A stretch of 64,000 bases of DNA from contig CAZPVP010000003.1 of the NCBI GenBank assembly GCA_964590345.1, positions 3,634 to 67,633 on the forward strand, in the 5' to 3' direction. Origin of the DNA: an uncultured Gammaproteobacteria bacterium (lineage in GTDB: Bacteria; Patescibacteriota; Patescibacteriia; CAIXNZ01). The notes below the pieces were generated by a model. It saw only the letters and a list, made by a program, of their open reading frames with translations, was not told the origin of the DNA and searched no databases. A program made the translations under genes and the position numbers. Of the stretch, positions 1 through 64,000 are shown in pieces. Position 1 is the stretch's first letter. Every line of letters starts with the position of its first letter.

Positions 1-8
1 TTAGATAT

Positions 9-668
9 GTGTATGTAGCAGAAAAGGATAAAATGAATAAGGCACTAGGAGTAAATGCTGTAATCGGCTCAATAAAACAATGGACAGATATGAATTTAAA
101 TGGGTTAAAGCCCGATTTAAAACCGACAGGCACAAGCTCACCTCAATATATTTTAATTAATTACCGTAGAAATTCCAGAAAAAATAAAATAATGACTGCT
201 TATAAAAAAAGAAGCACAATTGTTGGATCACCAGCAAAACCGATGTGCAATGAAGAATTGGCTTCACTTTGGCATTTTCCAAGCATGTATATAAAAGCGC
301 CGTTGCTTAAAAAGACAGAATTTACTAAAGCAGCAGCGCCAGTTGGTTTGCCAATGAGCGAAGCACCAGTAGAAACAGAAGCTGAAAAGAAAAAAGCCGA
401 AGAAATAGTAGAAGAAGCAGCAGTAAAAGCCCAAGTTGAGCCAACTTTTGATTATGACAGCGATGAATTTGAGAAACAGTTTGCTAAAGATAAAAAATCC
501 TTTAAAGAAAGCCGGTCCGCTCGCGAAAAGCGATTAAAAGAAATAGAAAAAGAAGAAAAGAATAAATTGAAAGAAAAGCAAGAATCAGAAATTTCAGCAG
601 AAGAGCGAGAAGATCAAAAAAAAGAATCAGCTGAAAATATCCCGGGAAATTTGCCATTTATTGATTAA
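9..668 (+). CDS. hypothetical protein with a Lys/Glu-rich low-complexity C-terminus (219 aa as given, possibly N-terminally incomplete or mis-started); contains an ELASLWHFP motif
   Basis: ORF track. It sits directly upstream of and on the same strand as the VirD4-like ATPase. I could recognise no family. Confidence 0.35.
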   Translation: MYVAEKDKMNKALGVNAVIGSIKQWTDMNLNGLKPDLKPTGTSSPQYILINYRRNSRKNKIMTAYKKRSTIVGSPAKPMCNEELASLWHFPSMYIKAPLLKKTEFTKAAAPVGLPMSEAPVETEAEKKKAEEIVEEAAVKAQVEPTFDYDSDEFEKQFAKDKKSFKESRSAREKRLKEIEKEEKNKLKEKQESEISAEEREDQKKESAENIPGNLPFID

Positions 669-736
669 ATATTACGAATTACGAATCGGTACGAATATAC
701 TAATTATCAAGCAGTAAGGTAAATCAATTAAATTAT

Positions 737-2743
737 ATGGAAGAAGAAAAAAAACAAAAACAAGAAATTAAATCAGATGTAACTCCTTTTGCGGTCACTA
801 CTTTTAGAAACAGGGAGCGCGTTTTTGGTATTAAAAAAGACGATCGCAGACGTCACGTTTATATTATAGGTAAGACCGGTATGGGGAAAACGACTTTAAT
901 TGAAAATATGGTTTATTCAGATATAATTTCTGGCAATGGAGTTTGTTATGTTGATCCTCATGGTGATACAGCAGAAAAGATACTTGAATGGATACCATCA
1001 AGTCGTATTAATGATGTGATATATTTTAATCCGGCTGATTTAGAATACCCGATATCTTTTAATGTTTTGGAAAAAGTAGCGCCAAAACATCGCCACTTAA
1101 TCGCTTCTGGTTTAGTGGGTGTTTTTAAAAAATTGTGGGCTGATTCCTGGGGACCAAGATTAGAGTATATTTTAAGAAATGCAATTTTAGCTCTTTTAGA
1201 GTATCCTGACAGTACATTACTCGGCATTAATAGAATGTTAGTTGATAAAGAATATCGTAAAAAAGTAGTCGCAAAAATTTCTGATCCAGTGGTTAAATCA
1301 TTTTGGGTTGACGAATTTCCAAAATGGAATGAACGTGTTTTGCAGGAAGTTGTTTCACCGATTCAAAATAAAGTCGGGCAGTTTTTGTCAACGGCTTTGA
1401 TTCGTAATGTCGTCGGACAAGTAAAATCATCTATTAATTTGCGCAAAGTTATGGATGAAGGCAAAATTTTAATTTTAAATCTTTCTAAGGGCAGGATGGG
1501 AGAAGATGCCTCTGCTTTGCTTGGTTCTATGATGGTGACAAAAATTCAATTGGCGGCGATGAGCCGAGTTGATATATCTGAAGAAGAAAGAAGGGATTTT
1601 TATCTTTATGTAGATGAATTTCAAAATTTTGCCACTGATTCATTTGCTGATATTTTGTCAGAAGCGCGTAAATACCGTTTAAATTTAATTATTGCCCATC
1701 AGTATATTGAACAATTGGGTGAAGTAGTTCAGCCCGCTGTTTTTGGCAACGTGGGTACTTTAATAGTTTTTCGTATTGGCGCGGCAGACGCTGAGTTTTT
1801 AGAAAAAGAATTTGACCCATATTTAACCATGCAGGATTTGGTTAATTTGCCCAAATACCATATTTATTTGAAATTAATGATTGATGGGGTTGCTTCTGAA
1901 CCATTTTCAGCAAAAGGCTTGCCTCCCGTTTATAGTGAATCTTTGGGCAATGAAGAAAAAGTTATTACTGTTTCCAGAGAAAGATATGCTAAGCCAAGAG
2001 ATACTGTTGAAGATAAAATTAAAAGATGGAGTGAAACAAGAGCTGAAGAACCGCCAAGGGGTTTTGAAGAGAGAGCGCCAAAAGGTGTAAGGCCAGGGCA
2101 AAGACCTGCGCCCTCATCTGTTCAGCCCCCAGCAAGTGAAGAGAAAAAAGCTAAGCATCAGAAGACAAAAAAAGGCTTCCCAGCCGTTTGTTATAACTGC
2201 GACAAAGAAATTGAAGTACCTTTTAAACCCGATAATGTTCGGCCAGTTTTTTGCAAAGAGTGTTTAAAAAATGCCCGTCGCGGTGAGATTAAAATTAAAA
2301 AGAAGCAGCCAGCTGAAGAGAAAGCTGAGGCTAAAGTTAAAGATGAAGGTGTTTCATTATCGCAAATAGAAAAAAAGACTTTTGATTTTAAAGGACGTTT
2401 GGTTGAGGCAAAGCCAGCTAAGAAAGAAGAGTCTAAAAAAGAAGAAAAACAAATTAAAAAAACAAAACAAAGAGAAGAGAAACCTATTCAAAAGACAGAG
2501 GAAAAAAAGGAAGAGAAATCCTCTGAAAAAGTAAAAGTTAAGCAAGAAGAAAAAACAGTTCAAAGGCTAGAAGGGGAAAGGGCAGAAAATAAGAGAGAAG
2601 AAGTGCCAGTTAAAAAAAAGGAAGAAATAGAGGAAAAGAGTGGAGTAGCTGAAGAAAAATCAGCTAAAAAACCCTCAGTTGATTTATTAGCCGGACAAGA
2701 TGAGGAAAAAGAAGTTAATGAAGGAGAAGTCATCGAATTATGA
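737..2743 (+). CDS. P-loop NTPase of the VirD4/TraG/TraD (type IV coupling protein) / DUF87-HerA-like clade, soluble (no TM segments), with a C-terminal CxxC..CxxC zinc ribbon and a long K/E-rich tail
   Basis: Walker A GKTGMGKTT, Walker B-like YLYVDEFQNF, and the LIIAHQ motif typical of TraG/VirD4/HerA-like ATPases. Zinc ribbon CYNCDKEIEVPFKPDNVRPVFCKEC. K/E-rich tail from about aa 480. Confidence 0.55.
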   Translation: MEEEKKQKQEIKSDVTPFAVTTFRNRERVFGIKKDDRRRHVYIIGKTGMGKTTLIENMVYSDIISGNGVCYVDPHGDTAEKILEWIPSSRINDVIYFNPADLEYPISFNVLEKVAPKHRHLIASGLVGVFKKLWADSWGPRLEYILRNAILALLEYPDSTLLGINRMLVDKEYRKKVVAKISDPVVKSFWVDEFPKWNERVLQEVVSPIQNKVGQFLSTALIRNVVGQVKSSINLRKVMDEGKILILNLSKGRMGEDASALLGSMMVTKIQLAAMSRVDISEEERRDFYLYVDEFQNFATDSFADILSEARKYRLNLIIAHQYIEQLGEVVQPAVFGNVGTLIVFRIGAADAEFLEKEFDPYLTMQDLVNLPKYHIYLKLMIDGVASEPFSAKGLPPVYSESLGNEEKVITVSRERYAKPRDTVEDKIKRWSETRAEEPPRGFEERAPKGVRPGQRPAPSSVQPPASEEKKAKHQKTKKGFPAVCYNCDKEIEVPFKPDNVRPVFCKECLKNARRGEIKIKKKQPAEEKAEAKVKDEGVSLSQIEKKTFDFKGRLVEAKPAKKEESKKEEKQIKKTKQREEKPIQKTEEKKEEKSSEKVKVKQEEKTVQRLEGERAENKREEVPVKKKEEIEEKSGVAEEKSAKKPSVDLLAGQDEEKEVNEGEVIEL

Positions 2744-2798
2744 AATCTGAATGCTGAAATCGGAGATTTATATTAGGGATAATTAATAATTTAAAATA

Positions 2799-3254
2799 AT
2801 GATTTATTTAGGTGCGGATCACGGCGGGTTTAAATTAAAACAAGCGATTATACAATATTTAGCTAACTTAAATCTGGAATATAAGGATTTAGGCAATTTT
2901 AAATTAGAAAAAGATGATGATTATCCTGATTACGGTTATAAAGTTGCCAAAGCAGTGGCTAAAGATAAAAATTCAAAGGGAATTTTAATTTGTGGTTCCT
3001 CTTTTGGAGTATGTATTGTGGCTAATAAAGTTAAAGGCATAAGAGCGGTTTCTGTTAGCACAGTTAATGATGCTAAATTATCGCGTGAGCATAATCATGC
3101 CAATGTTTTGTGCTTATCTGGTTGGGATACTTCAGTTATAAAAGCCAAAAAAATTGTCAAAGCCTGGTTAAATACCAAATTTTCTAACAAGCCTCGTCAT
3201 CGTCGCAGATTGAATAAAATTAAACAAATTGAAAATAAGGATTTTAAAGACTGA
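2799..3254 (+). CDS. rpiB: ribose-5-phosphate isomerase B (RpiB/LacAB family)
   Basis: N-terminus MIYLGADHGGFKLK and the ILICGSSFGVCIVANK motif characteristic of RpiB. Confidence 0.9.
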   Translation: MIYLGADHGGFKLKQAIIQYLANLNLEYKDLGNFKLEKDDDYPDYGYKVAKAVAKDKNSKGILICGSSFGVCIVANKVKGIRAVSVSTVNDAKLSREHNHANVLCLSGWDTSVIKAKKIVKAWLNTKFSNKPRHRRRLNKIKQIENKDFKD

Positions 3255-3294
3255 AGTCTTAATTTCGGGAGCAGTAACACACTCCCATACATAT

Positions 3295-3948
3295 ATGAAT
3301 ATTCAAATTGTTCCAACACTTTTAACCCATTCTTTAGCTGAATTTAAATCGAAATTAAAAAAACTTGAGCCTTATTTTGCATTAATCCAAATCGACTGTG
3401 CTGATGGGAAATTTGTGAAAAATAAAACTTTTTACGATATCAATAAGATTAAAAAAATCAGAACCAAAGTCAATTACGAGCTGCATTTAATGGTTAAAGA
3501 ACCATTAAAAGAGATTAAAAAATGGGAGAATTTTAAAAAAGTTAAAAAAATTATTTTTCATTATGAAGCATTAAAAAGTGATCAGCAAGTTTTGGAACTA
3601 ATTGAATATTTGAAAAAAATAAAAATTAAAGCTGGTTTGGCTGTTAATCCGGAAACAAAAGTTGAAAAGGTTAAAAAATTTATTCCCAAATTGGATTTGA
3701 TTTTATTTTTAGGTGTCAAACCTGGTTGGGGAGGACAAAAATTTCAGCCCAGAATTTTAAATAAAATTCGCAAAGTTAGAAAATTATATCCAAAACTTGA
3801 TATTGAAGTTGATGGGGGAGTTAATTTAAAAAATGCTAAACAAATTATTAAAGCGGGTGCAAATATTTTGGCGGCTGGCAGTTTATTTATTAAATCAGAA
3901 TATATTAGGCAAACAATTACTCAAATAAAGAATAAATTTAAAAAATAA
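3295..3948 (+). CDS. rpe: ribulose-phosphate 3-epimerase
   Basis: TIM-barrel Rpe pattern (IQIVPTLLTHS, IQIDCADGKFV, LHLMV, DIEVDGGVN). I moved the start to the in-frame ATG at 3295 because the track start at 3229 overlaps rpiB. Confidence 0.8.
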   Translation: MNIQIVPTLLTHSLAEFKSKLKKLEPYFALIQIDCADGKFVKNKTFYDINKIKKIRTKVNYELHLMVKEPLKEIKKWENFKKVKKIIFHYEALKSDQQVLELIEYLKKIKIKAGLAVNPETKVEKVKKFIPKLDLILFLGVKPGWGGQKFQPRILNKIRKVRKLYPKLDIEVDGGVNLKNAKQIIKAGANILAAGSLFIKSEYIRQTITQIKNKFKK

Positions 3949-3958
3949 CTTAAGCTTT

Positions 3959-4171
3959 ATGAAAAATGTAAATTACAATCTGATTAAGATGCTTCATAAC
4001 ACACTCGATGACTTGTGGCGTTTGGAAAATTTTTACATTAAAGATGCCAAAAAAATGAAATGTAAGGGCTGTCAGGCGGTTTATGAGCAAATGCGCGTAG
4101 AGTTGAAGAAGCACATTAATTTACTACGAGATGAGTTAGCTGATCATATCGAAAAAGGTAAATTTAAATAA
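3959..4171 (+). CDS. small hypothetical protein (70 aa) with a single CKGC motif
   Basis: ORF only. Confidence 0.3.
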   Translation: MKNVNYNLIKMLHNTLDDLWRLENFYIKDAKKMKCKGCQAVYEQMRVELKKHINLLRDELADHIEKGKFK

Positions 4172-4180
4172 TTAAATTTT

Positions 4181-4609
4181 ATGATTAATAAAAAAATATA
4201 TCGTTGTTCAGTCTGTGGCTATATTTATCGTGATAAAAATGCTCCGTGTGAGTGTCCTTTTTGCCATAATAAAGGTGTTTTTGAAGAAATACCCGAAGAT
4301 AAAATTAATTTTGAATTTTTTAAAGATGCTTGGACAAAACAGGTTAATTGGATGAACTCAACCAAATATCAGGATGAGATTATGTTAAATCCCGACGAAA
4401 AGATTTTAAAAGATTTAGCTGAGACTATGGGGAAATATTTAAAAGATAACAAACAAGCTTATTGTCCTTGTCGTCTTTTATCGGGGGATAAAGAAGCCGA
4501 TCGCAAAATAATTTGCCCTTGTTATTTGTATATGGGTGAAATTGAGACGCAAGGAAAATGCCATTGTTCGCTTTATTTGGTAAAAAATAAAAAGAAGTCT
4601 GAGATTTGA
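4181..4609 (+). CDS. rubredoxin-like domain fused to a ferredoxin:thioredoxin reductase catalytic-subunit-like (FTR-C) domain
   Basis: N-terminal CSVCG..CECPFC (rubredoxin-type CxxC/CPxC knuckles). C-terminal CPCR...CPC...CHC, the FTR catalytic-subunit signature. Confidence 0.6.
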   Translation: MINKKIYRCSVCGYIYRDKNAPCECPFCHNKGVFEEIPEDKINFEFFKDAWTKQVNWMNSTKYQDEIMLNPDEKILKDLAETMGKYLKDNKQAYCPCRLLSGDKEADRKIICPCYLYMGEIETQGKCHCSLYLVKNKKKSEI

Positions 4610-4619
4610 GATCTGATTT

Positions 4620-5444
4620 ATGAAATATAATTTAAAAAAACTTAAGAAAACAGCTAATTTTTTACGCCAGGACGTGATTAAAATGCTGGCAGAAGCTGGT
4701 TCTGGCCATTCAGCCGGATCCTTGGGCTTGGCTGATATTTTCGCGGCTTTATATTTTAATATTTTAAATCATAAGCCGAAAAAGCCGAATTGGCCAAATC
4801 GTGATCGCTTGATTTTATCCTGTGGCCATATTGCGCCAATTCGTTATGCTGCCATGGCTAGAAGCGGTTACTTTCCAGTTAAAGAACTCAAAACTTTACG
4901 TAAATTAGGTTCACGTTTACAAGGCCATCCTTCAATGGCTGATTTGCCTGGTTTAGAAAATTCCTCTGGGCCTTTGGGACAGGGAGTTTCAGTGGCTGTG
5001 GGCAAGGCTTTAGCAGCGAAAATGAACCGCAAAAAATATTTTGTTTATTGCATAACTAGTGACGGCGAGCAGGATGAGGGCCAGACTTGGGAGGCAGTTA
5101 TGGCAGCGGCCAAATATAAACTTAATAATTTAATTTTTATTTTAGACAGAAATCAAATTCAAATTGATGGTTATACACAAGATATTATGCCATTGGAATT
5201 TTTGAAAACCAAATACGAGGCATTTAATTGGTTTGCAATGGAAACTGACGGCAATGATATTGAAAAAGTAATTAAATCATTGGAAATCGTTAAGCGGGGA
5301 AAGGATCGGCCAAAAATTATAATAGCTAGAACCGTGCCAGGAAAAGGAGTTAGTTTTATGGAAAACCGATGGGAATGGCATGGCCGGACGCCTTCTAAAA
5401 ATGAGGCAGAAAAGGCTTTAGCGGAATTACAAAAGGCGCTTTAA
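4620..5444 (+). CDS. transketolase, N-terminal (thiamine-diphosphate-binding) subunit of a split enzyme
   Basis: GHSAGSLGLADIF, ILSCGH and GDGEQDEG motifs. Followed immediately by the C-terminal subunit gene. Confidence 0.9.
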   Translation: MKYNLKKLKKTANFLRQDVIKMLAEAGSGHSAGSLGLADIFAALYFNILNHKPKKPNWPNRDRLILSCGHIAPIRYAAMARSGYFPVKELKTLRKLGSRLQGHPSMADLPGLENSSGPLGQGVSVAVGKALAAKMNRKKYFVYCITSDGEQDEGQTWEAVMAAAKYKLNNLIFILDRNQIQIDGYTQDIMPLEFLKTKYEAFNWFAMETDGNDIEKVIKSLEIVKRGKDRPKIIIARTVPGKGVSFMENRWEWHGRTPSKNEAEKALAELQKAL

Positions 5445-5445
5445 A

Positions 5446-6429
5446 ATGACAAATAACAAATATCAAATGACAAATATCAAAATTCAAATAAAAAAACAAT
5501 CTCTATTAAAAGCCTGTCGTGACGGTTTTGGCGAGGCGCTTTTAGAATTAGGCAAAAGGAATAAAAATGTGGTTGCTGTTTCTGCTGATTTGGCTGAATC
5601 AACGCGCTGTTTAGATTTTAGTAAAAAATATCCGGAACGTTTTGTTGAAGTCGGTGTAGCTGAACAAAATATGGCCGGGGTAGCAGCTGGATTGGCTTTG
5701 GAAGGCAAAATACCATTCACGTGTTCATTTGCTGTTTTTTCTCCGGGCCGAAATTGGGAACAGATTCGGATTTCAATTTGTTATAATAAAGCTAATGTAA
5801 AAATAGTTAGTTCGCATGCTGGTTTAAATGTGGGGGAAGACGGCGCAACTCATCAGGCCTTGGAAGATATTGCCTTAATGAGAGTTTTACCTAATATGAC
5901 AGTGATTGCGCCTTGTGATTATTTAGAAACTAAAAAAGCGGTTTTGGCAGTTGCTAAGATTAAGGTTCCGGTCTATATCCGTTTCGGCCGGGAAAAAACT
6001 CCTGTTTTTACAGAGCCAAGAAAATCTTTTAAAATCGGCAAGGCTGAAATTTTTAAAGAAGGTCAGGATGTGACAATAATTGCTTGCGGACCAATGGTTT
6101 ATGAGGCATTGTTGGCAGCTAAGGAATTAAAAAAAGAAAAAATAGATGCAGAAGTCATAAATTGCCATACCATTAAGCCTATTGATGCCAAGACAATTAT
6201 TCGTTCGGTTAAAAAAACAAATCGGGTAGTGACAATTGAAGAACACCAGGTTAACGGGGGATTAGGCAGTGCCATAGCAGAAATTTTAGGCCAAAATTAT
6301 CCCGCCCCTATAAAAATAATCGGTATGCCAGATAAATTTGGCGAGTCGGGAAAAGCACAGCAGCTTTTAGATAAATATAATTTAACTGCTGATAATATAG
6401 CTGATCAATGTTATAAATTAATGAAATAA
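5446..6429 (+). CDS. transketolase, C-terminal (pyrimidine-binding plus C-terminal domain) subunit
   Basis: EVGVAEQNMAGVAAGLA and HAGLNVGEDGATHQ motifs. One-base gap after the N-terminal subunit gene. Confidence 0.9.
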   Translation: MTNNKYQMTNIKIQIKKQSLLKACRDGFGEALLELGKRNKNVVAVSADLAESTRCLDFSKKYPERFVEVGVAEQNMAGVAAGLALEGKIPFTCSFAVFSPGRNWEQIRISICYNKANVKIVSSHAGLNVGEDGATHQALEDIALMRVLPNMTVIAPCDYLETKKAVLAVAKIKVPVYIRFGREKTPVFTEPRKSFKIGKAEIFKEGQDVTIIACGPMVYEALLAAKELKKEKIDAEVINCHTIKPIDAKTIIRSVKKTNRVVTIEEHQVNGGLGSAIAEILGQNYPAPIKIIGMPDKFGESGKAQQLLDKYNLTADNIADQCYKLMK

Positions 6430-6431
6430 AT

Positions 6432-7346
6432 ATGGAAAAACCAAAACAACTATACATTTTACCATTTGATCACCGCTCAACTTTCAGGCGCGGTTTATTC
6501 GGCTGGAAAGAACCGATTAATAAATCGCAAGTTCAAAAAATAAAAGATACAAAAAAAATGATTTGGCAGGCCTTTTTAAAGGTTCATCTAAAAAGTCATT
6601 TCAAAGAATATCTCGGTATTTTAATTGACGAGCAGTTTGGGTCGGAGATATTAAGAGAAGCCAAGAAGTTGGGTGTAATCACTATTTTGACTACGGAAAA
6701 AAGCGGAGAAAAAGTTTTTGATTTTGAGTATGGAAAAGATTTTGGCAAGCATATTTTAAAATTTAAGCCGGATTATGCTAAAGTATTGGTTCGTTATAAT
6801 CCAAGCAATAAAAAACACAATTTGGTTCAATTGAAAAGACTTAAAAAGATAAATAATTTTTGCCAGAAAAACAAAATTGGTTTTTTGTTTGAATTATTGG
6901 TGCCGGCAACTGATGAGCAATTGAGAGTTTATAAAGATAAGTTTACTTATGACAAGAAAGCCAGGCCCAATTTAACCAAAACAGCGATTAAGGAAATTCG
7001 CGCATTTGGTATTGAGCCTGACATTTGGAAATTAGAGGCCATGGATAAAAAATTTGATTGGCCAATGATTATTAAGGAAATCAAGAAGAATAATAAAAAA
7101 AATTTTAAAATAATTGTTTTGGGCAGAGCCGCTCCTAAACCGGTCGTTAAATATTGGTTAAAAACCGCTGTTAATTTTGAAGAAATTTTCGGTTTTGCAA
7201 TCGGTAGGACGATATTTTTCGCGCCTTTGAAAAAATATCGCGATAAAAAAATTACAAAAAGAAAAGCAATAGACCTGATTGGCAAGAATTTTCAATTTTT
7301 CATTAAGTTTTGGCAAAAACAAAAGATTGGTAAAAAATATTATTAA
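6432..7346 (+). CDS. DUF2090-like TIM-barrel protein (putative class I aldolase-like), partner of the following PfkB kinase
   Basis: The N-terminal YILPFDHRSTFRR pattern resembles the DUF2090 domain found fused or adjacent to IolC-type sugar kinases. Tentative. Confidence 0.35.
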   Translation: MEKPKQLYILPFDHRSTFRRGLFGWKEPINKSQVQKIKDTKKMIWQAFLKVHLKSHFKEYLGILIDEQFGSEILREAKKLGVITILTTEKSGEKVFDFEYGKDFGKHILKFKPDYAKVLVRYNPSNKKHNLVQLKRLKKINNFCQKNKIGFLFELLVPATDEQLRVYKDKFTYDKKARPNLTKTAIKEIRAFGIEPDIWKLEAMDKKFDWPMIIKEIKKNNKKNFKIIVLGRAAPKPVVKYWLKTAVNFEEIFGFAIGRTIFFAPLKKYRDKKITKRKAIDLIGKNFQFFIKFWQKQKIGKKYY

Positions 7347-7360
7347 TTAAAATATTTAAT

Positions 7361-8335
7361 ATGTATGACATTATTACAATTGGTTCAGCGACAAAAGACG
7401 TGTTTTTGCTTTCTAAAAATTTTAAATTAATTAAATCTGATAAATTTAGGGGAGGTGTCGGTGAATGTTTCGCTTATGGTGCAAAAATTGAATTAGGGGA
7501 TATTTATTTTGATACTGGCGGAGGCGCAACAAATACAGCTTATACATTTTCTAATTTAGGTTTAAATCCATCGATAGTATCCAGAATTGGTAATGATATT
7601 TATGGCATAGAAATTTTGACAGTTTTGGCTGATAAAGGCATTGATATAAGTAATTTAACAGTTGATAAAAAGCACAAGACTGCTTATTCAACAATTTTAA
7701 TTACCCCTGAAGGTGATCGAACAATTTTAGTCTACAGAGGCGCTAGCGCTAATTTTTCAGCTAAGGATTTTAATTTCGCTAAATTGAAAACCAAATGGTT
7801 TTATATATCATCTTTGGCTGGCAATATAGAGTTATTAAAAAAAATTTTTTCTTTTGCCAAAAAAAATAAAATCAAAATTGCCTGGAATCCAGGCAGCGGT
7901 GAATTAAAATTAGGCAAAAGCAAGTTGGCGCCATTAATTAAGCAAACGACAATTTTTAATGTTAATAAAGAAGAAGCCGCTAAATTATCTGGCAGAAAAG
8001 AGATAAAGCAAATTTATAAAGTTTTAGACAATTTGACCCCGAATTATTTGGTTATAACCGATGGAGACAAAGGCGCATATTTGTCTGATGATATGCTGAT
8101 TTACCATGCCAAGGCTCTTGGTTCAAAGCCAGTCAATACAACTGGAGCAGGCGATGCATTTGGTTCGGCTTTTTGCGCTGGTTTGATTTTAAAGAATGAT
8201 TGGGATTTTGCTTTGCGTTTGGCAATTTTAAATTCTGACGGGGTGATTAAGGAAATGGGCGCCAAAAATGGCCTTTTACCAAAAATACCAAAACAAAAAA
8301 AATTAGATAAAGTTAAAATAACTATTTTAAAATGA
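7361..8335 (+). CDS. PfkB-family carbohydrate/nucleoside kinase (ribokinase-like)
   Basis: N-terminal GG motif (DTGGGATNTA) and C-terminal GAGDAFGSAF anion-hole motif. Confidence 0.8.
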   Translation: MYDIITIGSATKDVFLLSKNFKLIKSDKFRGGVGECFAYGAKIELGDIYFDTGGGATNTAYTFSNLGLNPSIVSRIGNDIYGIEILTVLADKGIDISNLTVDKKHKTAYSTILITPEGDRTILVYRGASANFSAKDFNFAKLKTKWFYISSLAGNIELLKKIFSFAKKNKIKIAWNPGSGELKLGKSKLAPLIKQTTIFNVNKEEAAKLSGRKEIKQIYKVLDNLTPNYLVITDGDKGAYLSDDMLIYHAKALGSKPVNTTGAGDAFGSAFCAGLILKNDWDFALRLAILNSDGVIKEMGAKNGLLPKIPKQKKLDKVKITILK

Positions 8336-8784
8336 AAAAACACGTCATCTTTGATTATAATAAAATTACATCCTTAATATATTTGGGAACAAACTCTTGT
8401 TGTCAGACGCATTTTAAACAGGAGTTGTTAAATAAAGGTATCAGAGGTGATATTTCTTTAGAAGGGGAAAGAATTGATCAACCAGAAGGCATTGATTGTT
8501 TTTTATGGTTGCCGGTTAAGGATCATACTGCACCAAGTTTGAAACAGCTTTGGATAGGAGTAAAAACCATAGAAGCTTTGCTTGATCAGAAAGTTAAGAT
8601 TTATTTGCATTGTAAAAACGGCCATGGCAGAGCGCCAACAATGCTGGCCGCTTATTTTATTTATAATGGCATGACAATTAATCAGGCAATTGAAAAGATA
8701 GTTAAGAAAAGGCCAGAAATTCATATAGAAGAAAGTCAGAAAAGACAATTACAAAAATTCAAGAAATATACAAAGAAAACATAA
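8332..8784 (+). CDS. dual-specificity / tyrosine protein phosphatase (CX5R)
   Basis: HCKNGHGRAP P-loop (C-x5-R) typical of DSP/PTP-fold phosphatases. Confidence 0.7.
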   Translation: MKKHVIFDYNKITSLIYLGTNSCCQTHFKQELLNKGIRGDISLEGERIDQPEGIDCFLWLPVKDHTAPSLKQLWIGVKTIEALLDQKVKIYLHCKNGHGRAPTMLAAYFIYNGMTINQAIEKIVKKRPEIHIEESQKRQLQKFKKYTKKT

Positions 8785-8819
8785 TAAACATAAACTTGTG
8801 GAAAAAAGAATTAAAAAAC

Positions 8820-8848
8820 TTGACAGATTTTTGTCAGGTTTTTATAAT
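8820..8848 (+). promoter_or_regulatory. sigma70-like promoter TTGACA-17-TATAAT with a palindrome TGACAgatttttTGTCA overlapping the -35 element
   Basis: Read directly: TTGACA at 8820-8825, a 17-nt spacer, TATAAT at 8843-8848. Confidence 0.5.
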
Positions 8849-8882
8849 CTTGTATATAAAAATAAAAATTAATATCAAAGCC

Positions 8883-8987
8883 ATGTCAGATCCTTGTCCT
8901 GTTTGCGAGCAAGATCCTTGTACTTGCGAGCAAGATTATATATATCATCCTCCGACAACCGCTGATTTAGATGATGATGAAGAATAA
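8883..8987 (+). CDS. putative 34-aa Cys-rich acidic peptide (MSDPCPVCEQDPCTCEQDYIYHPPTTADLDDDEE)
   Basis: In-frame ATG inside track ORF 8796-8987. It lies between a consensus promoter and an intrinsic terminator. There is no clear SD sequence. Confidence 0.3.
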   Translation: MSDPCPVCEQDPCTCEQDYIYHPPTTADLDDDEE

Positions 8988-8991
8988 GCGC

Positions 8992-9018
8992 CCTAAATTT
9001 TGGGCGCTTTTTTATTCG
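8992..9018 (+). terminator. intrinsic terminator GCGCCCtaaattttGGGCGC followed by a T-run
   Basis: GC stem with a T tract immediately after the stop codon. Confidence 0.6.
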
Positions 9019-9070
9019 ACAAAATGAAATTATTTTGCTAAAATTATTGCATAAAAAATATTTTCTTATT

Positions 9071-9655
9071 ATGGATTTAAAACCCGAAATTTTTTATGAA
9101 ATTGAACTTAAATCCGTACTTGATAAAAGCAAATACGAAGAAATTAATAATTTGCTTAATACCGATTCTATATTCAAGCTTTTAAATAAAGAGTCGATTA
9201 CGACCGAATTTTATAAGGCTGATCAGGACAAGACCGATGTCCGATTGCGCTATTCTGATAAAACCATTGAGATTGTTTGCAAAAAGGGACTGGTAACAAA
9301 ATGCTGCCGTAAAGAAATTCGGATACCCTTGAATTCTTTAGAAAAACTCGATCATTTTAGGGAAGTTTTTGATTTGCTGCCATTAATTAAAGAGCCCAAA
9401 ATTCTAAAGCACAAGCAGGAATTCAATTATCATTATAAAGGCTATGATTATATTGTTTGTTTGCAATATATTGAAAATTTTGCTTATTTGGTCGAAGTAG
9501 AATATTTGGCCGAACAAGATGATAGTCAGGTTCATGAACCGAATTTAAAAAATATCTTAGAAGAATTAAATTTAAAAATGATTGACAGCGATAAATTTTT
9601 AAAAAGAGTAGCAGATTATAAAGCCGGCAAAGTAACTATTAATTATCCAATATGA
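9071..9655 (+). CDS. CYTH-domain protein (CyaB/thiamine-triphosphatase-like)
   Basis: N-terminal EIELK motif (the EXEXK CYTH signature) and overall pattern. Start placed at MDLKPEIFYEIELKS. Confidence 0.45.
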   Translation: MDLKPEIFYEIELKSVLDKSKYEEINNLLNTDSIFKLLNKESITTEFYKADQDKTDVRLRYSDKTIEIVCKKGLVTKCCRKEIRIPLNSLEKLDHFREVFDLLPLIKEPKILKHKQEFNYHYKGYDYIVCLQYIENFAYLVEVEYLAEQDDSQVHEPNLKNILEELNLKMIDSDKFLKRVADYKAGKVTINYPI

Positions 9656-10317
9656 AGTTATATATAGTGGCTACGCCAATAGGTAATTTAGAAGATATTA
9701 GTTTGCGGGCCTTGCGGATTTTAAAAGAGGCGGATTTTGTCTTATGTGAGGACACTAGGGTAACAAAAATTTTTTTGGATAAATATGAAATCAAAACTCC
9801 GACTATTTCATATTTTCAGCATTCTAAAATTTCCAAAGTCAATAAAATAATTGATTTATTAAAATCCGGCAAGAATTTAGCTTTGGTTTCTGACGCTGGT
9901 ACGCCAGGTATTTCAGATCCTGGGAATAAACTTATTGAGCAAGTGGTTGGAGTTTTGAAAAATAGGGTAGAGATAATTCCGATTCCCGGAGCTTCAGCTG
10001 TTATTTCTGCTTTATCAATTTCTGGTTTGCCGACTGATAAATTTGTTTTTTACGGTTTTTTGCCTTATAAAAAAGGCAAGGAAAAAATTTTAAAAGAAAT
10101 AATTGGCAATAAATACACTTCGGTTTTTTATGAATCAACCCATCGGATTTTAAAGACATTAAGTAAATTACAGGATTTAGGTTTAAATAAACAAGTGGTT
10201 ATTTGTCGGGAATTAACTAAAAAATTTGAAACAGTTTATCGGGGGAATATTGAGAAAGTGTTGGAGGAACTGGAAAAGGGGATTAAAAAAGGGGAGTTTG
10301 TGGTGGTGGTAGGTTGA
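9652..10317 (+). CDS. rsmI: 16S rRNA (cytidine1402-2'-O)-methyltransferase RsmI
   Basis: LYIVATPIGNLEDISLRALRIL..FVLCEDTRVT, the canonical RsmI N-terminus. Confidence 0.9.
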   Translation: MKLYIVATPIGNLEDISLRALRILKEADFVLCEDTRVTKIFLDKYEIKTPTISYFQHSKISKVNKIIDLLKSGKNLALVSDAGTPGISDPGNKLIEQVVGVLKNRVEIIPIPGASAVISALSISGLPTDKFVFYGFLPYKKGKEKILKEIIGNKYTSVFYESTHRILKTLSKLQDLGLNKQVVICRELTKKFETVYRGNIEKVLEELEKGIKKGEFVVVVG

Positions 10318-10355
10318 ATTCTGAAATCTGAGATCTGAAATATAATATTTATATT

Positions 10356-10397
10356 ATCGACGGCTTTAGCCGTCGTACGGCCGCTAAAGCGGCCGAT
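10356..10397. repeat. two tandem GC-rich hairpins (CGACGGC-TTTA-GCCGTCG and CGGCCGC-TAAA-GCGGCCG) forming a 42-nt near-palindrome
   Basis: Read directly. Strongly GC-rich in an AT-rich spacer between rsmI and the GDSL hydrolase gene. Confidence 0.5.
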
Positions 10398-10423
10398 AAT
10401 GTAATGGGAATAAAATAAATTTT

Positions 10424-11041
10424 ATGGCAAATATATTAATTTTTGGCGGTAGTATAACTTATGGCGCCTGGGATATAGAAAAAGGTGGCTGGGTTCAAAG
10501 ATTACGCAGTTATTTGGAACAAAATTATGAACTACAGCGATATTTTGTTTATAATTTTGGCATATCAGGCGATACTAGTTCTATGATTTTAGATCGTTTT
10601 GAGACCGATATTAAGTATAGAGTTGATGAAGATGAGAGAAATATTATTATTTTTGCGACTGGCACTAATGATTCGGCTTTTTTAGAAAAAGAAAATAAAC
10701 AAAGAACAGAAATTAAAGTATTTAAAAAGAAGTTAGGAAAATTAGTTAAATTGGCTACTAAATATTCAAATAAAGTAATATTTATTGGTTTAACAACAGT
10801 TAATGAGCCAATGGTTTCACCAATACCTTGGAAGCCAAATATTCTTTATAATAATCAAAATATATTGCAGTATAATAATATAATTAAAGATTTTTGTCAG
10901 AAAAAGAATATTTTATTCATTGATCTATATGATGAAATCAGCTGGGATAATTTAGTTGATGGTATTCATCCTAATGAAAAAGGTCATGAAATTATGTTTG
11001 AAATTATTAAAGATGAATTAATAAAAAATAAAATTATATAA
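10424..11041 (+). CDS. SGNH/GDSL-family hydrolase
   Basis: N-terminal block ILIFGGSITYG (GDS(L)-like) and C-terminal DGIHPN (catalytic His block). Confidence 0.7.
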   Translation: MANILIFGGSITYGAWDIEKGGWVQRLRSYLEQNYELQRYFVYNFGISGDTSSMILDRFETDIKYRVDEDERNIIIFATGTNDSAFLEKENKQRTEIKVFKKKLGKLVKLATKYSNKVIFIGLTTVNEPMVSPIPWKPNILYNNQNILQYNNIIKDFCQKKNILFIDLYDEISWDNLVDGIHPNEKGHEIMFEIIKDELIKNKII

Positions 11042-11045
11042 TTTT

Positions 11046-12578
11046 ATGCCGAAAAAACAAAAAACTTTTTATATTACAACAACTTTGCCTTATGTAAATG
11101 CTGATCCGCATATTGGTTTTGCAGCAGAAATTATCAGGGCTGATATTTTTGCCCGCCATCAAAGAATGATAGGTAAGGAAGTTTTTTTTAATACTGGGAC
11201 TGATGAACATGGCTTGAAAATTTATCGCCAAGCGCAAGCGGCTGGTAAAGCTCCGCAAAAATACGTAGATGAATATGCAGCTAAGTTCCAATTTTTGGAT
11301 GACACTTTAGATTTAAGTTTTAACAGCTTTATCCGGACAACCGATCCTCATCATATTAAAGCGGCTCAGGAATTTTGGAAATTATGCCAGGAAAAAGGTG
11401 ATATTTACAAAAAAAATTATCAGGTTAAATATTGCGTGGGCTGTGAAATGGAAAAAAGCGATTCCGAGCTGGAAAATGGCCGCTGTCCGATTCATCCCAA
11501 TCAGGAGTTGGAATTGATTGATGAAGAAAATTACTTTTTCGCCTGGTCAAAATATGAAAAAAAACTTTTAAAATTATACAAGGAGAATCCTGACTTTGTA
11601 GTGCCCCAGCACCGTTTGCACGAAATTAAAAACTTTGTTAAATCAGGCTTACAGGATTTTTCAATTTCTCGTTTGAAAAATAAAATGCCATGGGGTGTTC
11701 CTGTCCCGGGAGATGAGAATCATGTCATATATGTCTGGTTTGATGCCCTTGTTAATTATATTTCCTGTTTGGGCTGGCCTAAAAATAAGAAGAAATTTAA
11801 TAAATTTTGGCCGGGGATCCAGGTAGCTGGCAAAGATAATTTGCGGCAGCAATCTGCTATGTGGCAGGCTATGTTAATGTCAGCTGGTTTAGCTAATTCA
11901 AAACAAGTATTAATTTTTGGTTTTATTAATTCAGGCGGTCAGAAAATGAGTAAAAGTTTAGGCAATGTAATTGACCCTTTTGAAGTTGTTCATAAATATG
12001 GGACTGATGCGATTCGCTATTTTATTGCCGCGGGTTTGGCAGCTTTTGAAGACAGTGATTTCACTTATGAAAGGTTTGAAGAAAAATATAATTCAGATTT
12101 AGCCAATGACCTTGGCAACTTGGTTTCTCGCGTCTTATCAATGACCGAGAAATACCATAACGGTATAGTGCCGAAATATCAGATTGAAAAGGACAAGTTA
12201 TTTGCATTTGACTTGAAAACCGATTGGGATCGATACGATTATTTTATGGATTTGTATCAGCTTGATCAAGCATTGGAAGTTGTTTGGGAAAATATTAGAA
12301 AAGCCAATGCTTATATTGATAAAGAAAAGCCTTGGGAATTAGCAAAAATTCAGCCTAAAGTTTTAGCTGATGTTATGTACAATCTTTTGGAGGTTTTGCG
12401 TCAGACAGCTGTCATGATCAGACCTTTTATGCCCCAAACCAGTGAAAAGATTTTAGAGCAATTGGGTTTTAAATCAGCTAAGGAATTTAAAAAGCCGATT
12501 AAAAAATTGAGAACATGGGCTATTTTGCCTCTTGGTCAGAAAATTAAAAAAGGAGATGTTTTGTTCCCGCGTTTATAA
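11046..12578 (+). CDS. metG: methionyl-tRNA synthetase (short form without C-terminal tRNA-binding domain)
   Basis: HIGFAAEII (HIGH-like), CxxC zinc knuckles (CVGCEME..CPIH), KMSKS (QKMSKSLGNVIDP). Confidence 0.95.
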   Translation: MPKKQKTFYITTTLPYVNADPHIGFAAEIIRADIFARHQRMIGKEVFFNTGTDEHGLKIYRQAQAAGKAPQKYVDEYAAKFQFLDDTLDLSFNSFIRTTDPHHIKAAQEFWKLCQEKGDIYKKNYQVKYCVGCEMEKSDSELENGRCPIHPNQELELIDEENYFFAWSKYEKKLLKLYKENPDFVVPQHRLHEIKNFVKSGLQDFSISRLKNKMPWGVPVPGDENHVIYVWFDALVNYISCLGWPKNKKKFNKFWPGIQVAGKDNLRQQSAMWQAMLMSAGLANSKQVLIFGFINSGGQKMSKSLGNVIDPFEVVHKYGTDAIRYFIAAGLAAFEDSDFTYERFEEKYNSDLANDLGNLVSRVLSMTEKYHNGIVPKYQIEKDKLFAFDLKTDWDRYDYFMDLYQLDQALEVVWENIRKANAYIDKEKPWELAKIQPKVLADVMYNLLEVLRQTAVMIRPFMPQTSEKILEQLGFKSAKEFKKPIKKLRTWAILPLGQKIKKGDVLFPRL

Positions 12579-12626
12579 AATAAAATTTCCAATCCCTAAT
12601 TATCTAATATACTAATTACCAAATTT

Positions 12627-13136
12627 ATGACCATTTTTGACGTAATTTTACTTTTAATTTTATTTGGTTTTATAATGTTTGGTTTATGGTTTGGCTTGAT
12701 TCATACTTTAGGTGCAATCGTCGGTACTTTTGCCGGTGCCTTTTTTGCTGGTTTATGGTATGCTAATTTAGCTATTTGGCTGGAACAAATTTTTGGCAAT
12801 CCAAATTTAATGAAAATTTTTGCGTTTATTTTTATTTTTATTATTGTCAATCGCCTGATTGGTTTTGGTTTTTATGTTTTGGAGAGAATTTTCGGTTTTT
12901 TGAAAACCATACCGTTTTTAAGCACTGTCAGCCGTATCATTGGCGGTATTTTAGGTTTTTTTGATGGCATTTTAGTGATTGGTTTGTCTTTGTTTATTGT
13001 GGCTCGTTTCCCGGTTTCTGATTGGTTTACTCAAGTTTTGCAAGCTTCAAAACTATCGCCCTGGTTTATTAAAGTTTCAGGTGTTTTGCAATTAATGTTG
13101 CCAGAATTATTAAAACAAATTGAATCGGTAATATAA
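12627..13136 (+). CDS. CvpA-family membrane protein
   Basis: Four hydrophobic helices. The N-terminus (MTIFDVILLLILFGFIMFG...LGAIVG) resembles CvpA. Confidence 0.55.
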   Translation: MTIFDVILLLILFGFIMFGLWFGLIHTLGAIVGTFAGAFFAGLWYANLAIWLEQIFGNPNLMKIFAFIFIFIIVNRLIGFGFYVLERIFGFLKTIPFLSTVSRIIGGILGFFDGILVIGLSLFIVARFPVSDWFTQVLQASKLSPWFIKVSGVLQLMLPELLKQIESVI

Positions 13137-13193
13137 TAAAATCTGAAAGCCGAATTTTGAAATTTTATAATTCATAATTAGGCATTTAAATTT

Positions 13194-14057
13194 ATGTTTA
13201 TTGATTCTCATGCTCATATGAATTTTAAAGAATACGAGGGGGAGCTGGAGGATGTAATCCAGCGCTCTTTTAATAATGGGACTTGGATTATTAATATCGG
13301 TTCAAATTATGAAACCAGTAAAAAAGCAATTAAAATCGCTGAAAATTTTGATTTAGGCATTTGGGCTGTTATTGGTTGTCATCCGGTTCATTTAGTTAAA
13401 GATATTACTGAAAAAGCTATTTTTGGAGGAGAAGAACATAGTTTTTTTACGCCTAAGGAAAAATTTAATTATCAAAAATATTCAGAGTTAGCTAAATCAA
13501 GCGATAAAGTCGTTGGTATAGGTGAAACTGGTTTTGATTTTTTTCGTATGGCTGATGCTAAGCATTCAATGGAGGAAATTAAAAAAATTCAAACTGATGT
13601 TTTTAAGCAGTTTATTAAAATAGCTAGAGAGCTAAATTTGCCTTTGGTTTTGCATTGTCGAGGCGAAGAAGATAAGCCTTACGAAGTTTACGATTTAATG
13701 CTGGAAGTACTTAGCTCTGAGCTTAGCCCAAAGCCCAATGGTGTTATCCATTGCTTTGGCGGTAATTTAGAACAAGCCAAAAAATTTATTGACCTGGGTT
13801 TTTATATTGGTTTTACTGGTATTGTGACTTTTAAAAATGCTAAAGAATTGCAAGAAATTGCCAAAGAAATTTCTTTGGATAAAATTTTAGTGGAAACAGA
13901 CGCACCCTTTTTAGCGCCTGATCCTTATCGCGGTGTGAAAAATGAACCAACTTTTGTTCGTTATGTGGCTCAAAAAATAGCTGATTTGAAAGAATTAACT
14001 TTTGAAGAAGTTGAAAAACAAACTTTTGCTAATACGAGTAAACTTTTTAATCTTTAA
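13194..14057 (+). CDS. TatD-family metal-dependent hydrolase/DNase
   Basis: N-terminal FIDSHAHMN, internal GEIGLD-like GIGETGFD, HCRG, ETDAPFL. Confidence 0.85.
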   Translation: MFIDSHAHMNFKEYEGELEDVIQRSFNNGTWIINIGSNYETSKKAIKIAENFDLGIWAVIGCHPVHLVKDITEKAIFGGEEHSFFTPKEKFNYQKYSELAKSSDKVVGIGETGFDFFRMADAKHSMEEIKKIQTDVFKQFIKIARELNLPLVLHCRGEEDKPYEVYDLMLEVLSSELSPKPNGVIHCFGGNLEQAKKFIDLGFYIGFTGIVTFKNAKELQEIAKEISLDKILVETDAPFLAPDPYRGVKNEPTFVRYVAQKIADLKELTFEEVEKQTFANTSKLFNL

Positions 14058-14059
14058 AT

Positions 14060-14683
14060 ATGAAAAAACCTGACTGGAAAATGGAACATGGTTTATGGAA
14101 ACGGAGTTATCAGTTTGTTGCTGGCATTGATGAAGTCGGCAGAGGAGCTTGGGCAGGGCCAATTGTGGCAGCTGGGGTGATTTTTGAAAAGAGAATAAGG
14201 ATTAAAGGATTAAATGATTCTAAGAAGATTTCAGTGCCTAAAAGAATTAAATTAGCTGAGATAATTAAAGAAAAATCTTTAGCTTGGACTATTGAAGTTG
14301 TTGAAAATGAAATAATTGATGAGATTGGAGTGGGTAAAGCTAATGCTTTGGTTATTGATCAGGTGATTAATAGTTTAAATCCCAGGCCCCAATATTTACT
14401 GATTGATAAAGCTAGTGTAGCAAAATATAAAATTAGGATTCCTTGGGAGACAATTATAAAAGGGGATAGTAAGGTTTTCTCTATTGCAGCAGCTTCAATT
14501 TTAGCTAAGGTTTATAGAGATAATTTAATGCTAAAATTAGCCCAAAAACACCCTGATTATAAATTTGAAAAGCATAAGGGTTATGGCACTGCCTTGCATC
14601 AAAAAATGCTGAAAAAATACAATATTTGTCCGATTCATCGTAAATCATATAAACCAATCAGCCAGCCAAAATTAATTGGCTGA
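14060..14683 (+). CDS. rnhB: ribonuclease HII
   Basis: AGIDEVGRGAWAGPIVAAGV and DSK motifs. Confidence 0.9.
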   Translation: MKKPDWKMEHGLWKRSYQFVAGIDEVGRGAWAGPIVAAGVIFEKRIRIKGLNDSKKISVPKRIKLAEIIKEKSLAWTIEVVENEIIDEIGVGKANALVIDQVINSLNPRPQYLLIDKASVAKYKIRIPWETIIKGDSKVFSIAAASILAKVYRDNLMLKLAQKHPDYKFEKHKGYGTALHQKMLKKYNICPIHRKSYKPISQPKLIG

Positions 14684-15461
14684 AAATTTTATGAAAAAGG
14701 AAACAATTAAAAATCGTCATGGTTTAAAAATAGTAATTTTATTAGAAAAAGCTGATCAGCCAAAAGGTTTAGCTGTTGTTTTGCATGGCTTGGGCGGGTT
14801 TAAAGAACAAGATCACATTGAAACTTTTGCCCAGGCTTTTAAAGAGGCAGGTTATACTGTTTTGCGTTATGATTCTACTCATGCCTTTGGTGAAAGTGAA
14901 GGTGCTTATGAATATGCTACAACAACAAATTATTACGAGGATTTAGAAGACGTGATTAAATGGGCGAAGAAACAAGATTGGTATATTGAACCCTTTGTTT
15001 TGGCTGGCCATAGTCAGGGTGGCATTTCAATTATTTTATACGCACAAAAATATCCGGAGAAAGTGAAGGCTTTAGCTCCAATTTCCACAATGATTTCTGG
15101 AGAAATGGGTATTAAGGCTTATAATGATCCAGAGTATCAAGCAAAGTGGCAAAAACAAGGTTATATTGAAAATCCTTCTGCAACGAGGCCAGGTGTAATG
15201 AAAAAATTGAATTGGTCTTATATGGAAGATGCTATGAAATATAATATTTTGCCTCAAGCGAATAAATTAATAATGCCAGTTTTGTTAATTGTAGGTGAAA
15301 AAGATAGAGGCACTCCGCCGAAGCATCAAAAGATTTTGTTTGATAAATTGCCGGGGAAAAAGGAATTGCATATTATAAAGCATTCTCCTCATACTTTTAG
15401 AAAAAAAGAACATTTAGACGAAATTAAACAAATATTTAAAAATTGGATCGAGAAGATTTAA
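14676..15461 (+). CDS. alpha/beta-fold hydrolase (dienelactone hydrolase / S9-like)
   Basis: GHSQGG nucleophile elbow, HGLGG and C-terminal His region. Confidence 0.7.
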   Translation: MAENFMKKETIKNRHGLKIVILLEKADQPKGLAVVLHGLGGFKEQDHIETFAQAFKEAGYTVLRYDSTHAFGESEGAYEYATTTNYYEDLEDVIKWAKKQDWYIEPFVLAGHSQGGISIILYAQKYPEKVKALAPISTMISGEMGIKAYNDPEYQAKWQKQGYIENPSATRPGVMKKLNWSYMEDAMKYNILPQANKLIMPVLLIVGEKDRGTPPKHQKILFDKLPGKKELHIIKHSPHTFRKKEHLDEIKQIFKNWIEKI

Positions 15462-15465
15462 TTTT

Positions 15466-16536
15466 ATGTATAAAAATAAAAAAAGTTTCAAAAAAATAAA
15501 ATTTCCGCAAGATGAGCAAAAGCACGATCATGCAATAGAGTGGTGGTATTTTAATGGTAATTTGTGGACAAAAGACGGACGACAATTTTCTTACATGAAT
15601 ACTCTGTTCGCGGCCAAACCCAAGCAAGTTAAAATTCCGTTTTTGAGCAAAGTTCCTTTAAAAATATTATATTTTTCCCATTATTTGTTGACTGACAATA
15701 AGAATCAGAAATTTTACCATAAAATCAATCCGATTTGCTGGGTAAATCCGGATAGCTTTACAAAACCTTTGCTTTGGGTTCAATACGACAATGCCTGTTT
15801 AATTGAAGAACTTAGCCGATTTAATTACCATATTGTAAATGACTTTATTGATTTGGATCTGTGTTCAACAAAAAAGCCATTATTAATTAATAAAAAAGGT
15901 TATTTGGATTTGAAAGTTAAAGCAACTTATTATTATTCGCTAACTAGTTTAGTAACAAAAGGACTGATTAAAGTCAAAGATAAATGGTTGGAAGTTGAAG
16001 GATTATCTTGGATGGATCATCAGTGGGCAAATGGACCAATGATCAGAGGCGATAAATGGACATGGTTTTCAATTCAGCTTAATAATGAAACTGATTTTGT
16101 TTGTTTTGTTTATGGTGATAAAAAAAAGATATTTCACGCTAGTTTAATTGATAAGAAAGAGAACGTTAAATTTACTGACAACGTAATTTTTAAAATAAAT
16201 GATATTAAATATAAAAGTAAAGCAACAGGCTCCCAATATCAGCTGGGTTATCAAATTTCTATCCCGGATTGGAAAATTGATTTAGAGGTTGAGCCATTTA
16301 ATAAAAAGCAAGAAATAATTTTTGGCGCACTTAGTTATTGGGAAGGCGGCATTAAAGTATCGGGCAAATTGAACAATAAGAAAGTAAAAGGAGTCGGTTT
16401 TATGGAAATAGTCGGCACGCCAATGAAAAAGAACACTTTGAAAGTTTATTTAAATAAATTCAAAAAAGAAATAACAAATAATCCTTGGCAAAAAATAAGC
16501 AAGGAATTTTCTAAAAAATTTAAAGCTTATAAATAA
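15466..16536 (+). CDS. AttH/CrtC-like lipocalin-fold protein
   Basis: HAIEWWYFNGNL motif typical of the AttH/CrtC family. Confidence 0.5.
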   Translation: MYKNKKSFKKIKFPQDEQKHDHAIEWWYFNGNLWTKDGRQFSYMNTLFAAKPKQVKIPFLSKVPLKILYFSHYLLTDNKNQKFYHKINPICWVNPDSFTKPLLWVQYDNACLIEELSRFNYHIVNDFIDLDLCSTKKPLLINKKGYLDLKVKATYYYSLTSLVTKGLIKVKDKWLEVEGLSWMDHQWANGPMIRGDKWTWFSIQLNNETDFVCFVYGDKKKIFHASLIDKKENVKFTDNVIFKINDIKYKSKATGSQYQLGYQISIPDWKIDLEVEPFNKKQEIIFGALSYWEGGIKVSGKLNNKKVKGVGFMEIVGTPMKKNTLKVYLNKFKKEITNNPWQKISKEFSKKFKAYK

Positions 16537-16544
16537 AAAAATAT

Positions 16545-17075
16545 ATGAGAAATTTAAAAACAATTTTTATTCTTGTTCTTTTGACCATTTTATTGTCAGG
16601 CTGTTTTAATTTAGCCACCAATACGAATCAGGCCGATAAAAATACTAATCAGCCGGAAACAATCGACCAGGATGGTGATTTAGAACCAAGCAAGGGGGAT
16701 TTGGATCAATTGGACGATGATTTGAATTTTTATACCTTAGAACTCGGTCGCAGCGATTCTGATATTCAAAGTGTCAGAACTTATGATTTTTATTTGCCAA
16801 AAGATGTTGAATTTGAGGTTATGGGAGTTGACGCGCCAAGCACTATAATTGAATTTAAAAAAGATAATCAAGTAATTTTTAGCTGGCATAATCGGGATTA
16901 TGTTATTGATGAGGATAATCTGGATATTATGTATCCGGATTGGGATAATTACAGTTTTGTGGGAGGGCATACCAATGTTTTGTTTTTTGATGAAGAAGAA
17001 AATGCCAAGTATCAAGATGATTTATATGTTTTTGAAGATAGTTTAAAAATTAATGGGCAATTGGTTTTTGAATAA
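16545..17075 (+). CDS. acidic lipoprotein, function unknown
   Basis: Signal peptide with lipobox LLSGC. Confidence 0.55.
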   Translation: MRNLKTIFILVLLTILLSGCFNLATNTNQADKNTNQPETIDQDGDLEPSKGDLDQLDDDLNFYTLELGRSDSDIQSVRTYDFYLPKDVEFEVMGVDAPSTIIEFKKDNQVIFSWHNRDYVIDEDNLDIMYPDWDNYSFVGGHTNVLFFDEEENAKYQDDLYVFEDSLKINGQLVFE

Positions 17076-17091
17076 AAATAATTTATAAAGA

Positions 17092-17125
17092 AAAGTCGCT
17101 TTATTAAAGCGACTTTTCTTTTATT
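17092..17125 (+). terminator. intrinsic terminator AAAGTCGCTTTAttAAAGCGACTTT followed by a T-run
   Basis: Read directly after the lipoprotein stop codon. Confidence 0.6.
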
Positions 17126-17400
17126 TTCCTTACAGAGAATCCCGCAACAGGAGGAGCGAAAAGCGAATGACGACGCATTGCGGGGGGATGAATGGCTTAG
17201 CACACGATAGTATGCTAAGCTGGGAGCGCAAAAAATTATTTTTCAAGTAGCAACAGATTCTTCGACTATGCTCAGGATAACATTTGAGGAGTTCCAAATT
17301 TTGCAAAATAAATTTTTGCGAGTAGCGGAGCAAAGGAAATCCCAGCGAGCGAAGGAAGTTAGGGAGGACGTCATTTATTTAATAAAAATATATTTGACAT
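17121..17400. ncRNA. GC-rich (about 45%) structured intergenic island, candidate unassigned structured RNA
   Basis: Local stems such as ATCCCGCAA..TTGCGGGGGGAT, GCTTAGCA..TGCTAAGC and GCAAAAtaaatTTTTGC. No ORF. I could not find RNase P, tmRNA or SRP hallmark motifs. Confidence 0.2.
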
Positions 17401-17570
17401 TCTTTGCTAAGTTAAAATAACCTTTTGGGCGGATTGATTTGTTATTACAAAAAAAGCATATTTGGATTTGATAATGGTGTTTAAATTTGTCTCAAATTAT
17501 AGTGTAAAGAGGGGAGTGCATGAAGTGATAAATTTAAGAAACAGCTTGCGGGCAACGCTCGCAATAAAAT

Positions 17571-17606
17571 AAAAGCCACCGTTTATTTTGCCGGTGGCTT
17601 TTTGTT
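17571..17606. terminator. bidirectional intrinsic terminator AAAAGCCACCGtttattttgCCGGTGGCTTTTTG
   Basis: Stem flanked by A-run and T-run, lying between convergent units. Confidence 0.6.
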
Positions 17607-17613
17607 TGCTTAT

Positions 17614-17808
17614 CTATTCAATTTTAATTTGGATTTTGCAATGAGGGCATTTGATTGTTTCGCCCTGTTTGGTGGCGATTATGCCATCATTCTTTAATAA
17701 TTTTTTGTCAGTTTTTGATAAATTTTCGTTTTTACCAAAAACTATTATTTGATAGAGTTTCATGCAGTTTCGACATAGATGTTTTTCCACTATTAGTTTA
17801 TCACTCAT
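17614..17808 (-). CDS. small zinc-ribbon protein (64 aa; CRNC...CPHC)
   Basis: In-frame ATG preceded by a strong SD (AAGGAGGGGG). The longer track ORF 17614-17994 has no SD and overlaps the divergent helicase gene start. Confidence 0.55.
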   Translation of the reverse strand: MSDKLIVEKHLCRNCMKLYQIIVFGKNENLSKTDKKLLKNDGIIATKQGETIKCPHCKIQIKIE

Positions 17809-17958
17809 TTCCCCCTCCTTTATTGAAATCTTGATTAAAGTTAAACAAAATAATTTGTTTTTGTCAAGGTTTGTCTTTACGAATGATTGTGCAAGATTTT
17901 TAAAAATTTTAATTTTAGTATAAAATAAGTTATATAAATGACTAATGACAAATAACAA

Positions 17959-20955
17959 ATGACAAATAATTCGCTTATACTTAATTTTGAACAAAAAAAG
18001 GCAATTACCTTTAGTAAAGGCCCTCTTTTAATTGTGGCAGGGGCTGGTACAGGAAAGACGATGGTAATTACGCAGAGAATTCAGCATTTAATTTTAGATA
18101 AAAATGTTAATACCGATAGGATTTTGGCTCTAACTTTTACTGAAAAAGCAGCAGAAGAAATGGAAGAACGCGTTGATAAACTTTTGCCTTATGGTTATGT
18201 TGATTTATGGATTTCTACTTTTCATTCATTTTGCCAGAAAATTTTAGAGCAGCAGGCAATTGATATTGGTTTGCCTAATGGTTTTAAACTGCTGAATGAA
18301 ACTGCTCAATGGCTTTTAGTGCGCCAAAATTTAGATAAATTTGATTTGGATTATTACAAGCCTTTGGGCAACCCGACTAAATTTATTCAGGCCTTAATCC
18401 GCCATTTTTCCAGAGCTAAAGACGAAGAGGTTTATCCGGAACATTATCTTGAATATGCTCAGACACTTAAGCAAAATGCTGATTCATCTATGAGTGACGA
18501 ACTTTTAGATCAGGAAAGTTTACGTATTAAAGAAATTGCCGAAGCCTATCATGTTTATCAGCAATTGCTTTTAGATAATAATTATTTGGATTTTGGCGAT
18601 TTGATTAATTATACTTTAAAACTTTTTAGAACCAGGCCAAATATTTTAAAAAAATACCAAGAGCAGTTTGAATATATTTTGCTAGATGAGTTTCAGGATA
18701 CAAATTTTGCCCAGTATGATTTAGTTAAGCTTTTAGCTGGTCAAAAGAAAAATTTAACGGTAGTAGGGGATGATGATCAGTCAATTTATAAATTCAGAGG
18801 TGCTTCTGTTTCTAATATATTGCAGTTTAAAAAAGATTTTCCCAAAAGCCAGGAAATTGTTTTAACTATTAATTATCGATCCAATCAAAATATTTTAGAT
18901 TTAGCTTATAATTTTATTCAGTTAAATAATCCTAATCGTTTGGAATATCAATTAAGCAAGCAAAGCAAAATTGATAAAAAAGGTAAATTGAATAAGTTTG
19001 ATAAAAAATTAAAAGCCAATGAGAAAGGCGATGGCCTGATTGAACATATTCATGAAAAGAGCCTTGATTGGGAAGTTGAAGCAATAATTAAAAAGATAGC
19101 GGAATTAAAGAAAAAAGATAAAGAAGCGTCTTGGAGTGATTTTGCTATTTTGGTTAGAGCAAATGATTCTGCTAATCCTTTTATAAATTATTTACGAAGG
19201 ACAGATATTCCTTATCAATTTTTAGCTTTGCGCGGTTTATATAATAAGCCGGTTATCTTGGATATATTTGCTTATTTTAAGCTTTTGGATAATTATCATG
19301 AATCTCCGGCTGTTTTTAGAATTTTATGTTCGCCAGTAGTAGATATTTCTCAAGAAGATATTGTTAAAATTTGTCATCAGGCAAATTGGAAAACCAAATC
19401 AATTTATGAAGTTTTGCAGGAAATTTCAACTTTAAAGGGGATAGCTAAAAAAACTGTTTCTGAAATTAATTTTCTGCTTGGCTTGATTACAAAACACAGT
19501 CAAATGGTTAAGGAAAAAAGTGTGGGAGAAGTTTTAAAAGCTTTTTTAGAAGATTCAGAATATTTGGAAAAATTAGTTAAGCAGGATGAATATGAAAGCA
19601 ATCAGGCCATTTCTTACCTTAATCAGTTTTATAAAAAAATTAAAAAATTTGAAGAATCAGTGGCTGACCCGAATTTAAAAGCTTTTATGCAGGAAATTGA
19701 TTTAGAGCTGGAAGCAGGGGAGCAGGGGCCATTAAGCTTTGATATAGAAGCAGGTCCTGAAATGGTTAAAATCATGACAGTTCATGCAGCCAAAGGGTTA
19801 GAATTTAAATATGTTTTTATACCTAATTTAGTTGATCGCCGTTTTCCCACTAATGAAAGAAAAGAGCCAATTGAATTGCCTGACGAATTAATTAAGGAAA
19901 TTTTGCCTGAGGGGGATATTCATTTGCAAGAGGAGCGCAGGCTTTTTTATGTGGCTATGACTCGGGCTAAGCATGGTTTATTCTTGACCTCAGCAGATGA
20001 TTATGGCGGAGCCAGAAAAAAGAAAATTTCAAGATTTTTAGAGGAATTAGCTGAAACAAATAAAAATTTTAATTTAAGCAAAAAATCATTAAGTTCTGCT
20101 CAATCTCTGGCAGTGTTAAAGGTTGCAGAAAGTGATAAGGGTGTCAAAAATGAAAAGCCTGAATATGAATTACCCAGTCGTTTTTCTTATTCGCAATTGG
20201 CTGCTTTTTCAAAGTGTCCTTATCAGTATAAATTAGGTTTTATTTTACGAGTGCCGGTTTTTGGCAAAGCTGTTTTTTCTTATGGCAAAAGCATGCATAA
20301 AACCCTGGAAGAATTTTTTAAAATGGTTTTAGCAAAAGAGGCCAAGAAACAGGCTGATTTATTTGAAGGCAAAGAAAAAGATAAAAAGAAAATAAAGGAT
20401 TTGGTGAAATTTGATGAATTGATAGAACTTTTAAAAACTCATTGGCTTGATGAATGGTATAAAGATAAAGAACAGCGGGAAAAGTACTATAAACAAGCTC
20501 AAAAAAGTTTAAAAGTTTTTTATGAGCAAGTTAAAGATCAAGTTTGTAAAACCGAAGCAGTTGAAAAGTATTTTAATTTAAAAATAAATGATTTTACAAT
20601 TAAGGGCGTTATAGATAGAATTGACCGTTTGGAAAATAATGCGATTAATATTATTGATTATAAAACTGGTACGCCCAAAGAACAGGATAAATTAAGCTTG
20701 GAAGACAAAATGCAGCTTTTGATTTATCAAATTGCGGCCGAAGAGATTTTGCAGGAGAAAGTCAATAATTTGATTTTTTATTATCTTGATGATAATTCAA
20801 CAGTTGAATTTTTGGGCACTGAAAAAGAAAAAGAAAAAGTTAAGCAAGACATAATTAAAGAAATTGAGGCGATTAATAATTCTAATTTTGCAGCCACGCC
20901 TGGCTGGGTCTGTAAATTTTGCGATTTTAAAAATATTTGCGAATATAAGGTTTAA
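17959..20955 (+). CDS. UvrD/PcrA/AddA-like superfamily 1 helicase fused to a C-terminal Cas4/RecB-like PD-(D/E)XK nuclease carrying a 4-Cys Fe-S cluster
   Basis: Walker A VAGAGTGKT. Nuclease motifs GVIDRIDRL..IIDYKTG. Cys pattern CPYQ...CKFCDFKNIC (1+3 Cys as in Cas4/AddB). Confidence 0.85.
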   Translation: MTNNSLILNFEQKKAITFSKGPLLIVAGAGTGKTMVITQRIQHLILDKNVNTDRILALTFTEKAAEEMEERVDKLLPYGYVDLWISTFHSFCQKILEQQAIDIGLPNGFKLLNETAQWLLVRQNLDKFDLDYYKPLGNPTKFIQALIRHFSRAKDEEVYPEHYLEYAQTLKQNADSSMSDELLDQESLRIKEIAEAYHVYQQLLLDNNYLDFGDLINYTLKLFRTRPNILKKYQEQFEYILLDEFQDTNFAQYDLVKLLAGQKKNLTVVGDDDQSIYKFRGASVSNILQFKKDFPKSQEIVLTINYRSNQNILDLAYNFIQLNNPNRLEYQLSKQSKIDKKGKLNKFDKKLKANEKGDGLIEHIHEKSLDWEVEAIIKKIAELKKKDKEASWSDFAILVRANDSANPFINYLRRTDIPYQFLALRGLYNKPVILDIFAYFKLLDNYHESPAVFRILCSPVVDISQEDIVKICHQANWKTKSIYEVLQEISTLKGIAKKTVSEINFLLGLITKHSQMVKEKSVGEVLKAFLEDSEYLEKLVKQDEYESNQAISYLNQFYKKIKKFEESVADPNLKAFMQEIDLELEAGEQGPLSFDIEAGPEMVKIMTVHAAKGLEFKYVFIPNLVDRRFPTNERKEPIELPDELIKEILPEGDIHLQEERRLFYVAMTRAKHGLFLTSADDYGGARKKKISRFLEELAETNKNFNLSKKSLSSAQSLAVLKVAESDKGVKNEKPEYELPSRFSYSQLAAFSKCPYQYKLGFILRVPVFGKAVFSYGKSMHKTLEEFFKMVLAKEAKKQADLFEGKEKDKKKIKDLVKFDELIELLKTHWLDEWYKDKEQREKYYKQAQKSLKVFYEQVKDQVCKTEAVEKYFNLKINDFTIKGVIDRIDRLENNAINIIDYKTGTPKEQDKLSLEDKMQLLIYQIAAEEILQEKVNNLIFYYLDDNSTVEFLGTEKEKEKVKQDIIKEIEAINNSNFAATPGWVCKFCDFKNICEYKV

Positions 20956-21081
20956 CGATTTAATTTTAGAATAAAGCGAGATAACTATTGTCTTTTTCGC
21001 TTTTTATTTTTAGGAAATTTTTTAATTTTAAGGTATAATATAAATATAAATTTTAAAGTCCAAATAAATTTAAATTAGTAA

Positions 21082-23094
21082 ATGTTCAAACAAAAGAAAA
21101 ATAATAAAATTTGGATAGTTTTTTGTATTTTTTTAACTTTGTTTTTTGTTGGCAGATCAGCAAGCCCGACTTTAGCCAGTTGGGGATATATGGATAATAT
21201 TACCCAAGGCAGCGAAAATATAACAGATAGTGCCAATAATCATGATGATGCTGTTTTAAGAATTTATAATGATAAGCCCAGATTAGCTTGGATTGATGAA
21301 ACAACAGGTGAAGTTTATTATACGCAATGGTCAGGTTCATCTTGGACTTATGCTGATGGCAGCACCAGTGGTTATGAAAATATTTCTAATTTAGGAGCGG
21401 GTAAAAGCTATAATATGAGAATGGAAATTGATTCTAACGGTTATCCAAGAATAGTTTTTGATGAGGCTGTTTCAAATGATTACATTTATTATATCCAATG
21501 GTCAGGTAGCTCATGGACACATGCTGATGGCTCTACTGCTGGTAAAGAAATAATAGTCAGTGATAAAGATGCTAGTAATGCTTTAGCTTTAGCTTTGGAT
21601 GATAATGACAAGCCGCATGTAGCCTGGAGTTATGAAGTAGTTGATTTTGAAATTTATTATACAAAGTGGAATGGTTCTGGTTGGACATATGCTGATAGTA
21701 CAACAAATGGCTATGAGCAGGTTTCTGATTTGCCGGATACAATTGAACAATATCCTACTTTAAAAATATATAACAATAATCCTCGAATAATCAGTGGTGC
21801 TTTTGACAATGGTTATCAAATACAATATATTCAGTGGTCGGGTAGTTCGTGGACACATGCCGATGGCTCTACTGCTGGCTGGGAAAATATAGCTGATCCT
21901 AATTCTGAATCAAACAGTCCCCAGATGGAATTGGCTTCAAATGGCTATCCAAGGGTTATTTGGGTTGACGCGATAAGCCCTAGTGATTTTGATATATATT
22001 ATTCACAATGGTCAGGATCTGCCTGGACATATGCCGATGGCACTACTACTGGTTATGAAAATGTTCATGATAATGATAAGCTTTCATATTTATCACCGCG
22101 TCAGACCGCAATGGAAGGAAGCAATATTGCACTTGATCAAAATGACAGGCCAATGATTGTTTGGCGTAACGATGCTGATGGCAATTTTGATATATATTTT
22201 ACAAAATGGTCGGGTAGTGCTTGGACAAAAGCTGATGGTACAGCTGGTTATGATAATCTTTCTGATTCAACGACCTTTAATTATATTCCCAGAATTGAGT
22301 TGGATTCAGTTGATAATCCCGTAGTTTCTTGGAGCCACAATGCATCTGGCAATAGCGATATATATTATACGCAATGGACACCGGGGGCTGGCGAGACGGT
22401 TTGTGGATCGGGGATAACAGATTGTTGGACAACAGCAGAAGAGACTGTTTCAGGTGTTGATAATGTTTCAAATAATTCAGGAGATTCAATAATTGATGAC
22501 ATGGCTTTAAATTCAGTCAATGCAGCTTATTTTGTCTGGCATGATGATACTGATGGTAATTACGATATATATTTTAGCAGGTGGCTTTATGATCAAGAAG
22601 ATCAGGTAAATATTACTGCCGATGTAGAACCATCATTAACTTTCAATATCTCTTCAGCTATTTGTAATTTGGGAACATTTTCAGCCTCAACAATCAAAAC
22701 TTGCAATTATTATACTGAAGTGGATACTAATGCCAGCGGTGGTTATATCGCTTATATTAAAGAAGATGGTAATTTACGAAATGCGACAAATAGCATTAAT
22801 GACGTGACTGATAATGAAGTAACGGCAGGCAGTGAGGAATATGGAGTTGCAACCAGTGATTCTGATTATGCTTCATTAGATATAAATCAGCAGGTAACAG
22901 ATTGCGCCAGTTTAGATGGAAGTTCAACAGCCTCTGCATCAACTTTAACAACCAGTGATCAGTTATTTGCTATAGCTAATCAGCCTGTTAGCAGCGATAC
23001 TGTTCATCTCTGTTTCTCTGCAGCTATTTCAGGTGATACACCTGCCGGGGCTTATTCTAATACTGTAACAATAACTGTAATTGGCAATTTTTAG
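21082..23094 (+). CDS. secreted protein with eight ~57-aa WSGSxWT repeats (putative beta-propeller) plus a C-terminal chaperone-usher-pilin-like (SCPU/CsuA/B-like) domain
   Basis: Signal peptide. Repeats YYTQWSGSSWTYADGSTSGYENIS x8, one carrying a Cys-loop insertion. C-terminus VEPSLTFNISSAICNLGTF..TCNYYTEV..GYIAYIKEDGNLRN...TPAGAYSNTVTITVIGNF. Confidence 0.6.
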   Translation: MFKQKKNNKIWIVFCIFLTLFFVGRSASPTLASWGYMDNITQGSENITDSANNHDDAVLRIYNDKPRLAWIDETTGEVYYTQWSGSSWTYADGSTSGYENISNLGAGKSYNMRMEIDSNGYPRIVFDEAVSNDYIYYIQWSGSSWTHADGSTAGKEIIVSDKDASNALALALDDNDKPHVAWSYEVVDFEIYYTKWNGSGWTYADSTTNGYEQVSDLPDTIEQYPTLKIYNNNPRIISGAFDNGYQIQYIQWSGSSWTHADGSTAGWENIADPNSESNSPQMELASNGYPRVIWVDAISPSDFDIYYSQWSGSAWTYADGTTTGYENVHDNDKLSYLSPRQTAMEGSNIALDQNDRPMIVWRNDADGNFDIYFTKWSGSAWTKADGTAGYDNLSDSTTFNYIPRIELDSVDNPVVSWSHNASGNSDIYYTQWTPGAGETVCGSGITDCWTTAEETVSGVDNVSNNSGDSIIDDMALNSVNAAYFVWHDDTDGNYDIYFSRWLYDQEDQVNITADVEPSLTFNISSAICNLGTFSASTIKTCNYYTEVDTNASGGYIAYIKEDGNLRNATNSINDVTDNEVTAGSEEYGVATSDSDYASLDINQQVTDCASLDGSSTASASTLTTSDQLFAIANQPVSSDTVHLCFSAAISGDTPAGAYSNTVTITVIGNF

Positions 23095-23114
23095 ATACCA
23101 AATAAAATATCATT

Positions 23115-24434
23115 TTGATTATGCTTGATTTTTTTTTAAAGCCGAGAGGATCTTTTTATATAATTTTTGTTTTTTTAATATTTTTTTTATTGCCGCAAAA
23201 GTCAGTTGCTTCAAGCTTGCATACTTTAAGCGATAAAATGAGCCGCCATGCGCCGTCTACGCCGGCTGACCATGAAATAAAGTTTACTACGCCAAGCGGG
23301 ATTAATAATTCAGGGGAATATCTAAGGATTATTTTTGACAGCGGCTTTGATTTGTCATCAATACAATATACTGATATTGATTTATACCATGGACCGATAA
23401 CTGGTTTTGAAAAGAGTGAAGTTTTGAGACCGACAGCCGTGGAGACTGCCTGGGGAGTTAATGTCTCCGGTAATCAAATTGATTTTACTCATCCGACAAA
23501 TAATGCAAATGGCGATATTTTAGCTAATGATAAAGTAGTAATTAGGATTGGTTTGAATGCTCAAAATGGACAATATCAAATAATAAATCCAAGTACAACC
23601 GGTTCAAAAATTATAACTTTAAGCGGTAATTACGGCGATTCTGGTAAATTAGCCGTGGCCATTTTTGAAGATCAGCTCGTTGTCGGTGGCCAAACAGAAA
23701 ATTCACCCCCCAATCCTGTTACTTTATATTCGCCGTCAAATATTACCGCTAATTCTATGGTTTTGAGCTGGAGCAAAAATATTGATATTGATTTTGATCG
23801 CTACGAACTTTATATGGCTGAAAATACAGGAGTAACTAATGTCAATGGCTCTTTGGTTTGCCTTAATTCGCTTAATTCAGAAACGTCTTGTATTGTAAGT
23901 TCTTTGACTGGTGATAGGGAGTATTTTTTTGTGCTTTATGTTTATGATACAGAAGGGCTTTATTCTGCCTCAAATGAAGTGATGGCAAAAACGTTAAGTG
24001 TCGGAGGCGGTGCGCCACCACAGCCAGCAATGCCAACGCTTGATGAGCGTCTTTGTCCCATATTTTTGTCAAACACTTTATTGTCAGGAACCAAACCATT
24101 AGGAACAATTATTTTTATTAATGGTTCTGCTGAAGGCATAGATTATCCTACTTTAACAAGTTGGAATTCATTAGTTGATTTGAATTTAGGAAATAATTTG
24201 TTTCTAATTTGGGCGCGTGATAATTATGGCCAAAATAGCGAAGTTTTAAATGCTACGGTTACCCGTTGTGAAGTCGGCGATACAGACTGCAACGGTATTG
24301 TAGATGATTTTGATTTATCTGGATTGGCTTATCATTGGAATACCGCTTGGTGTTACGCTGATTTTAATGAAGATAGTATTGTAGATGATTTTGATTTATC
24401 TGGATTGGCCGCACATTGGGATAAAATATATTAA
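23115..24434 (+). CDS. secreted protein with the shared N-terminal domain of this locus (F.SDFDLS..TDID pattern), an FN3-like domain and a C-terminal dockerin-like duplicated Ca-binding repeat
   Basis: Signal peptide. FN3-like PVTLYSPSNITANSMVLSWS..YELYMAEN. Dockerin-like DTDCNGIVDDFDLSGLAYHW / DFNEDSIVDDFDLSGLAAHW. Confidence 0.55.
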   Translation: MIMLDFFLKPRGSFYIIFVFLIFFLLPQKSVASSLHTLSDKMSRHAPSTPADHEIKFTTPSGINNSGEYLRIIFDSGFDLSSIQYTDIDLYHGPITGFEKSEVLRPTAVETAWGVNVSGNQIDFTHPTNNANGDILANDKVVIRIGLNAQNGQYQIINPSTTGSKIITLSGNYGDSGKLAVAIFEDQLVVGGQTENSPPNPVTLYSPSNITANSMVLSWSKNIDIDFDRYELYMAENTGVTNVNGSLVCLNSLNSETSCIVSSLTGDREYFFVLYVYDTEGLYSASNEVMAKTLSVGGGAPPQPAMPTLDERLCPIFLSNTLLSGTKPLGTIIFINGSAEGIDYPTLTSWNSLVDLNLGNNLFLIWARDNYGQNSEVLNATVTRCEVGDTDCNGIVDDFDLSGLAYHWNTAWCYADFNEDSIVDDFDLSGLAAHWDKIY

Positions 24435-24456
24435 GAAATATAAATATAATTTTAAT

Positions 24457-26682
24457 ATGAAATTTTTAATAAAAGTATTTTTAATTATTTTTTCAGGAAG
24501 TTTGATTTCGCCAATTCTACCAATTCAAGCTGCGGGTGACGCAGTTATGACGTTGAGTTCAATAAAGACTGATTATAATGTTGGAGAGACAGTTTATGTT
24601 GATATTGAGGTTGAGCCAAATGGCGCTTATTTAAATACAGTTAGATCCATTATGGATTTTACTGGCGATGATGTTTTGGTAATAGAGGATTTTAATATTG
24701 GCGATGCATTTCCTTATTTAAGTCCTGATTTTGAATTAAATAATGAAACAAATGATATTAATGTCGGCGGTTTTATTTTGGCTGATTCAGTAAATACAGA
24801 TGCATTATTCGGTACTTTAATTTTTAAAGCTAATTCTGTTGGTTCATCAACAATTAATTTTTTAGATGGCTCGCATTTAATTGATGTTAATCAAGTAGAT
24901 CAAATTAATTTAGCCGGCTGTCAGGGGATTACGATTAATGTAATTGGCGAGCCATTACCTGCACCAACTCCTTCACCAGTTAATCAGCCCCCGGTTTTTC
25001 AGCAGGTTGGTAATAAAAATATAAATTTGGGGGAATCAGTAAATTTTGGCGTTTCTGCCAGTGACCCCGAAGGCGATCCAGTTAATTTAACATGGGAAAT
25101 ACCTGCTGGCGCAAGCTTTAGTAATGTTTTAAATAATGCTGCAGAAGTTGGCGGTGATTTTAGCTGGACACCGGATAAAGAGGGAGTTTATAGCGCGACT
25201 TTTACAGCAGTTGATCCCGAGGATAATATTGCAAATTTAACAGTCAGTATCAGCGTTTCTGTAGAACCTTTACCGCCAAATCATGCCCCGGTTTTTGATC
25301 CTGTTTCAGAAAAGACAGTTAATGCTGGCGAAATTTTAACTTTTAATGTTACAGCTACTGATCCCGATGGCGATAATGTGAGTTTGAAATTAGCTGAATT
25401 AGAAAATGCTGCTTTTAATATAATAACCAGCGGACCGACTTCAACCGGGCGTTTTTCCTGGCAGCCGAAAACTTATGGCATTTATTATGCCTTGTTTGAA
25501 GCAACCGATGATCATCCAGAAAATCCTTTGACTAAAAATTTGCCGGTTAGGATTACTGTTTTTGGCGGTGAATGCCCGCCTTGCGGAGGAGGTGATTGTC
25601 CGATCTGCCAGTGTGAAAAGGAAACCGAAGAATTGCCTGTAATTACAGAGAAAGAACCACCAGTTATAAGTTCACCCAGCCATTCTAATCAAGATAAATG
25701 GTATGCGAAAAATAAGCCGCAATTTAGCTGGCAGGTTGATGATCCTGGCTTGGGTTACCATTTCAATTTGGATGAAAAGCCTTTTACCGATCCGGATTAT
25801 GCCTATTTTTACAGCCAGGAAAACTTTTTTTCATTTACTGAGGTAGCAGACGGCTTTTGGTATTTTCATTTGAAAGTTAAATATGCTGATGGCTGGGGGC
25901 CGGTTTCTCATTATCAGGTGAAAATTGATACTACACCGCCCGAATTTTTTAGGCCGAGTATTGAGCAAAATCAGTTATATTTTTCCAGTTTGGACAAGCA
26001 TTCGGGCGTGGCTTATTATGAAATGAAAATAGGGGAAAATCCTTGGCAAAAAGTCATTAGTCCTTTAAATTTAGATGAATTACCTGAATATAGCTCCCAA
26101 TTAATTTTACGTGCTGTTGATAAAGCCGGTAATGCTATAGAAAGTTATATTGATTTGGATAAAAAAGAAGTTGTGGTAGAAAAAGAGCAAAAAAAATATA
26201 TTGTGGAAGAATTTGCTGAGATAATTGAGCCGCCGGTTATTGAAAACGTTAGCTTTGAACGGCTTCGCGATAAATTAATAGTAGAAGATTATTTGATTGT
26301 TTCTGGACGGGCCATACCAAATTCGTTGGTAACAGTTCATTTATCTACAAAACCCGAAACAGTTTTTTATGCCCAAGCCGATAAAAATGGTAATTGGCAG
26401 GCTAAGCTTAAAAAAGAATTAGCAGCTAAAAAATATAATTTGTATGCTACAGCGACAATTGATGATCTGATTTCTTTGCCGTCGGAAAAAGTTTATTTTT
26501 CATTAGTGGAAAAATTTATGCCAAAAGAAGAAGTTAAATTACCCTTTTGGCTTATTGGTTTAATTGCAATTTTAATTATTTTGGTGATTATTTTGTTGAT
26601 GAAAAATATTTCATTGAGAAAGAAATTGGGCAAATTTCAGTCTATGCTGAAAAAATCAAAAGATAAATTATGGAAAAAATAA
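24457..26682 (+). CDS. membrane-anchored surface protein with an N-terminal cohesin-like domain, tandem cadherin/He_PIG-like Ig repeats, a Cys-rich linker, an Ig-like domain and a C-terminal TM anchor
   Basis: Signal peptide MKFLIKVFLIIFSGSLISPILPIQA (start moved to 24457). Cohesin-like AAGDAVMTLSSIKTDYNVGETVYVDIEV...LFGTLIFKANSVGSSTINF. Ig repeats NQPPVFQQVGNKNINLGE..ASDPEGDPVNLTW and NHAPVFDPVSEKTVNAGE..ATDPDGDNVSL. CPPCGGGDCPICQC. TM anchor FWLIGLIAILIILVIILLM. Confidence 0.55.
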   Translation: MKFLIKVFLIIFSGSLISPILPIQAAGDAVMTLSSIKTDYNVGETVYVDIEVEPNGAYLNTVRSIMDFTGDDVLVIEDFNIGDAFPYLSPDFELNNETNDINVGGFILADSVNTDALFGTLIFKANSVGSSTINFLDGSHLIDVNQVDQINLAGCQGITINVIGEPLPAPTPSPVNQPPVFQQVGNKNINLGESVNFGVSASDPEGDPVNLTWEIPAGASFSNVLNNAAEVGGDFSWTPDKEGVYSATFTAVDPEDNIANLTVSISVSVEPLPPNHAPVFDPVSEKTVNAGEILTFNVTATDPDGDNVSLKLAELENAAFNIITSGPTSTGRFSWQPKTYGIYYALFEATDDHPENPLTKNLPVRITVFGGECPPCGGGDCPICQCEKETEELPVITEKEPPVISSPSHSNQDKWYAKNKPQFSWQVDDPGLGYHFNLDEKPFTDPDYAYFYSQENFFSFTEVADGFWYFHLKVKYADGWGPVSHYQVKIDTTPPEFFRPSIEQNQLYFSSLDKHSGVAYYEMKIGENPWQKVISPLNLDELPEYSSQLILRAVDKAGNAIESYIDLDKKEVVVEKEQKKYIVEEFAEIIEPPVIENVSFERLRDKLIVEDYLIVSGRAIPNSLVTVHLSTKPETVFYAQADKNGNWQAKLKKELAAKKYNLYATATIDDLISLPSEKVYFSLVEKFMPKEEVKLPFWLIGLIAILIILVIILLMKNISLRKKLGKFQSMLKKSKDKLWKK

Positions 26683-27371
26683 TTAAAATTATTTTATTGG
26701 CAGCTATTTTAGCAGTCGCCAAAGAGGCTTTTGCCAGCATGACTAGTGATAATTATAATGTTTGGATTGATAATTTGAGCGCTGGTGGCGGGCGAGTAGA
26801 ATCAACTACTTATAAAATAGATTCCAATTTTAGCAGCCAGACAGGTGATGTGGGGCAAAGTACTAATTTTCAGGAAAAAATTGGTTTTTCCCCTATTGAA
26901 GATGAGCCGACGGTTGGTTTTAATATTGCTTCAGTTACTTTGAATTTTGGAGAGCTTTCCTCAAATTCAACAGCTTATTCAAGTCATACTTTTGCTGCTT
27001 ATACAAATTCCAATGCCGGTTATAGCATTAAGGTTTATGGGCAACCGTTAAATACGGATGATTATACCTTAACAGCAATTGGTAGCACTCCCCAAAGTTC
27101 TGAGGTGGGCACTGAACAATTTGGCATGAATTTAGTTGCTAATACCTTGCCTTTGGTTGGTCAAGATCCTTCTGGCGGTGTTGGTCAAGCAGCAAGCAAT
27201 TATGATTCAGAAAACCAATTTGCTTACAATGAGGGCGATGTGGTTGCCGAAGCCGACAGTTTTTCTTATCAGACAGATTATACTGCTTCAATCATTGTTA
27301 ATATATCTGGCGAGACTCCGTCCGGAGTTTATGATACGATATTAACTTATGAATTTATTCCGGTTTTTTGA
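26670..27371 (+). CDS. small secreted pilin-like subunit with a divergent SCPU/CsuA/B-like C-terminal module
   Basis: Signal peptide. C-terminus LNFGEL...YSIKVYG...TPSGVYDTILTYEFIPVF (an alternating hydrophobic terminal strand like its paralogues). Confidence 0.45.
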   Translation: MEKIIKIILLAAILAVAKEAFASMTSDNYNVWIDNLSAGGGRVESTTYKIDSNFSSQTGDVGQSTNFQEKIGFSPIEDEPTVGFNIASVTLNFGELSSNSTAYSSHTFAAYTNSNAGYSIKVYGQPLNTDDYTLTAIGSTPQSSEVGTEQFGMNLVANTLPLVGQDPSGGVGQAASNYDSENQFAYNEGDVVAEADSFSYQTDYTASIIVNISGETPSGVYDTILTYEFIPVF

Positions 27372-27574
27372 GTTATCCACAGATTTTCATATTCATCATT
27401 TTAAAATTATTTATTTTGTGTTATAATATATTTAAGTCATAAAATTTATTAATAATTATTTTTTGCAAAATCATGGATTTTGTTAAATATTTTATAATAA
27501 GTAATTCATATATATATATATTTAGAAATACTAATTTTTAGTATTTTTATTTTTTTAATAAATATTTAAATTAA

Positions 27575-28615
27575 ATGCCTATGAAAAAAAGATTAAAGCT
27601 TTTTTCAACTGCGGGGATAATTTTATTGGTTGTTTCTTTCGCATTAGTCGCATTAAATTCAGCATTGGCAACAGGTATGAGCAATGTTTCTGTTACGCAG
27701 ACAACTTATGCTGCAAGCACTGCAGTAGCAACTACCACCATTGTTTTTGATCCAGAAACCGAGGTCAATTCCAATGATGGTATTTTAATTACTTTTGAAT
27801 CTGATTATGACATTTCCAGTGTGGTTGATGATGATGTCGCAGTCTCACAGACTAATAGTGGTGTAGATATTACAAAAGGAACAGCAGCTGTGAGTGGTCA
27901 GGATTTGCAAATTCCGATTACTACAGAAGGTGATACTCCCGCGGGACAAATTACTGTGACTATTTCAAATAGTCATATTACTAACCCGACTTCCAGTGGC
28001 ACTTATACTGTCACTATCAAAACTTATGATTTAGGTGATGACAATGCTTTTGGCGGTGCTGATGCTAATGCTGATACTTTGGAAGATACTGGTGCAGCAG
28101 CTGTAATTATTGGCACAAATCAAGTGACAATTTCAGGTACAGTTGATCCGAGCTTAAGTTTGTCTTTGTCAGGTACAAGTTGTGCTTTGGGGACATTAAG
28201 TTCTGCAAACATTCAAACTTGCCAGTATGATTCAACAGTTAGTACAAATGCCAGTTCAGGTTATACAGCCTATATTAAAGAAGATGGCAATTTAAGGAAT
28301 GCAAGTAATGATATCGATGATGTGGCTGATAGTACTACTGATGCTGGTTCAGAAGAATACGGCCTAAGTACAAGTGAATCTGATACAGTTGATATAACAG
28401 CGACCAATTCTTCTGCGACTTGTACTACAAATGATGACGGTACAACACCTACAAATGCCCAGGCATTAACTACTAGTGACCAATCATTTGCAACACAATC
28501 TGCGCCTGTGGATTCTGATGTGGTAACTTTATGCCATTCAGCTTCAATTTCCGGCACAACACCGGCTGGCGCTTATTCTCATACAGTGACAGTTACTGTT
28601 GTTGGTAACTTTTAA
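27575..28615 (+). CDS. secreted two-domain protein: shared N-terminal domain plus SCPU/CsuA/B-like C-terminal module
   Basis: Signal peptide. C-terminus VDPSLSLSLSGTSCALGTL..TCQYDSTVSTNASSGYTAYIKEDGNLRN...TPAGAYSHTVTVTVVGNF. Confidence 0.6.
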   Translation: MPMKKRLKLFSTAGIILLVVSFALVALNSALATGMSNVSVTQTTYAASTAVATTTIVFDPETEVNSNDGILITFESDYDISSVVDDDVAVSQTNSGVDITKGTAAVSGQDLQIPITTEGDTPAGQITVTISNSHITNPTSSGTYTVTIKTYDLGDDNAFGGADANADTLEDTGAAAVIIGTNQVTISGTVDPSLSLSLSGTSCALGTLSSANIQTCQYDSTVSTNASSGYTAYIKEDGNLRNASNDIDDVADSTTDAGSEEYGLSTSESDTVDITATNSSATCTTNDDGTTPTNAQALTTSDQSFATQSAPVDSDVVTLCHSASISGTTPAGAYSHTVTVTVVGNF

Positions 28616-28657
28616 TTAAAATAAATATAAATTTAAAAATTAAGAAAGGGGAAAAAT

Positions 28658-29641
28658 ATGAAAACAAAAAAAATATTTGTACTCTTTACAGCTTTACTGC
28701 TAGGCGCATTATTATTGCCTTTAGCTGGTAATGCTGTAACAGTATCGCCTCCAATTATTGAATTAGACGCAGCAAAAGGCGATGTGATTAATCAGTCCTT
28801 AAAAGTGAGGAATGAATCCAATACTTCTGTCACTTATTACCTTACTGCCGAGAGATTTGTGGCTGGTGGCGAAGCTGGAGCGCCTGAATTTGTTGGAGAA
28901 GATATTGGTTTGTCAACCTGGATAAAGTTTCCTTATGAGAATATAAGCATCCCGGCCGGTGAGACAATAGAAGTCCCTTTTAGCATTGTAGTGCCGAATT
29001 ATGCTGCTCCAGGTGGTCATTATGCAGCAATATTTTTAAGCACAACGCCACCAGAAGCTCAAACCGGTGGTTCACAGGTGGCAATTGCCAGCAGAATCGG
29101 AACTTTAGTTTTAGTAAGAATTCAAGGGGAAATAAAGGAAAGCGCTAATTTGGCTGAGTTTAATACAGCGGCTGATAATTACGCTTCATTGCCAGTTGAT
29201 TTTAATGTCAGAGTTGAAAATACAGGCAATGTTCATTTAAAGCCAAGAGGTACGGTTTTAATCAAAAATATGTTTGGTTCAGTAGCAGGTTCTGTAGCAG
29301 TTAATGAAATAGGCGGCAATGTTTTGCCGGAACAAATTAGAAAATTTGAAGCCTCTTGGGTTAAAAATCCAAATGAAGTCGGTGCAACTTCATTTTGGGG
29401 GAAATACAGACAGCAGAAAGAAAATTATGCTTTTGGTCGCTATAAAGCTGAATTAACTTTAAATTATGGCACAGCAGGTAAAATTTTGACAGCAACTACT
29501 AGTTTTTGGGTAATTCCTTGGCATATTATATTTGTAAATTTAGTAATACTTGTAATTATTGTTATTATCCTATATTACTTGATTAAGCGATATAATGCTT
29601 GGTTGATTGAAAAATATGCAAAAGGCAAGAAAAAGAAATAA
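28658..29641 (+). CDS. PapD-like/DUF916-like beta-sandwich protein with a C-terminal TM anchor, a candidate membrane-tethered pilus chaperone
   Basis: Signal peptide. N-terminal strand pattern AVTVSPPIIELDAAKGDVINQSLKVRNESNTSVTYYL resembles the periplasmic-chaperone N-domain pattern. C-terminal TM IIFVNLVILVIIVIILYYLIKR plus a basic tail. Confidence 0.4.
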   Translation: MKTKKIFVLFTALLLGALLLPLAGNAVTVSPPIIELDAAKGDVINQSLKVRNESNTSVTYYLTAERFVAGGEAGAPEFVGEDIGLSTWIKFPYENISIPAGETIEVPFSIVVPNYAAPGGHYAAIFLSTTPPEAQTGGSQVAIASRIGTLVLVRIQGEIKESANLAEFNTAADNYASLPVDFNVRVENTGNVHLKPRGTVLIKNMFGSVAGSVAVNEIGGNVLPEQIRKFEASWVKNPNEVGATSFWGKYRQQKENYAFGRYKAELTLNYGTAGKILTATTSFWVIPWHIIFVNLVILVIIVIILYYLIKRYNAWLIEKYAKGKKKK

Positions 29642-29687
29642 TAAGGCAATAAACTTATTTAATGTTTTAATTTAAACACAGGACTTT

Positions 29688-29725
29688 TAAAAAAGGGGCT
29701 TTTTACTTGATAAAAAGCCCCTTTG
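29688..29725 (+). terminator. hairpin AAAAGGGGCTTTTTacttgatAAAAAGCCCCTTT (possible attenuating terminator inside the operon)
   Basis: Read directly. It overlaps the annotated 5' end of the next track ORF, so that gene probably starts at 29737. Confidence 0.45.
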
Positions 29726-29736
29726 GCGTATTAAAG

Positions 29737-30138
29737 ATGACAAAGTCAATAATTAAAGGGAAAGAAAGATTATTAATAGTAATAATTTTAATTATTGCTC
29801 TTAATTTTATTTTATTATCTATTGGTTATGGTCAAACAAACGTCAATATACGGGCTTATGTTCCTGAGACAGAAGAAAATAAGAGATTTTCCAATAATCA
29901 AATTAAACAAGAAAAACCGACTACTAAGGAAAATAAATACCAGTATTTTTTTGAAAAATTTTGGCTGACCCAAACTGATAAAGAAACTAATGCAATAGAG
30001 CAAGAAGAAGTGCAGACAATCCACGACAAGATAGTTAGCCATTTTTTTATGTGGTTAATTTTGTTTGTTATTGCCATAATCAGCTTTTTTGTCTTGCGAA
30101 TAATTGATCATTATATAATAAGCATTTTTCGGTCATGA
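29737..30138 (+). CDS. small membrane protein with two TM helices, translationally coupled (ATGA overlap) to the next pilin-like gene
   Basis: Hydrophobic segments LLIVIILIIALNFILL and FFMWLILFVIAIISFFVL. Confidence 0.45.
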   Translation: MTKSIIKGKERLLIVIILIIALNFILLSIGYGQTNVNIRAYVPETEENKRFSNNQIKQEKPTTKENKYQYFFEKFWLTQTDKETNAIEQEEVQTIHDKIVSHFFMWLILFVIAIISFFVLRIIDHYIISIFRS

Positions 30139-31169
30139 AAAAAGCGTTATCATATTTAATTATTATTTTATTGCTGGCAATTTTAGTTTATTTTTTGATT
30201 CATACTGTCAGAGCCGGCTTGGTAAGTAATTTTAGTGATGAATTAAGCAGTCAGGTTATTGCTTCAGCAGCTAATCACACAATTTTATTTACAACAGCTT
30301 CTAATTTTGGGCCAGATGAAACGATAGAATTGTTCTTTGAATCAGATTTTGATTTGAGCTTAATTGATTATACTGATATTGATTTTAAAGATGATGATGT
30401 TGATTTAAATTTAGGTGACAGCCCAGGAACTGGTAGTGGCAGTAATATTGGAGTTAGTGTTAGTGGACAGACAATAATTTTTACTCAGAATGATGCTGAT
30501 ACTGTTTTGGCTGGTTCAGAGATTACGATTGCTATTGGCTTAAATACTGATTATCAAACTCAAGGCGATCAGCAAATTTATAATCCAAGTATTGCTGATA
30601 CTTATAAAATAAGTTTGTCAGGCTCTTTTGGGGACATGGGCACAATTTCAGTGGTTATTTTGGAAAGCGATTCAGTTTCTTTACAGGCAGAAGTTAATCC
30701 AGAATTAAGCTTTGCCATTAGAAATAGCGATGATACTGATTATGCTAATAATTGTAACTTGGGTACAATTACTGATTTTGCTGTTAGCCATTGTTCATAT
30801 CGTTTAGCGGCTGAAACCAATGCTTATAATGGTTTTCAGGTTTATATTCAGGCTGATGGCAATTTCCGTAATCAATCTGGTTTTATATCTAATATTAGCG
30901 AAAACAGCCAGGTAGAGCAAGGGGAAGAAGGTTATGGTCTTGCTGTTGCTGCTGGTGATAATATTATTGAAGAAGGGGATTTTAATGATGATGATACGCC
31001 GATTCCAACAGAAGATACACTTTTAATTAAGTCAAATTCAGTGTATAATTATATAGAAGGGGATTTGTCCACTTCTTCATTAATAACCCACAAAGCTTGT
31101 GTTTCATCAACAACAAAAGCAGGGGTTTATAGTCAGCAAATAACTTATTCAATTTTGGCTAATTATTAA
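30135..31169 (+). CDS. secreted two-domain protein: shared N-terminal domain plus a divergent SCPU/CsuA/B-like C-terminal module
   Basis: N-terminus FFESDFDLSLIDYTDID. C-terminus NPELSFAIRN..NCNLGTI..HCSYRLAAETNAYNGFQVYIQADGNFRN...TKAGVYSQQITYSILANY. Confidence 0.55.
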   Translation: MKKALSYLIIILLLAILVYFLIHTVRAGLVSNFSDELSSQVIASAANHTILFTTASNFGPDETIELFFESDFDLSLIDYTDIDFKDDDVDLNLGDSPGTGSGSNIGVSVSGQTIIFTQNDADTVLAGSEITIAIGLNTDYQTQGDQQIYNPSIADTYKISLSGSFGDMGTISVVILESDSVSLQAEVNPELSFAIRNSDDTDYANNCNLGTITDFAVSHCSYRLAAETNAYNGFQVYIQADGNFRNQSGFISNISENSQVEQGEEGYGLAVAAGDNIIEEGDFNDDDTPIPTEDTLLIKSNSVYNYIEGDLSTSSLITHKACVSSTTKAGVYSQQITYSILANY

Positions 31170-31196
31170 TAATAATTAATAAATATAGAAAATTTT

Positions 31197-32285
31197 ATGA
31201 AAAAACAAAAAATAATATTTGTTTTTACATCAATAATAGTGTTAACTTTGATGTTGGCAATATTATTGAATCCCAGCATTTCTAAAGCTGGAAACTGGCT
31301 TTTTGATCCTGAACCGGCTCCTGCCAGTTCAAGTATTACTTTGTGTATTGGCGCTAAAGCCCCTAATGACGGTTGGAGCGCTGATGATTATCTTGATATG
31401 GTTTTTCCTTCAGAATTTGATTTAACAGGCCTTACGATTAGTGATACCAGCGGCAGTTCAGAAATAGAACTTTATTCAAATGCAAATGACTGTACTGGGA
31501 CAGCCAGAATTGCTGAAGCGACAGCTACAGCTGATAATGATCGTGACTATATGGAAATTTCAGGCCAACAGCATAGAATTATTTTGGAAGATGCAATAGC
31601 AGCAGATACGCCTTTTAGCGTAAAATATGTAGCTAAATCCGGCGATTCAATTGTTACGCCAAGCGCTGGTAAATATTTGCTTAAAGCTGATTGGGGGCCA
31701 AGTAGCACTTTTATTCCTGTTAAAAATGATGCTGATTTTATTTATGTAGGCGATTCAATGCCTGATCAGGTAGAGATATCAGCCAGCGTGGATCCCAGCT
31801 TAACTTTAAGCGTATCTTCAAGTTCATGTAATTTGGGAACATTTTCTGCAACTAATATCCAGACGTGCAATTATTATACTGAAGTAAGCACTAATGCCAG
31901 TTCAGGCTATACAGCTTATATAAAAGACGACGGGGATTTGTCAAGCGGAAGTGATACTATAGCTGATGTGACTGGCGGATCAGTTTCTTACGGCACGGCT
32001 GCTTATGGTATTTCTACGACAGAAGATGAAAGCGTTGATATTTTACAGATCCAGGATGCTGATTCTGATCTAGATTATGACGGAGATGATTGTAGCACTT
32101 TAGATGATGGTACTACATCAGCAAATGCTTCGGCTGTAACAACCAGTGATCAGTCATTTGCCACTTCAACTGGAGCTATTAGTGCTGATAGTATTTATTT
32201 GTGCCATGCCGCAGCTATATCAGGCTCAACACCTGCCGGCGCTTATTCAAACACAATAACCATTACGGCAGTCGGTAATTTTTAA
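31197..32285 (+). CDS. secreted two-domain protein: shared N-terminal domain plus SCPU/CsuA/B-like C-terminal module
   Basis: C-terminus VDPSLTLSVSSSSCNLGTF..TCNYYTEVSTNASSGYTAYIKDDGDL...TPAGAYSNTITITAVGNF. Confidence 0.6.
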   Translation: MKKQKIIFVFTSIIVLTLMLAILLNPSISKAGNWLFDPEPAPASSSITLCIGAKAPNDGWSADDYLDMVFPSEFDLTGLTISDTSGSSEIELYSNANDCTGTARIAEATATADNDRDYMEISGQQHRIILEDAIAADTPFSVKYVAKSGDSIVTPSAGKYLLKADWGPSSTFIPVKNDADFIYVGDSMPDQVEISASVDPSLTLSVSSSSCNLGTFSATNIQTCNYYTEVSTNASSGYTAYIKDDGDLSSGSDTIADVTGGSVSYGTAAYGISTTEDESVDILQIQDADSDLDYDGDDCSTLDDGTTSANASAVTTSDQSFATSTGAISADSIYLCHAAAISGSTPAGAYSNTITITAVGNF

Positions 32286-32377
32286 TTAAGTTATATAATA
32301 TAGAGAAAGAGATATAAACTGTAAATACGAAAAAAAAATAATTTTTGGTAATATTTTTTGTATTTGTTTTTAATTGA

Positions 32378-34423
32378 TTGGTAATTTTAATATTCAATTT
32401 AATGAAGATATATTCTTTTAAAAAATTTTTTTATAAAAAAATAATTTTTAGTATTGTTGTCCTTTTTTTTATTTTTGCTTTTGCTGGTACAGTTTATGCT
32501 TTTTGGGGGCATATGGATACAAAAGATACTGGCTATGAGATTTTACACAATAATAGTGTTGATGAGCTGAAAATTAAGGTTGAAATTTATGATGACAAGC
32601 CCAAGTTGGTTTGGCAGACTGATCTGGGAGCGCAGTATTGGGGCGATATTTATTATACTCAATGGTCAGGTACTGAGTGGACAAAGGCTGACGGCACGTC
32701 CGGCTATGATAATTTGACGGTTTCATCCGGAGGAAATCATGACGAGCCATATATTGAGCTTGATTCAGCTGGTAATCCGAAAATTATATTTAGAGATAAA
32801 AACTTGGGGAAAATTATTTATACACAATGGTCGCCAAATGCTTGCGGCGGAAGCGGCTGCTGGACAAAGGCGGACGGCACAACTTCATCGCCAAGCTATG
32901 ATACTATTGGCGTTTCTGATGCTGTTTTGGATTTTGCTCTGGATAGCAATGATAACCCCCATATTATTTGGCGTTATAATGACGGAGGAGGAATGGATGT
33001 CTATTATACCAAATGGAATGGTTCCAACTGGACTTATGCTGACGGCACAACTCTTGGTGAAGAAAAGATTGATTTGAATGGCGGAGCGATTATTTGCCAT
33101 ATTGAAATTTATAATGACAAGCCGATAATTATTACTGATGACAGTATTACTGGCAATTCTGAAATTCAATATATACAATGGTCAGGTTCAGCTTGGACAA
33201 ATGCTGATGGGATAACGGTTGGTTGGGAGAATATATCTAATACTGCCACTAATTCAGCCAGATCAAGATTTAAAATTGACAGCTTGGGCAATATAAAAGT
33301 GGTTTGGACAGAGGAAACCGCTAGTGATAATGAAATTTATTACACGCAATGGACAGTGAGTCATAATGACTGGACCAAAGCAGACGGGATAACCTCAGGC
33401 TGGGAAAATGTTTCTGATAATTCCGGTGATTCAAGTATTTACGGTATAAATACAATTATGCTTGATAATAATGATAATCCGGGATTGGTTTGGTTGGATG
33501 ACACAAGCGGCAATAGCAATCTCTATTATTCGCAATACGTTTCAGGTACAGGCTGGACAAAAGCGGATGGTTCAACATTAGGCTGTGATAATGTTTCAGA
33601 TAGTTCGGGGGATAAGAAACTTGTTAGGATGGCTTTTGATTCTACTAATAATCCTAATATTGTTTGGGGTGATGATTTTAGCGGTAATTATGAGGTATAT
33701 TTTAGTCAATATGTAGATTCGGTCGGCTGGACAGAAGCTGACAAAACAACAGTAGGTAAGGAAAATATATCAAATACTTCAGGTACATCTTCGGTTCAGA
33801 GTATATTATTAAATTCAATTAATGAGCCCCATGTCTTTTGGTATGATGATACGGATGGCGATGATGATGTTTATTTTTCACGCTGGACAGAAACCAATAT
33901 TGGACAGGTAAATATAACCGCTGATGTTGAGCCTTCATTGAGTTTGACTTTACCAGGTGGTCAGACAGCTAATTTAGGATATTTTTCCTCCCAAAGTTTG
34001 CAAACGGCTGTTTATCAAAGTGTTATTAGCACAAACGGTTCTTTGGGCTATACTGCTTATATTAAAGATGACGGCGATTTGAGAAATGAAACCAATTCCG
34101 TTAGCGATACCAGCGGTACAATCAGTTATGGCGATGAATCTTATGGTGTTGTGACAACAGAAGGAGATACAGTTGATATAACTAAAATTATTGATACAAA
34201 TAACGATGAACAATATAATTCAACAGACTGCACTTTATTGGATGGTGAGGCGACCTCACTTAGCGCAACAGCGCTGACCAGTGGTTTGCAGTCATTTGCC
34301 AAATCAAATGGTCCTGTCAGCGATGACAATGTCTATTTATGTTTTATAGTGGCAATCTCTGGCTCAACCCCTGCCGGTGCTTATTCAAGCACTGCAACAA
34401 TTACTGTGGTTGGTAATTTTTAA
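32378..34423 (+). CDS. secreted protein with eight WSGSxWT-type repeats plus an SCPU/CsuA/B-like C-terminal module (first Cys pair lost), paralogue of the 21082 gene
   Basis: Repeats IYYTQWSGTEWTKADGTSGYDN..., one with a CGGSGCWT insertion. C-terminus VEPSLSLTLPGG..GYTAYIKDDGDLRN...TPAGAYSSTATITVVGNF. Confidence 0.6.
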   Translation: MVILIFNLMKIYSFKKFFYKKIIFSIVVLFFIFAFAGTVYAFWGHMDTKDTGYEILHNNSVDELKIKVEIYDDKPKLVWQTDLGAQYWGDIYYTQWSGTEWTKADGTSGYDNLTVSSGGNHDEPYIELDSAGNPKIIFRDKNLGKIIYTQWSPNACGGSGCWTKADGTTSSPSYDTIGVSDAVLDFALDSNDNPHIIWRYNDGGGMDVYYTKWNGSNWTYADGTTLGEEKIDLNGGAIICHIEIYNDKPIIITDDSITGNSEIQYIQWSGSAWTNADGITVGWENISNTATNSARSRFKIDSLGNIKVVWTEETASDNEIYYTQWTVSHNDWTKADGITSGWENVSDNSGDSSIYGINTIMLDNNDNPGLVWLDDTSGNSNLYYSQYVSGTGWTKADGSTLGCDNVSDSSGDKKLVRMAFDSTNNPNIVWGDDFSGNYEVYFSQYVDSVGWTEADKTTVGKENISNTSGTSSVQSILLNSINEPHVFWYDDTDGDDDVYFSRWTETNIGQVNITADVEPSLSLTLPGGQTANLGYFSSQSLQTAVYQSVISTNGSLGYTAYIKDDGDLRNETNSVSDTSGTISYGDESYGVVTTEGDTVDITKIIDTNNDEQYNSTDCTLLDGEATSLSATALTSGLQSFAKSNGPVSDDNVYLCFIVAISGSTPAGAYSSTATITVVGNF

Positions 34424-34429
34424 TAAGTT

Positions 34430-37400
34430 ATGTTTTTTAAATTTAAAAAATTAAAAAAATTAATAAAGTTTTATTATTCAAAGCTTGGCAAGCCGCTGAA
34501 GATTTTTTTAGTGGCTTTAGTAATTGGTATTCAATTGGCTTTATTGATTAGTTATTGCTATTCAATTTATAAAAACAAGATATTTGCCGGTGAGGGGATT
34601 AGGGATACTTTAACTTACCAAGGTAAAATTACTAATGCTGATGGCGTGCCGCCGCCTGATGGTCAGTATAATATGCGTTTTAAAATTTATGACCAGGCCA
34701 CTAACGGTACATTGTTGTGGACAGAAATTTGGGATAGCACAAATCAGGGAGTAGCTGGTAGCAAAGTAACTGTGACCGAAGGCGTTTTTAATGTTGAATT
34801 AAATTCCTTATGCGGCAATTGGGTAGGTGACTGCGCTTCAAATGGCGGCGTTACTTTTGCCCAAGACAGCTTTTATTTACAAGTTGAATTGGATTATGAC
34901 GGCAATGGCACTTATGAGGAAATTTTTACTCCCAGAAAAAGATTTACTGCCACGCCTTATTCAATGAATACTGATAAGCTTGATGGTTATGATTCAGGTG
35001 ATTTTGTTTTAAAATCAGGCAGTGAAATGACTGGTTCGCTGACTGCGCCTCAATTTATTGACAGTTCGCTTTTGGCTTATTATCAGTTTAATGGTGATGC
35101 TGATGATAGCAGTGCTAATACTTTAGACGGGATATTACAAAATAGCGCTGATGTGAGCAATGATGTTTTAGAACTGGACGGTGTAGACCAGTATGTTTCC
35201 GTTAGTGACGATGATTTGTTAAGTTTTGGCAATGGCACGGTTGATTCGGCTTTTACTGTTTCGGGCTGGATTAAGATGACTGACGCGACTAATTTTAATA
35301 TTATTTCCAAAGGTATATATAATACTGATGGCGAATATTTATTTTATATTGATAATACTGATAAAATTAGGATCCGTCTTAATGATGAAAGCGTGACGGA
35401 TTGCTACATCGGCCGTTTGTATGACACGGCTTTAACTGATTATGAAGGCAGCTGGATTAATTTGGCGGCAACTTATGACGGCAGTGGCGCGTCTTCAGGC
35501 TTGAAAATCTATTTAAACGGTAACCAAGTTGATAATGCTAATAATGAAAGCAATTATAGTTCTTATGTGGCTATGGAAAATTTGACTAGTAATTTATATA
35601 TAGGCAAATATGCCAGCACTTACAGTAAAGGCAAAATTGATGATTTAAAATTATATAATCGTGAATTAAGCGCCGATGAAATTAAAAGGCTGTTTGAAAG
35701 TGAAGCAAGGAGTCAGCTACACTCTAATAAAATTACAACTAAAGATGTTTATTTTGAAAAAAACGAAGAAGGTGAAACAGAAGGCGGTTATTTAACTTGG
35801 GATAATATTAATAATCGCTTCAAATTTAGCTCCGAGTTATATTCGCCAAATAGCCTGCCTTATTTTAATAACAGTATTGGCGATCGTGATTATGCTTATT
35901 TGGCTGATGATAATAAAGTTTTAGCTTATGATTTTCATGAGTCAGTTGGCGCAACCGTGTCAGATTTGGAAGGTAATTCTAACGGCACATTAAACGGTGA
36001 TGCTGACTGGACGAATCTTGGCTATATAGGCTATGGCTTAAAATTTGATGATGATTCTGATTATATTTCTTTTGCCGATCCCGGCTTATCTTCAACTCAA
36101 GGAACAGTAGAAATGTGGGTTAAATTAAATGATGTAACAACCTCTGATACAAATTATTTATTAAGAATGTGGTCAGGAGCTTCCAATGAAATTGCTATAT
36201 ATAAGCAAAATGCCGCTGATTTATATGTGGAAGCAGGGGATAGCAGCGCTATTGATACGGGCTGGGATTTCCCTGATACCAGCTGGCATCACATTGTTTT
36301 GAGCTGGGATTCAACAGCTATTGACGTTTATGTTGACAGTGTTGATTTGAGTTTAACCGATACTTATACAAGTCTAGACGTTAGTTTGTTCTCCAATTTT
36401 TATTTGGGTTCTGATTCAGCAGCCAGTACAGCCTTAAATGGCATTATGGACAGCGTGGCGCTTTATGACGATGTTTTGACTGCGACTGAAATAGCCAATC
36501 ATTATAATGCCGCTTTTAACAATCTTTATCTTATTAATAATTTAAACGACGGCAATATCAGCGCAACTTTGGCAGATTTTTACAGCTTTTCAGCTACGGT
36601 TAACGGACGGCGGGAGAAAAAAGATCCTGTTTATTATAATGACGATACCCGGACTTTGGCCCTTGGTTTTTCAGAAGGTTATGGCTCAAGCACCGCCAGT
36701 CAAGTTAATTCATTGAGTGCCGGTATTAATGGTGCCAGCTGGACTAGGCAGGGTTATTATGGTTATGGCCTGGAGTTTGACGGCAGTGATGATTATTTGT
36801 TAGTAGAAGATAATGATTATATTGATATTGACACTGAAGATTTTTCAATTGAGTTTTGGGTTAAAGGCGATGATAACATTAGCCAATCTGGCAACAGAAT
36901 TTTGGAAAAAGTTAGCGGTTCAACCGGATTTAGAGTTTATTATACTACTGATGACAGAATAACTTTTGCTATTGGCGATGGCACTAATTCGGTTGCTGGC
37001 TCGCCAAGCTCAGGTGGAGACATGTCAAAGGGCCAATGGGAGCATATGATTTTGACTTTTGACAGAGATGGTGATGCTACGATTTATAATGATGGCAATG
37101 AAGTTTACTCTGTAGATATTTCAAGCGTTACTGGCAGTTTGAGCAATGACTCTGATTTATATATTGGCAAAGATGCCAGCGGTAATTTATTTAAAGGAAA
37201 ATTAGACAGCATTATTATTTATAAAAATCAATTGTTAAATTCTTTTGACGGTTACAGTCGATCAACTAATAGTCAGGAATTTTTTATTAATAATACGAGA
37301 ACAGCCTCAACTGGCCAAGCTGCACTTGGAGGTATAAATCAAAGTTCTGGGGGCTGGGGCGGTGTTTTTTATATTGCTAATACTGATAATACAAGCGGTT

Positions 37401-37906
37401 ATCCTTTAAGCGTATGGAATGAGGCTTCTTATACTTCTGGCTCTGATACCGTTTATAACTTAATAAGTTTTATGTATCAGGCTGGTCAGTCATCATTTGG
37501 CAATTTAATCTGGGACAGTACAAATTCGCAGTTTGTTTTTGACCAAAGCATAAAAACCAATGGAGATTTAACTGCTGATTATATAAAAACAGTGGGGAGT
37601 GATACAAGCGATAATGAATTTTTAGCCCATGATGTTATCAGGCATACGCTTACTTCAACCGATATAACTAACAGGTATTTTACAGAAGCCTGGAGCAAGG
37701 CAACCACCAAAAAAGTTGTTAATATTCATACAGTTACTGTTGACGAAAGTGATGCCAATGATAAGCTGACTACAGATGATTGGACAAATTCTGGCGCAAC
37801 TGACAATGGTTCGGCTTATGACGGAACTAATATTACAATTACGGATCAAAACAATGCCTGGGAAGAAAACGATATTGTTACTATTTATATTGTTTATGAA
37901 AAATAA
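34430..37906 (+). CDS. 1158-aa N-terminally membrane-anchored protein with three LamG/concanavalin-A-like lectin domains
   Basis: N-terminal TM FLVALVIGIQLALLISYCYSIY. Three repeats of the LamG pattern (DGxDQYVSV..FTVSGWIK..YIGK..GKIDDLKLYNRELSADEI, with similar blocks at about aa 500-690 and 750-930). Confidence 0.6.
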   Translation: MFFKFKKLKKLIKFYYSKLGKPLKIFLVALVIGIQLALLISYCYSIYKNKIFAGEGIRDTLTYQGKITNADGVPPPDGQYNMRFKIYDQATNGTLLWTEIWDSTNQGVAGSKVTVTEGVFNVELNSLCGNWVGDCASNGGVTFAQDSFYLQVELDYDGNGTYEEIFTPRKRFTATPYSMNTDKLDGYDSGDFVLKSGSEMTGSLTAPQFIDSSLLAYYQFNGDADDSSANTLDGILQNSADVSNDVLELDGVDQYVSVSDDDLLSFGNGTVDSAFTVSGWIKMTDATNFNIISKGIYNTDGEYLFYIDNTDKIRIRLNDESVTDCYIGRLYDTALTDYEGSWINLAATYDGSGASSGLKIYLNGNQVDNANNESNYSSYVAMENLTSNLYIGKYASTYSKGKIDDLKLYNRELSADEIKRLFESEARSQLHSNKITTKDVYFEKNEEGETEGGYLTWDNINNRFKFSSELYSPNSLPYFNNSIGDRDYAYLADDNKVLAYDFHESVGATVSDLEGNSNGTLNGDADWTNLGYIGYGLKFDDDSDYISFADPGLSSTQGTVEMWVKLNDVTTSDTNYLLRMWSGASNEIAIYKQNAADLYVEAGDSSAIDTGWDFPDTSWHHIVLSWDSTAIDVYVDSVDLSLTDTYTSLDVSLFSNFYLGSDSAASTALNGIMDSVALYDDVLTATEIANHYNAAFNNLYLINNLNDGNISATLADFYSFSATVNGRREKKDPVYYNDDTRTLALGFSEGYGSSTASQVNSLSAGINGASWTRQGYYGYGLEFDGSDDYLLVEDNDYIDIDTEDFSIEFWVKGDDNISQSGNRILEKVSGSTGFRVYYTTDDRITFAIGDGTNSVAGSPSSGGDMSKGQWEHMILTFDRDGDATIYNDGNEVYSVDISSVTGSLSNDSDLYIGKDASGNLFKGKLDSIIIYKNQLLNSFDGYSRSTNSQEFFINNTRTASTGQAALGGINQSSGGWGGVFYIANTDNTSGYPLSVWNEASYTSGSDTVYNLISFMYQAGQSSFGNLIWDSTNSQFVFDQSIKTNGDLTADYIKTVGSDTSDNEFLAHDVIRHTLTSTDITNRYFTEAWSKATTKKVVNIHTVTVDESDANDKLTTDDWTNSGATDNGSAYDGTNITITDQNNAWEENDIVTIYIVYEK

Positions 37907-38020
37907 TGCTCTACGAATTACTAATATACACTGATATACGAATATTTAATAATTCCGAAAGCCGAATGCCGAAATATTTTATTTCAGCTTTCAGCGTTCA
38001 GACTTCATAATTCAAATATT

Positions 38021-38254
38021 ATGCGTAAAAAAGATAAACCGCAAATCAGCTGGCTGCAGGTAATTATCATTTTTATCCTGGGGATTTTAATTGCCACAAA
38101 TATTTTTTTGTATTTAAATTTGCAATCAGAAAAAGAGCAAATCAATAAATTGAGTTCTGAAATTGAAAAATTAAAGGCAGATGATTTGGCTATTGCTCAG
38201 GTAATAAACAACCTGATTACCCAGTTAAAATTAAATGTCAATAAATTGCCATAG
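38021..38254 (+). CDS. small single-pass membrane protein with coiled coil (FtsB/FtsL/DivIC-like?)
   Basis: N-terminal TM followed by a heptad-like Leu-rich segment. Tentative. Confidence 0.35.
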   Translation: MRKKDKPQISWLQVIIIFILGILIATNIFLYLNLQSEKEQINKLSSEIEKLKADDLAIAQVINNLITQLKLNVNKLP

Positions 38255-38267
38255 TTAAATTTGAATC

Positions 38268-38576
38268 TTGAGCCTTAATTTATTTATGCAGCATATAAAA
38301 TCAATTTTAAATAAATATATACAAAAATCAGGGCTGTCAAAAGATATTGAGACAGCTCTTGTTATTAAAGAGTTTGAAAAATTGCTTGAAAAAGAATTTG
38401 GCACTAATATTGGCAAAAAAGCCAAGCCGCTTTATATTAAAAATAAAATTTTAACAGTCGCCTGCTTAAGTTCGGTAATGGTTCAGGAAATAAATTTTAA
38501 AAAAGATACATTAATTAATAAAATTAATCAAAATTTAAAAAAAGAAGCGCTTAAAGACATTAAATTTACGCTTTGA
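38268..38576 (+). CDS. DUF721/DciA-like protein
   Basis: Pattern LVIKEFEKLLEKEFG...LYIKNKILTVACLSSVMVQEINFKK resembles DUF721 (DciA) family proteins. Confidence 0.4.
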   Translation: MSLNLFMQHIKSILNKYIQKSGLSKDIETALVIKEFEKLLEKEFGTNIGKKAKPLYIKNKILTVACLSSVMVQEINFKKDTLINKINQNLKKEALKDIKFTL

Positions 38577-38736
38577 ATCAAGTTTGCCAAAATCAAATAA
38601 ATTTGCTAAAATTAAGTATAATACGAAATACGAATCTATACGAATATACGAATATCTTTAAAGTTTGAAGATCCTAGGCTAAGATTGCTAAGGTCAATAT
38701 TTAATATCTAATATCTAATATCTAATCTCTAATCCT

Positions 38737-39129
38737 ATGTCTTTACGCAGCTATATTTTTTTAATGCTTTTGTCAACTACTGCCTGTTATTTGGCTTTTT
38801 TCGCGGTCATTTATTTTTTTGATCCTTTTACGGGCGGATTTTGGGCTTTAGTATTTTTTGATATAAGTTTATTTTTATCATTAATGGGCACTTTCTCTAT
38901 TTTGGGATTATTGTTTCGATTATTGCTGGCCAAAGACAAATTGGTTTTTAAGCAGGTAATAACTTCTTTTCGCCAGGCCGTTTGGTTTGCTTTGTTAATA
39001 ATCATAAGTTTACACTTGAAAAACCTTGATTTACTGGCCTGGAAAAATATTATTTTATTAATTTTTGCTTTTGCTTTATTGGAGTTTTTTTTCATGAGTT
39101 ATAGAGCTAAGCCAAATTTAAAAATATGA
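38737..39129 (+). CDS. integral membrane protein (4 TM), function unknown
   Basis: Hydrophobicity pattern only. Confidence 0.45.
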   Translation: MSLRSYIFLMLLSTTACYLAFFAVIYFFDPFTGGFWALVFFDISLFLSLMGTFSILGLLFRLLLAKDKLVFKQVITSFRQAVWFALLIIISLHLKNLDLLAWKNIILLIFAFALLEFFFMSYRAKPNLKI

Positions 39130-40385
39130 GACAATCATTTTTATTTACAAAAACCAGGCGAAAAGTCGGCGCAAAAGAAAAGAGCTTAAATGCTTCTTTA
39201 TTAATTAAGGCTGGATTTATTGACAAATTATCAGCCGGAGTATATACTTATTTGCCTTTGGGGTTGCGGGTTTTAAGAAAAATTGAAGACATTGTCAGGC
39301 AGGAAATGAATAATATCGGAGGCCAGGAAATTTTAATGCCGGCTATGACCTCAAAAGAGAATTGGGAATTGACCAAGCGCTGGGAAGGTTTTGATGCTTT
39401 GTTTAAATTTAAGGGATACGATGAGAAAGAATATGCTTTAGGAGCAACTCACGAAGAGGTGGTTACGCCTTTGCTTAAAAAATTTGTTTTTTCATATAAA
39501 GATTTGCCAAAGTATGTTTACCAAATCCAAACCAAATTTAGAAATGAGCCAAGAGCTAAAGCCGGTTTATTGCGAGGTCGCGAATTTTCAATGAAAGATT
39601 TGTATTCATTCCATGCCGATGAAAAAGATTTAGCCGACTATTACGAAAAAGTAATTGCCGCTTATTTTAAAATATTTGAAAGATTTGGCTTGAAAAAAAA
39701 CACATATTTAACTTATGCTTCAGGCGGAGCATTTTCAAAATATTCTCATGAATTCCAAACTTTATCTGAAAATGGCGAAGATGTTATTTATCTTTGTCCG
39801 GAATGCAATTTGGCTTATAATAAAGAAATTATTAATGAAATTAAAGAATGTCAGGAATGCCAAACGCCTAAAGCCAAATTTAAGGAAGTCAAAGCAATTG
39901 AAACCGGTAATATTTTTAAGCTTGGCAATCGTTTTTCAGCTGATTTTGACTTCAAATATATTGATGAAAAAGGACGGGAAAAAGACGTTATTATGGGTTG
40001 TTATGGCATTGGTCCCAGCCGGATTATGGGTACAATTGTTGAAGTTTATAATGATAAAAAAGGAATAATTTGGCCTTTTTCCGTTGCTCCTTATCAGCTT
40101 CACTTGGTATTTTTGGGACAGCATGAGCAACTTGCAAAAAAAGCCGACTTGTTATACAATGATTTAATCAAAGCTGGTTACGAGGTTTTGTATGATGATA
40201 GAAATGAATCAGCCGGCGTAAAGTTGAATGACGCTGATTTGATTGGTTTGCCATTTAGGATAGTTTTAAGCGAGAAAACATCAAAACAAGATAGTGTGGA
40301 GGTAAAAGCAAGAGATTTTGAAAAACCGGAATTAGTAAAAACTAAAAATTTAAATAATTATTTAAGTACAAATCTGAAATTATAG
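39126..40385 (+). CDS. proS: prolyl-tRNA synthetase (short form with a Zn-binding CxxC..CxxC insertion)
   Basis: N-terminus closely parallels ProRS (LLIKAGFIDKLSAGVYTYLPLGLRVLRKIEDIVRQEMNNIGGQEILMPAM). Class II motifs. CPECN..CQEC. Confidence 0.85.
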   Translation: MRQSFLFTKTRRKVGAKEKSLNASLLIKAGFIDKLSAGVYTYLPLGLRVLRKIEDIVRQEMNNIGGQEILMPAMTSKENWELTKRWEGFDALFKFKGYDEKEYALGATHEEVVTPLLKKFVFSYKDLPKYVYQIQTKFRNEPRAKAGLLRGREFSMKDLYSFHADEKDLADYYEKVIAAYFKIFERFGLKKNTYLTYASGGAFSKYSHEFQTLSENGEDVIYLCPECNLAYNKEIINEIKECQECQTPKAKFKEVKAIETGNIFKLGNRFSADFDFKYIDEKGREKDVIMGCYGIGPSRIMGTIVEVYNDKKGIIWPFSVAPYQLHLVFLGQHEQLAKKADLLYNDLIKAGYEVLYDDRNESAGVKLNDADLIGLPFRIVLSEKTSKQDSVEVKARDFEKPELVKTKNLNNYLSTNLKL

Positions 40386-40443
40386 AATTGTGAAAATAGC
40401 GGATTTGTATTAGCATTTAAATTTCTAAATTAGCATTACCACA

Positions 40444-41496
40444 ATGATTTTTGACCGAATATTAGGCAGATTTTCCAAAGATATTGGCATTGACCTGGGC
40501 ACTGCCAATACTTTAGTTTATGTTAAAGATAGAGGCATTGTTATAAATGACCCCTCTGTTGTGGCTATTAATACTAAAACTGATCAAATTTTGGCGGTTG
40601 GCGCTGATGCCAGAAAAATGGTAGGAAAAACGCCGGGCCACATTACAGCGATCAGGCCATTGGTTGATGGTGTGATTTCTGATTTTGAAGTGACAGAGAA
40701 AATGCTGAAATATTTTATTGATAAGATACATAAAGATGGTTTTAATCTTTTACCGCGGCCGCGTGTAGTAATCGGCATACCTTTGGATGTGACAGAAGTA
40801 GAAAGAAAAGCTGTTGAGGACGCTGCTTTGTCAGCTGGAGCCAGAGAAGTCTATTTAGTGGAAGAGTCAATGGCAGCAGCAATCGGCTGCCGTTTGCCAA
40901 TTGAGGAAGCAGTTGGTAATATGGTCGTGGACATTGGTGGCGGTACAAGTGAAATTTCGGTTATCTCTTTGGGGGGTATTGTTACTTGGAAAACCATTAA
41001 AGTAGCTGGTGATGAGATGAACAAAAATATTATTCAATATGCCCGAGCTAAATTTAATTTGCTTTTAGGCGAAAAAGTGGCAGAGGAAATTAAAATAAAA
41101 ATCGGTTCAGCAACTGAATTAAAGCAGCCATTGGAAGCTCAGATGCGGGGACGTGATTTGGTAACAGGCTTGCCCAAAGAGATAATTGTTAATGACGAGC
41201 AGATCAGAGAAGCATTGACTAAATCAGTCAGGGGCATAGTTGATAATATTAAGGCGACCTTGGAAGTAACGCCACCAGAGTTAGTTGCTGACATTTATGA
41301 AAGAGGCATCCTGTTGACCGGGGGCGGTGCGCTGTTAAAAGGACTGGATAAGGCTATCTCTCGCGCTACTCAGATACCAATTGCTGTTGCTGATGATCCG
41401 CTTACAGCAGTTGTTAGAGGCACCGGTTATTTATTGGATGATCTCGATTTATTGAAAAAAATCACTTCATCAACTCAGTCTGAAGAAAGTTTATAA
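40444..41496 (+). CDS. mreB: rod-shape-determining protein MreB
   Basis: DIGIDLGTANTLVYV, actin-fold phosphate motifs (DIGGGTSE). Confidence 0.95.
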   Translation: MIFDRILGRFSKDIGIDLGTANTLVYVKDRGIVINDPSVVAINTKTDQILAVGADARKMVGKTPGHITAIRPLVDGVISDFEVTEKMLKYFIDKIHKDGFNLLPRPRVVIGIPLDVTEVERKAVEDAALSAGAREVYLVEESMAAAIGCRLPIEEAVGNMVVDIGGGTSEISVISLGGIVTWKTIKVAGDEMNKNIIQYARAKFNLLLGEKVAEEIKIKIGSATELKQPLEAQMRGRDLVTGLPKEIIVNDEQIREALTKSVRGIVDNIKATLEVTPPELVADIYERGILLTGGGALLKGLDKAISRATQIPIAVADDPLTAVVRGTGYLLDDLDLLKKITSSTQSEESL

Positions 41497-41498
41497 TT

Positions 41499-42317
41499 AT
41501 GATAGAAAAAAAGAAAAGTCGCATAACTAGATTTGTTATTTTAGCAGTTATTACACTGCTTATTTTTTTCTATTACTTAGGCTTTTTAGCAAAGGCTGAA
41601 GATAGTTTTTTGAATAGCCTTTCTTTTGTTCAAAACAAAGTTTACACTTTTTTGACTAAATTAAAATATTCTTTTGTTAATTATCAGGAAGCCCAGGCTT
41701 TAAAAAAGGAAAACATTGAGTTGGAGCACCAGCTTAACCAGTTGCTTTATGAACGCAGTGAATTGATTTCATATAAAGATGAAAATGAAAAATTAAGAAA
41801 ACTTTTAAATTTTTTTAAAGAAAAGGACTTTGATTATGTTTTAGCAAAAGTTGTCGGTAGGGATTTAAATAGACCGAATACTTTAATTATTAATAAAGGT
41901 AAGCGAGACGGGGTTAAAGAAGGCTATGCCGTAGTTGTTGACGAGGGTGTTATTATTGGTAAAGTAATTGAAGCAAAAGATAATATTTCTACGATTTTAT
42001 TTTTGACTGATCAATTAAGTCAGCTAGCAGTAAGTACACTTGAGACGCACACGACAACTGGTTTAGCTCAAGGAGAATTTGGTTTAAGTATTAAGGTTGA
42101 ATTAATTCCTCAGGATATTGAAATTAAGCAAAATGATTTAATTGTTACTTCCGGTTTGGAGCAAGATATCCCCAGAGGTTTTATTATTGGCAAGGTTAAT
42201 CGAATTACTAGCCATGAAAATGATTTATTTAAGTCAGTTACTATCAATCCGTTGGTTGATTATGATGAAATAACCGTGTTAAGTATTATAAAACCTAAAG
42301 ATTATAACAATGATTAA
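41499..42317 (+). CDS. mreC: rod-shape-determining protein MreC
   Basis: Position after mreB, N-terminal TM, coiled coil, and an MreC-type beta-barrel region (VVDEGVIIGKVIE). Confidence 0.8.
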   Translation: MIEKKKSRITRFVILAVITLLIFFYYLGFLAKAEDSFLNSLSFVQNKVYTFLTKLKYSFVNYQEAQALKKENIELEHQLNQLLYERSELISYKDENEKLRKLLNFFKEKDFDYVLAKVVGRDLNRPNTLIINKGKRDGVKEGYAVVVDEGVIIGKVIEAKDNISTILFLTDQLSQLAVSTLETHTTTGLAQGEFGLSIKVELIPQDIEIKQNDLIVTSGLEQDIPRGFIIGKVNRITSHENDLFKSVTINPLVDYDEITVLSIIKPKDYNND

Positions 42318-42834
42318 ATATTTTTATTATTTATTAATTTCTTTGGTTTTAGTTTTGTTTCAGCAAAGCGTTTTAGGCTCATTTGGCGCTTTGGTTAATC
42401 TTAATTTTTTATTGGTTTTTTTTGTTTTTTTAACTATAGTTTTTGGTTTTAATTTAGGATTCGCTTTTGCTGTTTTTATCGGTTTTTTCTTGGACATTTA
42501 TTTTTATTTGCCTTTTGGCACATTTATTATTATTTATTTATTAATTTTGACGGTTGTTAATGCTTTATATAAGCATGTACTGATTAATTTTTCTTTATAT
42601 ACTAATTTAATTTTAATTAGTCTAGCGACCATATTATACGGCTTATTGCTTGTTTTATTTAATTTTGTATTTTATTTGTTGGGTTTGGTTAAAATTTACA
42701 TTGTTTTTGATTTAATTTATATATTTAATTTAATTTGGCAGATATTTTTCAATTCAATTTTGATGATTTTATTTTATTTTGTTGCCAAAGTTACTATTAA
42801 AAAATTAAATTTAGTCTTTTTGTTTAAAAAATGA
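42310..42834 (+). CDS. mreD: MreD-like polytopic membrane protein
   Basis: Position between mreC and the pbp2 gene. Highly hydrophobic. Confidence 0.6.
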   Translation: MIKYFYYLLISLVLVLFQQSVLGSFGALVNLNFLLVFFVFLTIVFGFNLGFAFAVFIGFFLDIYFYLPFGTFIIIYLLILTVVNALYKHVLINFSLYTNLILISLATILYGLLLVLFNFVFYLLGLVKIYIVFDLIYIFNLIWQIFFNSILMILFYFVAKVTIKKLNLVFLFKK

Positions 42835-44762
42835 AACTGCTTCAAATTAAAAGAAATTATAAAAAAGCACAAGAAATTGATGAGGATTTTTTTTGTGAAG
42901 ATAACTTCAATGGTACAGATACCGATTGTCTAGATGAAAATAAATTTTTAGGCAAACATTTATCAGAAAAAAAAATAAATGTTTTTCTTTTTTTAATTTT
43001 AGCAGGGCTTTTAATTTTGTTAGGCCGCTCTTTTTATTTGCAGATAGTTAAGGGTGAATATTATAGCCAATTAGCTGAAATAAACCGAACTAGAGAAAAG
43101 CCAATTATTGCTCCGCGAGGTTTAATTTATGATAAAAATAATCAGCCTTTGGTTAAAAATGTTCCTATTTTTGATGCTTTTATCATGCCTCGAGATTTGT
43201 CTTTAGACAAGCAAAAAAGAGAGAAGCAACTCAAATCAATTGCTGAAATTATTAATAAGTCTGAAAATGAGATTAAAAATATTTTGGAAAAATATCCCGA
43301 TAACTTTAAATACTTTTTGGCTGTCAGGGAAAAAATACCTTATGATGAAGCTGTTTTATTAAAAATCGAGGCTAAACAAATACCAGGTTTGTATATTGAA
43401 ACTAGAAATCAGCGGGAGTATCTTTATCCTTTTGAATTTTCTCATCTTTTAGGTTATTTAGGGAAAATTACCGAAAAGGAATTAGCTAAAAAAAAAGATT
43501 CAGACTACTTGTTAAACGATTATATTGGTAAAATTGGTTTGGAATTAACTTATGAAAGCGAGTTGCGAGGCAAGTATGGCAAAGAAAGGTTAGAGGTGGA
43601 TGTTAGAGGTCAGGAAAAGCAAGTAATTTATTATGAAGAAGCAAAAAGCGGGAAAAATTTAACCTTGACTATTGATAAAGATGTTCAGCGGCAGGTTAAA
43701 CAAATTCTAGAGAAAAATTTAGAAAAATATAATAAAAGCCGAGCCAGTGTGGTGATGATAAATCCGCAGAATGGTGAAATTATTGCCTTGGTTAGCTTGC
43801 CGGATTTTAATAATAATTTATTTGCTAAGGGAATCGCCAGTCGAGATTATCAGCAGTTAATTGAAAATGAAGATAATCCTTTATTTAACCGCACCATTAA
43901 AGGTGAGTATCCGTCTGGTTCAGTAATTAAGCCAGTTGTGGCAGCTGGTGCACTAGAAGAGGATATTATTACTGATAAAACGACTTTTTTAAGTAAAGGT
44001 GGTTTATGGCTTTATGACCGGTGGTTTTTCCCTGATTGGGCTGCTGGTGGCCATGGTTTGACCAATGTTTATAAGGCAATTGCTTGGTCAGTCAATACTT
44101 ATTTTTATATTATTGGCGGGGGATATGAAGATTTTGAAGGCCTAGGCATTGATGGTTTGAAAAAATACATGAAACTTTTTGGCTTAGGCAAAAAGACTGC
44201 TATTGATTTGCCTAGTGAGGCAGATGGTTTAGTACCTGATCCGGCTTGGAAAATGAAAAACAAAAATGAAGAATGGTATATTGGTGATACTTATCATTTG
44301 GCAATCGGACAGGGCGATATCCTGGTAACGCCTTTGCAAGTGGCAAATTATACAACGGTTTTTGCCAATAGCGGTAAGCTTTATCAGCCCCATTTGGTTA
44401 AGGAAGTTTTTACCAATCAAGGAGAAAGAGAATCGGTTAACCCCGAAATGATTAGGGATAATTTTATTGACATGGAAAATATCAATATTGTTAAGAAAGC
44501 AATGAGGCAGACGGTTACTTCGGGCAGTGCTCAGTATTTAAATAATTTAAATGTGTCAGTAAGCGGCAAAACCGGAACAGCGCAATGGCGTAAAGATAAA
44601 GATAATCACGCTTGGTTTACTGGTTTTGCGCCTTATGATAATCCGCAAGTTGTTATCACAGTTTTGGTTGAAGAAGGGGGAGAGGGGAGTCAGGTCAGTG
44701 TGCCAATTACTTATGATATTTTAAATTGGTATTTTAATGAATACTCACGAAATTACGAATAA
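42831..44762 (+). CDS. mrdA: penicillin-binding protein 2 (class B transpeptidase)
   Basis: SGSVIKP (SxxK), SVN, KTGTA motifs. N-terminal TM. Operon context. Confidence 0.9.
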   Translation: MKLLQIKRNYKKAQEIDEDFFCEDNFNGTDTDCLDENKFLGKHLSEKKINVFLFLILAGLLILLGRSFYLQIVKGEYYSQLAEINRTREKPIIAPRGLIYDKNNQPLVKNVPIFDAFIMPRDLSLDKQKREKQLKSIAEIINKSENEIKNILEKYPDNFKYFLAVREKIPYDEAVLLKIEAKQIPGLYIETRNQREYLYPFEFSHLLGYLGKITEKELAKKKDSDYLLNDYIGKIGLELTYESELRGKYGKERLEVDVRGQEKQVIYYEEAKSGKNLTLTIDKDVQRQVKQILEKNLEKYNKSRASVVMINPQNGEIIALVSLPDFNNNLFAKGIASRDYQQLIENEDNPLFNRTIKGEYPSGSVIKPVVAAGALEEDIITDKTTFLSKGGLWLYDRWFFPDWAAGGHGLTNVYKAIAWSVNTYFYIIGGGYEDFEGLGIDGLKKYMKLFGLGKKTAIDLPSEADGLVPDPAWKMKNKNEEWYIGDTYHLAIGQGDILVTPLQVANYTTVFANSGKLYQPHLVKEVFTNQGERESVNPEMIRDNFIDMENINIVKKAMRQTVTSGSAQYLNNLNVSVSGKTGTAQWRKDKDNHAWFTGFAPYDNPQVVITVLVEEGGEGSQVSVPITYDILNWYFNEYSRNYE

Positions 44763-44928
44763 GGTACGAATATACGAATTGTTGCGATATTTTAATATTT
44801 TTATATTAGTATAAGATTTGTATTTCGTAGTATGTGGATAAAGACTTGACGAGATTTTTAAGCTTTGTTATTTTATATATTATATATGTTAAAATAATAA
44901 AATTTAAACAAGTATTAACATATAATTT

Positions 44929-45393
44929 ATGAGTGATGAAAAATATTTAACTAAAGAAGGTTTAGAAAAAATAAAGCAAGAATTAGAATATTTAAAAAAT
45001 GTTAAAAGAAAAGAAATTAGTCATAGGATCGAAGAAGCAATAAAATTAGGCGATTTATCTGAAAATGCTGAATACCACGAAGCCAAAGATGATCAGGGTC
45101 TGAATGAAGCCCGAATAAGAGAATTGGAAGAGATTATCAATAAGGCTGTTATTATCAAAAATGATAAAAGCAACAAAAAATGCGTTGAAGTTGGCGGTAC
45201 GATTGAAGTAAAATTTAATGGCAATAAAAAGGAATTTACTATTGTCGGACCTTCTGAAGCAGAGCCAAGCCATGGCCTTATTTCTAATGAATCACCGATT
45301 GGCAAAGCTTTTATTGGCAAAAAGCCTGGTGATGAAGTTGATGTAGAAACACCGGCTGGGGTTGTTAAATATAAAATTTTAAAGATATCGTAA
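44929..45393 (+). CDS. greA: transcription elongation factor GreA
   Basis: N-terminal coiled coil YLTKEGLEKIKQELEYL and C-terminal FKBP-like domain, typical GreA. Confidence 0.9.
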   Translation: MSDEKYLTKEGLEKIKQELEYLKNVKRKEISHRIEEAIKLGDLSENAEYHEAKDDQGLNEARIRELEEIINKAVIIKNDKSNKKCVEVGGTIEVKFNGNKKEFTIVGPSEAEPSHGLISNESPIGKAFIGKKPGDEVDVETPAGVVKYKILKIS

Positions 45394-45409
45394 TTTTTGC
45401 AACAGTTTT

Positions 45410-45442
45410 AAAAGTCCGTGTTTTGTAAACACGGGCTTTTGA
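45410..45442 (+). terminator. intrinsic terminator CCGTGTTTtgtAAACACGG followed by a T-run, with a TTGACT-17-TAAAAT promoter for lysS after it
   Basis: Read directly. Confidence 0.6.
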
Positions 45443-45546
45443 CTTATTGGCCTAATTTAGGTAAAATATAATAAAAGGCATTAGTAATTGGGCATTGGCC
45501 ATTCATTTTAAATTTTATTTTTAATAATATTTAATTTTTTTATAAC

Positions 45547-46986
45547 ATGCCAACTGATGAGAAAAAAAATCGTTTAGCTAAGTTAGAAAAAATCAAAGAA
45601 GAGGGTATAAATCCTTATCCGCCAAAATTTGATAAAAAAAATTTACTTAAGCAAGCTCTTGAAGCAAAAACAGGCACAAAAGTAAAAACAGCCGGCCGTT
45701 TAATGACCAAGAGGGAAATGGGTAAGATTTGTTTTGCCCATTTAATGGATGAATCGGCAAAAATGCAGATTGTTTTGCAGCAAGACAAGATAGGAAAAGA
45801 AGAATTTAAATTTTTTTCTAAAAATATTGATATAGGCGATTTTATTGGACTTGAAGGGGATGTTTTTAAAACTAAAAAAGGTGAAATATCAATTTTAGTT
45901 AAAAAATATAAACTGTTGGCCAAAGCGCTTTTGCCTTTGCCGGAAAAATGGCATGGTTTGGCTGATGAAGAATTAAGATTAAGAAAAAGATATTTGGATT
46001 TTATAACCCATCCAAAATTAAAAGAAATGTTTTATCGCAAGGCTACGTTTTGGCAGTCAACCAGAAATTTTTTGAAAAAAGCCGGATTTTTAGAAGTGGA
46101 AACTCCTGTTTTGGAAACGACTACTGGCGGTGCTGATGCTCAGCCTTTTGTAACTCATCATAATGCCTTGGATATTGATTTATATTTAAGAATTTCTATG
46201 GGGGAACTATGGCAAAAAAGATTAATGGTGGCTGGTTTTGAAAAGACTTTTGAGATTGGCCGGCAGTTTAGGAATGAAGGTTTAAGCAGAGAACACTTGC
46301 AAGATTATTCACAGATGGAATGTTATTGGGCTTATGCCGATTACAATGAAATGATGAGTTTTGTAGAAAAAATGTATAAATATATTATTAAGGAAACTTA
46401 TGGCAAATTAAGATTTAAAATCGGCGGGTTTGCTGTTGATCTTACAAAAAAATGGCAAAAGATTGATTATGTGGAAATAATTAAAAAAGAACTTAAAATT
46501 GATGTCACAGTAGCTTCTAAAGAAGAAATAATTAAAAAATTAAACGCACTTAAAGCTGATTTTGATTCAAAAGCAGTTAAAGCTCGCTTAATTGATATTT
46601 TATGGAAACAATTAAGAAAAAAGATTGCCGGACCCGCGTTTTTAATAAATCATCCGGTTGAAGTTTCGCCTTTAGCCAAGAGAGATCCGGATGATCCGGA
46701 CAAAGTTCAGCGTTTTCAAATTATTTTAGCTGGTTCGGAAATGGGCAATGGCTATTCTGAATTGAATGATCCGATTGATCAGGAAAAAAGATTTAAAGAG
46801 CAAGCAAAAATGCGCGACGCAGGCGATTTGGAGGCGCAAATGTATGATAAGGAATTTATTGAGGCTTTAGAGTACGGTATGCCGCCCACAGCTGGTTTTG
46901 GCTTCTCAGAACGCTTGTTTTCGTTTTTAGAAAATAAAACCATGCGCGAATGCCAATTTTTTCCTTTAATGAGGCCAGAGAAATAA
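45547..46986 (+). CDS. lysS: lysyl-tRNA synthetase (class II)
   Basis: FLEVETPVL, class II motifs 2 and 3 (FRNEG, GLGIDR-like region), OB-fold N-terminus. Confidence 0.95.
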   Translation: MPTDEKKNRLAKLEKIKEEGINPYPPKFDKKNLLKQALEAKTGTKVKTAGRLMTKREMGKICFAHLMDESAKMQIVLQQDKIGKEEFKFFSKNIDIGDFIGLEGDVFKTKKGEISILVKKYKLLAKALLPLPEKWHGLADEELRLRKRYLDFITHPKLKEMFYRKATFWQSTRNFLKKAGFLEVETPVLETTTGGADAQPFVTHHNALDIDLYLRISMGELWQKRLMVAGFEKTFEIGRQFRNEGLSREHLQDYSQMECYWAYADYNEMMSFVEKMYKYIIKETYGKLRFKIGGFAVDLTKKWQKIDYVEIIKKELKIDVTVASKEEIIKKLNALKADFDSKAVKARLIDILWKQLRKKIAGPAFLINHPVEVSPLAKRDPDDPDKVQRFQIILAGSEMGNGYSELNDPIDQEKRFKEQAKMRDAGDLEAQMYDKEFIEALEYGMPPTAGFGFSERLFSFLENKTMRECQFFPLMRPEK

Positions 46987-46990
46987 ATTT

Positions 46991-47929
46991 ATGAGAGAAA
47001 AATTATCTTACGAAAAACCAAAAGTTGAAAAAATTGAAAAAAAAGATTATGTTTTTGATGAATTTCACAAAGCAGATTTTAAAATTGAAGAATTCCCGGA
47101 AATTTTTGAGCGAGCTGTAGAGCTTGCCAATATGCCTGATTCGCACTTTGATGACGGTGTAAAAATGTCTCAAATTATTGAGACTTTATGGCAAGATATT
47201 AAAAAGGAAGGAGAAATTAATTTTACGATTGAGGAATTAAAATTAGCTTGTTTATTTCATGATATTGGCAAATCTGGCCCTCCTGAAGCAAGCAGAGGAG
47301 AAAGATTTACGATGGAACAGATTTTTAACCCGGTTTATTTTAATGTCAATCGGCCGGAATTTAAAGGCAAAAATCCTAAAGAGTTATCAATTTCCGAAGC
47401 TTTGGATATTGAGGATTTTCCCAACAAAGAAACAATTGAAGAATATTTGAAAACTTTAACTTTGCACGTTTTTGATGAAAAGAATAAAAAAATCAAAGAA
47501 GAAAAATTAGATTTAGAAAAGCATTCAATGATTGATCTTTGGCGGGAACATGATTATTGGACTTATCAATTGTTGCAAAAATATGGCGATGATAAAATTT
47601 CTCGCGATTTAATAGTTGTTTCAAGTTCTCATCATACTTTGGAAGGCCATGACCCGGCCATGATTGACGGCGAAATACCTAATGAGGCAGTAACTTTAGA
47701 AATTTTGGATAAATATTTAATTTTGACTTTGGTTGATAAATATCAGGCGTTTACAGACCGGACTGGCAAAGATCATGAGGAAACCATAAAAATTTTAGAA
47801 AATATGATAAATGCAAGCAAAAAAGAGGGGATTATTAATCATGATGATACTGTTTTTAATCAGTTTATAAAATATTTAAAAATTTTAGAAAAACATCCGG
47901 AAATGGCAGAGATTATTAAAAAGAAATAA
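46991..47929 (+). CDS. HD-domain phosphohydrolase
   Basis: LFHDIGK motif (the H..HD..K HD-domain signature). Confidence 0.6.
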   Translation: MREKLSYEKPKVEKIEKKDYVFDEFHKADFKIEEFPEIFERAVELANMPDSHFDDGVKMSQIIETLWQDIKKEGEINFTIEELKLACLFHDIGKSGPPEASRGERFTMEQIFNPVYFNVNRPEFKGKNPKELSISEALDIEDFPNKETIEEYLKTLTLHVFDEKNKKIKEEKLDLEKHSMIDLWREHDYWTYQLLQKYGDDKISRDLIVVSSSHHTLEGHDPAMIDGEIPNEAVTLEILDKYLILTLVDKYQAFTDRTGKDHEETIKILENMINASKKEGIINHDDTVFNQFIKYLKILEKHPEMAEIIKKK

Positions 47930-47944
47930 GTTTTTAAAAATAGA

Positions 47945-47971
47945 AAAAGAGGGGAGTAAGCCCCTCTTTTT
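47945..47971. terminator. bidirectional terminator AAAAAGAGGGGagtaagCCCCTCTTTTT between convergent genes
   Basis: Read directly. Confidence 0.6.
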
Positions 47972-47987
47972 ATGGTTGCTTAAAAAG

Positions 47988-49436
47988 CTACATTTGACCC
48001 GTCCAGCAATAAGTGCAGACCCTTTCTGGCGGCAGGCCAATAGCTTTAATATTATGAGCAGTTGTCAGGTAAATTATCCTTTTGACAACTTCCCAGTCAG
48101 ATTCCTTATTGACATCGCGCCTTATCCATTCAATCATTGCTTTGAATTTTTCTGTTCTTGGATCAAGATAAGGGGTAATGTCAATTTCTTCAATTTTTTT
48201 GCCTTCAATCCCTACCATAGCTTTTCTGGCTGCTAATTCTTCCAATCTTCTAGTTGATTCTTCAAATGGGCAGATTTCAATTAAAGGCGCACAAGCTAAA
48301 GCCAGGGTTAGGTCTGATGGACGGCAACGTCCGATTTTTTTTATTAGCCAAAATAGTTGAGTATTTCGTACCAGAGAATCGTCAATGAGCAGAATTTTTT
48401 TGCCGGCTATAACTGCTCTGATAGTGTTGATTTTGTGAAAAGCCGCGTAGTTTCGTTGACGCTGACTTCCATACATGAAACTACGAATACTGCGTTTTTT
48501 TCTTAGAGGTCTTTTTAAAGGTAAGCCTGAAGCACAAGCTGCCCCATGAGCATGGCCTAATCCTGAATCTGGAACCCCGGCGATAAAGTCAATTTCCAAA
48601 CCCATGGGTTCAAAGATGTCCCAAATGGCAGCACCGCTTCTGTCACGGGTATCTTCAACGCAGATATTTTCAATAATTGCTTCAGGATAAGCAGTATATA
48701 CGTATAAAAAACCGCATATTTTGCTATTATCATGCCCCGGTACAAGCGTTTTTGGCCCGTTACCGTCAATGAAAACAATTTCGCCGGCTTTGAGTTCTCT
48801 TTCTCTTTCATATTCAAGATTATCTAGGCCTGTTGTTTCAGTAACAACTGCATAGGTACTATTTTTTTGACTAATTGATAAGCTGAACGTTCCGCGTGGA
48901 TCTCTGGCTGCAAAAATACCATCAGCGGTTAAGAGTAGCATATTAAGTGAGCCATGCCCCTTAATTTTCTCCCAAACTGCTTTTATGCCATCCACCAGAT
49001 CTTTGCCTGTGCTGATTATTTCACCTGCGATTTCGGCTTTGTTATAGTGCCAGTTTTCTTTTTTTTCATCCCATGTTTTTTCCTGAAAATTATGGCCTTG
49101 ATCTTTTAATTCGTCACCAATTTGCTGTAAATTAAAAAAATTTCCTTGAACAGCAATACTGAAGCTGCCAATTCTGGTGTCAAATTTTAAAGGCTGAACA
49201 TCGGCGGAACTGGCAACTCCAATTCCGATATTGCCGGGAAGTCTGTCTAATTCCTTGGCAAATCTTGGCAAAAAAGGAATTTCACTTATGGCGTGAATTT
49301 CTTTATAGAGGCCATTGCCCTGACGAGTGAAAATTCCGCCAATAGCTTGTCCTAGATGTTCATGATCGCTTAATAGATTGTAGAGATCTTCTATGCAAGG
49401 TTCTTTTACTGAAAAGACTCCTGACAAACCGCTCAT
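47988..49436 (-). CDS. amidophosphoribosyltransferase (PurF)-like protein with Ntn glutaminase domain and PRT domain; catalytic Cys1 replaced by Ser (MSGLSG)
   Basis: N-terminus MSGLSGVFS parallels PurF MCGIVGI. GNIGIG. PRT motif ILLIDDSLVRNT. C-terminal Cys cluster CTYCW. Good SD (GGAGGG) 6 nt before the ATG. Codon 2 is AGC (Ser). Confidence 0.75.
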   Translation of the reverse strand: MSGLSGVFSVKEPCIEDLYNLLSDHEHLGQAIGGIFTRQGNGLYKEIHAISEIPFLPRFAKELDRLPGNIGIGVASSADVQPLKFDTRIGSFSIAVQGNFFNLQQIGDELKDQGHNFQEKTWDEKKENWHYNKAEIAGEIISTGKDLVDGIKAVWEKIKGHGSLNMLLLTADGIFAARDPRGTFSLSISQKNSTYAVVTETTGLDNLEYERERELKAGEIVFIDGNGPKTLVPGHDNSKICGFLYVYTAYPEAIIENICVEDTRDRSGAAIWDIFEPMGLEIDFIAGVPDSGLGHAHGAACASGLPLKRPLRKKRSIRSFMYGSQRQRNYAAFHKINTIRAVIAGKKILLIDDSLVRNTQLFWLIKKIGRCRPSDLTLALACAPLIEICPFEESTRRLEELAARKAMVGIEGKKIEEIDITPYLDPRTEKFKAMIEWIRRDVNKESDWEVVKRIIYLTTAHNIKAIGLPPERVCTYCWTGQM

Positions 49437-49626
49437 TTTTTCCCTCCTCTGTTTTTAGAATTTTTAATGAACCAATTTAATATTTTCAGCTTACAAAATC
49501 TTGGCAAAATTGTCAATTTTTGCTAAACTTTATTTATAGATTTAAGAGGTAAGATTTAAGATGTAAGTAAAAATGAGTTAAAAATAGCTTAAATCTTAGT
49601 CCTTAAACCTTAAATTTATTAAAAAT

Positions 49627-50931
49627 ATGCTAGACATAAATTTTATTAAAGAAAATTTAAAAGAGTTAAAAAAAGTGACCAAAGATAAAGGCATAGAGCT
49701 TGATTATGATAAATTGCTAAAATTAGATGAAAAACGTCGTAATTTAATTCAGCAAACAGACAAAATACGGCAACAAAGAAATGAGAATGCAGATTTGCTT
49801 AAAGATCCAAAAAAGCGCACTGATAAATTAATAAAAGAGGGGAAAGTATTAAAAGATAAGTTAGTTGCTTTAGAAAGTGATTATAATAAAGTTAAAGCTG
49901 AATATGATTTGCTTATGTTAAAAGTGCCTAATCTTATTTCTGAAGATACGCCCATAGGCAAAGATGAAAAAGATAATAAGGTTATAGACAAATGGGGTAA
50001 AATACCCAAATTTAATTTTAAGATCAAAGATCATATAGAATTAGGCAAGGATTTGGATTTAATAGACATTGATAGGGGAGTTAAGGTTTCTGGTTTTCGC
50101 GGTTATTTTTTGAAAAATGAAGGTGCCCAGATACAACTGGCGATTTTGATGCATGTTTTTAATAAATTAATCGCTAAAGGCTTTATACCCTTTATTCCGC
50201 CGACTTTGGTTCGAGAAGCGGCCTTAATTGGCAGCGGCCATTTTCCTGAAGGTAAAGAAGAGATTTATCAGATTGCTAATCCTGGCAAATTAGAAAGCGG
50301 GGAAATAAGAAAGGAGCCATTATTTTTAGCTGGCACGTCAGAACCTTCTTTATTGGCCTATCATGCCAATGAAACATTGTCTGAAGAGGATTTACCTTTA
50401 AAATTTTGCGGTTTTTCACCATGTTATCGCAGTGAAATTGGCAGTTACGGCAAAGATACTAAGGGCTTATATCGAGTTCATGAATTTATGAAAGTTGAGC
50501 AAGTTATTGTTTGTCAAGCTGATCTTAAAGAAGGTTTAAAATGGTTTGAAGAATTAAGAAAAATTTCAGAAGAAATTTTACAGGAATTAAAATTACCTTA
50601 TCAAGTTTCATTAATGTGTACCGGTGATATGGGTGCTGGCAAATATAAAATGTATGATTTTGAAACCTGGATGCCCAGCAGAAATAATTATTGTGAAACT
50701 CATTCCAACTCAATTTTAACTGACTGGCAGTCCAGAAGATTAAATTTAAAATATAAGGATAAAAAGGGTGTAACAAAATATGTTTATACTTTAAACAATA
50801 CGGCCATTGCTTTGCCAAGAATTTTAATAGCTTTGTGGGAGAATTGTCAAAATAAAGACGGTTCAATTACTATTCCGGAAGTTTTGCGGCTTTATTTAGG
50901 CAATCAAGATAAAATTATTGCTAAAAAATAA
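49627..50931 (+). CDS. serS: seryl-tRNA synthetase
   Basis: N-terminal coiled-coil arm MLDINFIKENL, class II motifs (FRGYFL, GSGHFPEG..., TLNNTAIALPR). Confidence 0.95.
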   Translation: MLDINFIKENLKELKKVTKDKGIELDYDKLLKLDEKRRNLIQQTDKIRQQRNENADLLKDPKKRTDKLIKEGKVLKDKLVALESDYNKVKAEYDLLMLKVPNLISEDTPIGKDEKDNKVIDKWGKIPKFNFKIKDHIELGKDLDLIDIDRGVKVSGFRGYFLKNEGAQIQLAILMHVFNKLIAKGFIPFIPPTLVREAALIGSGHFPEGKEEIYQIANPGKLESGEIRKEPLFLAGTSEPSLLAYHANETLSEEDLPLKFCGFSPCYRSEIGSYGKDTKGLYRVHEFMKVEQVIVCQADLKEGLKWFEELRKISEEILQELKLPYQVSLMCTGDMGAGKYKMYDFETWMPSRNNYCETHSNSILTDWQSRRLNLKYKDKKGVTKYVYTLNNTAIALPRILIALWENCQNKDGSITIPEVLRLYLGNQDKIIAKK

Positions 50932-50958
50932 GATGGAGCAGGGGAGAGCGAGTAAATT

Positions 50959-51900
50959 TTGTATTCATATAAAAAATTCTTTAAAATGTTTTTTAAGAAA
51001 AAAAGAAAAGCTATTTTGGGCTCTAAAAAATACAAAATAGAGCGCCAAGCTGTTCGTTATCGTAATCCTTTGCGTTTAAAGAAGGGTTTATTTCAATTTA
51101 AACTTTTTCGCATTATAAATTTAATTTTATTTATAGGTATTTTTGCTTGCCTATATTTTTTTATTTTTTCTGATTTTTATAATATTACTAATATTGAAGT
51201 TTTTGGCAATCAAATAATTTCCAGCGATGATATTTTAGATATCACTAATGATTATTTGGCCAAAAATAAATTATTGGTTTTTAAAAATAAAAACATTTTT
51301 TTGTTTGATCGTAATGATTTGAAGGAAAAGATAAATGAAGTTATAATTTTACAGGATCTAAAGGTTGAAAAAATCTTGCCTAATACAATAAGAATAACAC
51401 TTAAAGAAAAAGATTCGGCCTTGAAATGGCTAACCAGTAATCAAGAATATTTAGTTGACAAAGAAGGTTTAATTATAAAAAGATATTATAAATTTATCAC
51501 GCCTAAAATTTTTAGTTTAATTGAAATTGAAAAAGCAAGCGCAAAAAAAAGCGATTCTAATCTTTTGCAGATTATAAATTTGGCTAATCAGGAAATTAAT
51601 TTGGGTGACAGGGTTTTGAATCCAGAAGATGTTGAATTTATTTTAAATTTGATACCAAAATTAAAAGAAAAAGATTACTCAAAAATAAAAACTGTTTCAG
51701 TGCCTAATAATTTTCCTCAATATTTGATCGTTGAATTTGAGCCTGGCTGGCTGATACATTTTAATTTGGCTGATTCAATTGAAAGTCAGTTGAATCGCTT
51801 GGATGCTTTGATTAATCAAAAGATTGAAAAAAGCAATTTGCCATATCTTGATTATATTGATTTAAGATTAGGGGAGAGTGTTTATTATAAAATGAAATAA
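50959..51900 (+). CDS. FtsQ/DivIB-like cell division protein (TM plus POTRA)
   Basis: N-terminal TM, POTRA-like NITNIEVFGNQIISSDDIL...VEKILPNTIRITLKEK. Confidence 0.55.
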   Translation: MYSYKKFFKMFFKKKRKAILGSKKYKIERQAVRYRNPLRLKKGLFQFKLFRIINLILFIGIFACLYFFIFSDFYNITNIEVFGNQIISSDDILDITNDYLAKNKLLVFKNKNIFLFDRNDLKEKINEVIILQDLKVEKILPNTIRITLKEKDSALKWLTSNQEYLVDKEGLIIKRYYKFITPKIFSLIEIEKASAKKSDSNLLQIINLANQEINLGDRVLNPEDVEFILNLIPKLKEKDYSKIKTVSVPNNFPQYLIVEFEPGWLIHFNLADSIESQLNRLDALINQKIEKSNLPYLDYIDLRLGESVYYKMK

Positions 51901-51949
51901 ATTTAGCTGCTTGTGAGCGATTGAATAAAAAAAAGACCCTCAACTATAA

Positions 51950-52090
51950 TTAGTAGGTTGAGGGGATTTTTAAAAATCTTATTAACCTGGCGGTATAATC
52001 CCAGGTTTTGCATATGGGACATTGAACTTTTTTATCATTTTCAATGTAGTTCATTTTTTTGCCACACATTGGGCATTTGATTGTAGGCAT
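51950..52090 (-). CDS. small zinc-ribbon protein (46 aa; CPMCG...CPIC), not in the ORF track
   Basis: ATG preceded by a GGAGG SD. Two CxxC pairs. The 3' end runs into a bidirectional terminator hairpin (CCCTCAAC...GTTGAGGG). Confidence 0.4.
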   Translation of the reverse strand: MPTIKCPMCGKKMNYIENDKKVQCPICKTWDYTARLIRFLKIPSTY

Positions 52091-52363
52091 TATAACTAAC
52101 CTCCTTTTTTAATATTATAGTATATCATATTATTTTAATTTTGTCAAGTATTTGAGTATAAAAGTAATAAAAATTAGCTAATTTTAGCCATTTTTTGCAG
52201 TTTATGTGTTATTTTTAGCAAAAGCGAGTAAAAATAAATGATTAAGTAAAGAGGATATTGAGCATTTTAAGATATAAATTAAAATAAAAGAGTATTTTTT
52301 TTAAAAAAAAATATTTGTAAATAAAGATAATTAGAAATTTTTTAAATTGGGGATAAATATATT

Positions 52364-52392
52364 GACACAAAGATCAGCACGGGGTATCATAT
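52364..52392 (+). promoter_or_regulatory. sigma70-like promoter TTGACA-17-TATCAT upstream of the recombinase gene
   Basis: Read directly. Confidence 0.4.
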
Positions 52393-52449
52393 ACATAACT
52401 TCGCATAATATACCTTAAACGAATTAATGTACTGATAATATATAAATAT

Positions 52450-53424
52450 ATGAAAAAAACAACAATACCTTTAAATGCTTATATTTCTGAATATTTAGAA
52501 TATTTAGAAATTGAAAAAGGTTTAGCTCAATTAAGTGTAAAAAATTATGATCGTTTTTTAAATAAATTTAAAAATTGGCTTAATTCTAATTATAAAGATA
52601 TAAAACCCTATCAATTGACTGCTGATATGGTTTCAAAATACAGGCTTTATTTAGCTTATTCAAAAGCTAATGCTAAGACTCAGGAAAATCTTAAAAAAAA
52701 TACGCAAAATTATTATTTAATAGCTTTAAGAAGTTTTTTGGGATTTTTAATTGAAAAAGACATAGAAACATTGCCGCCTGATAAAATAAAACTTGCTAAG
52801 TCAAGTGAAAAAGATAGAGTCGTAAAATTTTTAAAATTACAGGAGTTAGAACGACTTTTTTTAAGCCCAAATATTAAAAAATTGCCGGGCTTACGAGATC
52901 GGGCTATTATGGAGACCCTTTACAGCACTGGCCTTCGTATTGCTGAATTAGTTGCTTTAAATCGCGAGCAGTTTAATTTGAGCTTAATTAAAAATTTGGA
53001 TTCTTATGAATTAACAATTATCGGTAAAGGTAATCATCCTCGAACTGTTTATTTTTCCAAAAGATGTTTAGATTGGATAACCAGGTATTTAGAAAAACGT
53101 AAAGATATGGAAGCGCCATTATTTGTGAATCATCGTAAAATTAAAGACACAAAGGCAGAGAGAAGATTGACTCCCCGTTCAATTCAAAATATTTTAAAAA
53201 AATACAGCAAAATTGCTGGTTTACCGATAATGGCTACTCCTCATACTTTAAGGCATACTTATGCTACTGACCTTTTAAATCAGGGTGTTGACTTAAGGAC
53301 AGTCCAGGAGTTTTTAGGCCATAAGAATATTGCTACCACTCAAATATATACCCATGTAACTAATAAACGATTGAAAGATATTCATAAAAAATTTCATAGT
53401 GGTTCTAATCTTAAAAATGAATAA
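52450..53424 (+). CDS. tyrosine site-specific recombinase, XerC/XerD family
   Basis: C-terminal catalytic region TPHTLRHTYATDLL...LGHKNIATTQIYTHV (R..H..R..Y). Confidence 0.85.
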   Translation: MKKTTIPLNAYISEYLEYLEIEKGLAQLSVKNYDRFLNKFKNWLNSNYKDIKPYQLTADMVSKYRLYLAYSKANAKTQENLKKNTQNYYLIALRSFLGFLIEKDIETLPPDKIKLAKSSEKDRVVKFLKLQELERLFLSPNIKKLPGLRDRAIMETLYSTGLRIAELVALNREQFNLSLIKNLDSYELTIIGKGNHPRTVYFSKRCLDWITRYLEKRKDMEAPLFVNHRKIKDTKAERRLTPRSIQNILKKYSKIAGLPIMATPHTLRHTYATDLLNQGVDLRTVQEFLGHKNIATTQIYTHVTNKRLKDIHKKFHSGSNLKNE

Positions 53425-53427
53425 TCC

Positions 53428-53673
53428 ATGCTTCGAAATTTAATTGATATTTTTTACTCAAATTTTCGTCTTAGCAATCGTTACCCTGACATTACTTCTG
53501 ATGATGAGCAAATAATTATTGAATGCGGAGATACTGATCCTAATAAAATTATTGAGCATTTTGATTTAGGTGTCGCAAAAATTTTAATATTACCCTGTCC
53601 CAATATTGAATCTAAAAATTTTAGAGATAATCATTATAAAGAAAAAATTAAAAAAATAATAAAAAAGAGGTAG
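53428..53673 (+). CDS. hypothetical small protein (81 aa)
   Basis: ORF followed by terminator hairpin AAAAAAGAGGtagaaatacCCTCTTTTTT (53661-53689). Confidence 0.35.
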   Translation: MLRNLIDIFYSNFRLSNRYPDITSDDEQIIIECGDTDPNKIIEHFDLGVAKILILPCPNIESKNFRDNHYKEKIKKIIKKR

Positions 53674-53701
53674 AAATACCCTCTTTTTTGCATATTATTG
53701 A

Positions 53702-54109
53702 TTATTGCCTAAAATACTCCCCTAATTCCTTGTCTTTTTTAAATTTGGCTATATTTTTATTAACTCGCTTATAAAAGGCCGGATAATGGCTTCTGATGAT
53801 CCAGCGGCCTTTATAACGCTGTTTATATGGCTTTTTTTGATGATGGGCTACTTCATGGGCTAAAATGCGCAAAATTGAGTTAATGCTCTTTGGCTGCCTT
53901 CTTTTAGGCGTAAAAATATCAAGCGCAATTACCTTTGTTTTTAAATTTGTATAACCTACTGAATAATTTTTAGCAGTATTTATTGGTGCCTGCCTGTTCA
54001 TAACTTTAAAACTAAAGCCTGTAATTTTTAAACATTTACAGGCCTTGGCAAATATATTTTCAATTTTTTTTTGATGTAAATTGCTCATGTGTCGTAAAAT
54101 AAATAGCAA
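53702..54109 (-). CDS. YgjP/DUF45-like HExxH zinc metallohydrolase (short)
   Basis: ILAHEVAHH motif followed by SHYPAFYKRV, resembling the DUF45/WLM-type metal-binding region. Confidence 0.4.
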   Translation of the reverse strand: MLFILRHMSNLHQKKIENIFAKACKCLKITGFSFKVMNRQAPINTAKNYSVGYTNLKTKVIALDIFTPKRRQPKSINSILRILAHEVAHHQKKPYKQRYKGRWIIRSHYPAFYKRVNKNIAKFKKDKELGEYFRQ

Positions 54110-54124
54110 AGTGTGTTTTTCTGT

Positions 54125-55258
54125 TTATTGTATTCTTCTTATGCATTTAGGCTTACCACTAGCTGTCCAATTATGTCCAGAAAAATTAGTTACTCTTATA
54201 GCATTCCCCGGTGACCTACCAGAATGACCGCCATGACTTTCAAAAAGTTTCCCCCCACCAGCATAAATGTAAACATGTCCTATGCCATGTCCACAGCCAG
54301 TTGGGTAACCAACAACATCGCCTGCTTTTAATCCAATACCATTAACAGAGGTTGCTCCAAAATTCTCAATTCTTTCGCTATTACTGCAATTACAACCAAA
54401 AATACTAGTGGTACCACCGCCATAAGAGCTTATACCGGCGCATCTTAAAACAAAATTAATATAACCCGAACAATCTAAGCAAACAGTTCCGCTTGGGCAG
54501 AAATTATTATATTGCATATATTGTGATCTTATTTCGCTATATGGAGGTGGGCCGCCTTTGCCGCCGAATCTATAAGTGACTTTTCCGACGGTAGCTCTTG
54601 TAATTTGTTCCATAACGGAAGCCCCTCCATTTTTAGGGCAAAAGATAGCGCCAGGGACATATCTTTCCCAATTACCAAAAAGAGGTGCATCTATATCTGG
54701 TGATTCAATCTCCTCAACATAAGCAACTTGAGGCGTTTCTAATTGAGTCAAGCCAATAAAAGATAATATTATATAACTAAGCACACCAATAATTAGACCA
54801 ATGAAAGCAGAAGAAATGTATTTTTTGGCGGTTTTAATTTGGGCTACATTACCGCCAGCTAAAATCCATTTAACTCCTCCAAAAATAACCATTACGATTG
54901 CAATTGGCACTAATATATATAAGGCGTATTTATAAATATTTTTAATATAGTCCGCAATATTAACAGCCTTTTCGTATTTAAAAATTGGCACTTGTAGGTC
55001 AAGATCGATTTGGGCGCCGTATTTATGGCAGCATTTGCCAACATCACAAACTGCTTCAGAATCTAAAAATTCGCCTTCAGGGCATTCTTCAGTTTCAACA
55101 CAATGGCCATCATCAGGATATTTGTCTTCGCAGCTTAGTTGCTCTATTACATCATCGGTCGCATTGGCAAGATTAACTAAAAGAAAAGAAAGACTTATAA
55201 ATAACAGAATTAAGCTTAATTTAATTAAAAAGTTGAAGGTTATTTTTTTGTCTTTCAT
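54125..55258 (-). CDS. NlpC/P60-family cell-wall hydrolase with an N-terminal signal peptide, a Cys-rich module and a VirB2/TrbC-like two-helix hydrophobic hairpin
   Basis: Catalytic Cys context LDCSGYINFVL and His GHVYIYAGGGKLFESHGG. Cys-rich CEDKYPDDGHCVETEECPEGEF..CDVGKCC. Hydrophobic hairpin ALYILVPIAIVMVIFGGVKWILAGGNVAQIKTAKKYISSAFIGLIIGVLSYIIL. Confidence 0.6.
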   Translation of the reverse strand: MKDKKITFNFLIKLSLILLFISLSFLLVNLANATDDVIEQLSCEDKYPDDGHCVETEECPEGEFLDSEAVCDVGKCCHKYGAQIDLDLQVPIFKYEKAVNIADYIKNIYKYALYILVPIAIVMVIFGGVKWILAGGNVAQIKTAKKYISSAFIGLIIGVLSYIILSFIGLTQLETPQVAYVEEIESPDIDAPLFGNWERYVPGAIFCPKNGGASVMEQITRATVGKVTYRFGGKGGPPPYSEIRSQYMQYNNFCPSGTVCLDCSGYINFVLRCAGISSYGGGTTSIFGCNCSNSERIENFGATSVNGIGLKAGDVVGYPTGCGHGIGHVYIYAGGGKLFESHGGHSGRSPGNAIRVTNFSGHNWTASGKPKCIRRIQ

Positions 55259-55683
55259 TTTCGAATTTTATTGTGAAAAATATTTTTTAAAACATTAGCC
55301 AAGAAAAAGAAAATAAGGGCTTGGAGCAAATCATAAACGTTAATCCCTTTTGCACTTATAAAACCAATGATTAAAATAAAAATTGTGCCTAAATAAATAA
55401 CCGTGTCAATTAAATAAAATTCAAATCCTGTAACAATTATTTCATATTGAGTGATGCCTTGTTCTTTATCTTTTTTAAATCTAAATTTGTGTTTGGTTAA
55501 AGTTAGAATTAAGGCAAAAATTAAAATAATTACGGGGCCCCAGAAAATTAAAATTTTTCCCAATGTTTCAGTCAGGTCAGGGAAAAACCACCACATAATT
55601 ACAACTCCAATAATAATTAGCCAAACTATATACTTAGAAAAAAGATTTAAAATTATTGCTTTAAATTTTTCTAAACTAGTCAT
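55255..55683 (-). CDS. integral membrane protein (4 TM), unknown function
   Basis: Hydrophobicity. Operonic with the flanking hydrolase genes. Confidence 0.45.
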   Translation of the reverse strand: MTSLEKFKAIILNLFSKYIVWLIIIGVVIMWWFFPDLTETLGKILIFWGPVIILIFALILTLTKHKFRFKKDKEQGITQYEIIVTGFEFYLIDTVIYLGTIFILIIGFISAKGINVYDLLQALIFFFLANVLKNIFHNKIRK

Positions 55684-55716
55684 ATTTTTTTAGTATAAGT
55701 GTAAGATGAATATTTT

Positions 55717-56952
55717 TTATGGCAGATACTCTAAAGGGTTAACAGGAATACCATTTAATCTAACTTCAAAGTGCAAATGCGGACCAGTGGATAATCTGCC
55801 TGCGCCTAAAGTCCCGGGCATGCCTCCTGTTAAGCCGATAACATCGCCTGCTTTTACATAAGTATCAGGTTTAACATAAATGGCGCTAACATGGCCATAA
55901 ACCGTGGAAATGCCATTATCATGGATTAAAATAATGTAACTATAGCCATAACCGGCATCTTTGGCTCTGGCAACATAACCATTAGCTGGTGCTTTGATTT
56001 GACTTCCCTGCTGGGCCCTGAGATCAATAGCTGGATGTTCAAAAATATAGCGATAAGGATAATCAGGGTCATGAAAATAAGCAGTAATTATATGCGGTGG
56101 TGGTGATGGCCAGGAAACTAAAGTAGTTTTTGGTGAAGAAGAGCCGCTTCTAATTCGGGCAACTTTATTTTTAAGCTGTTCTTGTAAATTTAAGACATCA
56201 CTGTCAATTTCATTTTGCCTTTGCTTTGCTTCTACTAAAAGTTTTTGGAATTGGATTTCAGATGATTTGGTCTCTAAAAGCAGGACTTCTTTGGCTTTTT
56301 GTTCATCTTTAAGTTTGGCTTCTTGGGCTTCTAAGGTTAATTGTAATTGCTCTAATTCTTGTTTTTGCCTTTCTTTGTCAACTTTTTGAACTTCGATAGC
56401 TTCTTTTAAAAGTTTTAGACGATCAACAGTATTTTTAATATTAGCTTGTATTTCTTCCAAATAGCTAAGTTGGCTAAAAAAATCAGCAAAAGAATCATTT
56501 AAAATTAAAATTTCTAAATAAGATTTTTGATCATTTTGATGAATTAATTTAATGTATTCCATTAAATTTTCTTTTTGTCGGTCAATTTCATTTTTTTCTT
56601 TAGCAATCTGATAATCCATAGATTCAAGCTCTAACTTTGTTTTATCAACTTGTAGTTGAGTTGTTTTAATATCTAATTCTATTTTTAAAATTTGATTATC
56701 CAGAAGTCCTATTTGGTTTTTCAAAGTAGCTGATTTGGCTTTATATTCTTCAACTTTTTGGGCATATTCTTCAGCAGCTTTTTTTAAATTCTCAATTTTA
56801 TTTTTGCTATCCTCTATTTGTTCGTTAATATCCTGGATTTCAGGGGTATTAGCGTATAAATTATAATCATTTTTTTGAGCAATAACAAAACTGGAGCTTA
56901 AAATCAATAAACTCAAAATTACAAGAAAAGCTAATTTATTTTTCTTTTTCAT
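55717..56952 (-). CDS. M23-family metallopeptidase with long N-terminal coiled coil (EnvC-like)
   Basis: Signal peptide, heptad-rich region, and M23 motifs HPAIDLRA...GYGYSYIILIHDNGISTVYGH...GPHLHFEV. Confidence 0.85.
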   Translation of the reverse strand: MKKKNKLAFLVILSLLILSSSFVIAQKNDYNLYANTPEIQDINEQIEDSKNKIENLKKAAEEYAQKVEEYKAKSATLKNQIGLLDNQILKIELDIKTTQLQVDKTKLELESMDYQIAKEKNEIDRQKENLMEYIKLIHQNDQKSYLEILILNDSFADFFSQLSYLEEIQANIKNTVDRLKLLKEAIEVQKVDKERQKQELEQLQLTLEAQEAKLKDEQKAKEVLLLETKSSEIQFQKLLVEAKQRQNEIDSDVLNLQEQLKNKVARIRSGSSSPKTTLVSWPSPPPHIITAYFHDPDYPYRYIFEHPAIDLRAQQGSQIKAPANGYVARAKDAGYGYSYIILIHDNGISTVYGHVSAIYVKPDTYVKAGDVIGLTGGMPGTLGAGRLSTGPHLHFEVRLNGIPVNPLEYLP

Positions 56953-57013
56953 TTATTTATATTATAGCAGATTTTGAGCGATTTAGAAATAAAAAAATCA
57001 GCATTGTTGAACC

Positions 57014-57041
57014 GTAGAGACACGCCATGGCGTGTCTCTAC
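57014..57041. promoter_or_regulatory. perfect 28-bp GC-rich palindrome GTAGAGACACGCCATGGCGTGTCTCTAC downstream of gltX (terminator-like hairpin or protein-binding site)
   Basis: Read directly. On the minus strand, the U-tract lies 16 nt beyond the stem. Confidence 0.4.
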
Positions 57042-57086
57042 TCTACAAATATATAATTTTGTATTTACGCAACAATGCAGATTTTT

Positions 57087-58580
57087 TTATTTAAGTTTAT
57101 TCTGCGCTTGATTAATTCGTTCAATTGCTTTCTTTTTACCCAAAACCCAGGCAATTTCAAATGGTGAAGGAGAATTTTGCTGGCCTGACAATGCTACGCG
57201 CATTGGCCAGAGCATGTCCCCTACTCCATGATTATTTTTTTTGATCCAGTTGGTGATTTTTTTTTCCAAGGTTTCAATTTTATTAAAATCACCATCAGAT
57301 AAAGTAATTAAAAAGTCCTCTAATTTAACCAAATTTTCCAAAGTCGTTGCCCTATTTGATTTTTTCCAAATTAATAATTCTGGCTGGTATTTAATATCTT
57401 TATAGAAAAATTCTGTGTTTTGGCTAATATCAGACAATTTTTTAAGTCGTTCCTGCTCAATTTCAACAATTTTTTCAAGAATTTTTTTATCTTTAATTTT
57501 AGGCAAATACGGCTGGCAAAGTTTGATCAATTTCGGCAATTTCATCTGTCGGATATACCAACCGTTTATCCAGTCCAGTTTTTCCAGGTCAAAAACAGCT
57601 CCTGATTTGTTAATATTATCCAAAGAAAATGCCTCAATTAAATTTTTTACTTCGCCGTTTTTTAATTCAAAATCATCAAGTAATTTTGGCAGATTAAAAA
57701 GCTCATCAGTACTCCCTTGGCCCGGATTCCAGCCTAATAAAGCGACAAAATTAAGCAAAGCAGCCGGTAAATAGCCTTTTGCCAAATATTCGCCGACAGC
57801 CACATCACTTTGCCGTTTACTAAGTTTTGATTTGTCTGGATTTAAAAGTAATGGTAAGTGGGCAAATTTTGGCAAGTCCCAGCCTAAAGCTTTATATAAT
57901 TTTATATGCTTAATAGTACTGGAAAGGAATTCTTCACCCCGAATAACATGGCTGATTTTCATTTCGTGGTCGTCAATTACATTGGCAAAATTATAAGTAG
58001 GATAACCGTCGCTTTTGATCATTACAAAATCATCTTGATATTCCATGTCTACTGCGATATTGCCATGTATTTCGTCGCGCCAATGTTCGTGCTCTTTTGT
58101 GGGAACATTGTTGTCAGGTAGCATTTTAAACCTAATAACATATTTTTCATTATTGGCGATTTTTTCTTTAATTTGTTTTACAGTTAATTGATTGCATTGG
58201 CGATAAGGCCCCCAATAACCGGGCGGTTTTTTGTCTTGCTTTTGCTTCTCACGGATCTTATCCAATTCTTCTTTGCTGCAAAAACAATAATAAGCTTTTC
58301 CTTCTTTTAATAATTTTTTTGCATAATCTTGGTAGATTTTTAGTCGTTTTGACTGATAAATAACTTTTTTATTATGCCTTTTTAATTCAAACAGGTCTAA
58401 AAGCTCAATTATTTTTTTATCAGAGCCCTTGACTAATCTTGCTTGGTCAGTATCTTCTATTCGCAATAGAAATTTTCCCTTATGCTTTTTAGCAAATAAA
58501 AAATTATATAAAGCCGTTCTTAGGCTGCCTACGTGTAAATAGCCGGTCGGGCTCGGCGGAAATCTGGTGATTATGTTCAT
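57087..58580 (-). CDS. gltX: glutamyl-tRNA synthetase
   Basis: PSPTGYLHVGSLRTAL (HIGH region), KLSKRQ (KMSKS-like), class I catalytic-core pattern. Confidence 0.95.
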   Translation of the reverse strand: MNIITRFPPSPTGYLHVGSLRTALYNFLFAKKHKGKFLLRIEDTDQARLVKGSDKKIIELLDLFELKRHNKKVIYQSKRLKIYQDYAKKLLKEGKAYYCFCSKEELDKIREKQKQDKKPPGYWGPYRQCNQLTVKQIKEKIANNEKYVIRFKMLPDNNVPTKEHEHWRDEIHGNIAVDMEYQDDFVMIKSDGYPTYNFANVIDDHEMKISHVIRGEEFLSSTIKHIKLYKALGWDLPKFAHLPLLLNPDKSKLSKRQSDVAVGEYLAKGYLPAALLNFVALLGWNPGQGSTDELFNLPKLLDDFELKNGEVKNLIEAFSLDNINKSGAVFDLEKLDWINGWYIRQMKLPKLIKLCQPYLPKIKDKKILEKIVEIEQERLKKLSDISQNTEFFYKDIKYQPELLIWKKSNRATTLENLVKLEDFLITLSDGDFNKIETLEKKITNWIKKNNHGVGDMLWPMRVALSGQQNSPSPFEIAWVLGKKKAIERINQAQNKLK

Positions 58581-58582
58581 AA

Positions 58583-58933
58583 TTAATGATTTATTTTTTG
58601 TTTAAAATTTTTGATTAAGTTAACCCGTTTTAAAATCTCGTTTTTATTGTCTTTGTCAGCCAAAGCTTCTGATATTTGATCTTCAGATAAATCACTCAAT
58701 GCTATTATACTGATAAATTCTTTAAATCGTTTTTGAATCTCTGCTGGATAATTTTTTAGTTTATTCATTAATTCTACAGTGCTATGCCCTTGAATATATT
58801 TTTGTTTAGCTAATTCTAATATCAGTTCTTTTTCTGAAAGTTGTTTTTGCGAATCAGCTTCAGCAATTTTTTCTAGATTTTTAAAATGAGGTTGATCTTC
58901 TTTTTTAGGTTGTAATTTTTCTAAATTTGGCAT
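58583..58933 (-). CDS. hypothetical helical protein (116 aa)
   Basis: ORF, 2 nt downstream of gltX on the same strand. Confidence 0.4.
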   Translation of the reverse strand: MPNLEKLQPKKEDQPHFKNLEKIAEADSQKQLSEKELILELAKQKYIQGHSTVELMNKLKNYPAEIQKRFKEFISIIALSDLSEDQISEALADKDNKNEILKRVNLIKNFKQKINH

Positions 58934-58935
58934 AT

Positions 58936-60117
58936 TTATAAGTATTTTTTAAATCCATCTAAGCCAATCTTTATAAGCGGTTTTTTAAAATCCGGAACTT
59001 TATCTAAAATTTTATCTTTGTTTATCCATTGCCATTCAATGAATTCATTGGGATCCAATTTTATCTCATCGTCATTGCCTTGGAATTTCAGCAGAAAAAG
59101 CGATTGGATTTGTCCTTTGAAACGATCCCAGCCTTGATCGGGTTTTGTCCAAGTATATTTGTGGCAATTGGGCAGCCAATCTAAAATTTTTACATTATCG
59201 GTGCCGATTTCTTGCCTTAATTCCCTTAGTATATCCTTTTCATATTCCTGCTTTGTTTTTGCATTTTTAGCACCGCCTTGAGGTAGCTGCCAATAATTTC
59301 TGGTCGCATGTTTGGCGATTAAAATTTTTTTATCCTGATTAATAATAAAACCCGCTACATTTTTTCTGTAAAAAAACGAATTGCCAATACGAAATTTGAT
59401 GCAGACTAATGGAAATATTATAACAGCATTAAAAATTCTTTTCCAACGTTTTGGCTCTTGCAATAAACGCCAAAGCCATTCTATGCCTAATTCCCGCCAA
59501 AATTCCGGCGCTCTTTTTAGCCGGCCGGCAATAAAATCCAAGCTTCCGCCAATGCCTAACATCAATTTTGTCTCTAATTTGTCAATATTATTATTAATAA
59601 AATATTCTTGCTTCGGACAACCAAAATTGACTAATATGATATTGGGCTGAAATTCGTTTATTTGTGAAATTAAATTTTGGTTTTCAAAATTTCCCTTGTT
59701 ATCAACTTTGCCGGGATCAAGGTAGTTTATTTTTAATTCAGGATGTTTTTGCCCGATCATTTTTAGCGCACGTTCCCCTATTTTGGGTTGACCTTCAAAA
59801 AATAATATTGAGTAATTATTTTGTTCAGCCAATATAAGCAGTTGCCAGCAAAGATCAACGCCTGTTGTTAAGTTATGTAATTTTTTGCCAAAAAATAATG
59901 CTCCGATTTTTAAACCAAAACCGTCAGGGATTGAGATAAAAGATTTTTTTATGATTCTTCTAAGAAATTTGTCTTTATAGGCTTTTAAGCAAATTTCAGG
60001 ATTTGGTGTGACAATAAATCCTTTGTTTTGGCTTTTTAATAAATTTTGGATTTCTTGAATAGTTTCATCAAGCGAGATATCATTAATTTTTGTTCCTAAA
60101 ATAAATAATTTGCGCAT
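58936..60117 (-). CDS. fusion of a WecB/TagA/CpsF-family (GT26) glycosyltransferase and a C-terminal NUDIX hydrolase
   Basis: GT26 pattern (VTPNPE...FISIPDGFGL...ILVNFGCPKQE...GIGGSLDFIAG). Nudix box GGAKNAKTKQEYEKDILRELRQEIG. Confidence 0.7.
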   Translation of the reverse strand: MRKLFILGTKINDISLDETIQEIQNLLKSQNKGFIVTPNPEICLKAYKDKFLRRIIKKSFISIPDGFGLKIGALFFGKKLHNLTTGVDLCWQLLILAEQNNYSILFFEGQPKIGERALKMIGQKHPELKINYLDPGKVDNKGNFENQNLISQINEFQPNIILVNFGCPKQEYFINNNIDKLETKLMLGIGGSLDFIAGRLKRAPEFWRELGIEWLWRLLQEPKRWKRIFNAVIIFPLVCIKFRIGNSFFYRKNVAGFIINQDKKILIAKHATRNYWQLPQGGAKNAKTKQEYEKDILRELRQEIGTDNVKILDWLPNCHKYTWTKPDQGWDRFKGQIQSLFLLKFQGNDDEIKLDPNEFIEWQWINKDKILDKVPDFKKPLIKIGLDGFKKYL

Positions 60118-61538
60118 TATTTTGAATAATAAATATTTACAGGCGTGCCAATATCAGCCCAATCATAAAGCCATTTGGCATCAGGAATTTTAAGATTAAC
60201 ACAGCCATGGCTGACGCGCCAGCCAAAACTCCAATGCCAATAAGCCCCATGAATTAAATGATTTTTATAAAAAAGCAAATTCCAGGGCACATTAGGTAAA
60301 TCATAATTATCAGGATGATTTGGGCCATAATCTCCAGACATATGTGTCTTTGGTATTTTGTCTAAAATTTTAAAATTGCCTAAAGGCGTTGGATATTTCC
60401 AAGTTCCTGTTGATACCCAAAATTCTTTTTCTAAACGACCTTTATAGTAAGCATAAAGTTTTTGTTTTCTGATATCAACTTCAATAATTTTATATGATTG
60501 ATATTTGTTAATGGTTGAAATTGATTGTGTGGCAGCTAAAATTTCTGTTTGACCATCATTATCTATATCACCATCAGCGATAGAAATTCCTCCTTTAAAA
60601 TCCTGCCAAATAAAAAGATTTGGGTTAACCTTTTCTTGTCCCAGGCCGTTAAAAATTTTTAAATGAGCAGCACCGCTAAATCCAGGGCCGGTCAAAATAT
60701 CCAAATAACCATCCTGGTCAACATCGCTAGTAGCTAGGTTAACCCCGCCCCAAAAATTAGGATCATAAGCTAAAAATTGATTAAGTAAATTACCATTATA
60801 ATCAAAAATTTTAATTTTTGGCTCGTGGCTTAAAACTGGTGCAGTTATTATTTCGGCTTTTTTATCATTATCTAAATCAGCTGCCAAGACATTAACTCCG
60901 CCTAAAAAATCATCTTTGTAAGCATAAAAACCTTTTATAAAATTACTATAGGGATCAAAAATTTTAACTACTGGTTCCATGCCATGGCCAGCACTAACTA
61001 AGATTTCTTGCTGATTATCTCTATTAACATCACCAACTGAGACATTGGCTCCGCCTCTTAAATTTTTCTCAAAAGCAAAAAAATCAAAATAAAGATGGCC
61101 TAAATTATTAAAAATTCTAATATGCGGTCCCCCGCCTTCATTAGGCGCAGTAATGATTTCAGGGATGCCATCATTGTATAAATCTGCTACTGCTACTTTT
61201 AATCCTCTATTAAAAGTTGGCGCATAAGCAAGGAATTCATATTGAAATTCGCCTTGATGATTGAATATTTTGACTAAAGGTTTTTCATTGCGGCCAGCAG
61301 CGACAATTATTTCTTTATCGCCATCAGCATCTAAATCAGCTGTAGTTATGTGCGCGCCCTCAACTTGCGAATTTTCGGAAAAAGGAAAAAGCTCTTTTTC
61401 TAATTGAAAATTATCAGTGTTTAAAATACGCACAGTAGGTCTGGTTATTTCTGGTTCTTTTATTTTTTCCGCCTCTTGAGCTATGGTCGAAAGTGGCAAA
61501 ATTAAACAAAAAATTGTCAGAAGAATTATTTTTTTCAT
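60117..61538 (-). CDS. secreted FG-GAP/VCBS-repeat beta-propeller fused to a C-terminal L,D-transpeptidase (YkuD) domain
   Basis: Repeated ADLDADGDKEIIVAAG / DLYNDGIPEIITAP / DVNRDNQQEILVSAG blocks. YkuD catalytic motif SHGCVNL. Confidence 0.7.
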   Translation of the reverse strand: MKKIILLTIFCLILPLSTIAQEAEKIKEPEITRPTVRILNTDNFQLEKELFPFSENSQVEGAHITTADLDADGDKEIIVAAGRNEKPLVKIFNHQGEFQYEFLAYAPTFNRGLKVAVADLYNDGIPEIITAPNEGGGPHIRIFNNLGHLYFDFFAFEKNLRGGANVSVGDVNRDNQQEILVSAGHGMEPVVKIFDPYSNFIKGFYAYKDDFLGGVNVLAADLDNDKKAEIITAPVLSHEPKIKIFDYNGNLLNQFLAYDPNFWGGVNLATSDVDQDGYLDILTGPGFSGAAHLKIFNGLGQEKVNPNLFIWQDFKGGISIADGDIDNDGQTEILAATQSISTINKYQSYKIIEVDIRKQKLYAYYKGRLEKEFWVSTGTWKYPTPLGNFKILDKIPKTHMSGDYGPNHPDNYDLPNVPWNLLFYKNHLIHGAYWHWSFGWRVSHGCVNLKIPDAKWLYDWADIGTPVNIYYSK

Positions 61539-61700
61539 GTTTTAATTATACTATTTTCTTTAAACTTAGGCAAAATTATTATTGCCGCCAAAATATAGAA
61601 AGCCGCCAGGATTTTAAATGGAAATTTGGGAGGTTTCCATGACCAAAGCATAAATTGCTTTTTTCCTGGCGGCTTATTCCATATTATTTTATTTTGCTAA

Positions 61701-62321
61701 TTATGTCAATTTATATTGCTTAACAATAGAATAAATTGGGCCTTGGGAGGTTAAATTGCTTTCCATGAGGTCTATTGTTTGAATGCTGAATTCTGAGAGC
61801 TGAAAGCTGAATTTTGGAATTTGGACGGAGGTTTTAAATTTTACGCGGCCTAAAGTTAAATGCAAGCGAAAGGGGCGTTTATCTATTTTAAAACCCAGCC
61901 ATTCCAATGCTTTCCCTGTTTTTCTTTGCAATTCAATGGTTTGGCCATTATTTAATTCTTTCATTTCTAAAAAAATTACTTTGGGATTATTTAAATCGGG
62001 GAAAGCATCAATAGCGTTTGAAAGTCGGAATTTTAAAGTTGAAAATTCGGCGATTATTGGTTTTAAAGCTTGATTTATTGCTTCAATATTCTCTTCAGGT
62101 ATGGGTCCGAGGAAATGCAGCGTTAAGTGAAAATTATCTTTAGCTACCCATTTAATTGGCTTATTTTTATTAGCTTTTTGTAATTTTAAAACTAGATTGA
62201 AGAGCTCGTCTTTAATCTCTATAGGCAAATTTATAGCTAAGAATAAACGTTTTGTCATGCTTTTAGTATAACTATTAAAAATTTCCTTGCCAAGTCGTTC
62301 GCGAACAAATTGGCTTGACAA
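61701..62321 (-). CDS. thpR: RNA 2',3'-cyclic phosphodiesterase / 2'-5' RNA ligase (2H family)
   Basis: Two H-x-T-x motifs (FHLTLHFLG, LHLTLGRV). The track start is a TTG. The in-frame ATG at 62258 (MTKRLFLAINLP) is a likelier start. Confidence 0.8.
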   Translation of the reverse strand: MSSQFVRERLGKEIFNSYTKSMTKRLFLAINLPIEIKDELFNLVLKLQKANKNKPIKWVAKDNFHLTLHFLGPIPEENIEAINQALKPIIAEFSTLKFRLSNAIDAFPDLNNPKVIFLEMKELNNGQTIELQRKTGKALEWLGFKIDKRPFRLHLTLGRVKFKTSVQIPKFSFQLSEFSIQTIDLMESNLTSQGPIYSIVKQYKLT

Positions 62322-62461
62322 TGGAAATAAGGGTTTTATAATTAAAATATGAAGTGTTCTTGTAGATCTATTGGCCCGATCTGCTATTGTCTACACTCCT
62401 TTTCCCTCTCCAAGCGAGAGGTTTTGGACCCATGGGGACTTAACCAGTCCCCTCTTTTTTT
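62315..62461 (+). ncRNA. autonomous promoter-to-terminator unit: TTGACA-16-TATAAT, a ~110-nt transcript, and terminator GGGGACTtaaccAGTCCCC plus T9; candidate sRNA (or leaderless Cys-rich micro-ORF MKCSCRSIGPICYCL...)
   Basis: Near-consensus promoter at 62315-62342 and a strong intrinsic terminator at 62434-62461. Internal stems (CCTCTCcaagcGAGAGG). No upstream same-strand gene. Confidence 0.4.
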
Positions 62462-62645
62462 TATTATAACTTAAATCGTTAGTTTTATTAACTTTTTTTC
62501 TTATGTTATACTTGAATTATGAAACTAACGCAATTTTGGATTAATACTAATTTTTGGTTACATATTTACAAATATTTACTTTTTTTTTACTGATTTGTAA
62601 ATTAGGAACAGATTTGTATGTTCGTATCATGAAATTTGTATTCAT

Positions 62646-63671
62646 ATGAAATTAGCTAAATTCTGGATCAAAAAGCCAGACAACAAAATCCAATGCCAAT
62701 TATGCAATCATTATTGCTTAATTGCTGAAAATAAAACCGGAGTTTGCGGGGTGCGGAAAAATATTAAAGGCAAGCTCTATTCTTTGGTTTATGGTAAAGT
62801 GATTGCTGAAAATATTGATCCCATTGAGAAAAAGCCGCTTTTTCATTTTTTGCCAGGTAGCATAAGTTATTCAATTGCCACTGTTGGCTGTAATTTTAAA
62901 TGTTTGCATTGCCAGAATGCTGATATTTCACAATACCCTATTGATGAGCAATTAAAAGATGAGAAACTTGTACCTGGGAAACAAATAACAACGGAAGAAG
63001 TTGTCAGAAGAGCTGTAAGAGCTAAATGTGAGTCAATTGCTTACACTTATACTGAGCCAACGATTTATGCTGAATTTGCTCTTGATTGTATGAAATTAGC
63101 GAAAAAATCTGGCTTAAAAAATGTCTGGGTGTCTAATGGCTACACTGCCAAGGAAGCCTGGCCCAAAATACTCCCCTATTTGGATGCTATTAATGTTGAT
63201 TTGAAATTTTTTAAGAATGAAACTTATTTAAAAATTTGCGGTGCGAACTTACAGCCCATTTTAGATAATCTAAAATTATTAAATCGCAAAAAAATTTGGC
63301 TGGAAGTGACTACATTGATCATCCCAGGTTTAAATGATTCTCCAGAAGAATTAACTGAAATTACTAAATTTATTAAAAATTATTTGGGCAAAGAAACACC
63401 TTGGCATATTTCCCGTTTTTTCCCTCAATATAAAATGAAGGACAAAGATTCAACCCAAGAGCAATTAATTTATAATGCTTATAAAATCGGCAAACAAGCT
63501 GGCTTAAAATATATTTATGGCGGCAATATTGTTTCTGATATTCATGAAAATACTTACTGCCCCAAATGCAATGAATTGATTCTTCGGCGAACCGGTTATG
63601 ATACTGATAGGTTTGATAAAAATGGACAATGTCCCAAATGCGGTGAAAAAATTGATTTAATTTTAGATTAA
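62646..63671 (+). CDS. radical SAM enzyme of the AmmeMemoRadiSam (AmrS) / PFL-activase-like family
   Basis: N-terminal CQLCNHYC...GVCGVR cluster, radical SAM CNFKCLHCQN, C-terminal CPKCN...CPKCG. Confidence 0.75.
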   Translation: MKLAKFWIKKPDNKIQCQLCNHYCLIAENKTGVCGVRKNIKGKLYSLVYGKVIAENIDPIEKKPLFHFLPGSISYSIATVGCNFKCLHCQNADISQYPIDEQLKDEKLVPGKQITTEEVVRRAVRAKCESIAYTYTEPTIYAEFALDCMKLAKKSGLKNVWVSNGYTAKEAWPKILPYLDAINVDLKFFKNETYLKICGANLQPILDNLKLLNRKKIWLEVTTLIIPGLNDSPEELTEITKFIKNYLGKETPWHISRFFPQYKMKDKDSTQEQLIYNAYKIGKQAGLKYIYGGNIVSDIHENTYCPKCNELILRRTGYDTDRFDKNGQCPKCGEKIDLILD

Positions 63672-63728
63672 TTGCTGAATTCGAAATCCAATCCCCAATT
63701 AGGAATTGGATTCCGAGTAAAGCTGATC

Positions 63729-63758
63729 TCCCTATTGACAGGGCTTTTTTTATTTAAT
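63729..63758 (+). terminator. intrinsic terminator CCCTattgacAGGG followed by a T-run after the radical SAM gene
   Basis: Read directly. Confidence 0.5.
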
Positions 63759-63763
63759 ATACT
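63735..63763 (+). promoter_or_regulatory. sigma70-like promoter TTGACA-17-TATACT for clpB
   Basis: Read directly. It overlaps the preceding terminator. Confidence 0.45.
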
Positions 63764-63767
63764 AAAA

Positions 63768-63794
63768 TTAGCACTCTCTTACTTGGAGTGCTAA
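63768..63794 (+). promoter_or_regulatory. CIRCE element (HrcA operator) TTAGCACTC-N9-GAGTGCTAA
   Basis: Perfect match to the CIRCE consensus inverted repeat with a 9-nt spacer, placed between the promoter and clpB. Confidence 0.8.
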
Positions 63795-63874
63795 TAAAGT
63801 AACAATTATATATACCCCCACTTTAGTGGGCTAAAATTATCCTGCTAAAGCAGGGTATAAATAATATTCAATTA

Positions 63875-64000
63875 TGTTTAATATAAATAAATTCACAACC
63901 AAATCTCAGGAAGCTTTGCGGCATGCTCAGGAAATTGCCGCTGATAATCAGAATCAGCAGGTTGATGCTTTACATTTGTTCGCCTCTCTGCTTTTGCAGG
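63875..64000 (+). CDS. clpB: ClpB/ClpA-family AAA+ chaperone, N-terminal fragment (runs off the window)
   Basis: Clp_N repeat MFNINKFTTKSQEALRHAQEIAADNQNQQVDALHLFASLL. Confidence 0.7.

Follow-up and report, generated by a model that had tools for sequence, protein, structure and literature searches.

The PurF′ locus

The window, meaning the whole 64,000-nucleotide stretch of DNA analyzed here, encodes on its reverse strand a PurF paralogue of the PurF′ type, in which the canonical N-terminal cysteine is missing (Table 1). Codon 2 is AGC (window positions 49431-49433), and the protein begins MSGLSGVFS. The sequence-only reading had recognized this PurF-like reading frame with its Met-Ser start and had taken a Shine-Dalgarno sequence as support for the ATG. 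Both observations are confirmed by the ATG AGC start, the in-frame stop upstream, and GAGGAGGG located 5 nt before the ATG; equivalent AGGAGG sites also precede the orthologues in four CPR loci (L006, L088, L089, and L091). The in-frame codons leading up to the gene read TAA AAA CAG AGG AGG GAA AAA ATG, and because they start with a stop, seven codons upstream, a longer N-terminus or a hidden upstream cysteine is impossible for this protein.

Table 1. Features of the PurF′ gene and its immediate surroundings in the window.
Feature	Position in window	Strand	Basis or remark
Cys-less PurF paralogue (PurF′-type), 482 aa	47988..49436	(-)	ORF, PurF homology, and model
Ntn-fold N-terminal domain, ~residues 1-235; type I PRTase domain and C-terminal Fe-S segment, ~residues 236-482			domains of the window PurF′
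ATG and codon 2 AGC (Ser)	49431..49436	(-)	canonical Cys1 nucleophile position
Shine-Dalgarno sequence GAGGAGGG	49442..49449	(-)	5 nt 5' of ATG
Promoter-like site TTGCCA-17-AATATT	49479..49507	(-)	consensus match only
Intrinsic terminator hairpin, 11-bp stem between A and T runs	47944..47971	(-)	3' of PurF′ stop
Convergent HD-domain protein, 312 aa	46991..47929	(+)	
PRPP-binding loop D352-D353-S354-L-V-R357-N358-T359-Q360	48359..48385	(-)	alignment
PRTase flexible-loop segment K313...R318 S319...Q325..R328......K335	48434..48502	(-)	alignment

In this CPR genome the PurF′ gene forms a transcription unit of its own and is well conserved. The promoter-like site sits in a 190-bp divergent intergenic region common to PurF′ and serS, and the terminator is common to PurF′ and the convergent HD-domain gene, which makes PurF′ a single-gene unit. 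The HD-domain gene is the only neighbor that stays beside PurF′ in all of the more distant CPR loci; its product had no matches in PDB and NCBIfam searches. At 40.4% GC, the PurF′ gene stands apart from the window mean of 33.3% (sd 4.0). We considered this anomaly as a sign that the CPR genome acquired the gene by recent transfer and rejected it as evidence, since the GC content of mreB is higher still and that of PurF′ is therefore not diagnostic. Synonymous divergence (dS) between the window PurF′ and its CPR orthologues is saturated, leaving no computable dN/dS ratio.

The serine at codon 2

The sequence-only reading had named its own refuting case, a sequencing error in a codon that is really TGC. 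This is not so. Serine at codon 2 is kept in all ~30 close relatives and in most of the homologues from Omnitrophota and Planctomycetota, encoded as AGC in some and as TCA in others. Because more than 160 homologues carry the serine, from both serine codon families, a base-calling error is rejected; a wrong start codon is likewise rejected given the upstream stop and the Shine-Dalgarno sequence. Across ~287 family members, the residue at the Cys1 position is Ser in 165, Gly in 83 (~29%), Ala in five, Thr in five, Asp in three, and Cys in one.

A related suspicion is that the gene is a decaying relic, a purF turning into a pseudogene after loss of the pathway. The PurF′ proteins of L088, L089, and L091 share 50-55% identity with the window protein, versus 61-78% for the adjoining housekeeping genes, and this stronger divergence could mean relaxed constraint in certain CPR lineages. 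Against it stand an intact reading frame with ribosome binding site and terminator, 71-81% identity to ~25 relatives without loss of any PRTase or Fe-S residue, the serine shared with so many family members, and a very confident structural model. For the window gene, both artefact and relic are effectively refuted.

Fold and transferase site

The sequence-only reading had aligned the protein with PurF along its whole length, and database and structure searches bear this out. Searching PDB sequences with phmmer returned the PurF proteins of A. thaliana and B. subtilis (E = 9e-35 to 4e-34), and the AF2 model (pLDDT 94.5, pTM 0.91) matched PurF in 17 of the 17 top Foldseek hits, with TM-scores of 0.81/0.86 to 1ao0, also along the whole length. 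The model has the two-domain fold of canonical PurF, an Ntn amidotransferase domain joined to a type I PRTase. The motifs named earlier are all present, namely GNIGIG, ILLIDDSLVRNT (residues 348-359), and the C-terminal CxxC (C474, C477).

We compared residues between 54 family representatives and 44 canonical PurFs. Judged by this conservation, the type I phosphoribosyltransferase site seems complete, with the PRPP, VPDSG, and closing flexible loops conserved. The PRPP loop aligns to B. subtilis D345 D346 S347 I V R350 G351 T352 T353, and D353 (52/54), S354 (54/54), and R357 (52/54) are kept in the family. Its last position carries a family-specific signature, Gln in place of Thr353 (Q360, in 52 of 54). 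The flexible loop aligns to B. subtilis K305, R311, T312, Q318, R321, and K328 and is nearly invariant (K313 in 53, R318 in 52, S319 in 52, R328 in 53, and K335 in 53 of the 54), and the PPi (VPDS) loop, P289 D290 S291, aligns to its B. subtilis counterpart and is about invariant in the family. Four cysteines, C241, C389, C474, and C477, align to the Fe-S ligands C236, C382, C437, and C440 of B. subtilis PurF and are present in 54, 53, 50, and 50 of the 54 representatives, respectively. The aligned protein has all four ligands for a B. subtilis-type [4Fe-4S] cluster, and the cluster itself is predicted.

Loss of the glutamine site

The amidotransferase half presents a different picture, and the idea of a Cys-to-Ser swap in an otherwise ordinary PurF does not hold. 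In E. coli numbering, Cys1 is invariant in the canonical proteins (44/44) and is replaced in the family (Ser in 27, Gly in 14, and Ala in three of 54); Arg26, also 44/44 in canonical PurF, is Leu in 42 family representatives; and the HVRYxTxG loop with Arg73 and Tyr74 is deleted in all 54. Asn101 (N in 37 of 44 canonical proteins) becomes variable (V10, Q9, D8, A6, and others), as does Asp127 (D in 38 of 44). The window protein has Ser with no upstream Cys at the nucleophile position, Leu28 for Arg26, an 8-residue deletion at Arg73/Tyr74, Gln97 for Asn101, and Lys133 for Asp127. Gly102, equivalent to Gly98 in the window PurF′, is the sole glutamine-site residue kept. From these substitutions, the glutamine-hydrolyzing site is dismantled. 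The equivalog model for canonical PurF (TIGR01134, EC 2.4.2.14; curated cutoff 350 bits) gives the window protein 137.2 bits and other PurF′ proteins 203-229, compared with 516 for the canonical PurF of locus L001. The window protein is a mis-named PurF relative and not a mutant PurF.

It might nevertheless be a serine-nucleophile Ntn amidotransferase, with Ser1 standing in for Cys1, glutamine or another amide still being split, and the ammonia being fed to the PRTase. Removal of the initiator Met from Met-Ser should expose Ser1, serine is strict in the CPR and Omnitrophota clades and is drawn there from two codon families, and Gly102 is conserved. A Ser/Thr-Ntn hydrolase would have a conserved catalytic N-terminal Ser or Thr along with oxyanion-hole and substrate-binding residues. 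Since ~29% of the family has Gly at that position and others Ala or Asp, the mechanism is unlikely; the oxyanion Asn101 is variable, and Arg26 and the glutamine-binding Arg73 and Asp127 are absent. Additionally, replacing Cys1 by Ser (C1S) abolishes the glutamine-dependent activity of E. coli PurF, as summarized in PMC3261824. We regard this explanation as highly improbable. What the N-terminal domain does hold are near-invariant residues specific to the family (H27, H48, S76, Q81, N132, and E135).

Distribution of the family

In a neighbor-joining tree of 118 representatives, the Cys-less proteins form one clade apart from the Cys-bearing PurFs, and separate HMMs assigned 323 sequences to the Cys-less family and 66 to canonical PurF. 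The clade spans more than 600 species genomes, among them CPR, Omnitrophota, Planctomycetota, Bacteroidales, Lachnospiraceae, and several archaea (MAGs of Thermoplasmatota, Altiarchaeota, Methanobacteriota, and Hermodarchaeota). The window gene is one member of an old and very widespread paralogue clade and no CPR oddity. A literature search for a characterized Cys-less PurF from bacteria found none, only a 2011 description from archaea.

Genomic context

The earlier statement that no other purine-biosynthesis gene lies in the window is borne out. Searching the window by tblastn with PurB, PurL, PurQ, PurM, PurD, and PurE gave no match, and Pfam scans of 50 window ORFs of at least 120 aa, plus the PurF′ ORF, found no other purine gene; GreA, LysRS, and PBP2 fell outside this Pfam scan and take their names from orthologues. 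Five CPR loci (~100 kb together, including L006, L088, L089, and L091) also contain no pur gene.

Across ~69 loci encoding the family, the neighbors tell of purine synthesis, with canonical PurF in seven, PurM in five, PurL in four, PurB in four, PurQ in three, and PurD in three. No unrelated neighbor family occurs in as many loci as canonical PurF or PurM. When 449 neighbor proteins were clustered, pur genes came out on top, ahead of small clade-specific syntenies and of two unrelated families, a ~514-aa protein and an ABC ATPase-like protein, found in four loci each. We rejected a different pathway drawn from conserved non-pur neighbors, as the pur genes are the most frequent recurrent families. 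About 85% of the family loci do not lie beside pur genes.

Three arrangements place PurF′ near pur genes. First, canonical purF directly adjoins PurF′ in seven of the ~69 loci and in L097, an adjacency that spans Omnitrophota, Planctomycetota, Bacillota, Bacteroides, and one Asgard archaeon. Second, in the Omnitrophota loci L013 and L019, PurF′ lies between purL/purQ and purM, the slot that purF takes in L001, and these operons contain no canonical purF. Third, L097, from a high-GC non-CPR bacterium, carries purB, canonical purF, a 350-bp gap, and a PurF′ 73% identical to the window protein.

We also looked for a riboswitch as a clue to the ligand of PurF′. Rfam scans found no purine, ZTP, or PRPP riboswitch 5' of PurF′ in the window or in 25 other family loci, and this line was rejected. 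Besides the window and the stretch 5' of the gene, the scans took in a Fibrobacteraceae locus, L001, L013, L019, and 21 loci with long upstream spacers; their only matches were tRNAs, a cspA element, and c-di-GMP-I riboswitches of other genes. The Fibrobacteraceae locus was scanned for the Fibro-purF/PRA motif, whose original description leaves the type of PurF behind the motif unstated (PMC7668255).

Proposed function and its alternatives

Our preferred reading, to which we give a probability of roughly 0.4, is that the window gene encodes a PurF′-type, glutaminase-dead, PRPP-using enzyme. The protein would still bind PRPP-Mg and transfer its phosphoribosyl moiety to a nitrogen nucleophile from some source other than glutamine hydrolyzed by the polypeptide itself, most likely free ammonia, yielding 5-phosphoribosylamine. 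PurF′ may provide an ammonia-dependent first step of purine synthesis, alongside or replacing canonical PurF, in ammonium-rich anaerobic habitats. Its N-terminal domain would be a structural lid and a partner of the PRTase flexible loop, with no hydrolase activity, and the N-terminal Ser (Gly in other clades) may be conserved for its small size rather than as a nucleophile. The purine-gene neighbors, the purF slot in L013 and L019, and the purB-purF-PurF′ order in L097 favor this reading, as do the E. coli Cys1 mutants and the archaeal PurF′ precedent (PMC3261824). Several observations weigh against it. Many genomes place PurF′ beside canonical PurF, itself NH3-capable, which makes the gain from another such enzyme doubtful; phosphoribosylamine is useless without PurD, and the window and the five CPR loci have no pur gene; the riboswitch scans were empty; and the near-invariant N-domain residues together with Q360 hint at a different or additional ligand. 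Furthermore, de novo nucleotide synthesis is absent from 93% of Patescibacteria genomes (bioRxiv 10.64898/2026.06.21.733656).

A new PRPP-dependent transferase is a possible though doubtful alternative. The remodeled N-terminal domain would present a different, larger nucleophile, such as an amine, an amino acid, or a base, to the intact PRTase, and the protein would be no phosphoribosylamine synthase, serving in CPR a salvage or other role outside purine synthesis. In its favor are the invariant N-domain residues, the PRPP-loop Gln, and the lack of de novo synthesis in most Patescibacteria; moreover, the 8-residue deletion takes out the channel residue Tyr74, CPR loci devoid of pur genes still keep PurF′ as a conserved single-gene unit, and most family loci lie away from pur genes. 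Against the new transferase, pur genes are the top recurrent neighbors, the two unrelated four-locus families suggest no other pathway, and there is no recurrent candidate partner enzyme or transporter near PurF′; the purF slot in L013 and L019 and the close orthologue beside purB and purF in L097 are also at odds with it. That the whole Cys-less clade is a new Fe-S-containing PRPP-dependent transferase, useful even to CPR that make no purines and exchanged with high-GC free-living bacteria, seems to us unlikely.

PurF is an obligate oligomer, and another alternative is that PurF′ is a non-catalytic or regulatory partner, forming a hetero-oligomer that tunes the activity, feedback inhibition, or stability of PurF. 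The dead glutaminase site and the purF adjacency across phyla are consistent with such a role, and archaeal PurF-PurF′ pairs adjoin likewise (PMC3261824). However, near-invariant PRTase catalytic and PRPP-binding residues are unusual for a pseudoenzyme, the L013 and L019 operons have PurF′ without purF, and no purF is close by in the CPR loci. We consider a partner role rather improbable.

Returning to ammonia-dependent synthesis, the sequence-only reading had offered it beside a Ser-Ntn variant and a repurposed enzyme in a purine salvager. The Cys-less, full-length PurF homologue on which those suggestions were built stands, and the ammonia-dependent and repurposed options are live; the Ser-Ntn variant has become unlikely given the Gly, Ala, and Asp members. 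The salvager idea is weakened, because the top recurrent neighbors of the family are pur genes and the 73%-identical orthologue adjoins purB and purF.

Implications

Metabolic reconstructions, those of CPR/Patescibacteria among them, take PurF as a marker of de novo purine synthesis. Annotation pipelines call the Cys-less family "amidophosphoribosyltransferase" even though its members score below the TIGR01134 cutoff and are predicted to lack canonical glutamine use, and counting them as PurF overestimates the biosynthetic capacity inferred for a genome. The window gene adds one more member to the PurF′ family and no unique enzyme. The family is large and present in cultivable gut anaerobes (Bacteroidales, Lachnospiraceae), and the candidate roles for its members are NH3-dependent PRA synthesis, partnership with PurF, and new chemistry.

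Comparison with known systems

The closest structural likeness is to the Fe-S type PurF of B. subtilis (PDB 1AO0/1GPH), which has the same two-domain fold as the modeled window PurF′ (TM 0.81-0.86) and shares with it the four cluster cysteines, the DDS-x-VR-x-T PRPP loop, the VPDS loop, and the flexible-loop Lys, Arg, and Gln. Identity between the two is only 25%. The B. subtilis enzyme has Cys1 where the window protein, which is without a propeptide, has Ser, and it lacks the C-terminal segment of the PurF′ family, ...IEG..YLDP.S..Y..MVEWIR...AIGLP...LCTYCWTG.

β-lactam synthetase and carbapenam synthetase are AsnB homologues with a vestigial class II amidotransferase domain. Both have lost Cys1 and glutaminase activity and have kept the N-terminal domain structurally, with the synthetase chemistry retained or re-purposed. 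They differ from PurF′ in having an ATP-pyrophosphatase synthetase domain instead of a PRTase and in having no Fe-S cluster.

The Ser and Ala mutants at Cys1 of E. coli PurF (Mei & Zalkin 1989), as summarized in PMC3261824, lose glutamine-dependent activity and keep NH3-dependent PRA synthesis. By analogy, these mutants, with an intact PRTase half and no Cys nucleophile, may serve as a model for how PurF′ acts, although outside Cys1 they retain the glutamine site and the residues of the ammonia channel, both of which the PurF′ family has lost.

The archaeal PurF′ proteins described by Brown, Hoopes, White & Sarisky (2011, Biol Direct 6:63; PMC3261824) are full-length PurF-like proteins in which the N-terminal Cys is replaced by Ala, Val, or Ser. 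They cluster apart from true PurF, their genes lie close to purF and further pur genes, and NH3 dependence has been proposed for them. The window protein, likened to them by these described traits, is also Cys-less, full-length, and part of a separate cluster. Adjacency to pur genes, absent in the window and in L006, L088, L089, and L091, is seen in the seven purF-adjoining loci and L097. While PurF′ was described for Crenarchaeota only, plus Mlab_0150 (PMC3261824), the present family extends to more than 600 species genomes from bacteria and archaea, CPR among them.

A PurF homologue without a glutamine site

The window protein, one of the Cys-less PurF paralogues called PurF′, matched A. thaliana and B. 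subtilis PurF with E of about 1e-34 in a phmmer search of the PDB. An AlphaFold2 model built from a 35-sequence family alignment (mean pLDDT 94.5) had only PurF among its best 17 Foldseek matches, the top one being the B. subtilis structure 1ao0 (TM 0.81/0.86, 25% identity). The homology is thus real and full-length, in keeping with the whole-length PurF alignment of the sequence-only reading. Against TIGR01134, the curated PurF equivalog model, the protein scored 137 bits (cutoff 350), and Pfam gave only a sub-threshold GATase_7 match.

Codon 2 of the gene is AGC (Ser), with GAGGAGGG lying 5 nt 5' of the ATG, and the preceding in-frame codons (TAA AAA CAG AGG AGG GAA AAA) make a longer N-terminus or a hidden Cys impossible. 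Among 5.8 billion proteins, close relatives numbered about 25 (71-81% identity) and more distant ones five (50-55%; the four with DNA examined are CPR); hundreds more, from Omnitrophota, Planctomycetota, and other groups, were 37-42% identical. Almost all of these proteins start Met-Ser-Gly, and their Ser is encoded by AGC or TCA, which excludes the base-calling error at codon 2 once considered possible and confirms the serine as genuine.

Residues were compared between 54 family and 44 canonical PurF representatives (see the residue table). C241, C389, C474, and C477, equivalent to the B. subtilis Fe-S ligands C236, C382, C437, and C440, are kept in 50-54 of the 54, and the flexible-loop residues K313, R318, S319, Q325, R328, and K335 (B. 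subtilis K305, R311, T312, Q318, R321, and K328) in 48-53. Also retained are P289-D290-S291 and the PRPP loop, D352-D353-S354-x-V-R357-x-T359. The family is marked by Thr353->Gln in that loop (Q360, 52/54), by an Asn132 that never varies, and by a characteristic C-terminal segment with LCTYCWTG at its end. At the sequence level, the comparison shows a dismantled glutamine site alongside strongly constrained PRPP and Fe-S sites. Of the PurF with Cys1 replaced by Ser that was first described, the serine stands; the otherwise ordinary PurF does not, as Arg26, the Arg73/Tyr74 loop, Asn101, and Asp127 are lost as well.

Glutamine-site residues in canonical PurF, the Cys-less family, and the window protein
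Position	Canonical	Family	Window
Cys1	C 44/44	S27, G14, A3	Ser2
Arg26 (LQHRGQ)	R 44/44	L42	Leu28
Arg73/Tyr74 (HVRYxTxG loop)	present	deleted 54/54	deleted
Asn101 (oxyanion)	N 37/44	variable	Gln
Asp127	D 38/44	variable	Lys
Gly102	conserved	kept	Gly98

Distribution of the family

HMMER was run exhaustively on 1.84 billion cluster representatives, and 185,579 species genomes were scanned as well (at least 600 matches); the Cys-less family proved to be very widespread. Carriers among the matches listed include Omnitrophota, Elusimicrobiota, Planctomycetota, Desulfobacterota-type "delta" lineages, Gemmatimonadota, Bacteroidales, Lachnospiraceae, Treponema, Fibrobacteraceae, and several archaeal MAGs. 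That the window gene is an artefact or relic is scarcely credible. In a neighbor-joining (NJ) tree of 118 representatives, the Cys-less proteins form one clade apart from Cys-bearing PurFs. The residue at the Cys1 position in about 287 full-length members is Ser (165), Gly (83), Ala (5), Thr (5), or Asp (3), so the family does not conserve the nucleophile. The Ser-Ntn amidotransferase offered by the sequence-only reading is accordingly very unlikely: the Ser start would suit it, but the Gly and Ala members contradict it, and the substrate-binding residues are missing.

Genomic context

PurF′ shares a terminator hairpin with the convergent gene and is separated from the divergent serS by a 190-bp spacer, and thus stands as a single-gene unit. 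The same flanks, serS and an HD-domain gene, occur in the CPR loci L006, L088, L089, and L091, with lysS, greA, a PBP2 gene, and mreBCD farther out (window GreA, LysRS, and PBP2 were named from orthologues in L006, L088, and L091). L089 has lost lysS and greA; the HD-domain gene is the one neighbor kept beside PurF′ in all CPR loci, L089 included, and its product had no PDB or NCBIfam match. As first noted, the window holds no other purine-biosynthesis genes: tblastn found no PurB, PurL, PurQ, PurM, PurD, or PurE, Pfam scans of 50 ORFs of at least 120 aa plus the PurF′ ORF found none, and these four CPR loci likewise carry no pur genes.

The Pfam content of the window is typical of CPR, with a T4SS coupling protein, pilin-hydrolase fusions, aminoacyl-tRNA synthetases, and cell-wall genes, together with a non-oxidative pentose-phosphate cluster. 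This cluster shows that the organism can form ribose-5-phosphate, from which PRPP is made; a prs gene was not seen in the window. A run of large ORFs, mostly without a Pfam match but with fn3, Big, or Laminin_G_3 domains in a few, probably encodes surface proteins.

Coordinates of features in the window and in other loci
Feature	Locus	Position	Strand	Remarks
PurF′ CDS	window	47988-49436	-	482 aa, N-terminus MSGLSGVFS
Terminator hairpin	window	47944-47971		11-bp stem, A and T runs either side; common to PurF′ and convergent upstream gene
HD-domain protein	window	46991-47929	+	312 aa, convergent to PurF′
Sugar-phosphate cluster	window	2799-8335	+	rpiB, ribulose-phosphate 3-epimerase, rubredoxin-like/FeThRed_B fusion, split transketolase (N and C halves), DUF2090, PfkB kinase
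Pilin-hydrolase array, CPR-typical	window	54125-56952; 737-2743	-; +	T4SS-pilin-domain proteins fused to NlpC/P60, M23 peptidase, TrwB/TraG-like coupling protein with treble-clef zinc finger; upstream also in L006, L088, L091
WecG/TagA-type glycosyltransferase-NUDIX hydrolase fusion	window	58936-60117	-	393-aa ORF
Large ORFs	window	21082-37906	+	346-1158 aa
purB-purF-PurF′	L097	6846-11455		contig Ga0315274_10000204, 90.5 kb, 58% GC
c-di-GMP-I riboswitch	L080	11565-11652	+	Bacillota; directly 3' of PurF′ stop codon
c-di-GMP-I riboswitch	L061	7181-7265	-	Bacillota; near PurF′

Outside CPR, the surroundings of the gene differ. Across about 69 family loci, the neighbor families with the highest locus counts were canonical PurF (7) and PurM (5), followed by PurL (4), PurB (4), PurQ (3), and PurD (3). 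Arrangements include purQ-purF-purF′-purM in Omnitrophota (L001, L031), purF-purM-purF′ in Planctomycetota (L012, L021), purF′-purF in a Bacteroides MAG (L064), and purF′ adjoining purF in a Hermodarchaeota MAG (L047). In L013 and L019, PurF′ takes the position held by purF in L001, in operons without canonical purF (purQ-purF′-purM in L019; purL, then one unidentified ORF, in L013). The only non-pur neighbors in four loci each are two unrelated families, one of ~514 aa, 1-3 genes from PurF′ in four unrelated loci (L011, L022, L025, and L068, from Omnitrophota, Pirellulales, and Fibrobacteraceae), and one ABC ATPase-like (L060, L083, L086, and L087). The L080 riboswitch presumably controls the next gene.

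A metagenome scan gave six loci at 71-75% identity to the window protein, all on high-GC contigs (53-60% GC); non-CPR contigs with such proteins are L097, L092-L096, and L098-L102. L097 tells the most: judging from its genes for OmpA/PD40 proteins, a ROK kinase, an MFS transporter, and a DinG-like helicase, this contig is not CPR. There, purB and a textbook Cys-type, Fe-S-type purF (...EECGVVGI...LQHRGQ...IGHVRYSTAG...LAHNGN...SSDTE...DDSIVRGTT...) are followed, after a 350-bp spacer, by a PurF′ 73% identical to ours. At this identity, the two proteins almost certainly share a biochemical function, which changes the view of the window gene as a CPR orphan. The 484-aa high-GC group is nested within the 482-aa CPR group in a further NJ tree, which suggests that the gene moved between CPR and free-living bacteria, in either direction. 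Within CPR, L091 is the closest housekeeping match (SerRS 77%, LysRS 78%; SerRS, LysRS, and GreA range 76-78%), yet in PurF′ the two share only about 50% identity; for L006, PurF′ is at 77% and SerRS at only 62%. This discordance points to in-situ replacement or to strong rate differences among CPR lineages.

Possible function

Our best reading is that PurF′ would bind PRPP-Mg at the conserved type I PRTase site, shut by the conserved flexible loop, and would pass on the phosphoribosyl group, the acceptor being a nitrogen nucleophile from a source other than on-board glutamine hydrolysis. Free NH3 would be the most economical candidate, giving phosphoribosylamine. E. coli PurF Cys1 mutants keep NH3-dependent activity, and archaeal PurF′ has been proposed to be NH3-dependent likewise (PMC3261824). 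The pur-operon associations and the occupation of the purF position in L013 and L019 favor this reading. Counting against it, PurF′ often occurs together with canonical PurF. A regulatory partner of PurF is one alternative, but a doubtful one, since the catalytic residues are invariant. Conservation of family-specific residues in the "dead" domain also tells against NH3 dependence, hinting at another ligand; a different PRPP-dependent transferase is a tentative possibility. Finally, 93% of Patescibacteria lack de novo nucleotide synthesis (bioRxiv 10.64898/2026.06.21.733656), so CPR carriers probably lack the downstream purine pathway, a further point against NH3-dependent phosphoribosylamine formation.

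Relation to known proteins

The window protein lacks Cys1 and the glutamine site and scores below the model cutoff, which places it outside the canonical PurF equivalog; it appears to act like the PRTase half of PurF with a vestigial Ntn domain. Its main importance is as a warning when CPR metabolism is annotated, and it also points to an accessible biochemical question. We found no paper characterizing any family member or describing the bacterial breadth of the family. The protein fits the definition of PurF′ of Brown et al. (2011), the crenarchaeal clade being matched by description only, and therefore joins a group already known, though functionally unsolved. Three library proteins (P0193, P0218, and P0228) start MSG rather than MCG and are otherwise canonical PurF, with LQHRGQ and other glutamine-site motifs intact; these are true single-residue Cys->Ser variants, apart from the PurF′ clade, and resemble Mlab_0150 (Brown et al. 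2011).
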